This document shows, one piece after another, positions 1 through 64,000 of a DNA stretch of 64,000 nucleotides. Both the position numbers and the translations under genes were made by a program. Position 1 is the stretch's first letter. Every line of letters begins with the position of its first letter. The stretch covers positions 21,824,001-21,888,000 of the forward strand of contig CM060732.1 of NCBI GenBank assembly GCA_030704615.1. Reading direction: 5' to 3'. Source of the DNA: Takakia lepidozioides. Its lineage: Eukaryota; Plantae; Bryophyta. Under the pieces are notes generated by a model that had not been told where the DNA came from, searched no databases, and saw nothing but the letters and a program-made list of their open reading frames with translations.

Positions 1-1476
1 GGGATTTCTCATGAGTCCACTGCACTTGGTCACCTCTTGTCCTGTTATTCAAGGTCAAAAGCTGAAGCTCTTCTAGACAGTTAATTAACCCTCTGCCATT
101 AGAATTCAGCTCGTCCTCACCAAAAGGTCCAATGATATCGTCCTGATGGATCCCTTTGCCCACCCGGGCATTGAAGTCCCCCAATAGTACCACCTGACCT
201 TGGGCAAGGAACGAAGCACAGTCCAGCTTTACATCTTCGAAGGCCTTGTCTGCGTCAGCACTAAGGGTCCCCTCTGTGGGCATGTAAACACAACCAACAA
301 AGAGGTCCTTTGTACTCATGTCGCCCTTCAGATTCAGTTTTAGCCAGATACTATGCTCGTACCTCAAACCCTTGTTGATAATTTCACAATTGTCAAACAA
401 GAAATCACGGACAAAGAATCCAACCCGCGTTTGGCAGAGGCTGCCTTGAGAGTACACATCTTACCTGCCCATTTATAACCATTGACATCTCCAACCAGTT
501 TATCCGACGTTTCCCATGTTTCTTGCCCAGCACAGATATGAATATCATTAGTCCGAAGAACTTGTCCCACTTCGAGTTGTTTCCTTTGGTTGGTCAACCC
601 TGAGAAGTTGAAAGTGGCCAGCCGCAAGCCAGCCCTTTGCATGTGAATTGTTTGTCGTCTAGGTAGCTTGTGATTGCTCCTGGACGGCCAACCGTTCTGC
701 AAAGTGGGGACAGTTACCCCATGTGTAGATTTTGCTCGTCTTGTGTAAACTTTGAGAATTGGTAAACCATTCAGGGTACCAAATCTTTCAGTTACACGAC
801 GCACAGGCTCCACACACATAGGGGCAGATTGTCCGTCAGACTGCTTGGGGACAATTACCCCGTGTATAGATTTTGCTCGTCTTGTGTAGACTTTGAGGAT
901 TGGTAAACCATTTAGAGTACCAAATCCTTCAGTTACACGACGTTCAGGCTCTGCACACTTGGGGACAGATTGTCCATCTGACGGCTTGCGGACAATTACC
1001 CCGTGTATAGAATTTGTTTGTCTTGTGTAAACCTTGAGGATTGGTAAACCATTCAGAGTACCAAATCCTTCAGATTCAGGACGTTCAGGTTCCGTACATT
1101 TAGGGGCATCTTGTCCTTCTGGCTGTTTGGATTCAACCTCATCCAGAGCATCAAACCGATTAGAAACTCTCAAGTTGAAGTCGTTGCCCTTGGTTGTCTT
1201 CCTAGAGCGCCCCATTGAATCACCAATGTCTAAGACCGCTCTCCAGCCAGTCAAGGGACGAACTTCTTTGAGATTGAATTGATGCGGGACTCTATTAGAA
1301 GCACTTTTGGTCATTGCAACCTTCAACGTACCCCTGTTATCAAGTCTCGAGATGGTACCATTAGCCATGAAATCCAAGCCTAAGCTAGAGCATGTAGTTT
1401 TAAAGGACACATCGTCCATCCCGGGATTCACCCCAAAAACTACACATGAAGCCCTAGATTTGGCATAAGTAACCAA
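1..1476 (-). mobile_element. LINE retrotransposon 5' part: ORF with apurinic-type (APE) endonuclease, frameshifted, running off the window start
   Basis: ORF 1476-364 ends in LATFNFSGL...ICAGQETW. After a frameshift the minus strand continues GFFVRD...SIWLKL...VGCVYMP...VVLLGDFNARVG...NSNGRGLI, the typical LINE EN motifs. Confidence 0.75.
706..1128 (-). repeat. 141-bp (47-aa) tandem repeat, about 3 copies, inside the LINE ORF
   Basis: The g(g/c)ggaca(g/a)ttacccc motif recurs at 706, 847 and 988. The protein repeats FGTLNGLPILKVYTR three times. Confidence 0.9.
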
Positions 1477-2030
1477 TTCCCAGGGATCACCCTGAGGAGT
1501 GTTGATGTTGATAGGAGCTAAATTTTTGATTGTTCTCGCAGGCTATAAGTTTAAGCCCAGGAACCAACCCGAGCCCAAGTGCCGAGTATGCTAGACAGAG
1601 CATACGACTGCCCAATTTGGGCGGAGGGGCTGCCCCCAAGCGGTAGGAGTCCGCTTGTTACCATTCAGAGATCACACTCCAGGGAGTTGCAGGGAATGGC
1701 CCGTGTAGGCATATTCTAAAGAGGGAAAGGCCCCAAGCTTTCCAACTAAATCCAATGCACTACCTTACCTGAAGCAAAGCGCTTCAGGTCCAAGGACACG
1801 AGGTCACAAGGCCGGCATTTAGTCACAGAGACATTAATGTACTCCCGTATCAAGTCCACCCAATGTCAATAGGCTTCCTAGAGGACAGGGAGAATGTGGG
1901 CATGAGAGAGAGCAACATTATGCCAATCCCTGAGCTGCAGGACATGCGAGCTTAGGAATACCTGCATTTGATTCCCGAACTGCTTCCTTTATTTCTAGCA
2001 CCTTGCTCTCTTTATCGTCTCATCTATAGT

Positions 2031-2123
2031 ATATCCTTTGTGCATACAAAACCCATGAGAATGGTTCCCATCTGTTTGTGATTGGTGAGGGCATGTTCAA
2101 AGTGATACTTAACAAAGCATTAC
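2031..2123 (+). other. U12-type (minor spliceosome) AT-AC intron
   Basis: 5' splice site ATATCCTTT at 2031, branch-like TACTTAAC at 2106-2113, terminal AC at 2122-2123, directly before the HSBP-like coding sequence (TT GAT GAG ATG). Confidence 0.7.
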
Positions 2124-2302
2124 TTGATGAGATGGGGTCGCGCATTGATGATTTAGAGAAGAGCATCGGTGAATTGGTGAAGGAGGCAGGTGTTGATGTC
2201 CCTGCTTCTCCCTCACAATCTGGAAGTGCGCTCACACAATCTAACCAAGTTCAAGTTCCTCCCTATTATGGTGAAGATGCCGGGAAGCGTGAACCCAAGT
2301 GA
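2124..2302 (+). pseudogene. HSBP: Heat shock factor binding protein (HSBP1/EMP2-like) last exon; upstream exons not in the window
   Basis: DEMGSRIDDLEKSIGELVKEAGVD matches the HSBP coiled-coil C-terminal half. Sequence upstream of the intron has an in-frame TAG and no HSBP similarity. Confidence 0.7.
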
Positions 2303-3039
2303 AGGCTTGTACCTTTCTGCGGCGAGCCGTTGCAGCTTGTTGGTATTTTGGAAGGCTATTTGGCGGAGTGTGAAAGTGCTGTTTTATACATTGTTGCAGG
2401 GGTACCTTGCATGACATTGTGTCAAGTGTGGTTGGTGTGAGTGTCTGCTTACCAGATGTGACAAGGCATTAAACCCATAACATGGTGCAAAGACAGGTCA
2501 ATGCCCCATTCGCAAACCTAGCCGGTAGCTGGGCTGAACAGATTTAGTTGATTCACATTTGTGGGTGTGACTGGAATCAATGATTCTAAATACTGAATTT
2601 GTGTATCAAGCACTGGTAGCATACAATTGCATTGCTTTCTCATCTTGAGAATCCGAAATTCAGGAACGGGGTGCATCTCCAGGTGTATTACCATGTCTCT
2701 ATGGGAAAGACAGGTGGTAATGATGGCTCTGACTGGTAGAAAATCTATTATCTTGGTATGCAGACTGGAAAGAATACTGTCGATGTGGCAAAAGTACCAC
2801 ATGGCAAAGACATCAAGTTCTCCACAGTTTTGGACCTTCACATGTGTTGTAGTTGTGTCAGATAGTTTGACAGGTTGTCAGCTGTCATGATGCTCACATT
2901 TTATGCTTTGCAATATCCATGCCAGCACACTCTGGAAATGCCCGGCCCTTGGTCAGGAACTTTCACTTGCATCTGGGAGCGCTGAATCTGAGTCCCCACA
3001 ATTGACCAAAGGCAGTAGTCTTTCAGGGTGAAGGGGCAC

Positions 3040-3168
3040 CATAAGTTACACCTGCTTTGGCACTTCTGAGTTCTTGGAAAGTTATCATTTCCCTTTCAAT
3101 TTCTTCCACTTCCTTTGAAGCTCCTGAACAAAATCAATAGCATCAGCTATTATAGATGCTTTGTCCAT
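3040..3168 (-). pseudogene. bHLH transcription factor exon remnant (helix 2/zipper)
   Basis: ttgcag|ATG GAC AAA GCA reads MDKASIIADAIDFVQELQ, the conserved post-intron bHLH segment. A frameshift follows and no basic-region exon was found. Confidence 0.65.
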
Positions 3169-3240
3169 CTGCAAGTTAAAGATATGTCATGTCCAGTACT
3201 ATGAGGTAGACACCTGGACGGTTTTTGTTTTTAATACGGC

Positions 3241-3395
3241 TTGGGATGGGCGGTGGGCCCCCTTCTAGAAGACTCCACCACCGCCTCCAAAAACTATATA
3301 AGGAGGGTTTATTAGGATTCTCCCGCATCCCTTGGTGGGTTCTTCAAGCAGGGCCCTTTACAAAAAAAAAATTGGAACCTCAACCATCATTTAAT
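3241..3395. repeat. Dispersed short repeat family, copy 1
   Basis: ggcccccttctagaagactccaccacc...aattggaacct(c/g)aaccat is shared with about 9280-9560 and 11100-11300, and partly with 11530-11640. Confidence 0.65.
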
Positions 3396-3449
3396 TAAAA
3401 GATCTCTTTACTATGTAACAACAACAACTACTGAGAACATCAAATATTC

Positions 3450-4308
3450 GGGGGTTGATAGGACGTGAACGGTGAGCACAAACCCACATGGGGGTTTTAT
3501 ATTTTTAAACCGTGGTCATAGGAGTTATATGTTTTCAAAACGGAATTAAACCATTGGCGGATATAAAGACACGGTGCATTTATAGGGTTTCTCTGCCTAT
3601 TTCTGTCCCAAAACCCAAAACCCTAATACGGAATAGACACACATAATGTATATCTACAAGCTCAAAGTTCCACATATCTAGAGCTTTGGTATCCTACAAA
3701 AGAATAACACATTAGGGAAAAACAAAGTCACAATAACCAACACCATCCAAAACATACAAATAACCAAACAATAGTTGAACAATTTAATATAATGAGGCAA
3801 ACAAGGTATCGGTTTTACCATCGAAATAATGGATTTCGCCAACGAAATAGTAGGTTTTACCAGCGAAATAATACGTTTTGCTAGCAAAGTTGGATTTCGC
3901 CAGTGAAATAAGGGGTTTCGTCGACGAAATTTTCAGGTATCGCAGCGTAAGTCATTATCCTATGGTTTAGTGGGCGAAACAAAATGTGTTGTGGTTGGTT
4001 TTGCATATAAGAGATGACGTGAGATTGTTTTATTTCGCGTACGAATTGTTATGTGCTTGTGCGTATAGGAAAATAAACCACGGAAATAGGATACCCGTCC
4101 ACATGTATGACTCATTTTGTGTATATTTCTCCGGTGCCTATTTCTCTTCGTGTGGTTTGTGCTCACGTGAGCACAAGTATGCTCGTGAGCACAAATTGCA
4201 CATTTTAGTTTCGCTATCGCATCTTTTCAAGAATATTCTTGGAATTTCTGGTATATCCTTTTCTGCTCACGTGAGCAGGCTCAGGCTCATGCTCACGTGC
4301 TAAAACCT
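3450..4308. mobile_element. Non-autonomous DNA transposon, Mutator-like
   Basis: 9-bp direct repeat caaatattc at 3441-3449 and 4309-4317. Imperfect terminal inverted repeats (ggttgataggacgtgaac / gctcacgtgctaaaacc). Internal ~21-bp cgaaat repeats and gctcacgtgagc palindromes. Confidence 0.6.
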
Positions 4309-4999
4309 CAAATATTCCAGGCTCCCATTTCACTTCTCTTGTGCGTCAGCACCACCATCAGAACAGAAGCTGCAGGGAAAGAACTCTCCAAAGATGATGA
4401 GCACTGGTGTCCTTATGGTGTTGTCCTCTCCTTTCTCCAGAACTTGCGTACTCCTGCTCAATAATAACTAACCTATGTTTATGAACGCACCTTATATCTT
4501 TACTCTCCCGTTGTATCTGGCAAATTTAACAGTTGCAAGAAGGAGATAGATGAGAACTTCGGACTCATGATTGAACCAATCCTTTGGGAAGTTATTATTG
4601 CATTTCGTGTGCATGATGAAGGTAGATCGTGGATTCACTATGTGACTCTTATGCCAGACTACTTGGCAAGAATTTGTATACATATTGGTCGTCCAAGCAT
4701 ATCTCTTGGGAAGATGTGATCACCAATTTTTGGGAAGAATGTGGAAAATTGGTCTCCACAGTTTTGGTTGCATTTGGCAACTCTCAATGGCAATTGGTGA
4801 CTAATGTACAAGGTTTATACAATACAGTCTAGCTTGGCACCATGCAGCCCCAAGCTGAATGAGCTTGCCCACAGGAGCGATCGGTTGGGCTAGAATATGT
4901 GCCCACAATGTTGGTGTCATGATGGGTTGTTGAATGAATATGTGCACTACGTCAGGCAGCTAAAGCTATGGAGGTTTGGAGGCAAAAGATCTGGATGAC

Positions 5000-7900
5000 T
5001 TAAATCATTTCCACATGGCTTTCAGATGGCATGGTTGGCTCTTTGGAATCTAGAGCAATCTCTTCTATCTCCACCACACTACTAGTCCTTCCAATCGTAG
5101 CTTTTTGGTTTTCATCCGAAAGGTTGAATGCTTGTTCCAATCGCCCAATAACCTCTGTCATCGAGGGCCTCTCTTTCCCCTCTTGTCTCACACAATGCTC
5201 TGCCACTTCTGCCATGATAGAAACTGCCTCCATCTCCATCCCTTGGGGGGGTTGCAGTGCGGTATCTAAGATTGAGAGCATTTCATCTCCCAAAATTGGG
5301 GGGACTGAAATATCGACTACGCTTGCAGGCCCTGTGTTTCTCTTGTGGATGGCCTTCTTGCCCGTGAGCAGCTCCATCAACACAACCCCAAAGCTATAGA
5401 CATCGCTCTTGGTTGTCAGGTGTTGCAAGCGGTAATACTCAGGGTCCATATATCCTAGGGTGCCTGCTGCAGCCAGGGACAAGTGTGACCTCTCTGAGGG
5501 TCCCATAAGAGAGAGGCCAAAATCTGACACCCTTGCAGCCCATGTGGAATCCAGCAGGATGTTGGAAGATTTGATGTCTCTATGGATAATGGGGGGCACT
5601 GCATAGGTATGAAGATACTCGATTCCTCGTGCAGCTTGCAATGCAATTTTGATTCGTATGTGCCAAGAGGATAGAGCTGTACTCCTTTCTCTGTGTAAGT
5701 GGTCATAAACGGTTCCATTAGGGATATACTCATAGACCAGCAGTCTCTCATCCCCCTCATCACAGTAGCCAACCAGACTAACCAAGTGTTTGTGGTGGAC
5801 TCGAGAAAGGAACTCTATCTCTGTCTGGAATGCACTTTCGTTCTCCTCAACCTTTTTTGAGCTCGCTTTGTCTGCACGCTTGATGGCAACTTCACGTCCG
5901 TCAGCAAGCACTCCCCGATATACAATCCCGAAGCTGCCTGCCCCTATTCTGTTTCTCTCCTGGAAGTTTTCTGCTGCAGCGGCCAGCATGTTAAAGCTGA
6001 ATATGTCTGCCCTGCTCAAGAACTCGCGCCTACTCCTGTTTGCATAAAAATTTGAGCGTCAGACTTGTTTGAAGGGGACTCTCGATGTCACAACCACAAA
6101 AAGGGCAACAAATAATCCTATGTCGTTAGTGAAAACTCTCTGGGGAACGTAGACATGGGGAAGTCTATAGTGAGCTATTGATTTGGGCTTGCGGGGTTTT
6201 GTGATAATCCTTGAGGCCATGGTGATGGGTCCAACCGCCCATGAAACTCAGAGCCCCTCGCCAATTATCAATGTGCTTGATGACTGGTTACGACCGGCAC
6301 CTAGCTTATTCCCCTTCCTAGTACTAATCCCAGCAGCGCAATTACTAATTGCGAGCACATACAGCTCAAGATTCTTTGAGAAAATATGGCAACCAGGGGA
6401 TTGACAGTGCTCATTGAGCCCCAATGCTCTAGGAGCTGCATAGCTGCATTTCTCTGGGTAGAGAACAGGGGAAACATGCAGCCAAACAACTCTATCATTG
6501 AGGAATGCAGAGAGAATATTACCTATTTGAAGACCTTGTCACCTGCAACCTTGGAACACTCCTGATCGGTGTGTTGGCAGGGGCGGCACCTTCCTGGGTA
6601 TAGAAAATCTCTGCTGAGTGATGGACTCGGCCACTGCTTCGAGAATTATAGCTACAAGACAAATGCCAAGTGACTTTGACCTTTTTGAGCTGGTTCCGAT
6701 TACACAGGCACCATGCGATCGACATCAATCCTATCAGACCTCCCACCGTACCTAGCACACAGATGATAATGACAATCCATCTTTTCGGGCGCAAGGAAAG
6801 ACTGCTTGATGGTGGTGGTGTAGCGGAGAGGGTGGCGGGAGGAGGGGAAAGTGTTTTAGGTGCAGGAGCAGACTGGGGGGATCGAGAGGGTGAAGGAAGA
6901 AGCAATTGAGGGGAAGGACTGTCGGATGATGGTGGTGTAGCCGAGACGGCGAGGGGAGGAGAGGAAGCTTTGGGTGGGGGATAAGACTGGGGGGATCCAG
7001 CAGGTGAAGGAAGAAGTGAACACTGGCGGTCCCCTTCCTTTCCACAACTCTCTGATTGGTAGTAGCCCGTGGGACACCCAACGGTGCAAGAAAGGCAGAC
7101 AAACTGAGCATCAAGTTTGCAAACATTGGCAACGCCCCTTGTGCTGTTCCCATAGAACTGATAGGTGCCAGAAGGGCAAGAGGTTTCTGTACAATTTCCT
7201 GGTGTAATTTGCAAAGAGGAAGGGAACTGCAAGGCATCACTGAACCTCTTCCCCCAGCAAACCATCGAGAGATCGCTCATCTTGATACCACAGGTGTAAT
7301 AGTCGGCAGCAGCTATGGCAGAAAATTGAATCCCTGAGGGAACTGTGAGCTGGGCAGATGAGTTATCTCCCCAACATTGTGCCTCATGGTTATCTGCCCG
7401 CAACCCACAACTGTGTGATGTCCCCAACGCGAGCGCTGTGTAATTACCGGTGGGGGGGCTTGATTGACCGAACGAATTGTCTCCCAAGCACTGCACACTG
7501 TCGACCTCACCTTTTGTGATCCCGCACACATGGCGACTGCCTGCATTGATTGACTGGTACTGACCCCGCGATCCATTAAGATTCAAGATCTGAGTGTCGC
7601 CCCAACAGACCGTTTCAGAAGCTGAGTTAATCCCGCAGGTGAAATTGGCCCCAGCTGTAAGAGTGCTAAAAGATGCATTATGGCGCCCGCCTTGCCCATA
7701 CGAGTTGCTCCTCCAGCAATCAACCGATCCATCGATAGTCCGAAGGCCGCACACATGCGATTCCCCCACTGCGATTTGTGTGTAACTTCCTTTGTTGAGA
7801 CGAGTTGATCTGGACGTATTACTGGTAGCCCAACAGAAAGGCTGTCTACTAGACTCCCGAAGTCCACAGAAAAATCCCTTCCCGCCAGCCAGCCCAAAAA

Positions 7901-8459
7901 ACGATTCCCTGGTGCTGGCTATAGAGGATACAGTATTGCTAGTAGAGTTCCAACAGCCAACTGAATGGTTCCCAGCAAGAATTCCACAGACTGTCGTACC
8001 GCTGCTGAACGGTGCAGCTACGGTGGACATGGATCCCAGCCCCTGAGTGGTTGACACAAGGAATGCGAAAAAAATGGTACATATTGACAAGAAAGAGAAG
8101 GGTGTGGCGACCGTGGGACTACATTGACCCACCAGCAAGGGCGCGGCCGATCGTTGCCTCCCGTGGTCGCTGTGAGTTGCTCCTCTCCACCATTTCCCTG
8201 TACAGTCCCCTCTATTCCCCGCGAAAGACTCGTCGAAACACGATGCTTCGCTGGCCGGAAGGATGATGCCTCCTTTCCCTCTTTCTAGTCCACCTAAACC
8301 AGGCCTGATCTCCGTGTAGCCCAGAAACAGTTGCTCGATTATCCTTGCAAAAGCGGACCACTTCCCAGCAGCTGAAATGGGCCCGCAATTTATAAAGCTA
8401 CCAGTGTTCTCTCCACTGTATCCAAGTCGGTGGCAGACATGATTGAAGGCCCTTCCCAT
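5000..8459 (-). CDS. CRINKLY4-related receptor-like kinase; exons 8459-6523 and 6035-5000, about 990 aa from the first ATG
   Basis: GLGSMSTVA mature N-terminus, crinkly/RCC1-like repeats (CWG, HVCG), TNFR-like Cys region, transmembrane helix and a complete kinase (GAGSFG, VAIKR, HRDIKSSN, DFG, GTLGYMDPEY). The GT-AG intron 6522-6036 joins the two ORFs in frame (AG|G). Confidence 0.9.
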
Positions 8460-9279
8460 CTAGGCTCTCCACACACAGGTACGATCGCCAGATCACAATG
8501 CGCTGGCAAATGAAACTGCATTCTCTACCAACTTCGAGAAGAACCCAGGCTACCTATTTGGATAGTTGCAATCCGTGAATGAGCAAGCAAACACAGGCCT
8601 TGGGCGCCAGTATACCGATTTTCTCAACGATTGCCTCCTTTTTCCTCTCACGAGTTGTCTTGAATTGAAACAGCGGAGCATAAGCCCCTTCACAGCAGTA
8701 CAGACAGAGACAATGAGCGAGTCTTTGAGTGTGACTGCGGGTTGTGACCCCTGAGACGGTAGGTGTATGGATATGCACATTTACGTGTGCCAGGTTTGTG
8801 AGTGAGAAAGGCGTTGAAAGTTGCAACTGTGTCCAAGGAAGTTGGTCAGAGTGGGCCTGAGGTGTACCGCGTAGGTAGAGCGGGAGACTCCACATAACCG
8901 GGGCGATGACTAATCAGACAAGCTCAGTCAAGAGAGAAAAAGTAAAGTCACACACACTTCAGCATGGGCTCTTAGTTCCCAAAGAAAGTTGCCACAAGAA
9001 ACGTTGTCACTGAGAGCTGGAACTTCCGGGGTAGCTTCTCCTCACTGTTCCATCCAAGTAGCTTCCTTTCCTCTCTTTTTGAAACCCCCGCACAAAAATG
9101 AAGAGCGTCAACCCCGTTAGCCCAGTGGAAACTGATTTGCTTTGTCCTACCTAGTACTCTACATATCCTTCATCAAGGGTCCCATATTTGGCAGAGGGGC
9201 TGTTCCAGAAGGTCGAAAGAAAGGAGAGCATTGGAGCAGCCAATGGGGAGGGAGGGGACGGACGTTGGATTGGGTGGAA

Positions 9280-9560
9280 TATGAGGCCCGGTGTAGAGGC
9301 GAGCATAGAAGTAGGAGGTGGGCCCTCCTTCTACTTCTAGAGCTTTCCAGATCCGGGATGTGGGGGGTGGGGATGAGCCGTTTGGCCCCCTTCTAGAAGA
9401 CTCCACCACCCCCTTGAGAGAGTATATAATGAGGGCGAGGGCTACATTTTATAAGTTTCTTCCGGCTCCATCTCACTTTGGTGGGCTATGCAAGCACACC
9501 CCATCAGAGAAAGTAATTAAAAAATAAATAAATAATTGGAACCTGAACCATTGGTTAAGG
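9280..9560. repeat. Dispersed short repeat family, copy 2
   Basis: Same motifs as 3241-3395 and 11100-11300. Confidence 0.65.
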
Positions 9561-9607
9561 GGGAGCCACATCCTCCTACTTCTACAGTTTCTGGCATGGG
9601 TTTTTTC

Positions 9608-10553
9608 CAGTGTTGTGCGGGTCCGGGTTTTGAAGCCGGGTACCCGGCGGGTTAGGATCCGGGTTACCCGTACCCGCAACCGGACCCGTGCTATCACAAA
9701 AAACCCTGACCCTGACCCGGGTTCATTTCTAAAATGAACCCGGAACCGGACCCGGACCCGCCTGCTGGGTCCAGACCACCTTAAACCCGCTACATGGGGG
9801 CCAATGTAGCGGGTCAGGGTCCGGGACTTAATTTTAGATGGGGCATGCGGGGTCCACCTTAGATTTGGTAGATTTGTCATATGTGTGGAGGGGACGAGCA
9901 GCAATAGGCCACTGCAGCAGCCAACCCCCACCACGTTATAGCCCAGTGGTAATGCCCACATACCACCTCAAAAGCGGTTGTGAGTTCAATCCACGGAGTG
10001 GTGTCACAAAGTTGTGCCCTGTGGGACCATAATTTACACCTCCCAAAGGAGGCATCATATATTATTATTAGGCCAGATCCCACACATCCATGCTATAGTG
10101 ATCTACCCTTGAGGCATATTCCTATTCTTAACATATTTAAAGAATTGATATTGAAAAATAGAAAATGGAGCTCAAACTTCTATTTTAATTCTTATTCGTG
10201 GTATACATACTCATATTCATGGTATATTTTGAAGGAATGTCTCTTAAAATAAAATTTATTATTAGGATTTAAAGTTTTTTCCAGCCAAAAATAATTTTAT
10301 CCCTAATTAATCTTATTTTTCTAATTTATTTAATCAGTAAATTGGACCCGGATCCGAACCCGTGAACCCGCTAATATTTCCCAACAACTACCCGGACCCT
10401 AACCCGAGTCCGTGTTGACAAACCCGGACCCGAACCCGGACCCGGATTTTCCAGATTTCAAAAACCCGGATCCGGACCCCGACTTGGCTCCAAAAAAAAA
10501 CCCGCACCCGGACCCGGCGGGTTCCTTAAAAAGGCATAACCCGCACAACACTG
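9608..10553. mobile_element. Non-autonomous hAT-type element (946 bp)
   Basis: Perfect 15-bp TIRs CAGTGTTGTGCGGGT / ACCCGCACAACACTG. Identical 8-bp TSD gttttttc (9600-9607, 10554-10561). Dense subterminal acccg/gacccg repeats at both ends. Confidence 0.9.
9932..10070 (+). mobile_element. tRNA-derived SINE nested in the hAT element
   Basis: Box A TAGCCCAGTGG (9939), box B GAGTTCAATCC (9982) and an AT-rich tail. A homologous copy lies at 18363-18530. Confidence 0.6.
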
Positions 10554-10609
10554 GTTTTTTCTTCTTTGTCATCGTCTTCTCTGAAGGTGGAAAGATAAAG
10601 TTTCTTTAA

Positions 10610-10750
10610 CGTCCAGTGAATTTACTGACACACAGGCCATCGAGGGCCCAATGGACGGTCTGAAGGCTCATGTTGAAGGATTGAACCCAGGATCACCTAG
10701 GTTATGCACAGGCAAGGCACAAACACCCAACCACTGGGCTACCTGCTCAA
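10610..10750 (-). mobile_element. tRNA-derived SINE-like sequence
   Basis: Minus-strand box A TAGCCCAGTGG (10741-10731) and box B GGTTCAATCC (10687-10678). No full cloverleaf seen. Confidence 0.45.
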
Positions 10751-11099
10751 GTGCGGAAAGAAAGGAGAGCAATGCAGCGGCCAAATGGGGAGGGAGGCCA
10801 CTGGGCAGTGTTTTAAATCTGGCAAAAAATCGCCAGATTTCGACCTGGAAAATGGGTCGGCTACTTCTATTAAGGAATTATGGGAGTAAAAATCAGAAAA
10901 TTCGCCAGAAAGCGCCAATGGTTAAATATCAGGAGCCAGAATTGTCCTACGTGGACCTGTTGAAATGTGACGCCTATTATATAGCCACTTTTCTAATCCT
11001 CCCACCTCGTTATTCTCGCCACATGTGCACTGGGTAGAATTTACATGTAGCCTTTGAGGCGATAAGTGAAAAAAAAAAAACACTGCCACTCCGTGTTGG

Positions 11100-11300
11100 A
11101 GTGTGAGGCCATGTGTAGAGGAGAGCATAGAACTAAGATATGTGGGGCGATGGGCCTTCCTTCTAGAGTTTTCCACAGACGTAGGATGAGGTGGTGGGCC
11201 CCTCTTTCTGGAAGGCTCCACCACCTTAGTTTGGTGGGCTCTGCAAGTAGGGCCCTTAAAAAATTGTGAATTGGAACCTGAACCATCTTCAAATGAGTAG
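11100..11300. repeat. Dispersed short repeat family, copy 3
   Basis: gtgtagagg(a/c)gagcatagaa...ggctccaccacc...aattggaacctgaaccat is shared with copy 2. Confidence 0.6.
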
Positions 11301-14300
11301 AAACAGTAAGATTTGGAGGACCCAAAATAAATAAGCCCCCCAAGTTTGGGTAAGGGTGGTCCAGGAATTAAAAAGCGGGGGGCTTATAGTAAGCTAAACA
11401 AGGATTTACATTCATAATCGTCATGTAAGGGGATAGGTAAAAAAGTAGGTAGGAAAGCAAAAGGTATTAAATTGGAGATGGTTCAGCCGCCAAATTTGGG
11501 TAAGGAGGTTTCTAGGGGTGACATGTGTCCCAGGGCCTTCTAGAAGAGTCCCACCCCTTGCAGGCTTCTAGAAGGAGGCGATATAGAGGAGAGGCCCCCT
11601 CTTACTACTTAGTGGGCTCTGCAGACGCGTGGTCCCCAAAAAAAACGCAAACAGCATTATATTTGCGTATAATGATGCACATTATGGCCAAAATATGAAA
11701 TACTCTAAATTATCATACAGAAGATACTAAACATGTAAGGTATCATTTATTTTTAAACAAAGGGGACATTACGGGGAACTATGCAACTATGCCTTCACGG
11801 CCTGAACAGTGGTTATTTTTTCCACCAAAACAATTCCTATGTTTTCTGCGGACTTTTATGTCCAACTGCTATAAAGTTAATTGAGGCCACATCTCTTTTA
11901 AGGGGAAAAAAAAAATGGGTGGGGGGCGCGCGTTGCATGGTGGGGGGGGGGGGGGGGGGGATTACTCAAATTAAAGGGCAGGGAAAAATAACCTAACGGT
12001 ATGAATTTTTTTAACAAAGTGCAAATGAGACAAAAGATGTATAAATGGAAACCTTGTTCTAGCTCAAAAACCCCTCCCCATTGCATGATATAGATCAACC
12101 TATACACACTGCCCTCTGACCCCTCTTCAGCAAGGTAGTGAAACTAGCTCCTCCAAGTCCTCTACCAAATCCGAATCCCAATATTGAAGTGGGCTTTGAT
12201 TTGAAGACCATGAGAAACCATAGTTTATGGATTGACAAGTATGCAGGAATGGCAAGTACACTAGAAACCTCCCTTGGCGGCCTTACCAAACCTTTGTCAA
12301 ATCTCCCCAACCCCCCTTTACCCACGGCCCCATGCTTTATGCAACGGCTGCAGGGTTGGAGCATGCATGCTCCCACTCAAACCTAGATTGTTCTCTTGAA
12401 TTGCATTGTTTTGTTTCTCCTTTCTAATCTCTCTCACTCACCTCTTCTTGTACTTTGCTGCCCGAGTTCTTTTGAGGCTTACATTGTTTGTGTTTTTTGT
12501 ACTTTCCATGGCATTGCAATTGTCTAAGTTGAAGCCTAAGTTGACACCTCTTCAGTTGACACTGTAAGTGCGTGGTACCAGGTATGTGCCCATTACCCCC
12601 GGGCTACAACTTGGTTGTCCAAGTGGACCACACTGTAGAGAAGTTGAGAGATTCTTAAAATTTATTAGAGTATCATATGGGTGTCACATGAATGGAGATA
12701 TATTAAATTTACCCAAAAGCTTGGGCGTGTTCCAAAGACTGACCCATGAAAATGGAGCCGACTTTCAAAAATGACACAAAAACCCAAAGCAGTTTAAAAT
12801 TGAAGGAGGGGGGGGCGGAAATAAAAAATTGTGAACATGTGAATCCTGGGGTGCATAAGAAATCGCCAAAGCCAAAGATTTCCCCCATGAAAGATCTGCA
12901 TCCGACCTGATTGTATCGACATTGACTTTGTTGAGAGGGGTCTTATATAGAAAATAAAAAACGTATTGAGCAAACTCAAAGAATGTAGGGGGACAAATGA
13001 GCTCCAATACACGCGGGGCGTTGCCCCACATTGTCCAACACAATGGCCCCATTGTCAATGCCTTGTCCCTTCAAAGGCAACATACATCGCCATATACAAC
13101 AAGGATACCTCATTACGACTTAGCTATCGAAAAATTCGTGGGCGTTGGGTTTGAATGTTGTAGCTACATTGGAGGGTCTAGAAAGACCAGATTTTGGAAC
13201 AAATTCTTTGGTCAATCATTTGCATTGGAAGGGAGTGGAGAAGAGTACCGTAGAGGCCGCTCTATCTTGACGGACCCCTGCCGGAATCATTAAATACATG
13301 CAGGTCGCCAGGTTTGGCAAGCTTAATGACGATATTAATTTTTTCATCTAAGCTTCATCCAAATTTTCTGGAATTCGGCAACCCTAGGTACTTTTCATTA
13401 AATTTCATTAATAAGTAATTAGTAGTTAGTAAGTAGCACTAGCATTCACTATTGTAATGTTTTTGCATTTGGCAATTGCCACCTTTTTTTCCCAGAGTTC
13501 ACTTTTTTAAATGAAAATTATTCCCCTCTTTCATCTACTCCAAAGGCAAAATTTTAAAATATTCATCATCTTTTAAAATGAATTAATTAAAGTTGGAATA
13601 GAGCGACCTCTATGGTAATATACCACACAATCAAAAGATGGATTCTAGATTTTTATCTTTATCTATTTTTTGAATGAAAAAGAACCGGCTGCTGCTCACG
13701 AATCAGGCCCCTCAATTACAGTGAGAGGAGAAAATAACCTTGCAATGGATGAGGGTTATCGAAAAGGAACATGAGACAATTCCACACCCCATAAGGTAGC
13801 AGGAGTTGAACCCAGTACCACTTGGGTGGCACTTAGTGCATATGGACCAATTGATCAACACGATTATGGATTTATTGCTGATTTGTTTTTTTTTTAATTT
13901 TTTTAATTTAAGAAAAAAAAGGAAACACCTGGGAGTGACAGCTCACAAAATTGCCGACTTAATATAAAATACGTGTAAAATCAGAACAAAGGTTTCAAAG
14001 ATTAAAAATTAAAATTATATTTGTCAATTTTTAAACCATTAAATTTCAAATAATAAATATTTATATCAATAATGATATATATAATTATTTTGGATATTTT
14101 TACTCTTAAAAAATAGTTTTTACTAGAAGTCAGCATAATTAAGAGCCACTTAGGGGAAAATATGCCTCTCATTTTAGATTAATAGCGTCTTAAATGCACG
14201 CATTTGAGATAGGAGGATAGGAGGAAAGGTAGAATCCAGGTCCAATGCTGCCTTATCCCATGGTAGACCCACCTTATCTAGGGTCTGTCACCTTATCCCC

Positions 14301-14559
14301 GCCGGAGATCCAACTTTAGGCTGCAAGATTTGTCGTGGACTTGGTATTTATTGGGAGCTTTTCAATTCTAAATAATAATAATAATAATTATTATTATTTT
14401 TAAGAACATGGGATAGAGGCCCTAGAGAACTTTATAGATATGGACATAACGTCCGAGAATCACAAAGAAGGAAAAATAACCTCTTGATGAGTGTCATAGA
14501 GGCTGCTAAGAGAAGGCACTGCTTTGTGACCAAAATGAGAGGAGGAGCAAAAGCTCCAG

Positions 14560-17500
14560 GGAAAGAGTAGATGTCAGGACATAAGGAGATGAAGCCATAA
14601 AAAACCAAACAAAGCAGGAGGGTGTAAGTCTAACCCCCATGAAACATCCGCCAAGCAAAGAGGACCGCTACCAAGATCCAGACCAGAGATCAGCCATTCG
14701 AGCAGAGATCAACTAATGCTACCAAAAGAGAGCTGGGCCTTAGCCTTTTTTTTTCCTAAAAGATCTACGGTGGCGCCAATTAACATCGGCCTCATCACCC
14801 CCCATAGGGGAGCGCTTGGAACTAAGGGAGGTACCTGCCTGAAGGGATGTTGTCACACGAGGTAACCCTTGAGTCTAATTCCCTGGTGCAGATCCGATCT
14901 CCCTTTCCCCATGATCGATCAAAGCCAGCGAGCAATTCAAGTCTCCTCCTCTGCCGCAGCTAATCCCAACACCCGCCAAGCCTTGCGAGCTCCAGACAGT
15001 AAGTCTGAGTGAGTCTCATACAATATAGCCCAAAATACAAATTGGCTTGCCCGAAAACAAGAGTGCACAACGAGCCTTCCATATGTTCCACAAGGTGTGC
15101 GTCCTAAGGGTAGCCCAGACAAGGCATGAAGACCACAAAGATCTTCCAGCAAAGTTCAGAAGCACAACAGTAAGAAGTCCAATGGCAGAGGTTTCCAAAA
15201 AACATAGAACGACATAACCTTAAACCAGGTATGTCAGCTAGCCATTGGATAGAAAAAAAAGCAATGCTCAATAGATTCAGAAGCTTAAAGGGGACAAGAG
15301 TTGCAAAAAAGAGCTGTGTTCTGAAATCAGGTACGGATTGGTAAAATCATGCTCACCAACTTCCAAAGGAAACCATAAATTTTGGAAGCCCCATCATTCC
15401 TCCAAACATCCTTCCAAACAGCTTTCCACAAGACAAGACAGTCAGCCAGATGAGACCATTTATTTGTCCATTTGAGGTCCAAAGAGGTCACGTGGGGTTC
15501 AGCAGGGAGTAACCCAGCTTTAGAGATTAAGCAAAAAAAAAAAAGTGTTTCATGTCCCGCCAGATCCACTCTCCTGAGTCAAACTGGAGCAGGGGGTAGT
15601 CAAGAAACAGAGAAACTTAGGATTTGTGTGGCAACCATTGTCAGCGGAGGGGTTAACAACCTCGGTCATCATGCAAAAGACCCTTATAGCGAAGATGGAG
15701 TCCTCTAGGAAGAAAGAAAGCTTCGGAGAGTGCAAGAAACTAGAGCTGAAAACATTGAATTTCCAACCATGAAGTGAAGGTCCTGAGCAGTACAGCGCAA
15801 AGAAAGTGAACTTGGAGCCCCCAACTTCCAGCCAAGCCAGACAGGAAGACACTTTCTATTAGTAGGGAACAAGGTCAATGAAATCTAGGAATCAGGATGT
15901 CACCAGTGATAGACTCCCACCCCGCCCTTACTCTCCTAACTGAGAGTGCAATAGCTACCATAGAAGGGGGAAGAAGGGAGCCATTCTCCCACAGAAGCAT
16001 GAAATTGGAAACCCCCCCCCCCCCCCCCCCCCCCAGCTTCCCAATGCGTCCATCTTGGGGAGCACTTAACCAACAACTCGGAGTCCCGATTAAAATTACC
16101 AAACAAAGGCTGTTTGAGAGCCTCTTCCGGAGAGCTCGGAGATTTTTGGGAAAGAAGATCATGGACAGAGAACTGAGAATGCCGAATAGAACGCCAGGCC
16201 TCTCAATTAGAGGTCATTACCAAATTAGAAGGACCACCCGGACAATCCATCTGAGAGATGGGGGCCAAACCGAGATAGGCGACGAGCTTGAAGGATATGA
16301 TGTCTTACTATCAAGCTCCAAGGGGAAGTGAAATGCAAAAAAATCATAGGAACCCATTTCGCAAGAACAGCACAGATCTGTGCTTGAGGATTAATAATGC
16401 CCAAATTCCCATTACATTTCTTCTGAGTTAGCTGCTTCCAGCTCACAAGAGCTCTACGAGTTTGCCCAGTCGAGGAGGCGCCCTAGATAAAGTTTCTAAC
16501 AAGAGCCTTCACTCCCTTGATAGTTGTGGCGCCCGGAGACTAGACCAAGGAGAAGAACCAGCACGAGGCCAGAAGCACTTGATTCACAAGAAAGGCTTTA
16601 CCCGCAATAGACAAGTGAATACAAGAGCTCCAGTAAGTGAGCTTTCTTTTGAGATTAGTCAAGACAACGTCAGCTCTTTGCGAATCAGTAAGTTCGTGTC
16701 CCATCAAGTGGCCCACTTGAGAAGACATGTGACTGTCCATCTTGCAGCCAGGAAAACCTAGGTTGTCACCTCAGGACTGGCAGTGTGCGACACTAGCAGG
16801 GTCTTTGAGTTTCGATTTTATTCCCTTCAACTTTTTTCAGTTGATACTAAGCCCAGAAGCGCCAGAGAAGGAAGAGAGGGCAGCCAGAGTCCTCTCCACA
16901 TTAGAGGAAGAACTATTGTCTATAAAGAGAGCAATGTCATCAATATAAAGTGAAGACTTAATGTTCATTTAATGTTGTAGTCAGAAATTGAGGGGTGTTG
17001 TACTTTAAGGCCAACAATGTTTGAATTTTGGTTGAGGAGGTGGCTAAGACCATCAACTGTGATCAGAACTAAGAAGGGACACTGGACAACTTTGTCGAAC
17101 CGAACAAAAGAGAGGGAAGGAGCTAGAGATAGCCCCGTTTATAATTACTTTACTGGTTGCCGAATGAAGAAGAATACGGATCTAGGAAAGGAAGTTGCCC
17201 TTAATGCCACACCTTTGAATCGCTCCTTGAGGAGGTACTCCCACTCAATGTTATCAAAAGCTTTCTCGAAATCAAGCATCGGAAGAGCCAAAGGCTGATT
17301 CATATCAAATTAGGCAGAATGCAAGGTCTCGTTAGCAAGAGACATTTTATCCAATATTATCATCTTGTCCTTAAGGAAACCAGTTTGTTCAGGACTCATA
17401 AGCTTGAAGAGTAGCTGTTGGAGTCTGGAGGCCAATGCCTTTTGCAATAACCTTGTACACAGAGTTGAGGAGGGTAATAGGCCTAAAATTGGCAATGGAA

Positions 17501-17770
17501 TCCTTGTCTCTTTTTCTGTGTATGAGGGTAACAAGCCCTTGAGAGAGCTGAGAAGGCATAATGCCTTTAGAGAGCACATCATCAGTGAGGGCCACGAAAT
17601 TGTCTCCACATTCCATCCAAATGGTCTTAAATGAATTCCATGGGTAAACCATCTAGGCCAGGAGACTTAAACGCAACCAGTTTAGCCAAAGCATCCTCTT
17701 GCTCCATGGAGGCGAAGGGAGCAGACACTCTCAAGATCATCAGATGAAACCCTATCTTGAAAGGCACCGA
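14560..17770 (-). mobile_element. Degenerate L1-clade LINE ORF2 (RT and C-terminal region)
   Basis: Frameshifted pieces FRPITLLNSVYKVIAK, ASRLQ..MSPEQTGFL, MLDFEKAFDNIEW, LSIAGKAFLVNQVL, VSWKQLT..GNLGI, GFLWKL. Confidence 0.85.
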
Positions 17771-18362
17771 GAACTTCTTGCCTTGGGGTTCTTATTTAAC
17801 TTCAGTGTGAGAAATCGTACTTTCCATGGATAACTTTATCAAGATTGCACCTTACTACCAGGCTATGGCTACTTACTTACCAACATAAGTTTATATATAT
17901 ATAGTTCACTTAGGAAAGGGAGTGAACAATGGACACCCTTGAATTTTTATATATTTTTTTTACTTCTTTTTTGAAGTCTTGCAGTTGAAGGTTTTGTGAC
18001 AAAAAAAAAATTTAATTGTTTTTGGGGTTTCCAAGGAAACACCAGCTCCAGCAACTGGGCTTGAGGGGGAAAATAAACCCCTTTCCTAAGCCACGGAGGC
18101 ATTAAAGGGGCAGTGCCCCATCCCTACGGCAGAGGATCAAATGACAGTGGTTTGAACCCCAAAGACACTCTGCCAATACAGAGTGGCTTACCACCTCGCA
18201 AATTTGATGGTTTTGAATACAAACAGTTTGATGGTTTTGAATGCAAATAGTTAATGGAAGAATTTATCTGAAAATGGCTGAATTTTTTTTTTAATTTTTT
18301 TAATACTGGCTGAACTCTTTCCAGACTTAGGAGAGAAACTCAAACGCATAGCCTAAATATTC

Positions 18363-18530
18363 AAGCCCATCAGTAATGGGCACATACCACCTCGGAAGTG
18401 GTTGTGGGTTCAATCCACCCTTGGTGTCACAGAGGTGTCCACCTTCCTAGAGGAAGGCAATAAACCTTCCAGGTGAAGAGACACCATAATTTACGCTTCC
18501 TTGTGGGGGCGTCAAATATTAATATTAAAT
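18363..18530 (+). mobile_element. Second copy of the tRNA-derived SINE
   Basis: cacataccacctc..gttgtgggttcaatccac..ggtgtcaca..ccataatttac matches 9932-10070. Confidence 0.6.
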
Positions 18531-20759
18531 AGTATTTCGAGAATTATTACACGAAAACAGGGACAGTCTTATGTTTGACTGGGCGGTCTAACCCACAGCC
18601 ATAGCCTACTGCATGCTCAAGTTTCTGGCAGCTTTCTTAGAGGAAAGTGTTGTCTTTGCGATGACCTTCCCCTGAAACTGACAAGCATGCTTCCACACTC
18701 CGAGGACCACACCTCTAATTCACTGCCGTGTGAGTTCATCCAGAAACAGAGAGGAAACAGAGTCCATCAATTGACTCGAATTTGCATAGAGTCGGTACGT
18801 AATGTCAAATTCCAAAAGCGCCAGTGATCCGAGGCGAGTCGAACATCAGGATCAATGGAATGTGACCAGAGAGCCTTGGGCTGCAACGGCAGGGTCGAAA
18901 GTGAGTCTATGAACGGAAAAGGTTGTGCTCTATGTAACTTATCTACATATTCATGAGAATAAGGTGGACAAGCATTGTTCAAAATTATAACCCGATTGCT
19001 CAGTGCAACGTTGATCACAGAAGATAGGAACGCAGATCAGAGCTTAAGCGCACGGTCTCACTTGACTGAACGCTTTACTATCCCAGCGCTGCCGTCTACA
19101 CGTGCTCAGTTGGAGCATAGAGATGCACCGGAATCCAGAGCTTGATGAGAGCCTAGTGCATCTGGATCACTGGAGGAGTGAATAGAGCTCTCAGACTTAA
19201 AACCCTTGTGAGTACTGAATGTTGCCGGGCTGGTTTTCCGATCCAGCCGGTTTCGCGCCCAAGGGCCGGCCTCAACAGATCTAGACATCTGCACAAGGTT
19301 CCCCTATTTTAAATGGACCTTGTACTATACATGCGGTCGCATTTGAACCGAAGCACATGTAGGATTTGATCTGGAGGCACATTGGGCGGGGGGGGGGGAG
19401 AGGCAGAGATGATAGATACAGATCGACAGGATTATCCGATTACGAGAGGAGATGAGAAAGAGAAGCTGGGAAATGAACCTGACCGCCTTGTCAACGCGAA
19501 ACGGCGGGATCAGCCGGACTATTGGAGCTTGCTGTAGCGGCTACTCATGTAAAAAATATGGTTCAGACTGAGTCGTATTCACATGAGATAGACGTTCTTA
19601 GCTTAGTCTTCCAGCTGATTAGGCTAGTCATTCGAGAGAGGAAACTGCACAAAATTCAATGGAGTGGAGAACATATTGTTGGAGGCTTCAACACAATCTT
19701 ATATGGAGCAATCCGAGATGTCGGCCATCAGACGATTGTACAAAATTATTCCAGACTAAGTACAGCGACCAGCACTTAAGCTGGATCTCTAACTATACTC
19801 TTGAAAGTAGCTTCGTCTTCAGCTCATTGGGATCAAACGTACCCTTCCACCCTCGTTGACTGGTTCCTTGACTGACCCTAGTAGCTCCATGCAGTCCTCT
19901 AATTCCATGTGGTTGATCAGTACATGAGCATCATCCTCCACAACAGCAGGAACTTCTCTGCACATTAAACGGACAACAGAACGATAGACACGTGACTCAA
20001 ACGTTTTTGTTCATCTCCATACGATCGTTGACCGGCAAGAAGAGATCAGACACGACATTGAGACTAGTATAGTAGTCAACTTTGAACAACAGTGGTCATG
20101 TAGACCTGCGTCCCTGTGACGAGTTTAGGGCTTTGATTTTTATTGGCTCCTCCTATAGAGGGGAGACCACGCAAAGGTGTCAAACAGATTGAAGATCCTG
20201 TTGTACCTTCTCCAGGTAACACCTCATATTGTAGAATAGGTTCCTCAGTTAACACCTAAATTGAAGGTACAACCGTCTTGTTCCTATGTTTGCATGTTCC
20301 CAGTTCCCATTGTTAACTACCTCCCTGTGGGCAGATGCACTCTCCCCTTGGCAGCGATTCTTGAAACTCTTACTGTGTGAGTCATGCGTGGCTGCCGATT
20401 GTATGCAATTCAGCGCTGTCCATTTCTACTTTGCTGATGTCTGCTGCATTTGCCCCTCGTCCAGTTAGGACTTCAATCTCCTAATGTGAACAACATACAA
20501 CACTTGCATTGATGCAAAAGAGATTAGTCTGCAAGCAAGACATAATTTCCCCTCTAAGTAACCAATCAAATACCTGAGAAAGCTGGCAATGATGCCATTT
20601 TGAACTGAAGCATAAAACACAAAATCCCCCTTCCCTGTGATTCTACCATTTATGGTTCGGAGATTCCACCAAAAACACAACTTTGCATAGAACTGCCTTG
20701 CCTCGTCAGTTCATTCGCCTTGGAAACTCTCAGGTCAGTTTATACGTATATTTTTTTCA

Positions 20760-20890
20760 CTCAAATGTGGAGCCGGTATGCAAACATGCCCACCACCCGC
20801 TCTTTCTTTGCTTGTGGAGCTATTGGGAACACGGTTATAGTTGCCGGGGGTCACGACAATGACAAAAACGCTCTGTCCCCTACAGAGATT
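20760..20890 (+). pseudogene. F-box/kelch protein fragment (single kelch repeat)
   Basis: WSRYANMPTTRSFFACGAIGNTVIVAGGHDNDKNAL is a typical plant kelch-repeat segment, isolated here. Confidence 0.7.
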
Positions 20891-23478
20891 CTGAAGAGTT
20901 CATAATTTTCCAGCGGGAGCGTAACCTGTCAAAAGGGTGCCTGCGTTAGCCATGCTCTTGGAGTTTCTAGCATGAAGGTCAACCATGGAGCATGGAACAG
21001 TGCTGGCAAGAGTCCTTTAAAGATCTTTCACCGCTGGGACAACCGCAATGGCCAGGTGGGGCTTTTGTTGGGTGATGGAGTTATTTTGTTATGCGAAAGT
21101 GTTTATTTCAATCACTATCAGAGGTTATGGTTTCTAAGCAGGCCATGGAAATGTATTGCCCAAGGTTTTCCTGGTGTTTAGAAGGTAATTGGAAGCCTGG
21201 ATGCTTTATTGAAATTATTGCTGCTCAACTGCACCCCAGTGGATTTGCACAGGCCAATCCAAGATTACTGGAGTACAGACACCAGCAGTGTGGATTAAGT
21301 GTCCTACAGATTGAGGGTTGGTTGAATCCTCCTCGAATGAAAGAAAAGCTAGCTGCTTCCATGACACAAGGTCAAGTAGAACACGGTGAGGCCATCTTCT
21401 TTTTCAAAACTTTAGGCTTGGTTTTTCCCTCTTGTCAGATTCATCCCTACTTTTCAGATGTCTAGTTCTGGAAGTCAGCTCATCCAGTGAATTCATGTTG
21501 GTTCTGAGTGTTTTTGCACGTTTCCAATGGGGTTGCAGGCATATATCTGCAAATTGGAAACAGAGAATAAGCTTTGGACGTTAATTCAAACCCCAGTCAA
21601 TGGTGGGACAAACAAGGCAAAAAGGTGCATGCCAGTTATTTTACAGCAAATGTAGATAAGAAGATGAATTAATGGCCATCATCCCTCTCTCCCAACATAT
21701 TTTTGAAGTCTTGTCAGCAATTGAGCATAGGACTATAGTGTGTACCAAGGTAGGGGTGTGTGGTAAATAGATTTTAGGTTGTCAGTGTCAGGTGCTGAGG
21801 ATCTACACAGTTATTGTTGTTGTTGAAGCAGGAATAGAAGACATGCATGGGGTGTGGCTCCAGATCCACTCGAGAGGGCTACATTTCAAGCACAAGAGTA
21901 CCAATGAGGCATTGTGGATTAATAACTACAAGAAACCTGCACAGGCAAATGGTCAAGTTGGAAGCAGCAGCAGCAGTACAGTCCATAAAATCAACCACTG
22001 CCACCATGCCACCCATTTCAAAAGAGGACCAAGAACAGAAGTCCACAAGATCTTTTCTAAGAATTGTGGACTGGTGAGGACACTATGTGAAGCAAGAGAA
22101 GTGAAAGAGGCTCTGCTCATTTTGAATGAAGGAGACATTTCAGCAGATTCAGATACTTACGCCTGTCTCTTGATCAATAAATGCATCAAGACAAAAGGCA
22201 TGGCAGAGAAAACAGGTGCACTCCCACATTATCCAAACTGGATTGAAACCTAACGTGTTTCTACACAACACCCTGATCAACATGTACATCAAATGCAGAG
22301 ACATCATGGATGCACATCAGATGTTTGACAAAATCCCTAAATGAGGTTTGATCCCGTATAATATACTGATTGCAGGGTTGTGGTGGGAATGCCTTGAGAG
22401 ACTGATGAGCAAATGATGCAGGAAGGGATGATGCCCAACCAGGTCACATTTGTATTATCAAGGCGTGCGCCTGCGTGGCAGCCCTGGAAAAGGGCAAACA
22501 TGTCCATGCTGACATTGCGAAAGCTCGGATTGTACCAAACATGATCCTAGCTACTACGCTCGTAGACATGTCTGCCAAATGTGGGAGCATAGAGGATGCG
22601 AATAAGGGAGTGATTGCCCCCAAGCGAGATGTCATGTGATGGAGTGCAACGGCAACCCTGGAAAATGGCAGAAAAAATCATGAGCACTGACATCCAAAAA
22701 GCTGGAATTGTACCAAATATGATTCTGAGTACCACCCTTGTGGACATGTACACCAAATGTGGGAGCATCAAGGATGCAAAGGAAATGTGTAACAGCATAG
22801 ATAACCGCAATGTGGTGTCATGGGGTGCAATGGTCACAACATATGCAGAGCATCGACCTGTGGAATGGTTCTTGTTGAAGCATGAATAGAAGACAGGTAA
22901 GGAGTGTGGCTCCTGATCCATTCGAGAGGGCTACATTTGAAGTACAAGAGTACCAATGAGGCATTGTGGATTAATAGCTACAAGAAACCTGCACAGGCAA
23001 ATGGTCAAGTTGGAAGCAGCAGCAGCAGTACAGTCCATAAAATCAACCACTGCCACCATGCCACCCATTTCAAAAGAGGGCCAAGAACAGAAGTCCACAA
23101 GATCTTTTCTAAGATTTGTGGACTAGTGAGGACACTATGTGAAGCAAGACAACTGAAAGAGGCTCTGCTCGTTTTGAATGAAGGAGGCATTTCAGCAGAT
23201 TCAGATACTTACGCCTGTCTACATGTACAGTGTTCATTGTTTTGCATGTTTCTTCTTGCAAGCACTTATGATCAAGGCCAGTTTCGGGTCAATTTGGGGA
23301 AGGAAAAGAGATTGATGGCAGGTTGGACAGGAGGCTTTCCATGGATGGAGTACTGTTTTCCCTGTATATTGTTGCTTTATCCACGTACCCTTGAATCATT
23401 TGCACTCGACCTACCGGCAGGGACTCAGACCATTTGCTTGCAAATAGGTTAACATAGGAGGGCGTTTGATGTTCACAG

Positions 23479-23633
23479 AAAGCGATCATTCACATGGAAC
23501 TTTGACGGGGGTTCTGATTGGCGATCCCAATTTGGGCTTCGTTACCCATGCTCAGAAGCTATGGGCCATTTGTAATGCTCTTGGAAACATTGCTTTTGCA
23601 TATTCCTTTTCAATGATTCTCATTGAGATTCAG
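23479..23633 (+). pseudogene. Amino acid permease (AAP family) single exon
   Basis: GTLTGV...QKLWAICNALGNIAFAYSFSMILIEIQ, flanked by cacag| and |gcacg splice-like sites. Confidence 0.75.
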
Positions 23634-23915
23634 GCACGTTCTCCTTTCCCTATCCCATAGACACAGGGTCTATCTTTCTTATGGGTTTACACATGCATGG
23701 AACGCAAATGTGTAGTGTATGTCTGTGTTTCGTGTTTATGTACTATCAAATCTGTAAATGCATCAAGACAAAAGGCATGGCAGAGGAAAGCAGGTGCATT
23801 CCCACATTATCCAATCTGGATTCAAACCTAGGGTGTTTCTACACAACACCCTGATCAACATGTACATCAAATGCAGAGACATCGTGGATGCACATCAGAT
23901 GTTTGACAAAATCCA

Positions 23916-24771
23916 GGGATACCAGATGTCCATAACTCAGAGCCATAAGTGGCTGTGGGTGACAACGGTATCAAAGAGCCACTTTTTGATTGTCGTATGG
24001 CACTCTGTTTACATTTGGCCTGGAGGCGACTGGAGGCAGCTCTGCCATTCGTCAATCTGTCCATAGCAGTTGAGGCAAACTGGAATTTGGGTGGGTGGAT
24101 AACCAGACCCAAGTACGTATAGGATTTGACAACCTCAATGTCCTGCTCATTATAGTGGAATCTGTGATCCGCATGGCCATTAAAAACCATGATCTCAGTT
24201 TAAGAAAGATTGACCAGCAGCCCATAGTCTTTGAAGAAGTGGCCAGCACAGCAAGAAAGCATTTGAGAGAGATCCAGGAAGGGGTATAGGTAGTGCACAT
24301 CAGTCTAGTCAGCAATACTTTGAGCACAACTGGCATATCTCATTAGCATCTGTGACATGTGTTGTACAGGTCCACTGTTTTCACCTTATAAGCTGCATCT
24401 GCTTCCCACAGATTTGCAGACCTGGGTGTGGAGTGTGGACACATTACTCATTGATGTTATGATCTTCCAAAGCACAGAAAGGCGATGAAAACAGGAATCG
24501 ACTGCCAGCCCAAAACAAAACCAGTGTGATGCTCAAAATGTAGTTGTCTACATATTTCTCTGGGTATAGCAATGTGGAGTATTGTTATGTAACCGTCATA
24601 ACCAGCTGGTTGTCTTCTGTTCAAAGCAGGGCAAGCTCATTATTCAACTTACGGAGCAAATTAGAGCAAAAGATGCTTTCTCAACCTGGCATAGGATCAG
24701 ATAGATGGGGTCAGTTACCTTGAGCAACAACAATTGTGAAGCCTGGCAAGATTGTCCATCCAGCAGCCCGA
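23916..24771 (-). mobile_element. LINE RT fragment (RTE-like) interrupting the second PPR copy
   Basis: IEVVKSYTYLG and PTATYGSELW. PPR similarity to 22320-22460 stops at about 23915 and resumes at about 24772. Confidence 0.65.
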
Positions 24772-25647
24772 GATCCCGTATAATATACTTATTGAGGATA
24801 TACCAAACAGGGTGGTGGGAATGCCTTGGGAGACTGTTGAGCAAATGATGCAGGAAGGGATGATGCCCAACCAGGTCACATTTGTATTATCAGAAGTGAA
24901 CCTAGTGGATGCAAAATTTCCAGTTGGAAGCTTGTTGATGTAGATAAAAATTGATACATCTGCCGAAGGCCTTTTCTTCTGAAAAATGCATACACTAAAA
25001 TATGCTGGGACATGTTTGCCTCCCTATTAGTCTAAGCATCATTGTTGGTGGTTGTATGCTGAAACAGTTCATATAGAGTGACCATTGGACAATTACGTGA
25101 GCAAGGTGTGCTCTTATAGTCTCAACAAACATAAATGCCAAATACACCCTTCTAGAATATGGAATAAAATTATTGTTGATGTGTTAATGTGTTAATGCTA
25201 ACGTGTCAATGCAGATTTGCTACTACTACATAGATTTGATAGTTGTTATGTTCAGGCTACGTCTAGTCTAGTACCCTTAGTTGTCCATGATTATCCAAAG
25301 ATACGTTTTCAGATTACAAACATAAAAGAACTCTCTGTAGTTATGTTTTTGTATGACGGCGCACCAACGCACATCAAGATATGTCTTCTCAATATGGCAT
25401 CTTGATATCTTCAAGATATGCCTTCACTTATGAAGATACAAAAACAAATCTTGTGAAGATACAAAAAAGATATAGAGATGGTCTAAGATCATACGTAGGA
25501 TCTTCATAGTCATGTAGTTGAGCTCCTTCAGACTCGTTATAAGATAAACATATCACCTTGAGAGCCTCACAGTGTCTAAGCAGTGAACGTCTTCTCAGTG
25601 ACCGTCAGTGTAGTTGTGAGAGGTAATTATTTGTGTACTAACTTATC

Positions 25648-27359
25648 ATGGCAACTGTGATCAAGCGAGAGCGGCCTTTGCTTGTTGTAGATGATCTGGA
25701 TACGAGCGTTAGAGATGCAGCATTTCAGGGTCAAGTTTTGTGTCGTTATGGCAACTGTTACAAAACCAACAGTGTCTTGGATTCCCCAAGTGCATTCTCA
25801 TACTTGCATTGTGATGTTACAGACATGTATGGGTTTATTACGGTGACCATCACAGTGTCTGGTTCTCTTGTGCAGACTCATTCTGACAAACTCACACGAG
25901 GAGCTTTCATACGTTTGGAGAACTTTTCCGTCCGTAATAAGCAGAAATTTGAAAGATGAGACTTGGATGTCGAGGTCAGCTTAGCCACCAAAGTGGAGAT
26001 CATCGCTCCATTCATTCCATTTTCTCTTCACTTTCTCGCTGGTGATACTATCGTGAGCTTCGCCAAAAAGGTGCATGAAAAATTTGCTACTGTTACTGCT
26101 ACTATTGCGGTGGTGGTCATCACTGTTCGTGGAGAAGTCGACAACAAATTCGAGCTTACCGTTGCGGATGGAAACACCCAGTCTGATATCCAAATTGTAC
26201 GAGCTCTATGTGCTCTAACTTTTAAAAGCTCCTACACATGTCCATCTTTTGTGAATGAAACTGTAAGTCAATACAAATCCAATTCTCAATATTTTTATGG
26301 ATTGTTTGCAGGTGAGCTATCTACCTTGTTTCCATGGGGAGTATGACCGACTGGTCAGCAATATCGTCATGGAGAGCCTACTTACACTCTCCTGAAAAAC
26401 GTCGGATCAACCTCAAATGGGGACATTCGGCTTATTACACTGCCGTGCACTATTTTTGCACCTGTGGTGGACGAGGACACTAAGGAACGGCTCCATCGTG
26501 TGCATGAAGCCCATACCGCTCACGGATTGAATGGTATCGCAACGCAGGTATATTCACATTCTATCTTAAGATCTAGTAGTTTTAATGTATGGGCATGGGC
26601 AAATTAAGTCTGAAATTCAGTGTGATTGTTGAGTGGCCAGCAAGCTGCTAACTGTTAGAAACCTTGGCACTGATTATAAAGACAGAGCTACTAGTTAGAA
26701 CTTTTATCTATGATTACTGAGATCTGAAATCGAAGCTAGTGGTTAGTAACCTTGTCTATGTACCAAAGACCGAAGACTGTTAGTTACAAACGCTAGTTGT
26801 GATTTGGATTCTCCATGATTTTGAGCTGCTAGGTAGAAATCTTGTCTGCAGGATTATCCAAGTTGCTAGTTAGTTGTTTGTGATTATTGAAGTCAATCGA
26901 TCATATGAAGAGTACCACGACAAATCTAACATAACTCAGAACATGAAAATAAATTATTAATAATATTTCTCTGTTTTTGTGTAGGTGACTGGTACGTTCT
27001 ACATCGTAGCTCCATCTATCCCTCCTTTCAAACGAGCATGTGCTGGTTGTGGCCTTGCTGACATTGTGAGGCAAGACGACGGTCTGTTCTACTGCAATGC
27101 ATGCAAGCACAATGGGCATTGCAATTTACAAGCCTATATCACAGGGAATGTTCATGATGTAGACGGTGTTGTGCAAGTGCATGTCAACGCTGATTGGGTG
27201 CAAGCAATCGTTGGCATTGATGAACAAGCTTTGAAAGATGCTCATCGTTCAAATAGGCTCTCTCTGATAAAAACTTTGAGCGCTGTGAAACTTGTTGGTC
27301 GTTTCTCCCTTAATCTTGTTGGCGATCTCGTGGGGTTTGAAGAGCATGCTCCTCTGTAA
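25648..27359 (+). pseudogene. RPA70-like OB-fold ssDNA-binding gene (about 3 exons), Helitron-associated, with a premature stop
   Basis: OB-like N-terminus (LTRGAFIRLENFSV), TGA at 25957-25959, GT-AG introns, and a C-terminal CxxC...CxxC zinc ribbon (RACAGCG...FYCNACK) as in RPA1 DBD-C. Lies just upstream of the helicase. Confidence 0.6.
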
Positions 27360-27639
27360 GTTCTTGGTTATGTGAAGATCCATTAACTTTGCTACATTTG
27401 TTGTTGAGGTACTCAATTATGCATAGGCTATATGTTCTGTTACTCTGATCACAAAAATTGCAGACATTTGAACTCAACGCAGGTCTACCTTGAATTTTGT
27501 AAGTTGCGATCGCAATTTGATCGAGATAAGTTATTTATAAAACTTCAAAAAACGTTTTTGAATTTGTTTTTATTTTAAGTAATATTTTAGTGGTTTGTCT
27601 TTTTTTGATGATAACTAATATATACGAGAATAATAATTA

Positions 27640-28760
27640 GATTTTCTTTTTATTTATGTATACTAGTTTAAAATCTTTTCAGATGTATTAGTTGTACACT
27701 TTTTAACATTTCTATCCATCCCTCAATTATATCCTACAATCCTTTAGTTCAGATTTTTCACTTTATCTTGGATATTTCTAGAATAATCCTGTTTTATGAT
27801 TTATCCATACTAGATTAAATCTTTTTTGATCCATTAGTTGTAATAGTGTAAAATTTCTTTAGTCCCTCGGTTATTTACAACATGCTCAGTTCAGATTTTC
27901 TAGTGTCTCATCGATATTTTCACAAATAATCCTGCTGTGATACATGCATACTAGTTAGAATTATTTTTTCTCTATTAGTTGCATACTGTAAAATTTCTCT
28001 CGGTCCCTCAGTTATTTCCTACAATTCTTCAATCCAGATTTTTAAGTCTCCCTCAAATACTTCCACAAATAATCCTGCTGTGATATATATGCATACTAAT
28101 TTAAAATATTTTCTGATGATCTAGCAGTTGTATATTGTAAAATTTCTCTCGGTCCCTCAATTATTTCCCACAATTCTTCAATCTAGATTTTCAAGTGTCT
28201 CTTAAATACTTCCACGAACGAATAATCATGTTGTGATTATGCGTACTAGATTAAAGTCTTTTCTGATCCATAAGTTGTGTTTTTTCAATCCCTAGGTTGT
28301 TTCCTCAAATTCTTCAGCTCAGATTTTCTAGTGTCCCTTAGTATATCCACATTTAATAATCTTGCTATGATTTGTGCAGGCTAGTTTAAAATCTATTCGG
28401 TTACATTACTTGTATAATTTAAAATATCTCTCGGTCCCTCAGTTATTTCTTACAATACTTCAACTCAAATGTTCAAGTGTCCCTTGAATATTTCTCACAA
28501 ATTAATCTTGCTGTAATTTAGATTAAAATATTTGTGATCCATTAGTTATATACTTTAAGATTTCTCTGGATCCCTCAGTTATTTATCACAATCCTTCCAT
28601 TCAGATTTATCAGCATTTTCCTAACTCTCACAATCCTTTAATTATATCAGGTTAAATTTATTTTATTGCCTCGGTTACATTCAGAACCTCAACTATTATA
28701 ATTTCTTTCGGTTCCTCAGTAATATCTCGCAATTTGTTCAATTATACTTATCTTAATTTA
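27640..28760. repeat. AT-rich tandem array, about 142-bp unit, about 8 copies
   Basis: A (g/a)tccct-like core recurs at 27718, 27862, 28003, 28152, 28288, 28434, 28570 and 28711. Confidence 0.85.
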
Positions 28761-29040
28761 TCTTTGATTTTTTATTATGTTTATCTACTCAATATACTAC
28801 ACGAGAATTTATGTTTGTCTGTTTTAGATTCTCATCAAATCCTAATCATATTGTATTTTATAAAATTTAATTTAAAAATATTTACATATATTAAATAATT
28901 ATATAGCTATATATTTTATAAAATCAAAAATCAAGATATAAAGTAGTCCAATCCAATTTAATTCTAAATGATAAAAAAAAATTAAAATGACCTAAAATCA
29001 TATCATATATGAAATTCAGAATTCTACATAATATAAATTA

Positions 29041-29230
29041 TTGCAAAGGGAGCCTGCTCCAAATCTCCTCCTCCATATTGCCCACCCACAAAACCTCTCT
29101 AACGTGTTCTTGTGATCGTAACACGGAGCTTGGGGAAAGAGACGTGTAGGTAAGGTATGAACCAGTCAAGCACCACACGTGCCTTGCCCCCAGTGAAGAA
29201 AAAAGAGAAGGAGTGAATAAAATCTTCTGT
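29041..29230 (-). pseudogene. Captured 5' fragment of a probable F-box gene
   Basis: GC-richer island in AT-rich DNA. ATG at 29076 reads MEEEIWSRLPLQ, a typical F-box start, then truncates. Confidence 0.45.
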
Positions 29231-29239
29231 ACGTTCGCC

Positions 29240-32211
29240 CATTGTACAGATAAATGTATCAATGATCGCGTCGATGCAAACATTAGAATTCGTAAAATGG
29301 GTAATGCGTTTTTAAATGCACAACAAATGTCTGCTCAATTAGCAGCATATATTGTGTTATCCATACCACTTTATCATGCATCTCGAAGTTTTAAATTTAT
29401 AAATACATCGTCACCACAAGAACGTGCATTTGTGTTGAAATCAAATAAAGAATTACAACAACTTTCTCCAAAATCCACAGATATTTAAATGTCTATCTGC
29501 TATTGACAAATATATTGATCGACCTAAGGCATTGAAGGACGTAAGCCTAAGTGAATTTGTTGCCGAATATACGACAGAAAAAACTGATTTAAATCCTCGT
29601 CAAAAATCTTGCATTATTAGATCCGTACACTACAATCAACATTGAGATGCCGACAATTATTATAGAGAACAACTTTTGCTTTTTCATCCTTTTCTTGGAA
29701 ATGAAGAATCACAAAAACAAAACTATGCATCTTGGCATGATGCATATATTGCTCATGAGCCATCCATTGTATCAATACGTAAAAAGTTTATATATACGTT
29801 CTCAAAAAATAATAACAATACTATAACTGATTGGAATAATTTAGAATCAAAAGCTCATGAATTGGCACAAATAAATAACTCTAGCATATGGATGGATACT
29901 TTTATGATGGTCGACGATGATTATGTTCCTAAATCATTAACTGATTGTACTGGAGTAGAGTCTTATGATATAAACACTGAATTCCATTTCAAACCACAAA
30001 TTAGAACATCGACGATACCTGAAATGGATGTTTGTAGCACACCTGACAATATGATTCTTTCCACAGTTTTTTTTGCTGAATTGCGCAAACTTAATTTTGA
30101 GCAAAGAGCTATTTTTGATGACTGTATGTATAGAAAACGTTTGTATCCTGACAAACCACTACATTTATTTATGACTGGTGGAGTAGGAACGGGAAAAATT
30201 TTTACCTTATTACTTATAATTCAAGGAATATTAATAAACATCCACAAGCTGATCCGCTAAAAAAAAAAACGATTTTGATGGCATATACAGGAAAAGCAGC
30301 TTTTAATATTGATGGCACAACCATACACTTTGGGCTTAGCATCCCTCTCAATTGCAAAGAATTGCCTTCACTTAGTTCAGAGCGATTAGATACACTAATA
30401 AAATGTTTTGACCAATTACAACTTTTGGTATTAGCTGAAATTTCACTAATAGGAAATAGAATACTTATATTTGCAGATTTACGATTAAGATCAATCAAAC
30501 GAGTTCATAGTCATTTTTTTGGTAATCTAGATGTCCTTGTCACATGAGATTTTTATCAAGCACCACCAGTGAGAGATAGTTGGTTTCAAAAAAAAAAACT
30601 GTAGGCCCAGATGTTTTAGTCCCCAGTTTTTGGCAAGATTGTATTAAATGTTACAAATTGACACAAGTGATGCGTCAAACAGACCGTGAATTTATTGACA
30701 TATTGAATAGATTGCGAACAGCCTCAGCAACTCAACACGATATAGACACTATTAATCAACAATGTTGTCGGCCTCCCCCTAACGATCCCGCATTCCCTCA
30801 TTTATATTATACAAACAAATCCATGCTCATGCATAATCAACTAGCTTTTGAGCGAACTAAAGGATCTGTATATATTTTTGAAGCCATCGATAAACATCAT
30901 GATACATGTCCTGCTTCTTTTAAGTTACTTGATAATGCATCTAATACTGCAGGTCTATATACAACTATTAAGGTTAAAAAAGAAATGTTAGTAGAGTTGT
31001 GTGCTGGAAATTATGCGACACATGACGGTCTTGTGAATGGAGCAGATGGAATATTCAAACATGCTACAATGTTAGTAGAATCTACTCATTTGATATGGAT
31101 ACAATTTTTCAATGTTAAATCTGGTATTGCTACACGTGCTAAAAACTCACATTTATATGATTCTACGATAGATCCTTTATGGACTCCTATTCAACCTATT
31201 TCAAAAGAGATTCAAATTGGGCCAAATACATCTCATATAATTACTACAACACAATTTCCGATTCAATTGGCTGCTGCTCGAACCATCCACCGTTCACAAG
31301 GCTTAACAATGGATTATTTGGCATTTGATCCTACCGGTGTTAATAAACAGGGATTAAGCTATACTGCTTTGTCTCGTATTCGAAGAAAAGAAAATTTGTA
31401 TCTTTTAGCAAACTTGCAACTACAAAATTTCCGCACTGATAATGGCGTTGCTGAGGAAATGAAACGATTACGTACTATTGCACGTTGGGAACTTTTAATT
31501 CCTGTTTTAAAAACTATCAACAATCACATGTAATTGTACAATCTTTGAACACGAGATCATTGTCATTATACAAAGACGATATTTTTGAAGATTATAATTT
31601 ACAAACATCCCATATTTTATGTTTGAATGAAACTCATTTCAGTCCGGAAAATTCAAACAGCAATTTATTTGCCGATCATTCAAAATATTCGTATGTGGCT
31701 GTACATGCTAGTCAAGGTACAATGATATTGTACGATAAAAGTACGTCGTAAACATCCCATGAAACATTTTCACGTAATGGTGCCGAATATATAACTGCAT
31801 TATTTAATAAAAATACGCGAAGAGCTATAAACATCGTCACAATATATAAACCTCCGTCTCTTTCATTGATTATATTTTTATCCCATCTTGGGATTATTCT
31901 TAATAATATCCCACATTGTTGTCCTACAATAATTATAGGAGATTTTAATGTGCATATGTTAGAGAAAAATCCTTCAACCAATCAACTAAAACAATTTATG
32001 AATAAATTTTCAAATGAAACTTCAATTTTCCGAGGCTACTACAATCTACGGTTCACATTTGGATCACATTTGGACAAATGCCCAAAATCAACAATGCATG
32101 TCCGGTGTTACAGAAGCCTATTGGAGTGATCACAAACCTATATTTATGGCTTTCAAACTACCTAATCACGTGTCTCAATATTGTCACATCTCACCTATTC
32201 TAAATGTTTAA
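29240..32211 (+). mobile_element. Decayed Helitron-like Rep(C-term)-PIF1 helicase-APE endonuclease gene (Helentron type)
   Basis: KMGNAFLNAQQMSAQLAAY; PIF1 motifs TGGVGTGK, AYTGKAAFNIDGTTIH, QVMRQ, QFPIQLAAARTIHRSQGLT, YTALSR; then EN motifs SLNTRSL, LCLNETH, IYKPP, IIGDFN, LDHIW, SDHKPI. Several stops and frameshifts. Confidence 0.85.
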
Positions 32212-32304
32212 TAGTATTTTGTACGATTTAAAAAAAGAGCCATTACACGACTAGCTACAACATCATGGACTTAGATGGAATACATTAAATCTACAATATC
32301 ATGT

Positions 32305-32620
32305 ACAAAGCTAACATAATTAAATTTGGATGAACATTTCTTAACAAATATAGAGATTTATATTGTAAACGACATTTTAAGAACAATCAAACGGTAGCTT
32401 TTTGTGGCAAATTATGACATAAAAATGATTGTGTTTCATTTATCATCAGGTACGTCATCATCCGAGTATTGTGCACTTCATCTAACGTAAGGGAACACAA
32501 TCATTTTTGTCTCTTTGCCACGTGGGGGAGCTACTGTTGCATTGCTCTTAAAATATCGTTAGAATATAAATCCGAGTGTAAGTTCGAAAATATATCCGAA
32601 ATTGATTATGTTGGCTTTGT
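32305..32620. repeat. Long imperfect inverted repeat (about 135-bp arms)
   Basis: acaaagctaacataat..gatttatatt..aaaaatgattgtgtttc pairs with gaacacaatcattttt..aatataaatc..attatgttggctttgt. Confidence 0.8.
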
Positions 32621-33649
32621 TAATATTCCATCAAGAGAGGCATAAATTAGTCATATTTGCTGTTTCTTGACAAATGCAGCTAGATGAAAATGATACGCAC
32701 ATGTATCTAATGAAGAATAGAATCACGAAGAAAATCAAAACAATTTTGAAAATATAAAATAATAACAATAATTTTCAAATGAATTTCTAAGGCTACTACA
32801 ATCCACAGTTAATGGACGAATGCCAATGAAAATCAACAATGCATATATGGTGGTATAAAATCCTATTGGAATGATCGCAAACCTATACACTTGGCCTTCA
32901 AACTAATGTCTCAAAATATTGTCACATCTCACCTATTCCAAATGCTTCATAATATTTTATGTTAATATGAGGAGGAGCCATTACGCGACTAGCCGCTTGT
33001 TTTATTGGCCCTGCCTTTCTAAGGCAGGACTACTTGTGAGGGTTTGAGCTGCTTTAGCACCTATACTTTCGATTAGACTACCAATTTCATCAAAAGAATA
33101 TTATTTTTTTAAATGAATGATATCCGTTCGTTGGTCAAGAAGGAGAAGCGATGGCAGAATGGAGCGCCCGTGCACCCATGGAGAGCATGCTTTGGTTCAG
33201 AACAGAAGTGAGGGTGGCAGAACATTTCTTCCTTCGTCGTCCTTTCTACCATGAGAATGAGATCCGTTGGAGATTAAATGTCTATTGTATGATACCCAAT
33301 CTCTCAGACCTCGACTTCGGTCATTACGAGTATCAGAAATGCGAAGGAAACACGATGGCAAAATGGAGTGCCCGTGTTACCATCATCAGTTGATTTCATT
33401 CTAGGCAACTGAATCACACACACCAGTAATATATCTTATCTTTTCAGTCTTGAAATTGTGGTTGTCTATCAATGAGATACGGTGTATGGAAGGCCTTGAT
33501 AACCTCCACTTAAAGAACTGAGTGTGGGTAGTCTCACTGTACTTTTGTGAGTGTGCATATGATTTTGCAGGAGGGTGCAATAAGTTTTCTTTGATTGCTT
33601 TTCAATTTAGAATTGGAATTATTGTAATAAGTAGGGTTGGGGTGTTTGC

Positions 33650-34339
33650 AAAGATGTATGCATGATTTGTGCGGAGCAGGGGTAGAATGTGGGTTCAGAT
33701 TCATTCAAGAAGGTTGGATTTTAAGCTCAAGATTAGCTATGGTTTCTTGTGCATCAATAGTTGGAAGAAACCTACATGGGTAGATGGTGAACTAGAAGCT
33801 GCAGCAACAGCGGCACAGTTGATAAAATCAGGCACTGTTAATGAAGGTACTTTTTTCAACACATTTCATCCTATTTTTTTCTCTTATTAGAACCGGCCCT
33901 AATTCCATGTTGAATTCTGCAATGGTGACTTTGACATGCTATTGCCAATGTGACAACATGAAAGTATCCAGATACAGGTAACAGAGACGAGGAGAGGCTG
34001 TGGAAAGAATACTTTTCTGATCCCAGTCAATGTTGGGACAACCAAGGCCAAAAGGTGAATGCCTGTTAGATCAGAGAGTAGCAAATGCAATTCAACATAG
34101 GAATTAGTGTGATAAGTTGAGTTGGGTGTTTCATAGAACAAATCTAGGCTGTCATTGTCAGCTGCTAGCAGCAAGGCAAAGATGAATGCATGATTTGTAT
34201 AGAGGCATGGATAGTTGAAGGAGCAGGGGGAAAGTGTGGGTACAGAATTATCGAAGAGGACCAAATTTCAAGCAGAAGAATACCTATGATTCCCTGTGGA
34301 TCAATAGCTACAAGAAGCCTACATGGTAGATGGTCAACT
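33650..34339 (+). pseudogene. Two further diverged copies of the PPR 5' module; the second is the target of the Gypsy insertion
   Basis: gtggatcaatagctacaagaagcctaca..gatggtcaact resembles 21850-21960 and 33690-33836, and continues after 46804 (aactaaaggcagcagctgcagcggcacagttgataaaatcaggcac). Confidence 0.65.
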
Positions 34340-34665
34340 TGTCAAGTTATTTTACCACTAGTGTGAAACTAGCTAGGAAATAGCTATCTTTTACATATTG
34401 ACATTTGGGATTGGCCCAAGTGTCAATCCAGGGGTCAAGGCAGATTTAGGCCCTGGAGTGGTTATCTTCACGGCAAGCGCGGGAGACTCATCTTTCTCGA
34501 GTTGAGCCTCACCGCGCCTAGCTATGGCGCCGTAGTGTGGATTCCCCATGGCGTGGGGTGCACTTGGCTTGACTTGTATTTGAGTGATGAGGTTATATAT
34601 GCATGAGTTTATGCTTCAGCTTTGTGAGCTCGCATGAGCTTGTGCTTGTATTCTTCTTCTTTATC
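34340..34665 (+). repeat. Terminal repeat A1 (326 bp)
   Basis: Matches 46288-46613 with two substitutions seen by eye. Rich in short hairpins, TATA-like ttatatat near 34593. Confidence 0.95.
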
Positions 34666-36199
34666 ACTCGAGAAAGGTGAGCTCGTATCTATGAGTGCTA
34701 GATACGAGTTAGTTGTAGCACTTGTGGTTTTTGCTTGAGAATGAGAGAAACCAAGTTGTTATGCAAGGAGCACCGTGGAGCTCTTAGTTGTTAGAAGCGG
34801 AGGCGATGTGGGTTACGAGGTGGTAGACCTTGGCATTCGATCTTCAGCTTCAGAGATGAAAGCACCATGCTGCAGGTAATTCCAGAGCACCTTGATGGTT
34901 TCAGATTGTGTACATGCATGAGCAAGCACGATTGGGAAGAGGACCAGTCAAGAGCAGATTATAGTGGATTTGGTGGCAAAGCTGAAAACTGGACTTGGGA
35001 ATGCGAGCTTTCATTATGTGAAGGATTGCAAGACCAAGCGAAAGGGCTGATTTTGCTTGGGGCAAATCAGTGCACTTTGTGGAGTATGGTGAGATTGGGT
35101 TTCAATCTCGAGCTTCAGCATTGAGAGGGCTCTTGTCATGGCAAGAGCAGGGCTGGATCAGGAGCTAAGAGGTGCGGCAAGGCCATGGAATGTGCACCTA
35201 GGGTTTCAGAGCTTGGAAGAAGAGTTCTTGCACCACAAGAGAAGTGTCTTGTGGTTGGAAATGTAAGCCTTAGGGTTTCAGGAGCTTGGCAAAGGCTATG
35301 GAGTGCTTAGTCTTGTCATAGAGAGCATCAAGGAGCCAAGGAGCCAAGATAGGGGGCTGATATCTCTTGTGTGAAGAGGTTGCATGTGTGGAGCATGTAT
35401 TCAGCTCATTGAAGCTTCCATCTTCAAGCTTGGAGGGCAAGCAAGGAAGAGGGAAGGGCTGACTTCCCTTATGTGAGGGCAATGTATGTGTGGAGCATGC
35501 TATCAGCCTGGTGAAGGCTTGCACTTTTAGGTGTGGGAGTGCAAGAAAGGAAGGAAGGGGCTGGTTTCCCTGTAGGGCATGTAGAGCATGCTTTCAGCCT
35601 GCTGAAGCTTGTATTATCAGGTTTGTGGGTGCAAGAAATGAAGCAAAGGAGCTGATTCTCTTATGGTGAGAGTGGGGCATGTGTGGAGCATGCCTTCAGC
35701 CCATTGAGGCTCTTGTTTTCAAGCCTTAGAGAGCTAGAACGGAAGGTCTAGGGCTGGTTTCCACTTGGAGTGAAAGAACAGCACTTGTAGGGCCTATGTG
35801 AGTTGGGGTTTCAACTTCAAGCTTGAAGGGAGCGCAACTCTTGAAGCAACAGGTGTAGAGGGCTGGAATAGGCTCTAAGACAGATGCTATGGCCAATGAG
35901 GGGAGTGCTTGAATGAGTGCTCACAAGGGCTGGGAACCAGCATGGCTTGGTTGTTTGCCATTGAGTTTAGTGGCGTGTTTGGGAGGCTAAGTGAGAAAGA
36001 AGGCTTGGTTTGTGGCAACCACCTCATGGCTTAGGGCTACTATGGTGGTGTGTGGGAGCCGAAAGAGCAAGGATACCTTGCTAATTTCCTCACAGCCACC
36101 ATAGCTCGGTGGAAAGAAGCCTAGAGTCTAAGAGACACAAACCCTAGCTTGGCGTGGCTAAACCCCTTGGAGAAATGGCTAAACTGCCAGAGCGGCCAT

Positions 36200-37790
36200 G
36201 TGTGGGGCTGTGACAGGCTGTGGCAAGCTGTGACAGGCTATGCCCAGTGGCCTGTGGGGCTGTGACGGGCTGTGACAGGCTGTGGCAAGCTGTGACAGGC
36301 TGTGATGGGCTGTGATGGGCTGTGACAGGCTGTGCCCTGTGCCCTGTGGGGCTGTGACGGGCTGTGTCAGGCTGTGACAGGCTGTGCCCAGTGGCCTTTG
36401 GGGCTGTGACGGGCTGTGACAGGCCGTGCCTGAGGCCTTTGGGGCTGTGACGGGCTGTGAGGGGCTGTGGACAGGCTGTGCCTGTGCCCTGTGGGGCTGT
36501 GACGGGCTGTGTCAGGCTGTGTGGCGAGCTGTGACGGGCTGTGACGGGCTGTGACAGGCTGTGCCCTGTGCCTGTGGGGCTGTGGCAGCTGTGACCGGCT
36601 GTGATGGGCTGTGATGGGCTGTGACAGGTGTGCCCTGTGCCCTGTGGTGCTGTGACGGGCTGTGTCAGGCTGTGACAGGCTGTGCCCAGTGGCCTTTGGG
36701 GCTGTGACGGGCTGTGCGGGGCTGTGACAGGCTGTGCCCTGAGGCCTATGGGGCTGTGACGGGCTGTGACAGGCTGTGCCCAGGCCTTTGGGGCTGTGGG
36801 GGCTGTGAGGGCTGTGAGGGGCTGTGACAGGCCGTGCCTGAGGCCTTTGGCTGTGACGGGCTGTGAGGGGCTGTGACAGGCCGTGCCCATGGCCTTTGGG
36901 CTGTGACGGGCTGTGAGGGGCTGTGACAGGCCGTGCCTGAGGCCTTTGAGGCTGTGAGGGCTGTGAGGGGCTGTGACAGGCCGTGCCCTAGGCCTTTGAG
37001 GCTGTGACGGGCTGTGAGGGCTGTGACGGGCCGTGGCAAGCTGTGAGGCTGGGATGGGCCGGGATGGGCTGTGACAGGCTGTGACAGGCTGTGATGGCTT
37101 TGGGTGCTGTGTGCCGGGCTGTGAGGGGCTTGGGGCTGTGACAGGCCGTGCCCATGCCTTGGGGCTGTGAGGGGCTGTGACAGGCCGTGCCTGAGGCCTT
37201 TGAGGCTGTGATGGTGTGACGGGCTGTGAGGGGCTGTGACAGGCCGTGCCCATGGCCTTTGGGCTGTGACGGGCTGTGAGGGGCTGTGACAGGCCGTGCC
37301 TGAGGCCTTTGAGGCTGGAGGGGCTGTGCTGTGGGGGCTGTGTGACAGGCCGTGCCCTAGGCTTGAGGCTGTGACTGGGCTGTGTGGTGGGCTGTGGCAA
37401 GCTGTGACGGCTGTGATGGGCTGTGCTGTGATGGGCTGTGACAGGCTGTGCCCTGTGCCTTGTGGGCTGTGACGGGCTGTGTGAGGGGCTGTGTGACAGG
37501 CCGTGCCCATGGCCTTTGGGGCTGTGACGGGCTGTGAGGGGCTGTGACAGGCCGTGCCCATGGCCTTTGGGCTGTGTGAGGGGCTGTGAGGGTGTGTGGG
37601 TGTGAGGGCTGAGCTGCCTGTGAGGGGCTGTGACAGGCCTGCGTGCTGAGGCTTGAGGCTGTTGAGGCTGTGTGGAGTGGGCTGTGAGGGCTGGGGCTGT
37701 GACAGGCCGTGCCTGAGGCCTTTGAGGCTGTGACGGCTGTGAGGGGCTGCGACAGGCTGTGCCCAGTGGCCTGTGGGACTGTGACGGCCT
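36200..37790. repeat. About 1.6-kb array of ~10-bp GGCTGTGAC(A/G) units in the element's 5' leader
   Basis: Continuous ggctgtgac/gggctgtgag variants with higher-order caggccgtgcc..ggccttt units. Confidence 0.95.
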
Positions 37791-38530
37791 GACCAGTGAG
37801 CTGTGTGGGCCTGTGCTGGTCTGTGGTGGCCCGTGTTGACCTGTGGACGGCTTGTGCTGACTCGTGGAGGCACTGGTGGACTGCCTAAGGACTGGCATGT
37901 GGTCTGGAAGGCCGAATTTTGAAGCTCGTGGAGGGCGGTTTGAGGAGTATCTTCATGATATTCCCATGGTCATGCAAGTGAGGATAGAGAGGAGAGGCAG
38001 AGTGTTGGGATGAGAGCATGCTGGGGTTAGGCATTGCTTTAGCTTCTCTTCCTCGTAGTTTCCACCCTCTCATTAGGCCAAGACCTTTCCGTAGGTGGAG
38101 GCAAGAGTCAGTCCGGGTTTGGGCTGGGGTGTCCTTGCAGGAGCAACACCGTGGAGTTGTTTTTGGTGTGGGGGAGTTGTCGTTCGGATTTCTTGTGTTT
38201 GGATCCCCTCCATACCTGCATGCTTGACTGTGCGCCATGCTAGTTTTGTGTGGGCGCTTGTTTTTATAGGTGATTGGTCCGGATTTGATCACCGGCCAGT
38301 CCTAGAGCATGCTGTCGATGGTGAGGCTGGGGTGATGACCAGCCAGACCATCATTGTTTCTCCTGTGGTGAGGTTGGAGGTGATGACCAGCCAACCATAG
38401 GAGTGCTTGCGGTGGATGCAGGTACAGGTGTAGGCTATGTTAGGAACTTAGTATTCCAAACCATAAGCCGCAACAGGTTCTCTACCCGGTTACCTTGTGG
38501 AGAGGGGGTTAGGGACATGTTCATGACCGG

Positions 38531-40444
38531 TTGAGTGTCAACACGGAGGTGCCACTAGTTGCTGGGGACAGTGCCGGTTCGAGCACTAGCGATACTAGTG
38601 GGTACACGAGACGAGGTGTGCGGTTTAGGCCACCTTCACCTCCTGTGTCTTCCACGGAAGGTTCTGATTCGGATTGTGAATCAGGAGGGCTCATACCGGC
38701 GGTGCAAGTTGTTTCTTTGCCATTGTTGTGGGACACAATGGAGGAGATGTATGGAGCTACCAAGGGGCCACGAAGGTACTCTGGGGCGGTGGGCACCATT
38801 GAGTTGGATGATTTTATCCAAGAGTTTGATAGTTGGTGTGATTTGCAGCAAATGCGCAATCCACAACTATTTACGCCGTTCATGGCATGGAAAGGGCTGT
38901 TTCAGCACCTTGAGGGGCCGCCTATGGATGATTACCATGAGTTCAGGCGGGGGCATGAGGTTGAGATCGAGGAGTGGAGGATGTACTGGTCACCCGACTA
39001 TGTCTCCATCACTAGGGGCACTAGAGCCACGAGGGCAGTGGCTACACCTGCCGCTGCACTGGCAGCTTCAGCAAGTAGCAGTGGGACTGGTGGTACAGTA
39101 GCTACGACATCCACCCAAGCCACTACCGCACCAGCACTAGCACCCGTGCCTGCATTCAACCCTGTTGTGGAGTTCTTCGAAGAGTTGAGAGGGAACTACC
39201 AAGGGGTGAGGACAGAGAAGTTGCGGAGCTTGCAAGAGTTCCAACGGAAGCCGACCGAGAGCTTGAGGGAGGCTTTCACTCGCATGAGGCGCTTGATAAA
39301 TGTAACCCAAGGGGTTACGGAAGCTCAGGCAGTCCAATTCTGGTATGGGATATTGGACAAGGAGCTGAGGAGAAGGGTGCGGGATGCAACTCTCCTACAA
39401 GCGGCCCAACCCACCTTAGCAAATGTGTTTTTGCTGGCAGAGCGGATAGAGCTCAACATGGTGGAGGAACGAGTGGTCATGGTGGGATTTGCTAAGGAGA
39501 CACCACGGGGTAGTGGTGCTCCTAGCCAACCACTACCTCAACGTGCTCAAGGCAACAAGGGGGCTCAGGTGAAGCTCAGGGAAGGGCAGAGAGGACCTCA
39601 GATGCAGGGGTCTCTCCCTTCATTTGCTGGCCAACAACGGGCGGATGTGGTGTGCTGGACATGTGGAGGACCCCATGTCAAGAAGGATTGTCCAGAGGGA
39701 GGCAAAGGGCCGGCACATGCATAGCCTGCACAGTTACAGTGTGGGCATTGTGGCAAACACGGGCATGGAGAGGCTCAGTGTTATGGTTTGCATCCTGAGT
39801 TGCGCCCAGGCCAGTTCCAAGGGAACAATGGTGGCCGGGGGCGAGGTGGAGCAGCCCAGAGAGGACGAGGTGGCCAGCCACGAGGTGTAGGCCAAGGGCA
39901 AGCTCAACGTGGCCAAGGACGTGGAGGTCAGGGTGTTGACCAAGGCATGGCCAACCGGCTTCAGCAGCTAGAGCAGAGGCTCGCTGCCATGGCTACAGCT
40001 CAGGTGGTACCGGCTCTAAGGCCGGATGGTCCACCTCCTGCTCCTGAGGGAGGAGATATGGGAGGCATGGGATTCATGTGTGGAGCAGCACTACCACTAG
40101 TGCAGGTGGAGTCTGCTGCAGCCGTGACTCGAGGAGCAGCACGAGTTCCTGAGCCACGAGGTGCAGAGGTGGAGTTGGATCCACAGCGTGGGGAGGCAAG
40201 CCGTCAGGCTAGGCTTCCTCAGTCATTCACATTGGCGGAGACAGTGTCGACGCCATCCATGGCACCTAGTTCTCGCCCGACTGTTACCGAGGCGGAGGTC
40301 ACTATGCCATTGGGGAGAGCTACACGGGTAGCACCACTACCTAGTGTTGCCAAGGCTACGGCAGCTAGTGTGCTGCTAGGAGCGGCCACATCTGTGTGCC
40401 AGGCTCCATTGTTCTCGGCTACCATGATTGCGACGCCGGGGTAA
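38531..40444 (+). CDS. gag: Gag (capsid plus two zinc knuckles), interrupted by one in-frame TAG at 39722
   Basis: FQRKPTESLREAFTRM capsid motif, CWTCGGPHVKKDC, and after the stop CGHCGKHGHGEAQC. ORFs 38531 and 39788 are in the same frame. Confidence 0.85.
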
Positions 40445-42702
40445 GACCAGCTGAGGTGTTCAGGCTGGCAGCTACACTCTGTGAGAGTGGGGAGGTTACT
40501 TCATCTTCTGCGGAGATAGTGGGAGGTGTAGTGCCGGAGGGATCCTCGGATTTGAGGGTCAAGACTGCCACGGCGGCGCCATGGCAAGCTGCAGCTGCCA
40601 GGTTGATGGAGCTGCCAGCTAGGCCAGCCATTGAGCGCGCCATGGTGACACCTGGAGTTGTCATGTTAGACAACCAGGATGGCATTTTCTGTTTGAGTGG
40701 ACCGGCAGGCAAGAGGTACCGGCCACTGCGAGTCTTGTTGGACTCGGGAGCTCAGCCACTGATGCTGGGCAGAGCTGCTATTGCAGGCTTGGGCCTCACG
40801 GAGGCGGATATGGAGCCTTGTCCTTTCCAGATACAGACGTCTCTGGGAGGATCGGAGCAGGCTCGGGGCATGACACGGCATGAGTTGGCTATCAGACTAC
40901 GGCCGGATCACCCTACAGATGGCTCAGTGATGCGAGCCAAGGCCATTGTGACAGACGCAGTCTCATACGATGTCCTGGTTGGTGGGGCAGTGTTGTACCC
41001 CATGGGCTTCACCCTGGATTTTTGGGAGGAGTCAGCTTCCTATAGGCCTGCATGGCAGTCAGGGGAGGGCCGGCGTGTGCAGCTCCCTGTGACGTTCATA
41101 GGAGGAGTTGCGGTTGCCCAGCGAGGCAAGATGCCGACACTAGCAGCATTCACAGCGGCAGTGAGTTGGCCTAGAGAGTTGCTTGAGGGCAATGCTCATT
41201 CAGAGGATGTACCACCTCCGGGAGAGCAGGATGACATGTATGGTATGGCGGAGTTGCCTACCATGGTTGCTCAGACTCCATTGTGGGGCACGAGCAAGGA
41301 TTTGCAGCGGGATGCTGATCGACGGGTGCAACAAGCCTGGGTGGAGGCTTTTGTACCGTCAGGAGAGGAGGAGAGTGTGGGGATTGCACCAGGACCACCT
41401 CAATTGTCTCCATTGGACACCACACCTATTGTGTGGCAGTCTCCGGATGAAGGCATTTGTCTTCTGGACTTGTTTGGCGGGATCAGCACCGGATTGGCTG
41501 CTGTGTTACAGGCAGGTGTACGAGTTCGGCGTTACCTGTATGTGGAGAGGGATGAGACTGCACGACGCGTTTCACTTCGCCATGTTGCTCAGTTGGTGCA
41601 GCGGTACCCTGAGTTGTTGTCGGTGTCTGCAATTCGTGGATATCAGCAGGCCTTGCCAGCAGACATTTCGTTGCTGGGGGCGCAGGATTTGGAGCGGGTT
41701 GGCTCCATTGATCTGGTAGTGGCAGGTTGGCCCTGCCAAGGGCATTCATCAGCCGGGCATGGCAATGGATTGCGAGACTCGAGGTCGGGTCTGTTTTGGG
41801 AGATGGTGCGGGTTTTGCGCCACTTGCAGCTTCATCAAGCTGTATCTCCAGCATACATCTTGGAGAATGTGCCACTGATGGGCGATTCTCGGGCCAGGGT
41901 GATGGCCAGTGTGCATCAAGTCCGGTCGTGGCTTGGGTCAGCAGTGTTGCTAGATGCAGCTACAGTGGGGTCACGGGCTCATCGTCCACGGCTATGGTGG
42001 ACTAACATGATGCCACCCGCACTGCTCAAGCGTGCATTTGATGGGGTGCAGCGGCCAGCACATCTCACAGTGGATAACATTCTGGACACAGGGAGGCAGT
42101 CTCAACGTGTGAGACACGATGACCGTTCGCCTTTGGCAGTGGTCAACAAGGTGGGTCAACCACGAGCAGCATTACCTACACTGCTCAGCTTCCCAGGATC
42201 GCATGCTTTCCGGGATAGTGGACCTGGCCTCCTGTGGGATGCTCAGTTGCAGCAGTTAGTGGAGCCTAATGCTGACGAGCGTGAGCGGGCAATGGGTTTT
42301 ACCACTGGTACCACGGCGGTGTCGTCTCTTTCTGAGGCATCACGTCGTCAAGTGTTGGGGCAAGCAATGGATCTCAATTGCTTGACCTGGATTATCAGCT
42401 TGGCTCTAGCTGAGCAACGCAGAGTGCGGAATACACTTCCCTCAATGGTCTCTCTGCCTACCGAGACGGTACAGGCAGTGAGTGGGGGCGAGCATATGAG
42501 GACCACGGGGTGCATGCATCCATGGCACACGTGGGAGGTGCTCGAGGTTCAGAGGGAGTTGGCAGCCAAGGCGGCTGTGATGGATGAGGTTGGGGATTCT
42601 TCTCGAGTTGAGGAGGTCCTCAAGGATGAGATGATGGGGCAGGATGATGCCTTGTCATTGACTGAGCAGGTAGGGAGTACTGCTCAAGAGGTTGCAGCAT
42701 AG
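40396..42702 (+). CDS. Aspartic protease plus DNMT3-like C5 cytosine methyltransferase (DNMT about 41455-42410)
   Basis: VLLDSGA protease site at 40741. DNMT motifs I (LDLFGGISTG), II (YVERD), IV (GWPCQ), VI (ILENV), VIII (AHRPRLWWTN), IX (ERERAMGF) and X (RRQVLGQAM) in canonical order. Confidence 0.92.
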   Translation: MPGSIVLGYHDCDAGVRPAEVFRLAATLCESGEVTSSSAEIVGGVVPEGSSDLRVKTATAAPWQAAAARLMELPARPAIERAMVTPGVVMLDNQDGIFCLSGPAGKRYRPLRVLLDSGAQPLMLGRAAIAGLGLTEADMEPCPFQIQTSLGGSEQARGMTRHELAIRLRPDHPTDGSVMRAKAIVTDAVSYDVLVGGAVLYPMGFTLDFWEESASYRPAWQSGEGRRVQLPVTFIGGVAVAQRGKMPTLAAFTAAVSWPRELLEGNAHSEDVPPPGEQDDMYGMAELPTMVAQTPLWGTSKDLQRDADRRVQQAWVEAFVPSGEEESVGIAPGPPQLSPLDTTPIVWQSPDEGICLLDLFGGISTGLAAVLQAGVRVRRYLYVERDETARRVSLRHVAQLVQRYPELLSVSAIRGYQQALPADISLLGAQDLERVGSIDLVVAGWPCQGHSSAGHGNGLRDSRSGLFWEMVRVLRHLQLHQAVSPAYILENVPLMGDSRARVMASVHQVRSWLGSAVLLDAATVGSRAHRPRLWWTNMMPPALLKRAFDGVQRPAHLTVDNILDTGRQSQRVRHDDRSPLAVVNKVGQPRAALPTLLSFPGSHAFRDSGPGLLWDAQLQQLVEPNADERERAMGFTTGTTAVSSLSEASRRQVLGQAMDLNCLTWIISLALAEQRRVRNTLPSMVSLPTETVQAVSGGEHMRTTGCMHPWHTWEVLEVQRELAAKAAVMDEVGDSSRVEEVLKDEMMGQDDALSLTEQVGSTAQEVAA

Positions 42703-45700
42703 CAACCACGGGACGCGTCCTCTACCTCTAAGCCCACTGGACTTAAGGTTGTAGTTACGGAGGACAATTGGGAGCCTGACATTGGACCCATTGTCACCGG
42801 AGGAGAGAGACGACGTATACGGCGGTTCCTGAGGGCTTACAGGAATTGCTTTGCCTTCAGTTTGAAGGACTTGGGAGCACTGAAGGGTCAAGAGATCCGT
42901 ATTGAGTTGGCCACTGACACGCCAATCTTTCGGAGACCCTATAGATACAGTGACATGGAGAGGTCTTTGATTCAGATGAGGACTCAAGATCTCTGGGAGG
43001 CAGGTTTGGTGGAGCTCTCTGGTGGAGAGTATGCTTCAGCCACAGTGATGCCAGCCAAGAAGGATGTCTATGGCAATTGGACGGAGAGACGTATGTGCGG
43101 TGATTACCGGCCTGTAAATCGTCAGACCAAGTCCGATAAGTATGCCATGCCAACACCAGAGGAGATCTTTGATGCCATCGGGCATGCTAAGGCCTTTAGC
43201 ACTTTGGATTTACGATCCGGATATCACCAGTTGCCAATCAAGGAGGCGGACAAGCAGAAGACGGCATTCTGGGGGATCAATGAGCACGGCAAGGATTGCC
43301 TATATCAGTGGCGGTTCTTACCATTTGGGCTTAAGAATGCTCCTGCAGAGTTTCAGAGAGTCATGGATAGGATTCTAGCAGGGGTGGACTTTGCTCGGTG
43401 CTACATAGATGACATCATCATCTTTAGTGTTACGATGGAGGAGCATGAGAGACACCTTCAGGTGGTATTGGAGCGCTTGAGAGCGCACGGATTGAAGTTG
43501 CATCCGGGGAAGTGCAAGTTTTTCCACAACCAGATTGAGTATCTGGGTCACATGATATATCCTGGAGGATTGGGGGTACAGCAGACTAAGGTAGAGGCCA
43601 TTGCACAAATTCCACGCCCCACGGATGTGAGCCGAGTTCGAGCTTTCATGGGGTTGGCAAACTATTATAGACGGTTTGTCAAGGGATTTAGTACCATTGC
43701 AAAGGCTCTAACCAAGCTGACCAAGGTGGACCAGGAGTGGCAGTGGGAAGATGAGCAGGAACGAGCTTTTCAAGAGCTCAAGGCGAGGTTGACCTCGGCG
43801 CCTATCTTGAGACGACCTATCAGGGGGCGTCCCTTTCAGCTGCATACGGATTGGAGCATGCTGGGGCTTGGAGCGGTGCTCACACAGGTGGATGATGAGG
43901 GAAGAGAGTTCGTAGTGGCTTACGCTAGCCGCTCGAACAACGCTGCAGAGGCTAAGTACAGCTCATATGAGGGAGAGTGCTTAGCTGCAGTGTGGGCCGT
44001 GGCACACTTCAGGTGCTATCTATACGGCAATCTTTTCACCCTTGTCACGGATCACCAGCCACTCAAGTGGTTGATGGAGTCAGACAAGCTTACAGGGAAG
44101 CTTGCACGGTGGGCACTTATACTCCAGGAGTATGACTTTCAGGTTGTGCATCGACCGGGTTTGGTCAATCGGGATGCGGATGGATTGAGTCGCAATCCAT
44201 GCATGAGCCAGCAGGATGACACTGGAGCTCGGTGGCATGGTGAGACGGACGAGGAGATGGTGCCGGGATGGCACGCATCTGCATTTTTGTGTATCTTGGC
44301 ATCGGGAGGTCAGATTGGACCTACAACAGGGATGACTGTAGACGGAGTGTCTGAGGACCCTGAGGCTAGTGATGAGCTAGGTGGTGCCAGAGATATACAT
44401 GAGGATTCGGCTGTGTTGGACTACCTCCGCACGGGAGACACGGCAGCCATTGTGACTGCCAGGGAGAGGGATCGGATCCTGCAACGAGCCAAGAGGTTCA
44501 AGTGGGAGGGGATACACCTACTTCGAGTGTGGGAGGATGGTCGGGTGAGGATTGTGCCTCACCCCACACAGCGTGCACGGTTAGTGCGGCATGCCCATGA
44601 GGAGTTGGGGCATTTTGGAGTGCGACGCACTCACAGTTTACTGCAGGGGCAGTATTGGTGGCGTGGTATGCATACAGAGGTGCAACAGTTTGTGGCTAGG
44701 TGCATGGTGTGTGACAGGGTGCGTGCTTCATTCAACGCCCCTACACCACAGTTGCATCCTTTACCTATCATGGGATTGGGCTACAGGTGGAGTCTTGACT
44801 TCGCAGGACCGTTGCCACTGACTATGCGCCACCACAGATATGTGTTGGTGATGGTGGAGCACTTCTCCAAGTGGATTGAGTTGGTTCCATTGCCTGACAA
44901 GGCTAGTGAGGGGGCTGCGTATGCATTCTTGGATCGTGTGCTTAGCCGATTTGGTGCTCCAGCTGAGGTACTCACGGACCAAGGGAGAGAGTTCTTGGGG
45001 GAGTTTCAGGCTTTGTGTGATAAAGCCTTGATAGACCACCGCACCACTTCTCGGGATCATCCTGAGGCCGATGGCTTAGCAGAGAGAGTTGTTCAGACGG
45101 TGAAGAGGGGTTTGCGCAAGTATGGCTTGCAGAAGGGACACCTAGGAGATTGGGATCTTCAGGTTCCTTGGTTAGCCATGGGCTACAGGTTCAGCAAACA
45201 AGCATCACTTGCCTCCTTCTCACCATATTTCCTTCTCTTTGGCCGAGAGCCGGATTTGCCTGCAGCCATTCGTAGGGACACTGCTCAAGTCCTTAACCTT
45301 GACGATCCGGACGTGTGGGTACGTGCATGTGATCAGCGTGCAGAGTTGTTCAAGAAAGTCATGCCCATGGCTTTTGAGAACCTTGCCATTGCACAGCACC
45401 GTGATACGTTGAGGTATGCCACTATACGTGGTGGAGGATATCGTCCTGGGGTTCGGAGGTTTAGCCCTGGTGACTATGTTTATTTGCAGCAGACTGCTCC
45501 TACGACTCTGGATGTTACTGCAGGGCGTGTTATTCTGAGGGTTCGAGAGGTGTTGCCCTCAGGGGTCCTGATCTTGGAGGGTCGGGATGGCATGACTTGG
45601 AAGGACCATGTGCGTAATTGTGCGCCATGTCACCTTCCCAATGTCGATGGCAGAGTTGACCCAAACTTGGCAGTGGTACCTGCAGGTTTGAGGTGCATGC

Positions 45701-45837
45701 TCTGTGGGTCTGCCAAAGGGGCAGCCACCATGCTGGTGTGTGATCGATGCTCAAGGGGTTGGCATATGGGATGCTTGACACCACCTCTTGAGAAGGTTCC
45801 TGACGGAGATTGGTTGTGTCCACACTGCTTGGGATAG
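42703..45837 (+). CDS. pol: RT-RNase H-integrase with a C-terminal PHD finger (45694-45828), same frame as the PR-DNMT ORF
   Basis: [33 protein letters not shown] (SLDF, LTDQG, LAERV), and the C4HC3 finger CMLC..CDRC..H..C..WLCPHC. Confidence 0.95.
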   Translation, partial: QPRDASSTSKPTGLKVVVTEDNWEPDIGPIVTGGERRRIRRFLRAYRNCFAFSLKDLGALKGQEIRIELATDTPIFRRPYRYSDMERSLIQMRTQDLWEAGLVELSGGEYASATVMPAKKDVYGNWTERRMCGDYRPVNRQTKSDKYAMPTPEEIFDAIGHAKAFSTLDLRSGYHQLPIKEADKQKTAFWGINEHGKDCLYQWRFLPFGLKNAPAEFQRVMDRILAGVDFARCYIDDIIIFSVTMEEHERHLQVVLERLRAHGLKLHPGKCKFFHNQIEYLGHMIYPGGLGVQQTKVEAIAQIPRPTDVSRVRAFMGLANYYRRFVKGFSTIAKALTKLTKVDQEWQWEDEQERAFQELKARLTSAPILRRPIRGRPFQLHTDWSMLGLGAVLTQVDDEGREFVVAYASRSNNAAEAKYSSYEGECLAAVWAVAHFRCYLYGNLFTLVTDHQPLKWLMESDKLTGKLARWALILQEYDFQVVHRPGLVNRDADGLSRNPCMSQQDDTGARWHGETDEEMVPGWHASAFLCILASGGQIGPTTGMTVDGVSEDPEASDELGGARDIHEDSAVLDYLRTGDTAAIVTARERDRILQRAKRFKWEGIHLLRVWEDGRVRIVPHPTQRARLVRHAHEELGHFGVRRTHSLLQGQYWWRGMHTEVQQFVARCMVCDRVRASFNAPTPQLHPLPIMGLGYRWSLDFAGPLPLTMRHHRYVLVMVEHFSKWIELVPLPDKASEGAAYAFLDRVLSRFGAPAEVLTDQGREFLGEFQALCDKALIDHRTTSRDHPEADGLAERVVQTVKRGLRKYGLQKGHLGDWDLQVPWLAMGYRFSKQASLASFSPYFLLFGREPDLPAAIRRDTAQVLNLDDPDVWVRACDQRAELFKKVMPMAFENLAIAQHRDTLRYATIRGGGYRPGVRRFSPGDYVYLQQTAPTTLDVTAGRVILRVREVLPSGVLILEGRDGMTWKDHVRNCAPCHLPNVDGRVDPNLAVVPAGLRCMLCGSAKGAATMLVCDRCSRGWHMGCLTPPLEKVPDGDWLCPHCLG

Positions 45838-46095
45838 TGGCAGTGGACATGACTGGAGGCAGCTAACAAGACATGGGAGGCCAAGCTCATAGGAGTCAAT
45901 ACATGAGATCCCAAGCTCAAGTTCACAGGTTGCAAGACGGCGACTAACGATGGGGCAACTCTTGCACCCGGCCTCTTGATCTATCGAGTTTGAGTGTAGT
46001 AGGGATAGTGGTGGAGGACTTAGTGAGGCTATGGTCACTATCACATCTTGTGGCTACCTGGACTTAGAGGGACCTAAGCACCAGCTAGGGGGGCG

Positions 46096-46804
46096 ATTGT
46101 GTGGACTAGTGACTGCCATAGTGGGCAGCGTAGTGGCAGCCTAGTGACTGACTAGTTGTAGCCTAGTGGTTGGACTAGTGGCTGGACTAGTGGTAGACTA
46201 GTGGTATACTAGTGTGTGGTGTGCACATGTGTTGTGTGGTTTTGGACAGCGATGTAGTTGTGTAGCGATATGTATGCGCACGACAGCTGTCAAGTTATTT
46301 TACCACTAGTGTGAAACTAGCTAGGAAATAGCTAGCTTTTACATATTGACATTTGGGATTGGCCCAAGTGTCAATCCAGGGGTCAAGGCAGATTTAGGCC
46401 CTGGAGTGGTTATCTTCACGGCAAGCGCGGGAGGCTCATCTTTCTCGAGTTGAGCCTCACCGCGCCTAGCTATGGCGCCGTAGTGTGGATTCCCCATGGC
46501 GTGGGGTGCACTTGGCTTGACTTGTATTTGAGTGATGAGGTTATATATGCATGAGTTTATGCTTCAGCTTTGTGAGCTCGCATGAGCTTGTGCTTGTATT
46601 CTTCTTCTTTATCTATTGTGTGGACTAGTGACTGCCATAGTGGGCAGCGTAGTGGCAGCCTAGTGACTGACTAGTTGTAGCCTAGTGGTTGGACTAGTGG
46701 CTGGACTAGTGGTAGACTAGTGGTATACTAGTGTGTGGTGTGCACATGTGTTGTGTGGTTTTGGACAGCGATGTAGTTGTGTAGCGATATGTATGCGCAC
46801 GACA
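46096..46804 (+). repeat. Right terminus: B1 (46096-46285) - gc - A2 (46288-46613) - t - B2 (46615-46804)
   Basis: B1 and B2 (190 bp each, with ACTAGT-containing repeats) look identical. The B1/A2 junction is the palindrome GACAGCTGTC. Confidence 0.95.
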
Positions 46805-47780
46805 AACTAAAGGCAGCAGCTGCAGCGGCACAGTTGATAAAATCAGGCACCTCAACCATGATCACAGCTTCCGAAAGAGTATCAAGAGAGGGACTCCACA
46901 ATGCTTTGTGAGGCAGGTAGACCAATGAGGCATATAGCAGATTCAGATACGTATGTCTGTCTCTTGTACACTCACATTATCCAAAGTGGATTCACGCCAA
47001 GTGTTTTTCTCCTCAACATTCTTGTCAAGATGTATGTTAAGTGCGGGGGGGGGGCATCATGGATGCTCACCAAGTGTTCAACGGAATGCCTCAACGATCT
47101 TTAATCACGTGGAATATAATGTTGGCAGGATTTACCAAATGTGCAAGCTTGGCAGCTCTGGAAAAGGGTGCAAAGAGGTCCATGATGACATTGTCAGAGC
47201 TGGAATTGTACCCAATGTCATTATGAACTTTGCCCTGGTGGACATGTATGCCAAATGTGGGAGCATTGAGGATACGAAAGGAGTGTTCAACAATATGGTT
47301 GAACGAGATGTGGTGTTCCACGCGATGCTGGTAGGGTATGCACAGCAGGGATCCGGTATGAAGGCTTTGGAGACGTATGAGCAAATGATGTAGGAACGGG
47401 TGAAGCCCAACCCCATCACATTTTGCGCGTTTGCAATTGTGTGCAAGCCTGGCAGCCTTGGAAAATGGCAAAGAGGTGCATGACAACATCGTCAGAGCTG
47501 GAATTGTACCAGATGTGATTCTCAACAATGCCCTGGTGGACATGTATGCCAAATGTGGGAGCATCGAGGATGCAAGGGAGCATTCGACCATATGGTTGAA
47601 CGAGATGTGGTGTTCCACGTGATGTTGGCAGGGTATGCACAGTAGGGATGCGGTATGAAGGCTTTGGAGACGTATGAGCAAATGATGTGCGAAGGGGTGA
47701 AGCCCAACCACATCACGTTTGTGTGTGTTTGTAGTGTGTGTGCAAGGTAGCCTTGGAAAAGGGGAAAGAGGTGCATGGTT
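46805..47780 (+). pseudogene. PLS-class PPR pseudogene (continuation of the interrupted copy)
   Basis: KEVHDDIVRAGIVPNV..ALVDMYAKCGSIED occurs twice, with stops and frameshifts. Confidence 0.85.
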
Positions 47781-48647
47781 GCATCGCGAAAGCAAATTTC
47801 TTCACAAGTCCCATCCCAGGGATCATTTAATATACTGAGTGGTGCAATCCCAGACAATCTGGCAGACTTGAGTGTCTTCGGGTTAGCACAAGTTTGAGTA
47901 TGCTTTCTTTGGAGATTGGTACAGGGGAATAGGGATGTCCACAACATTGAGCTTGACAGGTTAGCCATGGCAACATCGTTTCCATCATGTGTCAGGAAGT
48001 GTTGTATGCGTATATTCACTCTAGACCTTCTTATCCCAGTAATTGCAAGTACATTCCAAGTTCTGGAACTACAGTGAGACAGCTGCCTGTATGATCCTTT
48101 GGTGAGTAACAAGAAGAGTTCTTCGTCCAAAAGCTAGATCACAGAATCAATGCACCTTTAAGTGCTAGGTTGGGCTAATGCACAAGGATGAAGCAAAAGA
48201 TATTTACCTGAGAGGTATTTTCTACATGTTGGCAACTGGAATGTCAAACTTGTTCTCCTACCCTCAGCCTCATGCACCTCAGTCTCATGCACTTCCCCAT
48301 GAGACTCTCCATGCTAGAAAATTCATTGATGTGGAGTAGTTGTTTTTGGGCTACTTGTCGAGGGCCCAAATTCTGTCTTGTATCCTGCTTTCATTTGTTC
48401 CATAAGTTTTTTGAGCTGTCCATGGAACTATTTTCTTTCTGCATGAGGATTTCCAATAAGAAAATTCTTTGATGATTGTTGTTTCTTTCTGCTTGTTGCG
48501 GACCCAACTTTTTCTTGTGCATCCTTTTTGCGCCTTATAAACTCTTTGAGTCTTGGACATTGCAAAGTTTTGTTTTTTCCCCGGTGAAGTATCATTTCAT
48601 TTCCATTCAATTAATTCATTTCGCATTCATTTAAAGTTTTTATGCAG

Positions 48648-48863
48648 AAGTGTGGGGATGCAACTTCACTCTGGTCTCCTTGGGGCAGTATACCAGAAAC
48701 TGAAGGTCTCAAACCTGCGGAGGCAGAGACATGCAGCTGGAGAGGTTGTGAACTATTTAGTTGTGGATGCCTACAGGCTGGGAGTGTTTCCATGGTGGCT
48801 ACATCAAGTTTGGGTCATTCCTCTACAAATTACCATAGCTTCTGTCATTCTTTTCTACACAGT
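48648..48863 (+). pseudogene. ABCC/MRP transporter exon, truncated by a CACTA end
   Basis: tatgcag| then GMQLHSGLLGAVYQK..AGEVVNYLVVDAYRLG..PWWLHQVWVIPLQI. Confidence 0.75.
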
Positions 48864-51800
48864 CACTACAACAGATCCCGGCTTTAACATCTGCCACATT
48901 TGCCAAGTCGTAGCATATATATCTACAAAATGCAAGGGGGCAGTCCTGGTTGCCATTTGTGACCACCAGAAGTCGTATATGCCACCTTGTATCTCCGCCA
49001 CGTCATGATCTGTGGTCAAGCACGTTTGACCAGATAGAGGAAGATGGTAGATACGTACGACTAGGAGTCATGGCCAAAACTGCAACAGGATGACGTGGGC
49101 ATGGGAATGTATGACTGCCAGTATTCACAACTGCACGTGGCGATTGCCAGTTGCCTAAGGAATGTCTACGTGGATGATGCAAACATAAATGGATGAAACA
49201 GATGCAAGATGTGATTGCAAATGACGACGTGTCAATCTATCATTGCTCGCAGGGTTGGACATTCAGGTGCATTGGATGCAAATGCATCTAACGGCTGCAC
49301 ACAATGCATGTTACTAACGCGTGGGCTTGGTGGAGAACAGAAAAAAGTCCCGAACATGCGTATGAGAGGCGACCATGCAGGTTCTATGATGGTTGAAGCG
49401 GTGCACTTCATTTTTGGAAAATCGGCAACACAATTGAAAAACAAAGGCTTGAGAGAAGACAAAACGATGCATTCAGTGGATACGCATCCTGGTGCAAAAC
49501 ACCGGCCACTCATTCACATTCACAGTGATGCAAAATATATGTAGACAAAAAAACCCAGCGGGTAGTTCAGGGCACCCAAAAACGATTGGCGTTCGCTATA
49601 CCGCAATCTGCAAAATGCAATGAGCCTACTCAGAATCATGGCACATTGTGTGCGCAATGACTCTCAGTAAATTCACCTATACATTTGATCCTCTTAGTGG
49701 TCTCCATTATATGTAAGGTTTTAGATATTCAGTCTTCAACGTACATGCGGAAGAAGCATGCACGCATCAAAGTTGGAAATAGTCAGTAGCTAGAGAAACA
49801 TAATACATCTCTTAATGTCAACGATTCACCCATGCTACTCCTTCGACCAAGTGCATCCTAATTCTACCGATCTTGCTATCCTAGGTGCCAGTGCGTGGGG
49901 ATAGGAGATTACATAATGCCTTCACACACAAGAGCCAGCAACAAAACTCATGACAGACTCCTGTCACAACTCCTCTACAGGGAGAAGCCAATGGACAAGG
50001 AAGCTTAGTGATATGTACCACGCCGCGTAGCCATATAGGTAGGGGGTACGACGCCCACAGGCATCCAACCTTTTGCTGCAAGCAGATAGGCAGAAAAATT
50101 GAGGCACGGCCTCCCTTCTGTGAATGCCGCTGGTTCCAAGCCAGTGAAGCACAATTAAACAACCCTCTTCCGCATGACGGCTAATTCGTCGTGCTTATGC
50201 CTGCTCTGCAGCATATTGAATTGTGCTCCCTGTGGTGTGGCACTCCATGTTGCGGGTCCATTGAGCTGTGTGTGCAGTTCTCCTGAAGTGGGATCGCATG
50301 GTAGTCGTGTGATGATGGGGCGAGTTGGCCCACAACGAAGACCACAGCAAATGCGTTCGCATGCTAACCGTGTGATGCAGGGGCGACTTGCCAAACGACG
50401 AAGTGAACAGGGACGACGTAGACACTACAAAGAAGTAAGAGCGATGAAGAGCGAGCAAGAGCAAACAGAATGAAAGGCAAGTGGAGCGAAGTGGAGATAT
50501 AATCTGCGCTCCCGCCAACGTGCTCCCCGCCAAATTCAAATGCAGTGACAAAACGGGGGCACCGTTGCGAGCCTGCTATCAATGCATCATCAAACTGCCA
50601 TGGACTGCAAGTTTTAGGGGGGGGGGAATACAAGGGAAAAAATTCCAAGTCAGGCTAACCGACTGCTAGCCTTCCTGACAAGGCAAACTGACCACCTTGC
50701 ATGTCCACGATTCTGAGTATAGGCCACAGAATAGGCTACTGGTTACAAGCCTAACGCTGGATTACAGCCAGTGTTCGCCATGGGTATGACTTGTGCACAA
50801 AGAGGAATTACGACTATGTGAGTGTAGCATGCATGATGCAACAAAGTAAGAATTTGCAGATTGGTTCTTATGAAAATTGAAGTGGAGTGGGTACTTCTGC
50901 AAAGCCTCCACACTGGTGGCATTGTAACATGGAAACATCATCCGACAAAAATGAGGGGAATGGGTAAGGGTTCTTCTCAGCAATAGCACAAAATAGCACA
51001 AGCCATGGTGGTGGCTCTGCCAGAAGTTCAAACCAGCATTAACAGTCATGGTAAAGGCGTGCTAGTCATAGTGCAGCCTGCAAGAAATCTTAGCCCCTCT
51101 ACACTACAGGTGAACTTCACTACCACCCAGGGACCTCTTGAAATCTGGATAGCAGTGAACAAGCATGTTGTCCTAAATGCATTACACATTGACGTCAGGC
51201 AGCTCGTCCTTGCTGTCATCTTCTTCCTCATCGGTACTGTCATTCTCCACCACAATGGGTGCCTCGTTGCGCACATCCCTATATAGTGAGGCAAGAACTT
51301 CGGGAGTCACTTCAATTGTCTGGCCCAAATTCGGGCCTGCAACAGGTGTCTCTTCGACTCGTTCAGGGGCTAAGAGGACTTCCATACTACGAAGATCATC
51401 GTTACCAATTGACACATCACAAACCACCCGAGAAGATCTGGGGCTTTTCTCAAGGACCACATTCCACCGAGGTTCATGAACACAAGTGCTGAAAAATACC
51501 TGCTCCACTTGTGACGGCAGCACGAATGGCTGCTCTTGTGGAGCCAACATTTGGGAGAAATTCACCAATGTGAACCCACAATCATCCTACTTCATGGATG
51601 CAGGCTGATTGCGGCTCCCCTTCTTTGCCCGCACTAACGAACACAAAATCACAATGGGCCTTGTCTTCCCATAGTCAATTTCCGGAGTGGAGCATTCGAT
51701 GTAATCGAAGGTACACTCTTCCATTCGGCAAAGACGTCGTTCGCACATATTGACCTTCTTGGTTTTCTTTCCAGGCTGTCTAGTCTCTTCCATCTTGCAA

Positions 51801-52064
51801 CACTCTTTCTGCCAACTGAGGTTGTTGTTCACTCTCTTCCCTCAATTTTGATCTTCTTTCCAACTGATGGGAAATCTTCGAAGGTGTTTTGAGCATGGCA
51901 TGCAAGGAGGAGCGCTCTCCGTCGATAGTTACAAGACCAGGGATACTTGCGTGATTTAGAGACATTGCATTTCTCCCCCCCAAGTTGGTCAAACACCCTT
52001 ACAACAAAATGCAAGCATGCAACACAAATGAAGAAGATATGATCCTCCAGCTGTAGATCCATAT
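48864..52064 (-). mobile_element. CACTA (En/Spm) derivative with a transposase C-terminal remnant (about 51182-51690)
   Basis: CACTACAACA starts exactly where ABCC similarity stops. EIDYGK..IVILC..GFTLVNF..QPFVLPSQVEQVFF..RWNVVL is DUF4216-like. The other end was not identified. Confidence 0.65.
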
Positions 52065-55000
52065 TGTCGCGCACCTCACTTCGGTAAGCTCCCCTTCAAG
52101 TCATAGTTACTCGCTTTGATGCGCGCGCCTGACTCCCAACCTGGCCGCCCAGGCCAACTTGGAGCTTCGGCTGCTCACCGGGACATAACGGTCCCCCTTC
52201 GCTGCCCTCTAAACCCTCCACCTATTTGGGACTAGGAGAATTCCCTTTGGTAGATGGCAGTCCGGAACAGCTCCCCACTCTTTGGTCGCTTTCCGGCTCG
52301 CTCGCTTACTCACTAGTTTTTGGTCACCAACGGGCTTGCACCGTTCTCGGGTTACTACTCCCTATATATACTTCTGTAGCTGTCCGCGGGGGTTTCACAA
52401 CCCATGCCATTTTATGGCGAACCACCACGAAAACCCTCGACTCCCGGTGATGAGTCGCGGTGAGTCTTGGCCCGCTCACCACGGCCCCTATGGACCGTGA
52501 TGAGTCCCAAGACTCCCCACGACTCCCACCACGAGGTCTCCGCCCCATGGTGAGTCCTATGCCACCCCCACTAAGTCCCGCTAAGCTACCACCACCCCTT
52601 GTGGAGCCACCCCCACCGCAACCCGGTGTGCGGGGCTCCACCTAGTGAGCGCCTCCGCCTCCTTGAGTGCCTTGGGCACTCAAGGGTGCTTCAGCCCCCC
52701 ATACCTATCCTATCGCTGCCGCTGCCCCCACCACAGGGCAGCCCCTCATGTGTCCCGACCCCCTGCCCTCAAGGCAAAGGGCCGCGACACACACCCCTAC
52801 CAACAGGGAGTCGATGTCCTCATCGACTTGTCCATTTTGTAGAAACGAACATCCAAGTTGTGGCGTCCCACATCAAGGAGTTTGTTTCCGTACCATGGCG
52901 TCCCATGGCAAAGAACCAAACCCCACACTTGACTCTACTCTCCACTAGCTAGTTCGGCCGACTTCCTCCAAGTCCCGGCCAAGGGTGGAGCCTCTCCAGC
53001 TCCTCCCAGTGCACTCTTCTTGGCCTACTTCAAGGCCAAGGAACGATCCTCCCCGAGGATCGAATCGCCTTACTGCAACAACATTGCTTGCGACCGCTCA
53101 TGATGCCGCTTTTGGCATCACCTTGAGCAAGGGTTCCCTGGAACCCTCTTTGACTAGGAAGATACCTTGAACCAACCGTGCGCCCCAATCACTACAATTG
53201 GGTCCGCCTTGGAATGCTGGCCTGAGGTACGGGAACACGCCGAAGCCGCACTACGACTTCGTCCCGAGGCTACACGATTATAGTACGTGAACGGAAGCAC
53301 GTAGCTTCCGCGTTAGCCCGCACTACAAGGCAACCCCCTCGGTAGCGCAGTTATAGTACGCGCACGCGCCAGGTGCGCACTAGCACGTGAACTCCCAAGA
53401 AGGCGCAAGTTTCCTTGCCCCTTGGATGGGGGTCACCCGATTTCGGCACTACGCAAACACACGATTAACCCAATTTACCTCTCCCACTTTTATAAGCTAG
53501 CATGCATTCTACACACTAGCCAACCATACCATGCATCACATTCCAAACAAAATAGGACGCACAACATTTGGAACCATTTCATTTATAACAAATTTTGTAC
53601 AATACAAGTTTTTGTAATCGGATTCCTAAGCTAGCTAAGCCGGGCTAAGCATGCATTTCCTCCCCCACGCTCCAAGGTTGATGTCCCCATCAACGCTTCT
53701 TCCGCTTTTGAGGTCGCCCTTCGAAAGCTGCAACCGCCTCGGATGCGTTTCCCATTTCTGAGGCACGCACCCAAGATGCCTCCACATGATGATAGCCCTT
53801 CCATTTGACGAGATACTCCGTTTCTCGGTTCTTGAACCTCCTCGACTTAAGTATTGCCTCCACCTCGTACTCAGGTTCATTTTCATGATCCAACAGCATA
53901 GGTGGCGGACGCAACACTTGATGCCGATTCGGACGTGCTTCATCTTTGAAGTAAGGCTTCAAAAGGGAGACATGGAATACTGGGTGCACCTTGCTGTTTG
54001 CCGGCAGCTCCAATTCATACACATCCTCATTCATAACCTTCCGAATGCGAAAGGGACCCGCATACGGAGGTACGAACTTCGGACTCACTTCCGGAGGTAG
54101 TCGGAAATTCTTGATGTTCAACCAGACCTCTGTGCCTGCCTCAAACTTCACTTCCCTCCGCTTCCGATTCGCCTGCCTTTCATACCGTTTCCTAGCTTTG
54201 GCAATGTTGTACTTTGCGAGCTTCAACAAACGCTCGCGTTCTTCCAGTACCGCCGCTACTGCCGGTTCCTCAACGTCCTGGGCGGCCCAACTTGTCGGCA
54301 CCAGAGGTGCTTTTCCATAGACCAATACAAAAGGGGAAACTCCCGTTGCGGAGTGTTCTGTGTTATTATAACAGAACTCTGCCGCGTCTAAGTGTTCCAC
54401 CCAGTCTGTTTGGTCTGCCGACACGTAATTCCGCAAGATTGCTTCACTACGGAATTCACTCTTTCTGTTTGGCCGTCGGTCGTAGGTCGGAAGGCGGTGC
54501 TCATCTTCAGCCTCGTCCCCATCTTCTTCCAAAGTGTCCTCCAAAATTTACTCGTAAACTTTGGATCGCGGTCCGAGACAATATCCTTCGGGACTCCATG
54601 ATGCTTTAAGACGTGGCGAAGTAAAGTCGCCCTGTCTCCTGCGCCGTTGCGTCTCCTTGGTGGGGATGAAATGGCCCATTTTACTGAACCTACCACCACC
54701 ACCATGATTGCATCGAATCCTTTTGACAGCGGCATAGCAGTCATGAAATCCATCGAGACGCTTTCCCAAGTCCCCTCTGGAATCGGCAAGGGTTGTAACA
54801 GCCCCGCTTGCTTTTTGTACTCGCTCCGGTTTTGTTGGCATGTGGTGCATGTCTTGACATACTCCTCTGCCTCCTCCCTCAGTTTGGGCCAGAAATACTC
54901 TTTCTTCAAGAGTGCCGCAGTGCGCTTGGCTCCGCCGTGGCCCGCAAGCGGGCTATCATGGCATTCTCTCAAGAGGCTATCTCTGATCCCTCCCTTCGGC

Positions 55001-58000
55001 ACGTAGAGACGCTTTTGCTTATACCGGAGCAGTCCATTTTGCAAGTGGAACTGCGATTTAACCCCATCCTCAAGTCCTGCATCACGGACTTCGCCAGCTC
55101 ATCCTTCCGGCAAGCCTTCCGGATCTTCCTTTGGAGCGCCGTCTCGCCCTTGTACACCAACAAGAGCTGCTGCTTTCTACTTAAAGCATCGGCCACCACG
55201 TTGTCTCGTCCCGGTTTGTACTGGATATCCACGTCGAACACCGCCAAAGTATCTTGCCACCTAAGTTGTTTTGGGGACAACTTGGGCTGCGTGGCAAAAT
55301 ACTTCACCGTGACATTGTCCGTGAACACCTTCACTGGGTTGGAACCAACATAGTGGCGCCAAAGCTCAAGACAGTGCACCACCGCCTTCATCTCTTTTTC
55401 GTGCGTCGGCCACCGTCGCTCCACTTCATTCAGTTTCTTACTTTCGTAAGCCACTGGACGTCCATCTTGCATAAGTACACCCCCAATCGCGAAGTCCGAC
55501 GCATCTGTATGAATCTCAAATGGACGATCGAACTCCGGGATTTTCAAGACTGGAGCTTCCGCCATCCGCTGCTTCAATTCAGCAAAAGCTTGGCCACAAA
55601 AGGTGTTCCATGCCCAGACTTTGATTTACACAGAAGGTCCGACAGCGGCCCCGCGATCTTGGCGAAATTTCTCACATACTTCCGGTAATAGGAGGCGAGT
55701 CCTAGGAAGGATCGCACTCCCGGACCGAAGTCGGAGGCTCCCAGTCCAAGATCGCCCTCACCTTTCTGTCATCCATTTTGATCCCATCCTGTGTAATCAC
55801 ATGCCCCAAGAACTCCACTTTTGTGACCCCGAATTCGCACTTTGAAGCTTTGGCATACAGCTTCCCTTCTCGCAATTTTGGAACACCCTTTTGAGGTGCT
55901 CCAGGTGCTCTCCTTTGTTTTCGAGTACACCAAGATGTCGTCGATGTACACGATCACAAAGTCATCCAACCACTCCTGAAAAAAAGGCTGTTCATCAGCG
56001 TGCTAAAGTCGCTGGTGCATTGGTGAGCCCAAAAGGCATCACCAAGAACTCATATGAACCATACCTTGTCCTGCACGCGGTCTTCTCCTCATCTCCTTCC
56101 GCCACCCGAATTTGATGATAGCCGGAGCGCAAGTCGATCCGGCTGAAATACTTCGCTCCTGCCAACCGATCGAAAGGTCGTCGATCCTTGGCAAAGGTAC
56201 CGGTTTTTGATAGTCACCTTATTCAAGCCCTGTAATCGACACACATCCGCAGCGTCCCATCCTTCTTGTCTGCGAATAGCACCGGGGCTCCGTAAGGTGA
56301 CTTACTCGGCCGGATGTACCCCTTTGACATTAGATCCTTGAGCTGAGTCTTCAGCTCGACCAACTCTCTGTGGCTCAACCGGTAGGGGCCTTGGCAGGCG
56401 GTTCCGATCCCGGTATCACCTCAATCTTGTGGTCAACTCCTCTTCGCGGTGGCAAGCCGCTTGGTAAATCCTCCGGCATCACATCCTGGTATTTCTCCAA
56501 ATCCCCTTGATCCAATCTGGGCTCGGCTCCCCATCGCCTTCTCCCTTCACTTCTCTAATGTAAAGCAAAAATGGGGCTCGTGTGCCTCCTCCACGGCCCA
56601 CTCCCTTGCTGACAGAAGGTTTATTCGCCCTCCCACGGATTTGGGCGTTTCCGACACTCGTAAAACCTCGCCACCATTCCCACATGGCAGCGTGACTACT
56701 CTCTTGCGGCCATCTATGACCGCTCCGGATTTGCTCAAAAAGGTCATCCCCAAATGAGATCCACTCCATCGATCTCGCAGATGGTGAAGTTCTCACGTCC
56801 CTCCCAACTCCCCAGTTGAAGAGGAACATCAAACGCCAACCTTGTCGCCAACTGTGGTTCTCCTTTGGCAGAACGCACCTCAGAGGCCCCCACGTCACTT
56901 GTCGGGAGTCCCAGCTTTTGTGCCGTTGCCGGTGTCATGAAGGAGTGCGACGCTCCTGTGTCCACCAACAACGACACATTAGTTCCGGATATTATCCCAT
57001 CCACGAACAATAACTGACTCCCTTTTCGTAGGGCGCCAGTTTCCTGATACAACTCACAAGAAAATTTGCCTACCTTGCAAGTCCTGGCGACCACCGCTTC
57101 CACCAAGCGACTGATGGTATCTTCCGACAGCTCCGTGGTCGCCGAGTCATGTTCAATTGCCGGGGCTTCGTGCACTTCTTGGCCATGTGCCCGGGCTCCC
57201 CGCAATTGAAACACACTCCATCAAAGGTCGCCTTCTGTCCGCCATAAGCCGCTCCACCCGCTTTTCCTTTCGAAGCACCGGGTGCCGCCTTGACGTGTGA
57301 AGGCCCTCCCTTCGATTTCCACGTGCCATTGTCGCCGCGTGGCCTATCCCACTTCTTTTCCGGTCGGAAGGAGTCACCTTCCCGCCGGGTCTTCTTGTGG
57401 TTCAGCTCCGTACGGCCTTGTCTCTCACCCCTAGGGACATCCGAGAAACATTCAGCCCTCTCAATTGCCTCGTTCAAAGTCTTGGTGGCTTCTCCTCCAA
57501 CTTCCGCCTGGCCCATGGGGCCAGTCCCGCCACAAAGTTGAACCATTTCTGGTTCTGCCATGTCCGCGACTTCGAGCAACAGCACATTGAAAGCCTGGAC
57601 ATACCCCCGAATGTCATCTGTTTGCTTCAAATTCCTCATCTTGTCCCGGGCAAGCCAGACGCGTTGAGGGGCACAAACTGTCTCTTCATCAATTCCTTGA
57701 ACCCACTCCAGTTCAAGGTTTCCGGGCTTGGGCCTCGGTCGTGAAGGCGTTTCTGACCATTGTTGAGCATAGCCCCTCAAATAGGTGGGAGCCACTTCCA
57801 CCCGATCCTCGTCACTCAACTTGGCCGCCCGGAAGTACTGCTCTAGCTCCAGGAGCCAGGTGTTGAGTGCCTTCCGATTTCGGACGCCCTCGAAGGTGCC
57901 GGGTTCCTTAGGCTTCACCTTAAACTTTGCCTTAGTGGAAGTGGCATTAGCCGCCTTCAACACGTCTTTCAACGTCCCGCCAAACTGCGCCAACAACCCT

Positions 58001-58969
58001 TCCCAAAAGGCTGCCGGCATGGGAGGCATCTCTTGGTTTGTCGGAGCTCTCAAGGATTCCTCGGGCTCCGACTCCTCGGATTCCTCCCGCTCTTGAGCGG
58101 CCTCGTTTTCGGAAACATGCATCGCTTCCTCAAACGGCCGCCTCGGTGACACGTCGCCCCCATCGGGCTCACCAGGATCATCATCTTTTGGGCCGTTCCG
58201 CTTTCGCTTCGGCTTGCCCGACCCCATGATGAGGCCAATCCCAAGGACGATCGCGTACTGAACTCTAAGCTCTGATACCAAGTGTCGCGCACCTCACTTC
58301 GGTAAGCTCCCCTTCAAGTCATAGTTACTCGCTTTGATGCGCGCGCCTGACTCCCAACCTGGCCGCCGGGCCAACTTGGAGCTTCGGCTGCTCACCGGGA
58401 CATAACGGTCCCCCTTCGCTCCCTCTAAACCCTCCACCTATTTGGGACTAGGAGAATTCCCTTTGGTAGATGGCAGTCCGGAACAGCTCCCCACTCTTTG
58501 GTCGCTTTCCGGCTCGCTCGCTTACTCACTAGTTTTTGGTCACCAACGGGCTTGCACCGTTCTCGGGGTTACTACTCCCTATATATACTTCTGTAGCTGT
58601 CCGCGGGGGTTTCACAACCAGCCATGCCATTTTATGGCGAACCACCACGAAAACCCTCGACTCCCGGTGATGAGTCGCGGTGAGTCTTGGCCCGCTCACC
58701 ACGGCCCCTATGGACCGTGATCTCCCCACGACTCCCACCACGAGGTCTCCGCCCCCATGGTGAGTCCTATGCCACCCCCACTAAGTCCCGCTAAGCTACC
58801 ACCACCCCTTGTGGAGCCACCCCCACCGCAACCCGGTGTGCGGGGCTCCACCTAGTGAGCGCCTCCGCCTCAAGGGTGCTTCAGCCCCCCATACCTATCG
58901 CTGCGCTGCCCCCACCACAGGGGCAGCCCCTCATGTGTCCCGACCCCCTGCCCTCAAGGCAAAGGCCGA
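52065..58969 (-). mobile_element. Ty3/Gypsy chromovirus, full length, with many 1-bp frameshifts
   Basis: LTRs at 52065-52789 and 58283-~58969 (TGTCGCG...CGCGACA), tRNA-iMet PBS, gag knuckle CFNCGEPGHMAKKC, VDTGA protease, YIDD, HTDASD, integrase and chromodomain EYEVEAIL..EYLVKWKGY..ASW. Partial TSD atat. Confidence 0.92.
58269..58280 (-). promoter_or_regulatory. Primer binding site for initiator tRNA-Met
   Basis: TGGTATCAGAGC on the minus strand, 2 nt after the LTR-terminal CA. Confidence 0.9.
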
Positions 58970-59625
58970 ATATTGGTACACTTTTCTTTTCAGATCGTTT
59001 TTTATCATAAGACAAGCGGTTTCGGCATTGTACTGCCAAAACATGTTAGTTTGTTAGTTGTCTGGAAATCGTTGGTAAAACACTTAGGAAATTAGACAAT
59101 GTCTGCGACGACCATGGAGTGGAACTCTGGCGTCAAGATGACCGTAGGAAGCTGCATCGACAACAGATTAGGCTACCAATTCGGTACTAGAAACGACAAG
59201 TTAATCATGTTCAAACAATACAGGACGACTGTTCCAGTCCCAGATTGCGATCTCTCTTTTTTCCCGCCTTTCAAGTCCAGTAGGAACACACGGCGAGGAG
59301 CTTGGCAATTGGTGGAAGCGACATGTACAGCGATGAAATATCGCAACAAAGCAATTGGCCGAATCGAAATGACAGCAGGTCAGGACGACTTCAAACGGCA
59401 AAATGTGGACTTGTTAGCAGTACGGGACAATTGGAGGGGACTCTGGACAACCTATGACTCAGTGGCAGGGTCAAAGACCCCAGAGCCATCACCAGGGATT
59501 TGATTTCCAAAAATACCACAAAATATGTGTGTAGCGAAAATACGACGAATGGCGAGAAGTGCAACTTTTTACCACCGATGGAGGTGAGAATTTACAGGAT
59601 GATACAAGGTATATAATTGTAGTTT

Positions 59626-62600
59626 GTCACCAAGTTTGGTGATTTATGGAGCTGATTAGCAGCAAGGCCAAATTATTGAGTTAACGGCACTCACGGGGCC
59701 TATTATTTGCATCTCTACTTCTTGGATGGATGAAAAATCCTGGAATTCGCCTTGAGGAGCTGGATGGATGAAATGACAACTCACGCCAACTGGTCATCCA
59801 ATTGGATGGATGAAAAACCATCTTTCATTTGCCTCTAAGACTTTTCATCCATGTTGAATATTATATTATAGATCCTCCAAGGAAACAATAGTTTAATGAA
59901 TACTTTTTATTAGGCTCAAAAACAGTATAAAAGAAGGGCAAGGCTTCCCTTGTTCTTCATCTAGTTCTTTCTCTTGCTTAATTTCCTCTTGTTGTTGTAG
60001 TGTTGTTAGTTTGAGGCTTGAGGAGGCTAGATCCTAGGGAATGGAGCTTGAAGCTCCCTAGTTAGGTAGAATTCTTGTAAGCTAAGGCAAGTGGCCTAGC
60101 TTGTGGGCCTTTGAGCCATTTCATTTGTGAATTCATTTGTGAAGGAAGAGGGCAATTTCATGTGGAGGAAAGTGACTTGAGGACGAGTAGGAGGGGCTGG
60201 TGTGGACTTATGGACGAGAGCCAAGTGGAGGCCGCATAGAGTACCATTACTTGAGTCGATAGAGCATCCCAAGCACTCTCGCATATAAAGGTTGATCCCA
60301 TCTTACCATTTCACCATTTATGTATGTGATTCATTTATTTTCCAAGCAAAGCTTGAAGTTGAAAATCTGATTTAGGCTCTTCCAAAGAGGAGAGTGCATT
60401 GTGGAATCCCACTATTTCATGTCTAGAATTGACAAGGGGGAGAAACCCATAGCCTATTGGAAAGGGTACCAATAGAGGCCTGTATTTGAATTGTTTGAAG
60501 AAGGAATCTTTGTGTTTGGTTACTAATTTGAAATCTAGCCAGCTCTGGCAAAGGCAGGCCAATAGGCTGGATCCATGATATAAGGCCACTATAAGGCCAC
60601 TATGTGCTAATCCCCCCCCCCCCCTAGCAAGCCATGGAGGCCTAGGGGAGGGTGGGTTGTATTTTTTTTTGTCTTGGGGTTTGGGCGGGCTAATTTCGAT
60701 TGACAGCAGCTGCCCCAAGGTCGCGAGCAGCCCAGATGCTGCGCCTAGAGAGTAGGCACTCGATTACTAAAAGTGTGGAGGCAGCCGTGTGTTAGAGGGC
60801 TTCTTGGGACTTAGACGCTTTTACGGGTTCTATGGGGTACTCTTAATTTTTGCGCAGACTAAGACCAACATGAGTCTTAGGGGTGGCAGCAGCAGGCTTT
60901 AGGGGGGTTACACAGCCCGACACAGCTCCACACAGCCAGTCACAGCCCGACACAGCTTCACACAGCTTCACACAGTCACAGGCCGACACAGCTTCACACA
61001 GCCAGTCACAGCCCGACATAGCTTCACACAACCAGTCACAGCCCGACACAGCTTTACACAGCTAGTCACAGCTCGGCACAGCTTGTCACAGTACATGGGG
61101 AACAATCATTGACAGGGAACGACTGTGAGGGAACGACATCTGCAGAGGGAACGTGTTACTTCAGGGGTGACGGTTAGTTAGTTAGGTGGTTAGAACAGCT
61201 TGCGGGTAGATTAGGAGAGCGGCAACGGGAAGGGGATCACTTCTGGAGGAGGGCGACTTGTGGAAGGGAGGAAGAAACGTAACGGAGAGCGGAAAACAGT
61301 GAAGAGCAGATGATGACTTGAATGAAGCTTAGTTCATGCAAGCTGTAGAATTATACAGTAGGATAGAATAGAGACACCATGGCATAGGCATGACACATGA
61401 TTAATCTTAATCCGATACTGAATCGATACAAACATACTGTGTAGAGAGACACAAGAGAAGTTGTGGAATGAATGCATGATTAACTGGAACTTAGTAGATA
61501 CTGAAGCAATCTGATGCTTCAGTATACACGGTAAGGTAATTGATAACATGAAGGCAGGAAGGAATACAATAGGAAGCACAACCATGATTCACTAGCTGCA
61601 GGTCATGACTGATTGTTCTGAGCGGGCTGAGTGCTTAGAGATATCCAACTCTTCTATCTTGGAGTTTCCACCTCGGATAGCGAAGGGATGGGTGAGTAAA
61701 AGCCGCTCGACATTTGGAAACCATACTGGGGAACTGGGTCATGAACAACCAGATGTGACAGGCATCTGGTGGGATCATGGTGGTTGGAGAAATTAAAGAA
61801 TTTGATGTGAATCAAATTCCTTGTGAAACTGAGAAGGAAAGATTGTCCAAATTCTTTCAGAGGTTCTTGGAATTGCCAGACGGTTGTAAGAAAACATTCT
61901 TAAGAGAGTGCATGATGCTGACCCTGAGTGGGGTCTGGAGAAAGGAGTGATAAAGATTTATCAGGTGGCCTGTAGAGGAAGAGCACGTTGGTTACCAACA
62001 CTGGTTTATGTGATAGCATTGCTATCCATTAAGCGAGTAGAGTTTGAAGGTGGGAGGAAAGGAAGGTGAATGTTTATACTCATATGCATGAGGAGCTTGT
62101 ACTGGTAAAGAATTGGATTCCAAAGGATATTCTGTGGATCAAACTCACACCAAGAACAGCTTTCCAGACTTGTTTGCCATATGGTTATATGGTAACGGAG
62201 ACTTCAAGTATAGCCAAGGGTGCATTGAAGCTTGAAAGAAACCCAGGCATATACGAGAGATACTACAGAAGAGAGTTTTGGTTATTGCCACATTAAAGAA
62301 ATGAAAGACATGGGACATGAGTGATGAAAGAGAAGCTAGACTCCAGAGATATTCAGCAAAAAGAGAAAGTTATCTGAAAGCTAATTATCCATATCTTTGG
62401 GAGAGAGGAATAGACATAGGGGAATCATCTGGACCTCTCACACCATTAAGATCAGAGAGTACATCACCCATACCGGAAGAACTAGAGTTGGATGCCACTC
62501 CTTCTTTTTCTTTGCAAGAAAGATTAAGGGAATTGGTACAGGAAGAAGATCAACCACGAGGTGAAAGATCTGAGGTACATCCCTGGATAAAATTTGACAG

Positions 62601-64000
62601 AAATCTTTGATAAGAGTTGGCATGGAACACCAAAAGCAGGAACTCCAGTTTCTGAGACGGAAGACGAAGAAGGAGGAGAGGATGTGGCAGAGCCAACGGA
62701 GAGTTCAGACTCTCCAACACCATTGCAGTTGAGTTACATGAGTGAAGAAGAAACCCAAGGGCAGAACTTGGAGGATGAAAACAGAGAGAAGAAATTGGAA
62801 GAGGAAGAGTATGAAGAAGTAGACCCAACAGCTGAGGTTGAGACTACAACCAGGACATCCCAACCCGTTGGACTGGATCAAGTGGAGCACTTGGATCACA
62901 GGCCAACGAAGGTGTCGGCTCAGGGGATCAGGCGGGCAGCCTGGATCTGGCTCTGGGGGACAGGGAGTGTGGGAAGTAGTGCAACTGAAGCTGGGATACT
63001 GTGAATATAGTGGGGCCAGTAGCAGGGAGTGCTCAGGGGCCACACTTGGTGGAAGTTCCACCACAACTACAACAGGTCCTCAAGGACCAGCACCAGCAAG
63101 GGCCAGCACTGTCAGTGGGCAGAAGGTAGGGCCACAGATGGCGTTACAACCAACACGGGCAAAACCACATTTTCCAATATATTCAGAAAAGGGATCCTGA
63201 TGTACACATTAGCCAATTTGAGCACATGTGTATAGTGAACAATGAGAATGGCGATGATGCCAAGATGAGATGTTTCCTTGTTCACTTATAAGAAAGCAAG
63301 TGAATGGTATGCAAGATTCCCTGATAATCATTTCCTAACCTGGAATGGCTTGAATACAGCATTCCGAAATAGGTTCAGGACAAGTAAAACTGAGGATGAA
63401 GTGTATGGAAGTTTACAACAGTTAAAGCAAAAGAAGCATGAAACTGTTGAGGAGTATATGGAAAAGATGGAATTGATGATGAAAAAGCTGGCTGCTGTAC
63501 CAGCACCAGGTTTACAGAAGACTTGGTTTGTGAGTGGACTAAGACCAGAGTTGCAAAAGAAAGTGGATATGTTACCCCATAATACAGTGGAGGAGGCATT
63601 TGAAACAGCAAACAGAATTGAGCAATTGGGAATGCTCAGGAGAGAGAAAAGGGATGATGAGGACTCTGAGGATGAGTCAGATGAGGAAGAAGAGCAAGAG
63701 CTGAAAAGGAAGAGTAAGAGGAAGGAAAAGTTGAAGAGGGATAACTATGAAAAGATTAGAAGAAATCTTGAAGAAGTATGCCACAGAGGCTGCAACACAT
63801 TGGAGGAAGGGTGTTTGGTGTGCAAAATGCCAGAATGAAGGCCATACCACCACTGAATGCCACATGAAGGAGAAACTGTACTATCTGTAAAATGGATAAC
63901 CATTCTACTGAGAATTGTTACTACAACAGAAGACAGCAGCAGAGAGAACCTAGGCAAGTAAGGGTGCATCAAGTGCAGCCCCAGCCAAGAAGAAACAGTG
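59626..64000 (+). mobile_element. 5' part of a third LTR retrotransposon (putative LTR/leader, then decayed gag at about 63140-63930), running off the window
   Basis: KASEWY..TWNGLNTAFRNRF..LKQKKHETVEEY capsid motif and frameshifted CxxC..H..C knuckles. The left boundary is only tentative (tgtcacc, TATA near 59925). Confidence 0.6.
60908..61090. repeat. Short CACAGC(C/T) array (reverse complement of the 36200-37790 motif)
   Basis: cacagccagtcacagcccgacacagctt is repeated about 5 times. Confidence 0.85.

Follow-up and report, generated by a model that had tools for sequence, protein, structure and literature searches.

A land-plant Gypsy retrotransposon in Takakia lepidozioides carries a DNMT3-like methyltransferase ahead of a conserved, likely leaky stop codon

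The stretch of 64,000 nucleotides of Takakia lepidozioides DNA analysed here (the window) contains a retroelement of 12.5 kb (34340-46804), which starts with TGTC and ends with GACA (Table 1). AACT is found on both flanks, and because an uninterrupted paralogue of the flank located 500 bp upstream (~33750-33835) has a single AACT, the two copies correspond to a 4-bp target duplication. The repeats are arranged in the order A-coding-B-A-B, which is also observed in the related loci L027 and L039/L041. Since A1 and A2 differ by 2 mismatches over 326 bp and B1 and B2 by 0 over 190 bp, the insertion is young. A previous reading made from the sequence only had proposed recent activity on the basis of near-identical terminal repeats; the age is supported, but the repeats are split and do not form two LTRs. 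The canonical layout, with two complete LTRs and a tRNA primer-binding site, is not that of this element: no tRNA primer site was found after A1, whereas a neighbouring chromovirus in the window has one plus LTRs. TATATA at 34594, inside A1, is a possible promoter. Long minus-strand ORFs at 36144-37969, in the leader, were rejected as genes and are by-products of the tandem array. Elsewhere, the window contains a CRINKLY4-like kinase and PPR fragments, which agree with a land-plant source, as do the bryophyte relatives of the element.

Table 1. Features of the element and of its flanks, in window positions
Feature	Position	Strand	Basis or remark
Left target-site duplication AACT, 4 bp	34336-34339	+	Flank comparison
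Repeat A1, left end, TGTC start	34340-34665	+	Repeat comparison
Leader, 4 kb	34666-38737	+	Arrays: 102-bp (35353-35701), GC-rich 10/52-bp (36201-37791)
gag: capsid-like region and two zinc knuckles	38738-40444	+	Retrotrans_gag E 0.0015 (below cut-off); Marchantia homologues
Aspartic protease	40654-41013	+	DSG at 40741-40749; matches protease region of PF13650/PF13975-bearing homologues
DNMT3-like C5 cytosine methyltransferase domain (predicted)	41455-42408	+	Translation, Pfam, solved-structure matches, fold, tree
Catalytic Cys codon	41734-41736	+	Inside DNMT3-like domain
ENV	41863-41871	+	Inside DNMT3-like domain
RxR	41983-41991	+	Inside DNMT3-like domain
In-frame stop TAG + CAA CCA (CARYYA), putative readthrough signal	42700-42708	+	Sequence, related loci; motif PMC2754532
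Reverse transcriptase and RNase H	42778-44142	+	RVT_1 4.6e-33, RT_RNaseH 1.3e-35
DDE integrase with H2C2 zinc finger	44503-45312	+	rve 1.7e-13, Integrase_H2C2 2.3e-16
PHD finger, integrase C-terminus	45694-45828	+	PHD 1.8e-10
Polypurine tract AGGGGGGCGA	46087-46096	+	Same tract precedes B in related loci
Repeat B1, identical to B2	46096-46285	+	Repeat comparison
Palindromic B/A junction GACAGCTGTC	46282-46291	.	Repeat and related-locus comparison
Repeat A2	46288-46613	+	Repeat comparison
Repeat B2, right end, GACA terminus	46615-46804	+	Repeat comparison
Right target-site duplication AACT	46805-46808	+	Flank comparison

The coding region follows the Gypsy order of protease (PR), reverse transcriptase (RT), RNase H (RH) and DDE integrase (INT), with the methyltransferase (DNMT) located between PR and RT. 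The protease region itself has no Pfam match. A DIRS/PAT/Ngaro tyrosine-recombinase identity was rejected in view of the rve integrase and of 4-bp target duplications that are clean in 5 of 6 distinct insertions, L039/L041 showing no clean one; a chromovirus identity was also rejected, as the integrase is followed by a PHD finger and not by a chromodomain. The nearest solved PHDs are those of CHD4, KDM5B/A PHD1, PHF12 and ATXR5. In this copy, gag is disrupted by a stop (39722-39724) and by a frame break near 40437-40444. The Marchantia proteins P0004/P0005 read through both gag-side frames as one, and the gag stop is absent from most other copies in sequencing contigs, many of which also differ at the frame break. 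This copy is thus young but defective, and "intact", the word used for it previously, applies to the DNMT domain alone. The element family is abundant and diverse in the host: in the sequencing runs X1 and X2 (one sample, possibly the source of this DNA), 86,027 and 95,137 contig pieces match it and cover all 30 bins, as do matches in two further samples; the summed contig depth does not represent a copy number.

The DNMT3-like domain is intronless and translates without a stop into 318 aa, which confirms the ~320-aa domain with all C5-MTase motifs in non-permuted order reported by the sequence-only reading. FGGIS (residues 7-11), PC (93-94), ENV (137-139) and AHRxRxWWTN (175-184) are followed by the C-terminal motifs ERERAMGF (275-282) and then RRQVLGQAM. 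Pfam DNA_methylase, the profile proposed for checking the domain, matches it with an E value of 1.3e-12 and 48 bits (cut-off 22). Its best solved relatives are DNMT3A and DNMT3B (E 2e-11 for DNMT3A with the single sequence), and a 19-sequence profile compared with solved structures gave E values of 7e-23 for DNMT3A, 3e-12 for DRM and 2e-8 for M.HhaI. The DRM match is confined to the N-terminal part (profile positions 1-130), a pattern expected for a circularly permuted enzyme. The earlier description of the domain as DNMT3-like is supported. The AlphaFold model of the domain (pLDDT 92.5) matches DNMT3A across residues 1-318 in Foldseek (E 1e-18), and its structural alignment with DNMT3A gave a Z of 28.9 and an rmsd of 2.5 over 268 aligned residues, with lower scores for the bacterial enzymes (Z 25.1 for the M.MpeI-type 4dkj and 23.5 for M.HhaI). 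The alignment of the target-recognition loop with the DNMT3A loop is ambiguous. In 85 aligned element-borne domains, the catalytic Cys is conserved in 83 (the remaining 2 are gaps), the Glu of ENV in all 85 and the RxR arginines in 83 and 82, and the SAM-binding glycine is nearly invariant. Judged by motifs and predicted fold, the DNMT3-like domain is genuine.

Searching longer proteins with this domain gave 66 hits among 7,995 candidates scored. The top relatives, all hypothetical or unnamed, come from Calypogeia (75%), from Marchantia with 18 entries of up to 77%, and from Sphagnum with 2; 259 cluster representatives reached an E value of 1e-30 or better. Single-sequence scans of viral contigs with the domain gave no matches, and a profile scan of these contigs found phage methyltransferases only, which were taken as outgroup. 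The RT frame matched proteins from Calypogeia, Riccia, Klebsormidium, Closterium, Tetraselmis and Tetrabaena. In a DNMT tree (FastTree, 96 sequences, 317 columns), the window domain groups with those of Calypogeia, Marchantia and Sphagnum with a support of 1.0, which, together with the domain set, agrees with the earlier description of a Gypsy element of land-plant type. P0341, a Klebsormidium protein that we do not equate with any named KnitGypsy-Dnmt3 copy, lies deeper within the same element clade. A fish DNMT3 joins this clade with a support of 0.36, the comparison set consisting of one fish DNMT3 and ten phage enzymes, with no plant host enzymes. In the RT tree (FastTree), the window element shares a clade with Klebsormidium elements (support 0.84-0.9). 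Between families, dN/dS is 0.09-0.18 for DNMT (five unsaturated pairs) and 0.04-0.15 for RT (three unsaturated pairs), synonymous sites being saturated in four pairs involving the window. These ratios, which had been suggested as a check for neutral drift, indicate that the DNMT domain is under purifying selection between families, near the RT level.

As the previous reading stated, the domain follows the protease and precedes RT, in the RT frame. It was however placed inside Pol, and this has to be corrected: the TAG at 42700-42702 lies between two stretches of one reading frame, the first (40369-42702) ending with DNMT and the second (42703-45837) encoding RT-RH-INT-PHD, and DNMT thus closes the Gag-protease-DNMT frame upstream of the stop. 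This stop is conserved in the family. Our survey included 37 loci with DNMT then RT, namely the window and 36 of the 71 loci examined. A stop is present 20-27 codons upstream of RT in 32 of the 37, and CARYY lies directly 3' of it in 30 of these 32, the other two having one-base variants; among the controls, this context follows 5 of 293 decay stops and 12 of 2838 window stop triplets. By DNA identity the 32 loci form seven families, and they are not independent as ~24 belong to one of them. The full CARYYA is found in 8/32 loci and 5/7 families, the largest family having CAACCC and one family being decayed. The codons 3' of the stop differ (CAA CCA, CAA CTA, CAG TTA, CAA TCA, CAA CCC), and it is therefore a nucleotide pattern and not an amino acid that is conserved. 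In an RT-RNase H tree of 148 sequences, from which a length filter removed Marchantia, Riccia and Sphagnum, every stop-bearing locus belongs to one clade (support 0.99), which also includes P0227, with DNMT and RT in a single frame. Domain layouts among 213 proteins include 21 that end as GAG-ZK-PR-DNMT and 15 that end as PR-DNMT, none of these with RT, and the close ones terminate 60-150 residues past the DNMT domain. Four Marchantia proteins (P0006, P0009, P0012 and P0016) combine DNMT and RT in one gene model with an absent or shortened linker; they look like predicted-intron artefacts and were counted neither for nor against the stop.

The conserved CARYY context argues that the stop after DNMT is probably a programmed readthrough site. 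According to the text of PMC2754532, UAG CAR YYA, the signal of TMV, gives ~10% readthrough in plants, and UAA does so too; that of PMC2194720 states that retroelements require Gag to Pol at ~20:1. TMV-type readthrough and MuLV, Tca2 and SIRE1 resemble the present case, as described there, by an in-frame stop followed by CARYY that sets the upstream/downstream ratio (PMC2754532, PMC2194720). No description of a TMV-like site of this kind in Gypsy-DNMT3 was found in the open full-text literature searched. A 2003 study by Gao et al. on recoding in retrotransposons may describe CARYYA readthrough in other elements. Folding z-scores of -0.4 to -4.3, with -0.8 for the window, give no support for a conserved RNA structure 3' of the stop. 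Against the readthrough view, the largest family has C instead of A at +6 (CAA CCC) and an ATG two codons past the stop, so that re-initiation is also allowed there. Against an effect on dose, five loci of two distant families and P0341 have no stop, and the wider group can therefore do without high-level expression; a further large branch (33/213 proteins) has DNMT between RNase H and integrase, i.e. at Pol level.

The internal B/A junction GACAGCTGTC corresponds to the two ends of the element joined head to tail, CA and TG being 2 bp apart. Such a palindrome, with 0-2 mismatches and in a plausible position, was found in 12 of the 28 loci searched, and the distant RT-RH-DNMT-INT branch is represented among them; several of the remaining loci end early, are without A2-B2 or have no visible palindrome. 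Foamy virus integrase, also a DDE enzyme, cleaves palindromic LTR-LTR circle junctions, a conserved palindrome being made there from two att ends (text of PMC1180852). By analogy, the integrase might cut each strand after CA in GACAGCTGTC, which would give recessed CA ends with 2-nt overhangs, the kind of end on which integrase acts. The foamy virus junction however forms in 2-LTR circles (PMC1180852), whereas the window element encodes it internally and its cleavage is inferred. Some copies end at B1, which fits a junction route and equally simple recombination.

Elements of this kind are known from algae. KnitGypsy-Dnmt3 of Klebsormidium nitens, with DIRS-like repeats and a DNMT in the Pol ORF, was described by de Mendoza et al. 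2018 (PMC5890265), and as far as its text goes, the concept, the repeat layout and the idea of self-methylation are already published there. The window element shares with it the Gypsy domain set, an intronless non-permuted DNMT3-like domain, the A-coding-B-A-B repeats and purifying selection on DNMT (Ka/Ks < 0.2 in that description, a level found here between families). It differs by its position in a land-plant clade with Calypogeia, Marchantia and Sphagnum (support 1.0) and by the conserved stop that cuts its DNMT off from RT, while the algal DNMT is reported in the Pol ORF. The text of PMC5890265 makes no mention of a PHD finger, a junction palindrome or target duplications, which its figures might include. 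P0341 matches the window element in its PR-DNMT-RT-RH-INT order and groups with it in both the RT and the DNMT clade, but it is a single open frame without a stop between DNMT and RT. SymbioDIRS-Dnmt3 also carries a DNMT3-like domain between A-coding-B-A-B ends; it is described with a tyrosine recombinase in a dinoflagellate host (PMC5890265), in contrast to the DDE integrase and 4-bp duplication observed here. According to the same source, SymbioDIRS-Dnmt3 domains are active in yeast, where they add CG methylation de novo, whereas the Klebsormidium Gypsy domain gave no methylation, a result its authors consider inconclusive. Ogre (Tat) resembles the element by a first frame with GAG-PROT, a second with RT-RH-INT and a long leader with tandem arrays, and differs by a ~274 bp intron, ordinary LTRs and an additional RNase H (text of PMC6317226), features not observed in the window element. 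The host plant DNMT3 enzymes (PpDNMT3a/b, as described in PMC6453930) have the same non-permuted DNMT3-type catalytic domain, but that of the element is without DUF3444 and introns and is part of a polyprotein; DRM2 matches it in its N-terminal part only, consistent with permutation. By its sequence, the window element belongs to the KnitGypsy-Dnmt3 kind, as a member from land plants. The claim that the family is novel therefore has to be narrowed: the kind and its layout have been described, and no land-plant description was found in the open full text searched (Marchantia, hornwort, plant DNMT3 and plant LTR classification papers), although subscription papers, repeat databases, figures or preprint supplements could hold one. 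The term "Gypsy-DNMT3 of streptophytes" appears in a preprint (10.64898/2026.05.21.726589), the accessible text of which does not name land plants. What is likely new here is a land-plant Gypsy-DNMT3 with a conserved, probably leaky stop that would put the enzyme at the capsid level.

We favor, with a probability of roughly 0.55, the following reading of this defective copy: the enzyme ends the Gag-PR frame before a likely leaky stop, is made and packaged at the capsid level and probably methylates the new DNA of the element before integration. Most ribosomes would halt at the stop and yield Gag-PR-DNMT, and a minority would continue through RT, RNase H and integrase-PHD to complete the polyprotein. 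Because the stop is conserved and has a readthrough context, the methyltransferase would be one-to-one with Gag and about ten times more abundant than RT and integrase. The protease would free it inside the particle, which SAM would enter, and a slow DNMT3-type enzyme may require many copies to cover ~12 kb of cDNA. The methylated cDNA could either mimic host chromatin or arrive already silenced, and the PHD finger could direct the integrase to nucleosomes. Methylation of the cDNA was put forward for DNMT-bearing retrotransposons by de Mendoza et al. 2018 (PMC5890265); self-methylation in the particle would remain the most economical reading, and the dose argument would strengthen it. The CG observed/expected ratio is 0.50-0.54 in the element coding region, 0.54 on average in the window and 0.52 in a host gene; it is 0.90 in the neighbouring DNMT-less chromovirus (one comparison) and 0.27-0.76 in relatives of the element. 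The CG depletion of the element does not exceed the host background, which counts against self-methylation, although the depletion is no clear sign either way.

This absence of element-specific depletion is consistent with a rather unlikely alternative, in which the enzyme also reaches Gag levels but works in the nucleus and not in the particle, its targets being the insertion site, sister copies or host chromatin instead of cDNA. The excess of enzyme over RT and integrase, beyond the need of one cDNA, would fit as well, and DNMT3 is reported as the de novo methylase of moss heterochromatin (texts of PMC6453930 and PMC10952607). However, the released enzyme has no host-type companion domain or targeting module, and its fusion to Gag-PR predicts, from established retroelement biology, co-assembly into particles. 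It is quite unlikely that the domain has been retained to bind or shield DNA, for example cDNA ends or the junction palindrome, with methyl transfer secondary or absent. The inactivity of the Klebsormidium domain in yeast (as reported in PMC5890265) and the lack of a clear alignment of the target-recognition loop to that of DNMT3A would agree with such a role, but it does not account for the near invariance of the catalytic Cys, the Glu, both Arg and the SAM-binding glycine in the 85 domains. Likewise, we consider it quite improbable that the stop is bypassed by splicing or re-initiation and not by readthrough, the enzyme being still at Gag levels. Ogre has an intron between GAG-PROT and RT (text of PMC6317226), the TAG is usable as a splice acceptor, and some families carry an ATG 2-4 codons past the stop. 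Against both routes, the linker, 306-429 nt long across loci, stays open and in frame both before and after a single stop in all seven families, and CARYY is conserved. In 8 loci the stop is TAA and not TAG, so that the AG is lost, and no conserved pyrimidine tract precedes the stop; the window and L020/L060 are without an early ATG, the first in-frame ATG past the stop in the window being codon 85, inside RT. The open linker, the TAA variants and this position of the ATG make splicing and re-initiation appear weaker than readthrough. Finally, a neutral passenger is already largely refuted by dN/dS and highly improbable: one decayed family does show DNMT values of 0.35-0.72 with many stops, but the RT of those copies drifts alike (0.49-0.69), between-family values are low, and element-borne DNMT is retained from chlorophytes to bryophytes.

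A wider scenario, which we consider doubtful, adds the junction to the favored reading of a capsid-level enzyme. This Gypsy lineage would have left the LTR/tRNA route, both its ends being rebuilt from the internal head-to-tail junction and its integrase opening GACA-GC-TGTC 3' of each CA, so that two 3'-processed ends would be ready, as in a genuine circle-junction pathway; the leaky stop would load the methyltransferase 1:1 with capsid, and copies, in Marchantia too, would be fully methylated before PHD-guided insertion.

The benefit of a silencing enzyme to a retrotransposon is a question left by de Mendoza et al. 2018 (in the text of PMC5890265), and it becomes testable with members in the genetically tractable Marchantia (18 proteins among the 66 hits) and with the abundance of the family in its host. 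Marchantia met1 thalli are reported to have derepressed elements (10.1101/363937). If the stop is leaky, selection has fixed the dose at the Gag level in this clade, which would be a clue to function. The element also presents a case in which a DDE integrase operates on split repeats and no tRNA primer site is present. In bryophyte annotations, such copies inflate the counts of DNA methyltransferases, and LTR finders miss them. If end-rebuilding and the capsid-level methyltransferase are both true, the element would write its own epigenetic state, in Marchantia as well.

Besides the Gypsy-DNMT3 retrotransposon (main element), the window contains a host gene, an open frame, gene fragments and other repeats, listed in the table below. 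The ordinary, broken chromovirus-type Gypsy element carries gag, protease, RT, integrase and a chromodomain, with 93.6% identity between its two LTRs, a canonical tRNA-Met primer site and a CG o/e of 0.90. The receptor kinase gene is CRINKLY4-like, a type with a land-plant range, and is split over two frames separated by 460 bp, probably one intron. No Pfam match was found for the 392-codon open frame, and the helicase fragment has a PIF1/Helitron look.

Features of the window surrounding the main element
Feature	Position	Strand	Details
Open frame, 392 codons	364-1542	-	three repeats of 47 residues
Receptor kinase gene, CRINKLY4-like	5000-8459	-	RCC1-like repeats, TNFR-like region, transmembrane stretch, kinase
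PPR gene fragments, decayed	21800-23220		
Tandem array, AT-rich, degenerate	27650-28610		units ~140-150 bp
Helicase fragment	30580-31533	+	weak Pfam helicase match, E 0.0056
PPR gene fragments, decayed	46938-47780		directly adjoin main element insertion
Chromovirus-type Gypsy element	52065-58965	-	domains, LTRs, primer site
Another Ty3/Gypsy gag, beginning only	63269-63838	+	at window's end

Among the related loci, we observed five A-coding-B copies (L014, L016, L018, L019 and L053) in which the element stops after the first B end repeat, two of them with matching 4-bp target duplications. Such copies reflect either B-by-B recombination or an integrase using the internal junction. Two related retroelement proteins, P0061 and P0331, contain a Dam-like adenine methylase domain (PF05869), joined in P0061 to DNMT in one protein, and are reminiscent of the dual elements described in a preprint (10.64898/2026.05.21.726589).

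A large second architecture, RT-RH-DNMT-INT-PHD, was found at loci L043-L063 and in 33 of the 213 proteins mapped for domain order, and is united by a single RT clade (support 0.90). Four of its loci (L044, L051, L054 and L061) keep the same palindrome at the internal B/A joint as the main element. The DNMT domain, which in the main element precedes RT, has shifted position within the polyprotein.

Follow-up and report, generated by a model that had tools for sequence, protein, structure and literature searches.

The closest precedent to the element described here is KnitGypsy-Dnmt3 of Klebsormidium nitens (de Mendoza et al., 2018; PMC5890265), a Ty3/Gypsy retrotransposon that carries an intronless DNMT3-related domain with intact motifs inside its Pol ORF and has split repeats in the arrangement A1...B1-A2-B2. 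That study takes the methyltransferase capture to be particular to the lineage of K. nitens, and why retrotransposons encode their own cytosine methyltransferase is named as an open question (PMC5890265). Methylation of the cDNA is proposed there for such enzymes; the isolated domain showed no activity in yeast, a result its authors consider inconclusive. The term 'PHD' has 0 occurrences in the main text and three supplement files of that paper, a count of text that leaves Fig. 4c aside. The name Gypsy-DNMT3 for such streptophyte elements comes from a preprint that separates them from the EpiLTRs, which also combine a reader and a methyltransferase in one LTR element (DAM, DNMT and chromodomain), but whose DNMT is sister to DNMT4 and whose reader is a chromodomain (10.64898/2026.05.21.726589).

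PHD fingers have likewise been described in retrotransposons, and a targeting role for them is suggested in PMC6673714 and in the Chlamydomonas v6 preprint (10.1101/2022.06.16.496473). The latter reports Gypsy-7a_cRei, with a PHD in the Gypsy polyprotein that is proposed to steer insertion, no methyltransferase among its listed domains, and insertions 2.6-fold enriched in intergenic DNA. Chromoviruses also carry a chromatin reader at the integrase C-terminus, in their case a chromodomain. In REM1 of Chlamydomonas the PHD lies on a separate antisense ORF. Selgy, which the sequence-only reading of the present locus had named as a further PHD-bearing precedent, was not found as such: the main text of the REXdb paper, to which the search was confined, has no mention of a PHD, and a literature search on a Selgy PHD integrase came back empty. 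That reading did not name KnitGypsy-Dnmt3.

We analysed a stretch of 64,000 nucleotides from Takakia lepidozioides (the window), which contains a Ty3/Gypsy retrotransposon of the KnitGypsy-Dnmt3 kind with a DNMT3-like domain, split direct repeats and a PHD finger. A DNMT in a Gypsy element with split repeats is known already; what is new relative to KnitGypsy-Dnmt3 is a conserved stop codon after the DNMT.

Architecture of the Takakia element

The element, whose features lie on the forward strand, shows the PR-RT-RH-INT order of Ty3/Gypsy together with a DDE integrase, and its full domain order is Gag-PR-DNMT, stop, RT-RH-INT-PHD. A 4-bp target-site duplication, AACT, flanks the whole (34336..34339 on the left, 46805..46808 on the right), and only one AACT is present where the empty site is preserved in a paralogous sequence near 33790. 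The DIRS-like split repeats follow the A1...B1-A2-B2 scheme: A1 (34340..34666, beginning TGTC) is 99.4% identical over 326 bp to A2 (46288..46613), and B1 (46096..46285) is 100% identical to B2 (46615..46804), the right end of the element, both B repeats ending GACA. The palindromic B1-A2 junction GACA-GC-TGTC (46282..46291, without strand) resembles a pre-formed two-end circle junction, and five of the 17 sequences compared carry these ten letters unchanged (window, L002, L003, L081 and L082). A polypurine-tract-like G run directly 5' of B1 (46083..46095) is shared with L002, L003, L007, L010, L011 and L081. We considered whether two nested ordinary LTR elements had produced the A...B-A-B order and rejected this, because a single target-site duplication encloses the entire structure, B1 is preceded by the G run, and relatives show the same junction. 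Inspection by eye revealed no tRNA primer-binding site after A1.

A long 5' leader, with a tandem array of a 10-bp unit and its multiples at 36201..37868, precedes gag (38513..40444; CCHC knuckle at 39740). Two lesions break this gag copy: a stop (39722-39724) that about 99% of the depth of copies in the sequencing runs lacks, and a frameshift near 40437, where the indel is polymorphic among copies. It is followed by an aspartic protease (40720..41058, DSGA at 40741), assigned by family profile, with a weak match to Asp_protease_2 in the relatives P0447 and L081, and by the methyltransferase (41449..42423). The second ORF (42703..45837) encodes RT (YIDD at 43402), RNase H, an integrase with an HHCC finger (44590-44712) and a D-D-E core, an SH3-like barrel and the PHD finger (45694..45828). 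Downstream, a conserved non-coding motif with approximate bounds 45930..45975 aligns in the window, L002, L081 and L082; an Rfam search of the element, this motif included, gave 0 matches.

K. nitens P0466 shares the PR-DNMT-RT-RH-INT order. PAT/Ngaro elements use a tyrosine recombinase and have no DDE integrase, whereas the Takakia element has an rve integrase, and none of the four ORFs scanned matched a recombinase domain. Selgy elements are described in the REXdb paper as short, with an internal region taken up by the ORF, unlike the present element with its 3.8-kb leader. A neighbouring chromovirus at 52065-58965 of the window has two LTRs, in contrast to the split repeats and DNMT described here, and is just 29-37% identical. 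The element family is very high-copy in the runs of the host (104,326 contigs in run X2), no relatives were present in the viral contigs searched, and the sole insertion site seen lies within gene-like PPR-family sequence rather than obvious heterochromatin.

The stop codon between methyltransferase and reverse transcriptase

The sequence-only reading had placed the PHD and the methyltransferase in the same polyprotein. This needs correction, as an in-frame TAG at 42700-42702 divides the DNMT ORF from the RT-integrase-PHD ORF, and the two could share one chain only via readthrough. The bases that follow, CAA-CCA, place the codon in a TMV-type leaky context (CAR-YYA; 42700..42708), and CAR-YYA by itself directs TMV readthrough (PMC2194720). 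That paper also summarises MuLV gag-pol and SIRE1 pol-env; as in TMV, an in-frame stop there sets off a rare extended protein from the abundant upstream one, the arrangement predicted for the Takakia element. Here the stop stands after protease and methyltransferase rather than after gag, and readthrough is predicted from sequence.

None of the four runs examined showed a letter other than those of TAG at 42700-42702 above a threshold of 2%; run X1 may come from the source sample. In run X7 the base directly after the stop is changed in a single diverged contig. The intact relative L081 (69% RT identity) has one stop in 2,210 codons (6.6 kb), and it falls at the same place, as TAG-CAA-TCA. We therefore rejected mere decay of the window copy: the TAG shows no variant at that threshold and recurs in an intact relative, whereas the gag stop is not shared. 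Across the three families covered for the DNA context, the relatives read TAG-CAA-CCC (L001), TAA-CAA-CCC (L002) and TAG-TAA-CCC (L018), and L016 is decayed there; the full CAR-YYA match is found in the window and L081, while the L001/L002 family, with CAA-CCC, differs at +6 and carries an ATG three codons 3' of the stop. Of the 507 stop triplets in the window element just one precedes CAR-YYA, as does one of the 299 in L081; in each case it is the in-frame stop. As a control we used a second family (about 45% identity, L003-L067), in which several loci have a TAG 69 codons upstream of RT; it was rejected as a conserved stop and judged to be decay because L006, L007, L009, L013, L021 and L067 have a sense codon there. 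Folding of the sequence 3' of the stop, in search of a stimulatory stem, gave z-scores of -1.7, -2.5, -0.7 and -0.4 for four sequences, a set without L081.

Phylogenetically, the window DNMT belongs to a clade with 99/91 support in which 10 of 10 member ORFs terminate after the DNMT. P0446-P0451 are Gag-PR-DNMT proteins whose C-terminus lies 110-138 aa past the DNMT. The sister clusters contain RT-first ORFs of steady length (1031-1056 aa) on 9-14 kb contigs. One of 11 rows in the RT clade of the window, P0014, is continuous from DNMT to RT, and its DNMT branches elsewhere. In KnitGypsy-Dnmt3 the DNMT lies inside the Pol ORF (PMC5890265) and the partial P0466 is unbroken from DNMT to RT, in contrast to the conserved, frame-preserving stop of the window element. 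Since other clades, P0466 included, likewise hold DNMT and RT within one ORF, a Gag-level DNMT is not required family-wide. The trees were built without the K. nitens proteins P0466 and P0150, the latter matched by the RT-INT search.

Taken together, the conserved TAG at 42700 is likely a leaky stop with predicted readthrough, so that Gag-PR-DNMT is likely abundant and RT-integrase-PHD rare. A literature search, with subscription papers, Repbase entries, figures and bioRxiv supplements outside its reach, returned no prior account of readthrough in the Gypsy-DNMT3 family, for which it listed just PMC5890265 and the preprint 10.64898/2026.05.21.726589. Alternatively, the stop could be tight, with Pol made on its own by way of reinitiation, a spliced RNA or an internal promoter; DNMT and PHD would then never be joined in one chain. 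The Tca2 junction has promoter activity in reporters (PMC2194720), and the ATG just past the stop in the L001 family would suit such a route. We nevertheless consider it quite unlikely, as the second ORF of the window has its earliest ATG at codon 85, the conserved feature after the stop is CAA and not ATG, and the two ORFs share their frame in the window, L001, L002 and L081; a 2,173-nt contig, from a run guessed to be RNA and hence a weak indication, also spans the stop gap-free.

The PHD finger and its pairing with the methyltransferase

The finger at 45694-45828 (+), the last domain of its ORF, is a complete C4HC3 module (CMLC..CDRC..H..C..CPHC) that matches PF00628 with an E-value of 1.8e-10 over profile positions 1-47 of 47 (Pfam) and displays all features of the class, namely Cys4-His-Cys3 ligands, a core Trp and the cross-brace fold. 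Its AlphaFold model (mean pLDDT 84.7) superposes on the PHD fingers of DPF2/3, BHC80, ATXR5, ORC1b and BAZ2A at 1.2-1.9 A. All eight zinc ligands are kept at 97-100% in 244 family sequences, and the domain is under constraint (pN 0.26 vs pS 0.79, window against L081). The C-terminal PHD of the integrase is thus a genuine conserved module, as had been read from the sequence, and it does occupy the place of the chromodomain, which the neighbouring chromovirus carries at the equivalent position; Pfam finds no chromodomain at the integrase C-terminus of the window element.

Its ligand preference is less easily assigned. The best solved-structure matches are PHDs classed as readers of unmodified H3. 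Two residues before the His, at what is presumably the position of the H3K4me3-cage Trp, the window PHD has a Gly, and Trp occurs in 0 of 244 family members; the aromatic cage of H3K4me3-reading PHDs (ING2, BPTF, TAF3) is described in PMC4225485. The R2-binding Asp after Cys3 is found in 230 of 244 family PHDs, and the window finger has equivalents of KDM5B L325, D328 and W351 (R2 Asp, hydrophobic strand, A1-pocket Trp). It shares the R2 Asp and the A1 pocket with the unmodified-H3 PHDs of KDM5B (PHD1), BHC80 and AIRE, but differs from them in lacking the acidic K4 anchor before Cys1 (KDM5B D308): the window has Ala, and an acid is present in 2 of 14 close relatives as against 166 of 244 sequences family-wide. 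The equivalents of both D308 and E321 are lost in the PHD subclade of the window, where the net charge is +1 to +6, compared to a family median of -4.

The missing cage and the loss of the K4 anchor in the subclade make H3K4 sensing of the ADD kind doubtful, and H3 binding by these basic fingers could be weak or absent. The PHD might then have ceased to read histones in this subclade and instead cap the integrase SH3 domain, with a role in structure, DNA binding or the binding of a host factor, as basic charge and lost acidic residues would allow. This we regard as very unlikely, given that the finger retains the Asp that binds R2, the hydrophobic residues of the beta-strand and the P-x-G-x-W pocket, and that the UHRF1 PHD binds H3 through R2 whatever the K4 state (PMC3214078).

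DNMT and PHD are both present in 181 of 197 scorable relatives, a proportion inflated because the searches were queried with one or the other domain and because kin share traits; the pairing by itself is ordinary for the Gypsy-DNMT3 family. The two are nonetheless separable, as at least eight proteins have a DNMT without a PHD (P0138/142/143/148, P0367, P0454, P0294 and P0375) and P0093 and P0202 have a PHD without a DNMT. The relatives are labelled liverwort, Coleochaete, Closterium (zygnematophytes) and chlorophyte, so the family range far exceeds K. nitens, whose P0466 DNMT is 45% identical (E 4e-54) to that of the window. The chlorophyte relatives include a Chlamydomonas reinhardtii protein whose DNMT is missed by Pfam. 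A DNMT is seen in CHLRE_09g398141, and one supplement, examined for a link between this protein and Gypsy-7a, gave no match. A large clade, labelled in part as chlorophyte, has the DNMT immediately before the integrase, with a median distance of 127 aa to the integrase zinc finger (n=141); together with the position before RT, this makes coupled and uncoupled designs comparable within the family.

In animal DNMT3 proteins the ADD covalently adjoins the catalytic domain and gates catalysis. The window element resembles DNMT3A/B in bringing a DNMT3-type catalytic domain and a PHD-type finger into one system, but its finger is of the canonical C4HC3 type and belongs to a separate protein product. 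In the model that follows from the sequence-only reading, the PHD would read H3K4me0 like an ADD and bring the DNMT to target chromatin, coupling integration and methylation. The frequent co-occurrence, a readthrough product that would hold both domains, the adjacent placement in the large clade and the mostly acidic PHDs of the wider family (by the residue before Cys1) speak for such coupling. Against it, the conserved stop, RT and RNase H intervene between the domains in the window element, the K4 anchor is rare among close relatives and the finger basic, and each domain persists without the other. We consider the coupled reading unlikely here; its other part, integration targeting by the PHD, fares better, in line with a conserved integrase module and the role suggested in print.

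Tentatively, and with less than even confidence, we propose a wider scheme: a streptophyte Gypsy-DNMT3 clade may have gained a plant-virus-type leaky stop after the DNMT, yielding structural-level enzyme that would pre-methylate new copies, with the PHD losing its H3K4 anchor there, and a sister clade may have put the DNMT beside integrase-PHD, adding Tudor-like and second methyltransferase-like domains. One ancient green-plant family would then comprise decoupled and coupled designs.

The methyltransferase and its probable site of action

Flanked by protease and RT, the methyltransferase is some 3.3 kb 5' of the PHD, and the proposal of a DNMT3-like writer in the element is upheld: the domain matches PF00145 (E 1.3e-12, Pfam), and its closest solved structures are DNMT3A/B (E 1.8e-11). 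As in KnitGypsy-Dnmt3, it is intronless. The motifs FGG, GWPC (GWPCQ at 41725), ENV (LENV at 41860) and RxRxW are intact, motifs I, IV, VI, VIII and X are unpermuted, the structure model reaches a pLDDT of 95.8, and constraint is evident (pN 0.17 vs pS 0.76, window against L001). By its motifs and nearest solved structures it is of the DNMT3-related class, with predicted catalysis.

A programmed stop after the DNMT would mean that the enzyme is wanted in Gag-like amounts, which favours action inside the particle. With moderate confidence we prefer the reading in which the integrase PHD anchors the integration machinery at the unmodified N-terminal end of H3, while the DNMT, likely produced at Gag levels since it is encoded 5' of the probably leaky stop, methylates the element's own cDNA in the particle. 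Most ribosomes would halt at the TAG and release Gag-PR-DNMT, and a few percent would read through and add RT-RH-INT-PHD. As is general for Ty3/Gypsy proteins, the protease would then release DNMT and INT-PHD separately; many DNMT molecules per particle could methylate the new cDNA, and the PHD would grip H3 A1-R2 through the equivalents of the KDM5B residues and would probably discriminate only weakly between H3K4 states. The reader and the writer would thus be two modules acting at different steps rather than an ADD-like unit.

Abundant Gag-PR-DNMT might instead be a nuclear enzyme whose substrate is host DNA or the genomic copies, either silencing the element and limiting its copy number or reshaping host methylation. 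A surplus of enzyme suits a role in trans, host-level effects are raised in PMC5890265 and the copy number in the host runs is very high. This appears decidedly unlikely, as the Gag fusion would predict packaging, domain scans of the window and relatives found no targeting domain alongside the DNMT, and the K. nitens methylome is not unusual (PMC5890265). The base composition gives a further observation on the preferred reading: C precedes G at 27 of 481 synonymous positions in the element, whereas the chromovirus next to it has 37 of 179 (p 6e-8, one element against one other). Host silencing may be an alternative source of this contrast, which is consistent with heavier methylation of the element lineage.

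Domains and repeat structure of the element

The element (34340-46804) is flanked on each side by a duplicated 4-bp AACT; near 33790 a paralogous site without the insertion has just one AACT. The element's repeats are split in the order A1, internal part, G run, B1, A2, B2. Since A1 and A2 differ at 2 of 326 bases and B1 and B2 are identical, the insertion is young. The gag stop of this copy is absent from about 99% of the depth in all four sequencing runs, and its frameshift near 40437 is polymorphic among copies. Positions 41449-42423 encode a C5 methyltransferase (DNMT) with intact motifs (structure model pLDDT 95.8), for which DNMT3A/B are the best solved matches. Downstream, a 1,044-codon frame (42703-45837) holds reverse transcriptase (RT), RNase H (RH) and a DDE integrase (INT) and terminates in a PHD finger (45694-45828). 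This finger is, as the sequence-only reading had claimed, a complete C4HC3 (Pfam PHD, E 1.8e-10); in the AlphaFold model of the integrase tail (mean pLDDT 84.7) it follows a long helix and an SH3-like barrel, and it superposes on solved PHDs at 1.2-1.9 A. Both domains are real and under constraint (pN 0.17-0.34 vs pS 0.70-0.79). The same reading had placed them in one polyprotein; they do not share an open frame, an in-frame TAG (42700-42702) lying between them.

The kind of element is already known, and the DNMT-PHD pairing is ordinary for the family. In its split repeats, Gypsy domains and DNMT3 it fits the published account of KnitGypsy-Dnmt3 (PMC5890265), and K. nitens protein P0466 has the same domain order, with 45% identity in the DNMT. 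PHDs are described as widespread on retrotransposons (PMC6673714; preprint 10.1101/2021.11.30.470311), Gypsy-7a_cRei among the carriers (preprint 10.1101/2022.06.16.496473); the Selgy precedent named in the sequence-only reading was found neither in the accessible text of PMC6317226 nor by literature search. Gypsy-DNMT3 is regarded as a streptophyte capture (PMC12344493; preprint 10.64898/2026.05.21.726589), and the chromodomain-plus-methyltransferase EpiLTRs are assigned another origin (same preprint).

The B1-A2 junction (46282-46291) is a palindrome, GACA-GC-TGTC, composed of the right end, two spare bases and the left end, and resembles a two-LTR circle junction that forms part of the element itself; the G run precedes B1, and no primer-binding site is obvious. 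The exact junction occurs in 5 of 17 sequences examined (window 46282-46291, L002 13364, L003 3436, L081 7051, L082 2413), with decayed variants in loci L007, L009 and L010. By analogy with split-repeat recombinase elements, this suggests that integrase ends may be regenerated from an internal template. L081 and L082 are intact plant-type retrotransposon contigs filed in a cyanobacterial genome bin, most likely through contamination. A non-coding 3'-region motif (45930-45975) without an Rfam match is kept in the window, L002, L081 and L082. At four-fold sites (window 38513-45834; L081) C is kept before A (42-46%) and scarce before G, C and T, a pattern absent from the neighbouring chromovirus. 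An array of 10-bp tandem repeats on the opposite strand (60891-61101) is similar to the element's leader array, with no element coding match nearby.

The stop codon between methyltransferase and reverse transcriptase

Judging from its context in related sequences, the TAG is likely programmed and leaky rather than a product of decay. At a 2% threshold, none of the four runs compared (X1 possibly being the source sample) showed any other letter at 42700-42702, and neighbouring positions vary; one diverged X7 contig has a changed base directly 3' of the stop. L081 (69% identity, RT-integrase) is open over 2,210 codons except for one stop, TAG-CAA-TCA, which coincides in position with the window element's TAG; the amino acids on either side are not those of the window element. 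Stop triplets followed by CAR-YYA, a context that by itself directs TMV readthrough (PMC2194720), number 1/507 in the window element and 1/299 in L081, each being the in-frame stop; the 1/172 in L001 and 2/629 in L002 lie at other places and indicate the chance rate. Decayed copies of one further family read TAG-CAA-CCC (L001), TAA-CAA-CCC (L002) and TAG-TAA-CCC (L018); L016 is unreadable at the stop.

IQ-TREE analysis of 56 of 233 DNMT domains (46 of 52 DNMT-before-RT rows, six long-branched, duplicate or misclassed rows being left out, together with 10 rows drawn at random from the other layout) places the window DNMT in a clade of 10 (99/91), in which all 10 ORFs stop after the DNMT. Nine more rows with such an ORF end are interspersed with continuous ones, possibly through decay or truncation. 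The Gag-PR-DNMT proteins P0446-P0451 (PR, protease) end 110-138 aa beyond the DNMT domain, and the first 84 codons of ORF2 lack an ATG. As weak evidence, no DNMT-RT fused form of the window clade occurs among the long proteins in the matches listed, P0014 excepted; this protein is one of 11 rows of the window's RT clade, and its DNMT branches elsewhere. No 3' stimulatory stem was established. In a control family at about 45% identity, several loci carry a comparably placed TAG; because other loci have sense codons there, it was ruled out as a programmed stop and attributed to decay. No prior report of readthrough in this family turned up in the openly accessible text of papers and preprints.

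The PHD surface and its pairing with methyltransferases

The finger's best solved matches are KDM5B and KDM5A PHD1, ATXR5, DPF3, BHC80, BAZ2A/B, ORC1b, CHD4 and UHRF1, several of which have structures with unmodified H3. Across 244 family fingers all zinc ligands are 97-100% conserved, the R2-binding Asp is retained in 230, and where H3K4me3 readers have their cage Trp, 226 carry Gly and none carries Trp. Aligned without gaps to KDM5B, the window finger has equivalents of L325, D328 and W351 and lacks those of E321 and of D308, which bonds unmethylated K4 (PMC4225485). An acid precedes Cys1 in 166 of the 244 fingers versus 2 of 14 close relatives (11 taken from the tree, three added by identity), and these 14 are basic (net charge +1 to +6, against a family median of -4). 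The finger probably recognises A1-R2 with weak K4 discrimination, for which UHRF1 is the comparison case (PMC3214078), or binds weakly. ADD-like K4 sensing, and with it an ADD-like reader-plus-writer, is therefore doubtful in this element.

Homologue searches used the integrase tail, RT-integrase core and DNMT as queries (best 120 of 349, 120 of 241, 150 of 5,080 and 37 of 37 matches). The closest named relatives among the matches listed are from the liverworts Riccia (84% identity across part of RNase H-integrase), Marchantia and Calypogeia, and from Coleochaete. The host is probably a land plant outside the seed plants. Two layouts occur, PR-DNMT-RT-RH-INT-PHD, as in the window element, and RT-RH-DNMT-INT-PHD, with chlorophytes as its named members; ten sampled DNMTs of the latter group together (100/100), separately from the former. 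Proteins scorable for both traits comprise 181 with DNMT and PHD, 13 with DNMT only and 3 with PHD only, in a table that stop-split elements cannot enter and whose queries favour carriers. On inspection, two of the DNMT-only proteins have a diverged PHD, one looks partial and two are near-copies of another, and one PHD-only protein has a DNMT remnant. At least 8 DNMT-only and 2 PHD-only proteins remain, so that pairing is the norm, not obligatory.

Proteins of the RH-DNMT-INT layout make up a large clade, with 86 of the 150 tree rows, including P0147, P0156, P0176, P0225 and Chlamydomonas P0193 (CHLRE_09g398141v5), whose DNMT was missed by Pfam and found by a family profile. More than 200 aa follow the PHD in 110 of 162 of its proteins, 97 of the 110 matching one profile. 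These tails (P0166, P0135, P0152, P0294, P0375) contain a Tudor-like stretch, with a weak Pfam match in P0294, and a stretch like SAM-dependent methyltransferases. Atlas leads are phage N6-methyltransferase-like clusters (0.86-0.87, below 0.9), and the tails may hold a second methyltransferase, one acting on adenine.

A candidate mechanism and the insertion site

The best explanation, to which we give slightly better than even chances, is that a Gag-level DNMT made by way of the leaky stop methylates cDNA and that the PHD separately tethers integration. Gag-PR-DNMT would be the product of most ribosomes, which would terminate at the amber codon; the minority that read through would add RT-RH-INT-PHD, and the protease would separate the domains, as it does in Ty3. 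The particle, in which the cDNA is synthesised, would then contain DNMT in amounts like those of the shell protein, and the enzyme would methylate the cDNA, as proposed for retrotransposon DNMTs (PMC5890265); the integration complex would be anchored to nucleosomes by the PHD. Synonymous CpG amounts to 27/481 in the element versus 37/179 in the chromovirus serving as same-host control, a loss consistent with heavy methylation, whether by the element's own enzyme or by the host. Counting against this mechanism are other clades without the stop, the gene-like nature of the only target site seen, and the reported inactivity of the Knit DNMT in yeast (PMC5890265), a result that its authors do not treat as decisive. 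The coupled reader-writer model of the sequence-only reading, which we consider improbable, fits better the other clade, whose DNMT lies next to the integrase (median distance 127 aa) and whose PHD is acidic; in the window element the TAG separates the DNMT and PHD frames. What is new is the prediction from sequence that a likely leaky stop ties the amount of DNMT to that of Gag and separates the enzyme from the reader, together with a PHD surface changed in the same clade as that stop.

The chromovirus (52065-58965, minus strand) is frameshifted and has a chromodomain and ordinary LTRs 93.6% alike including gaps. The insertion splits the reading frame of a member of a PPR-type gene family (34150-34339 and 46805-47800) that is repeated locally, with paralogues in the window at 21813, 22865 and 33686. 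The N-terminal motif of this family appears similar to the PDF motif found in ssDNA-binding proteins of organelles.
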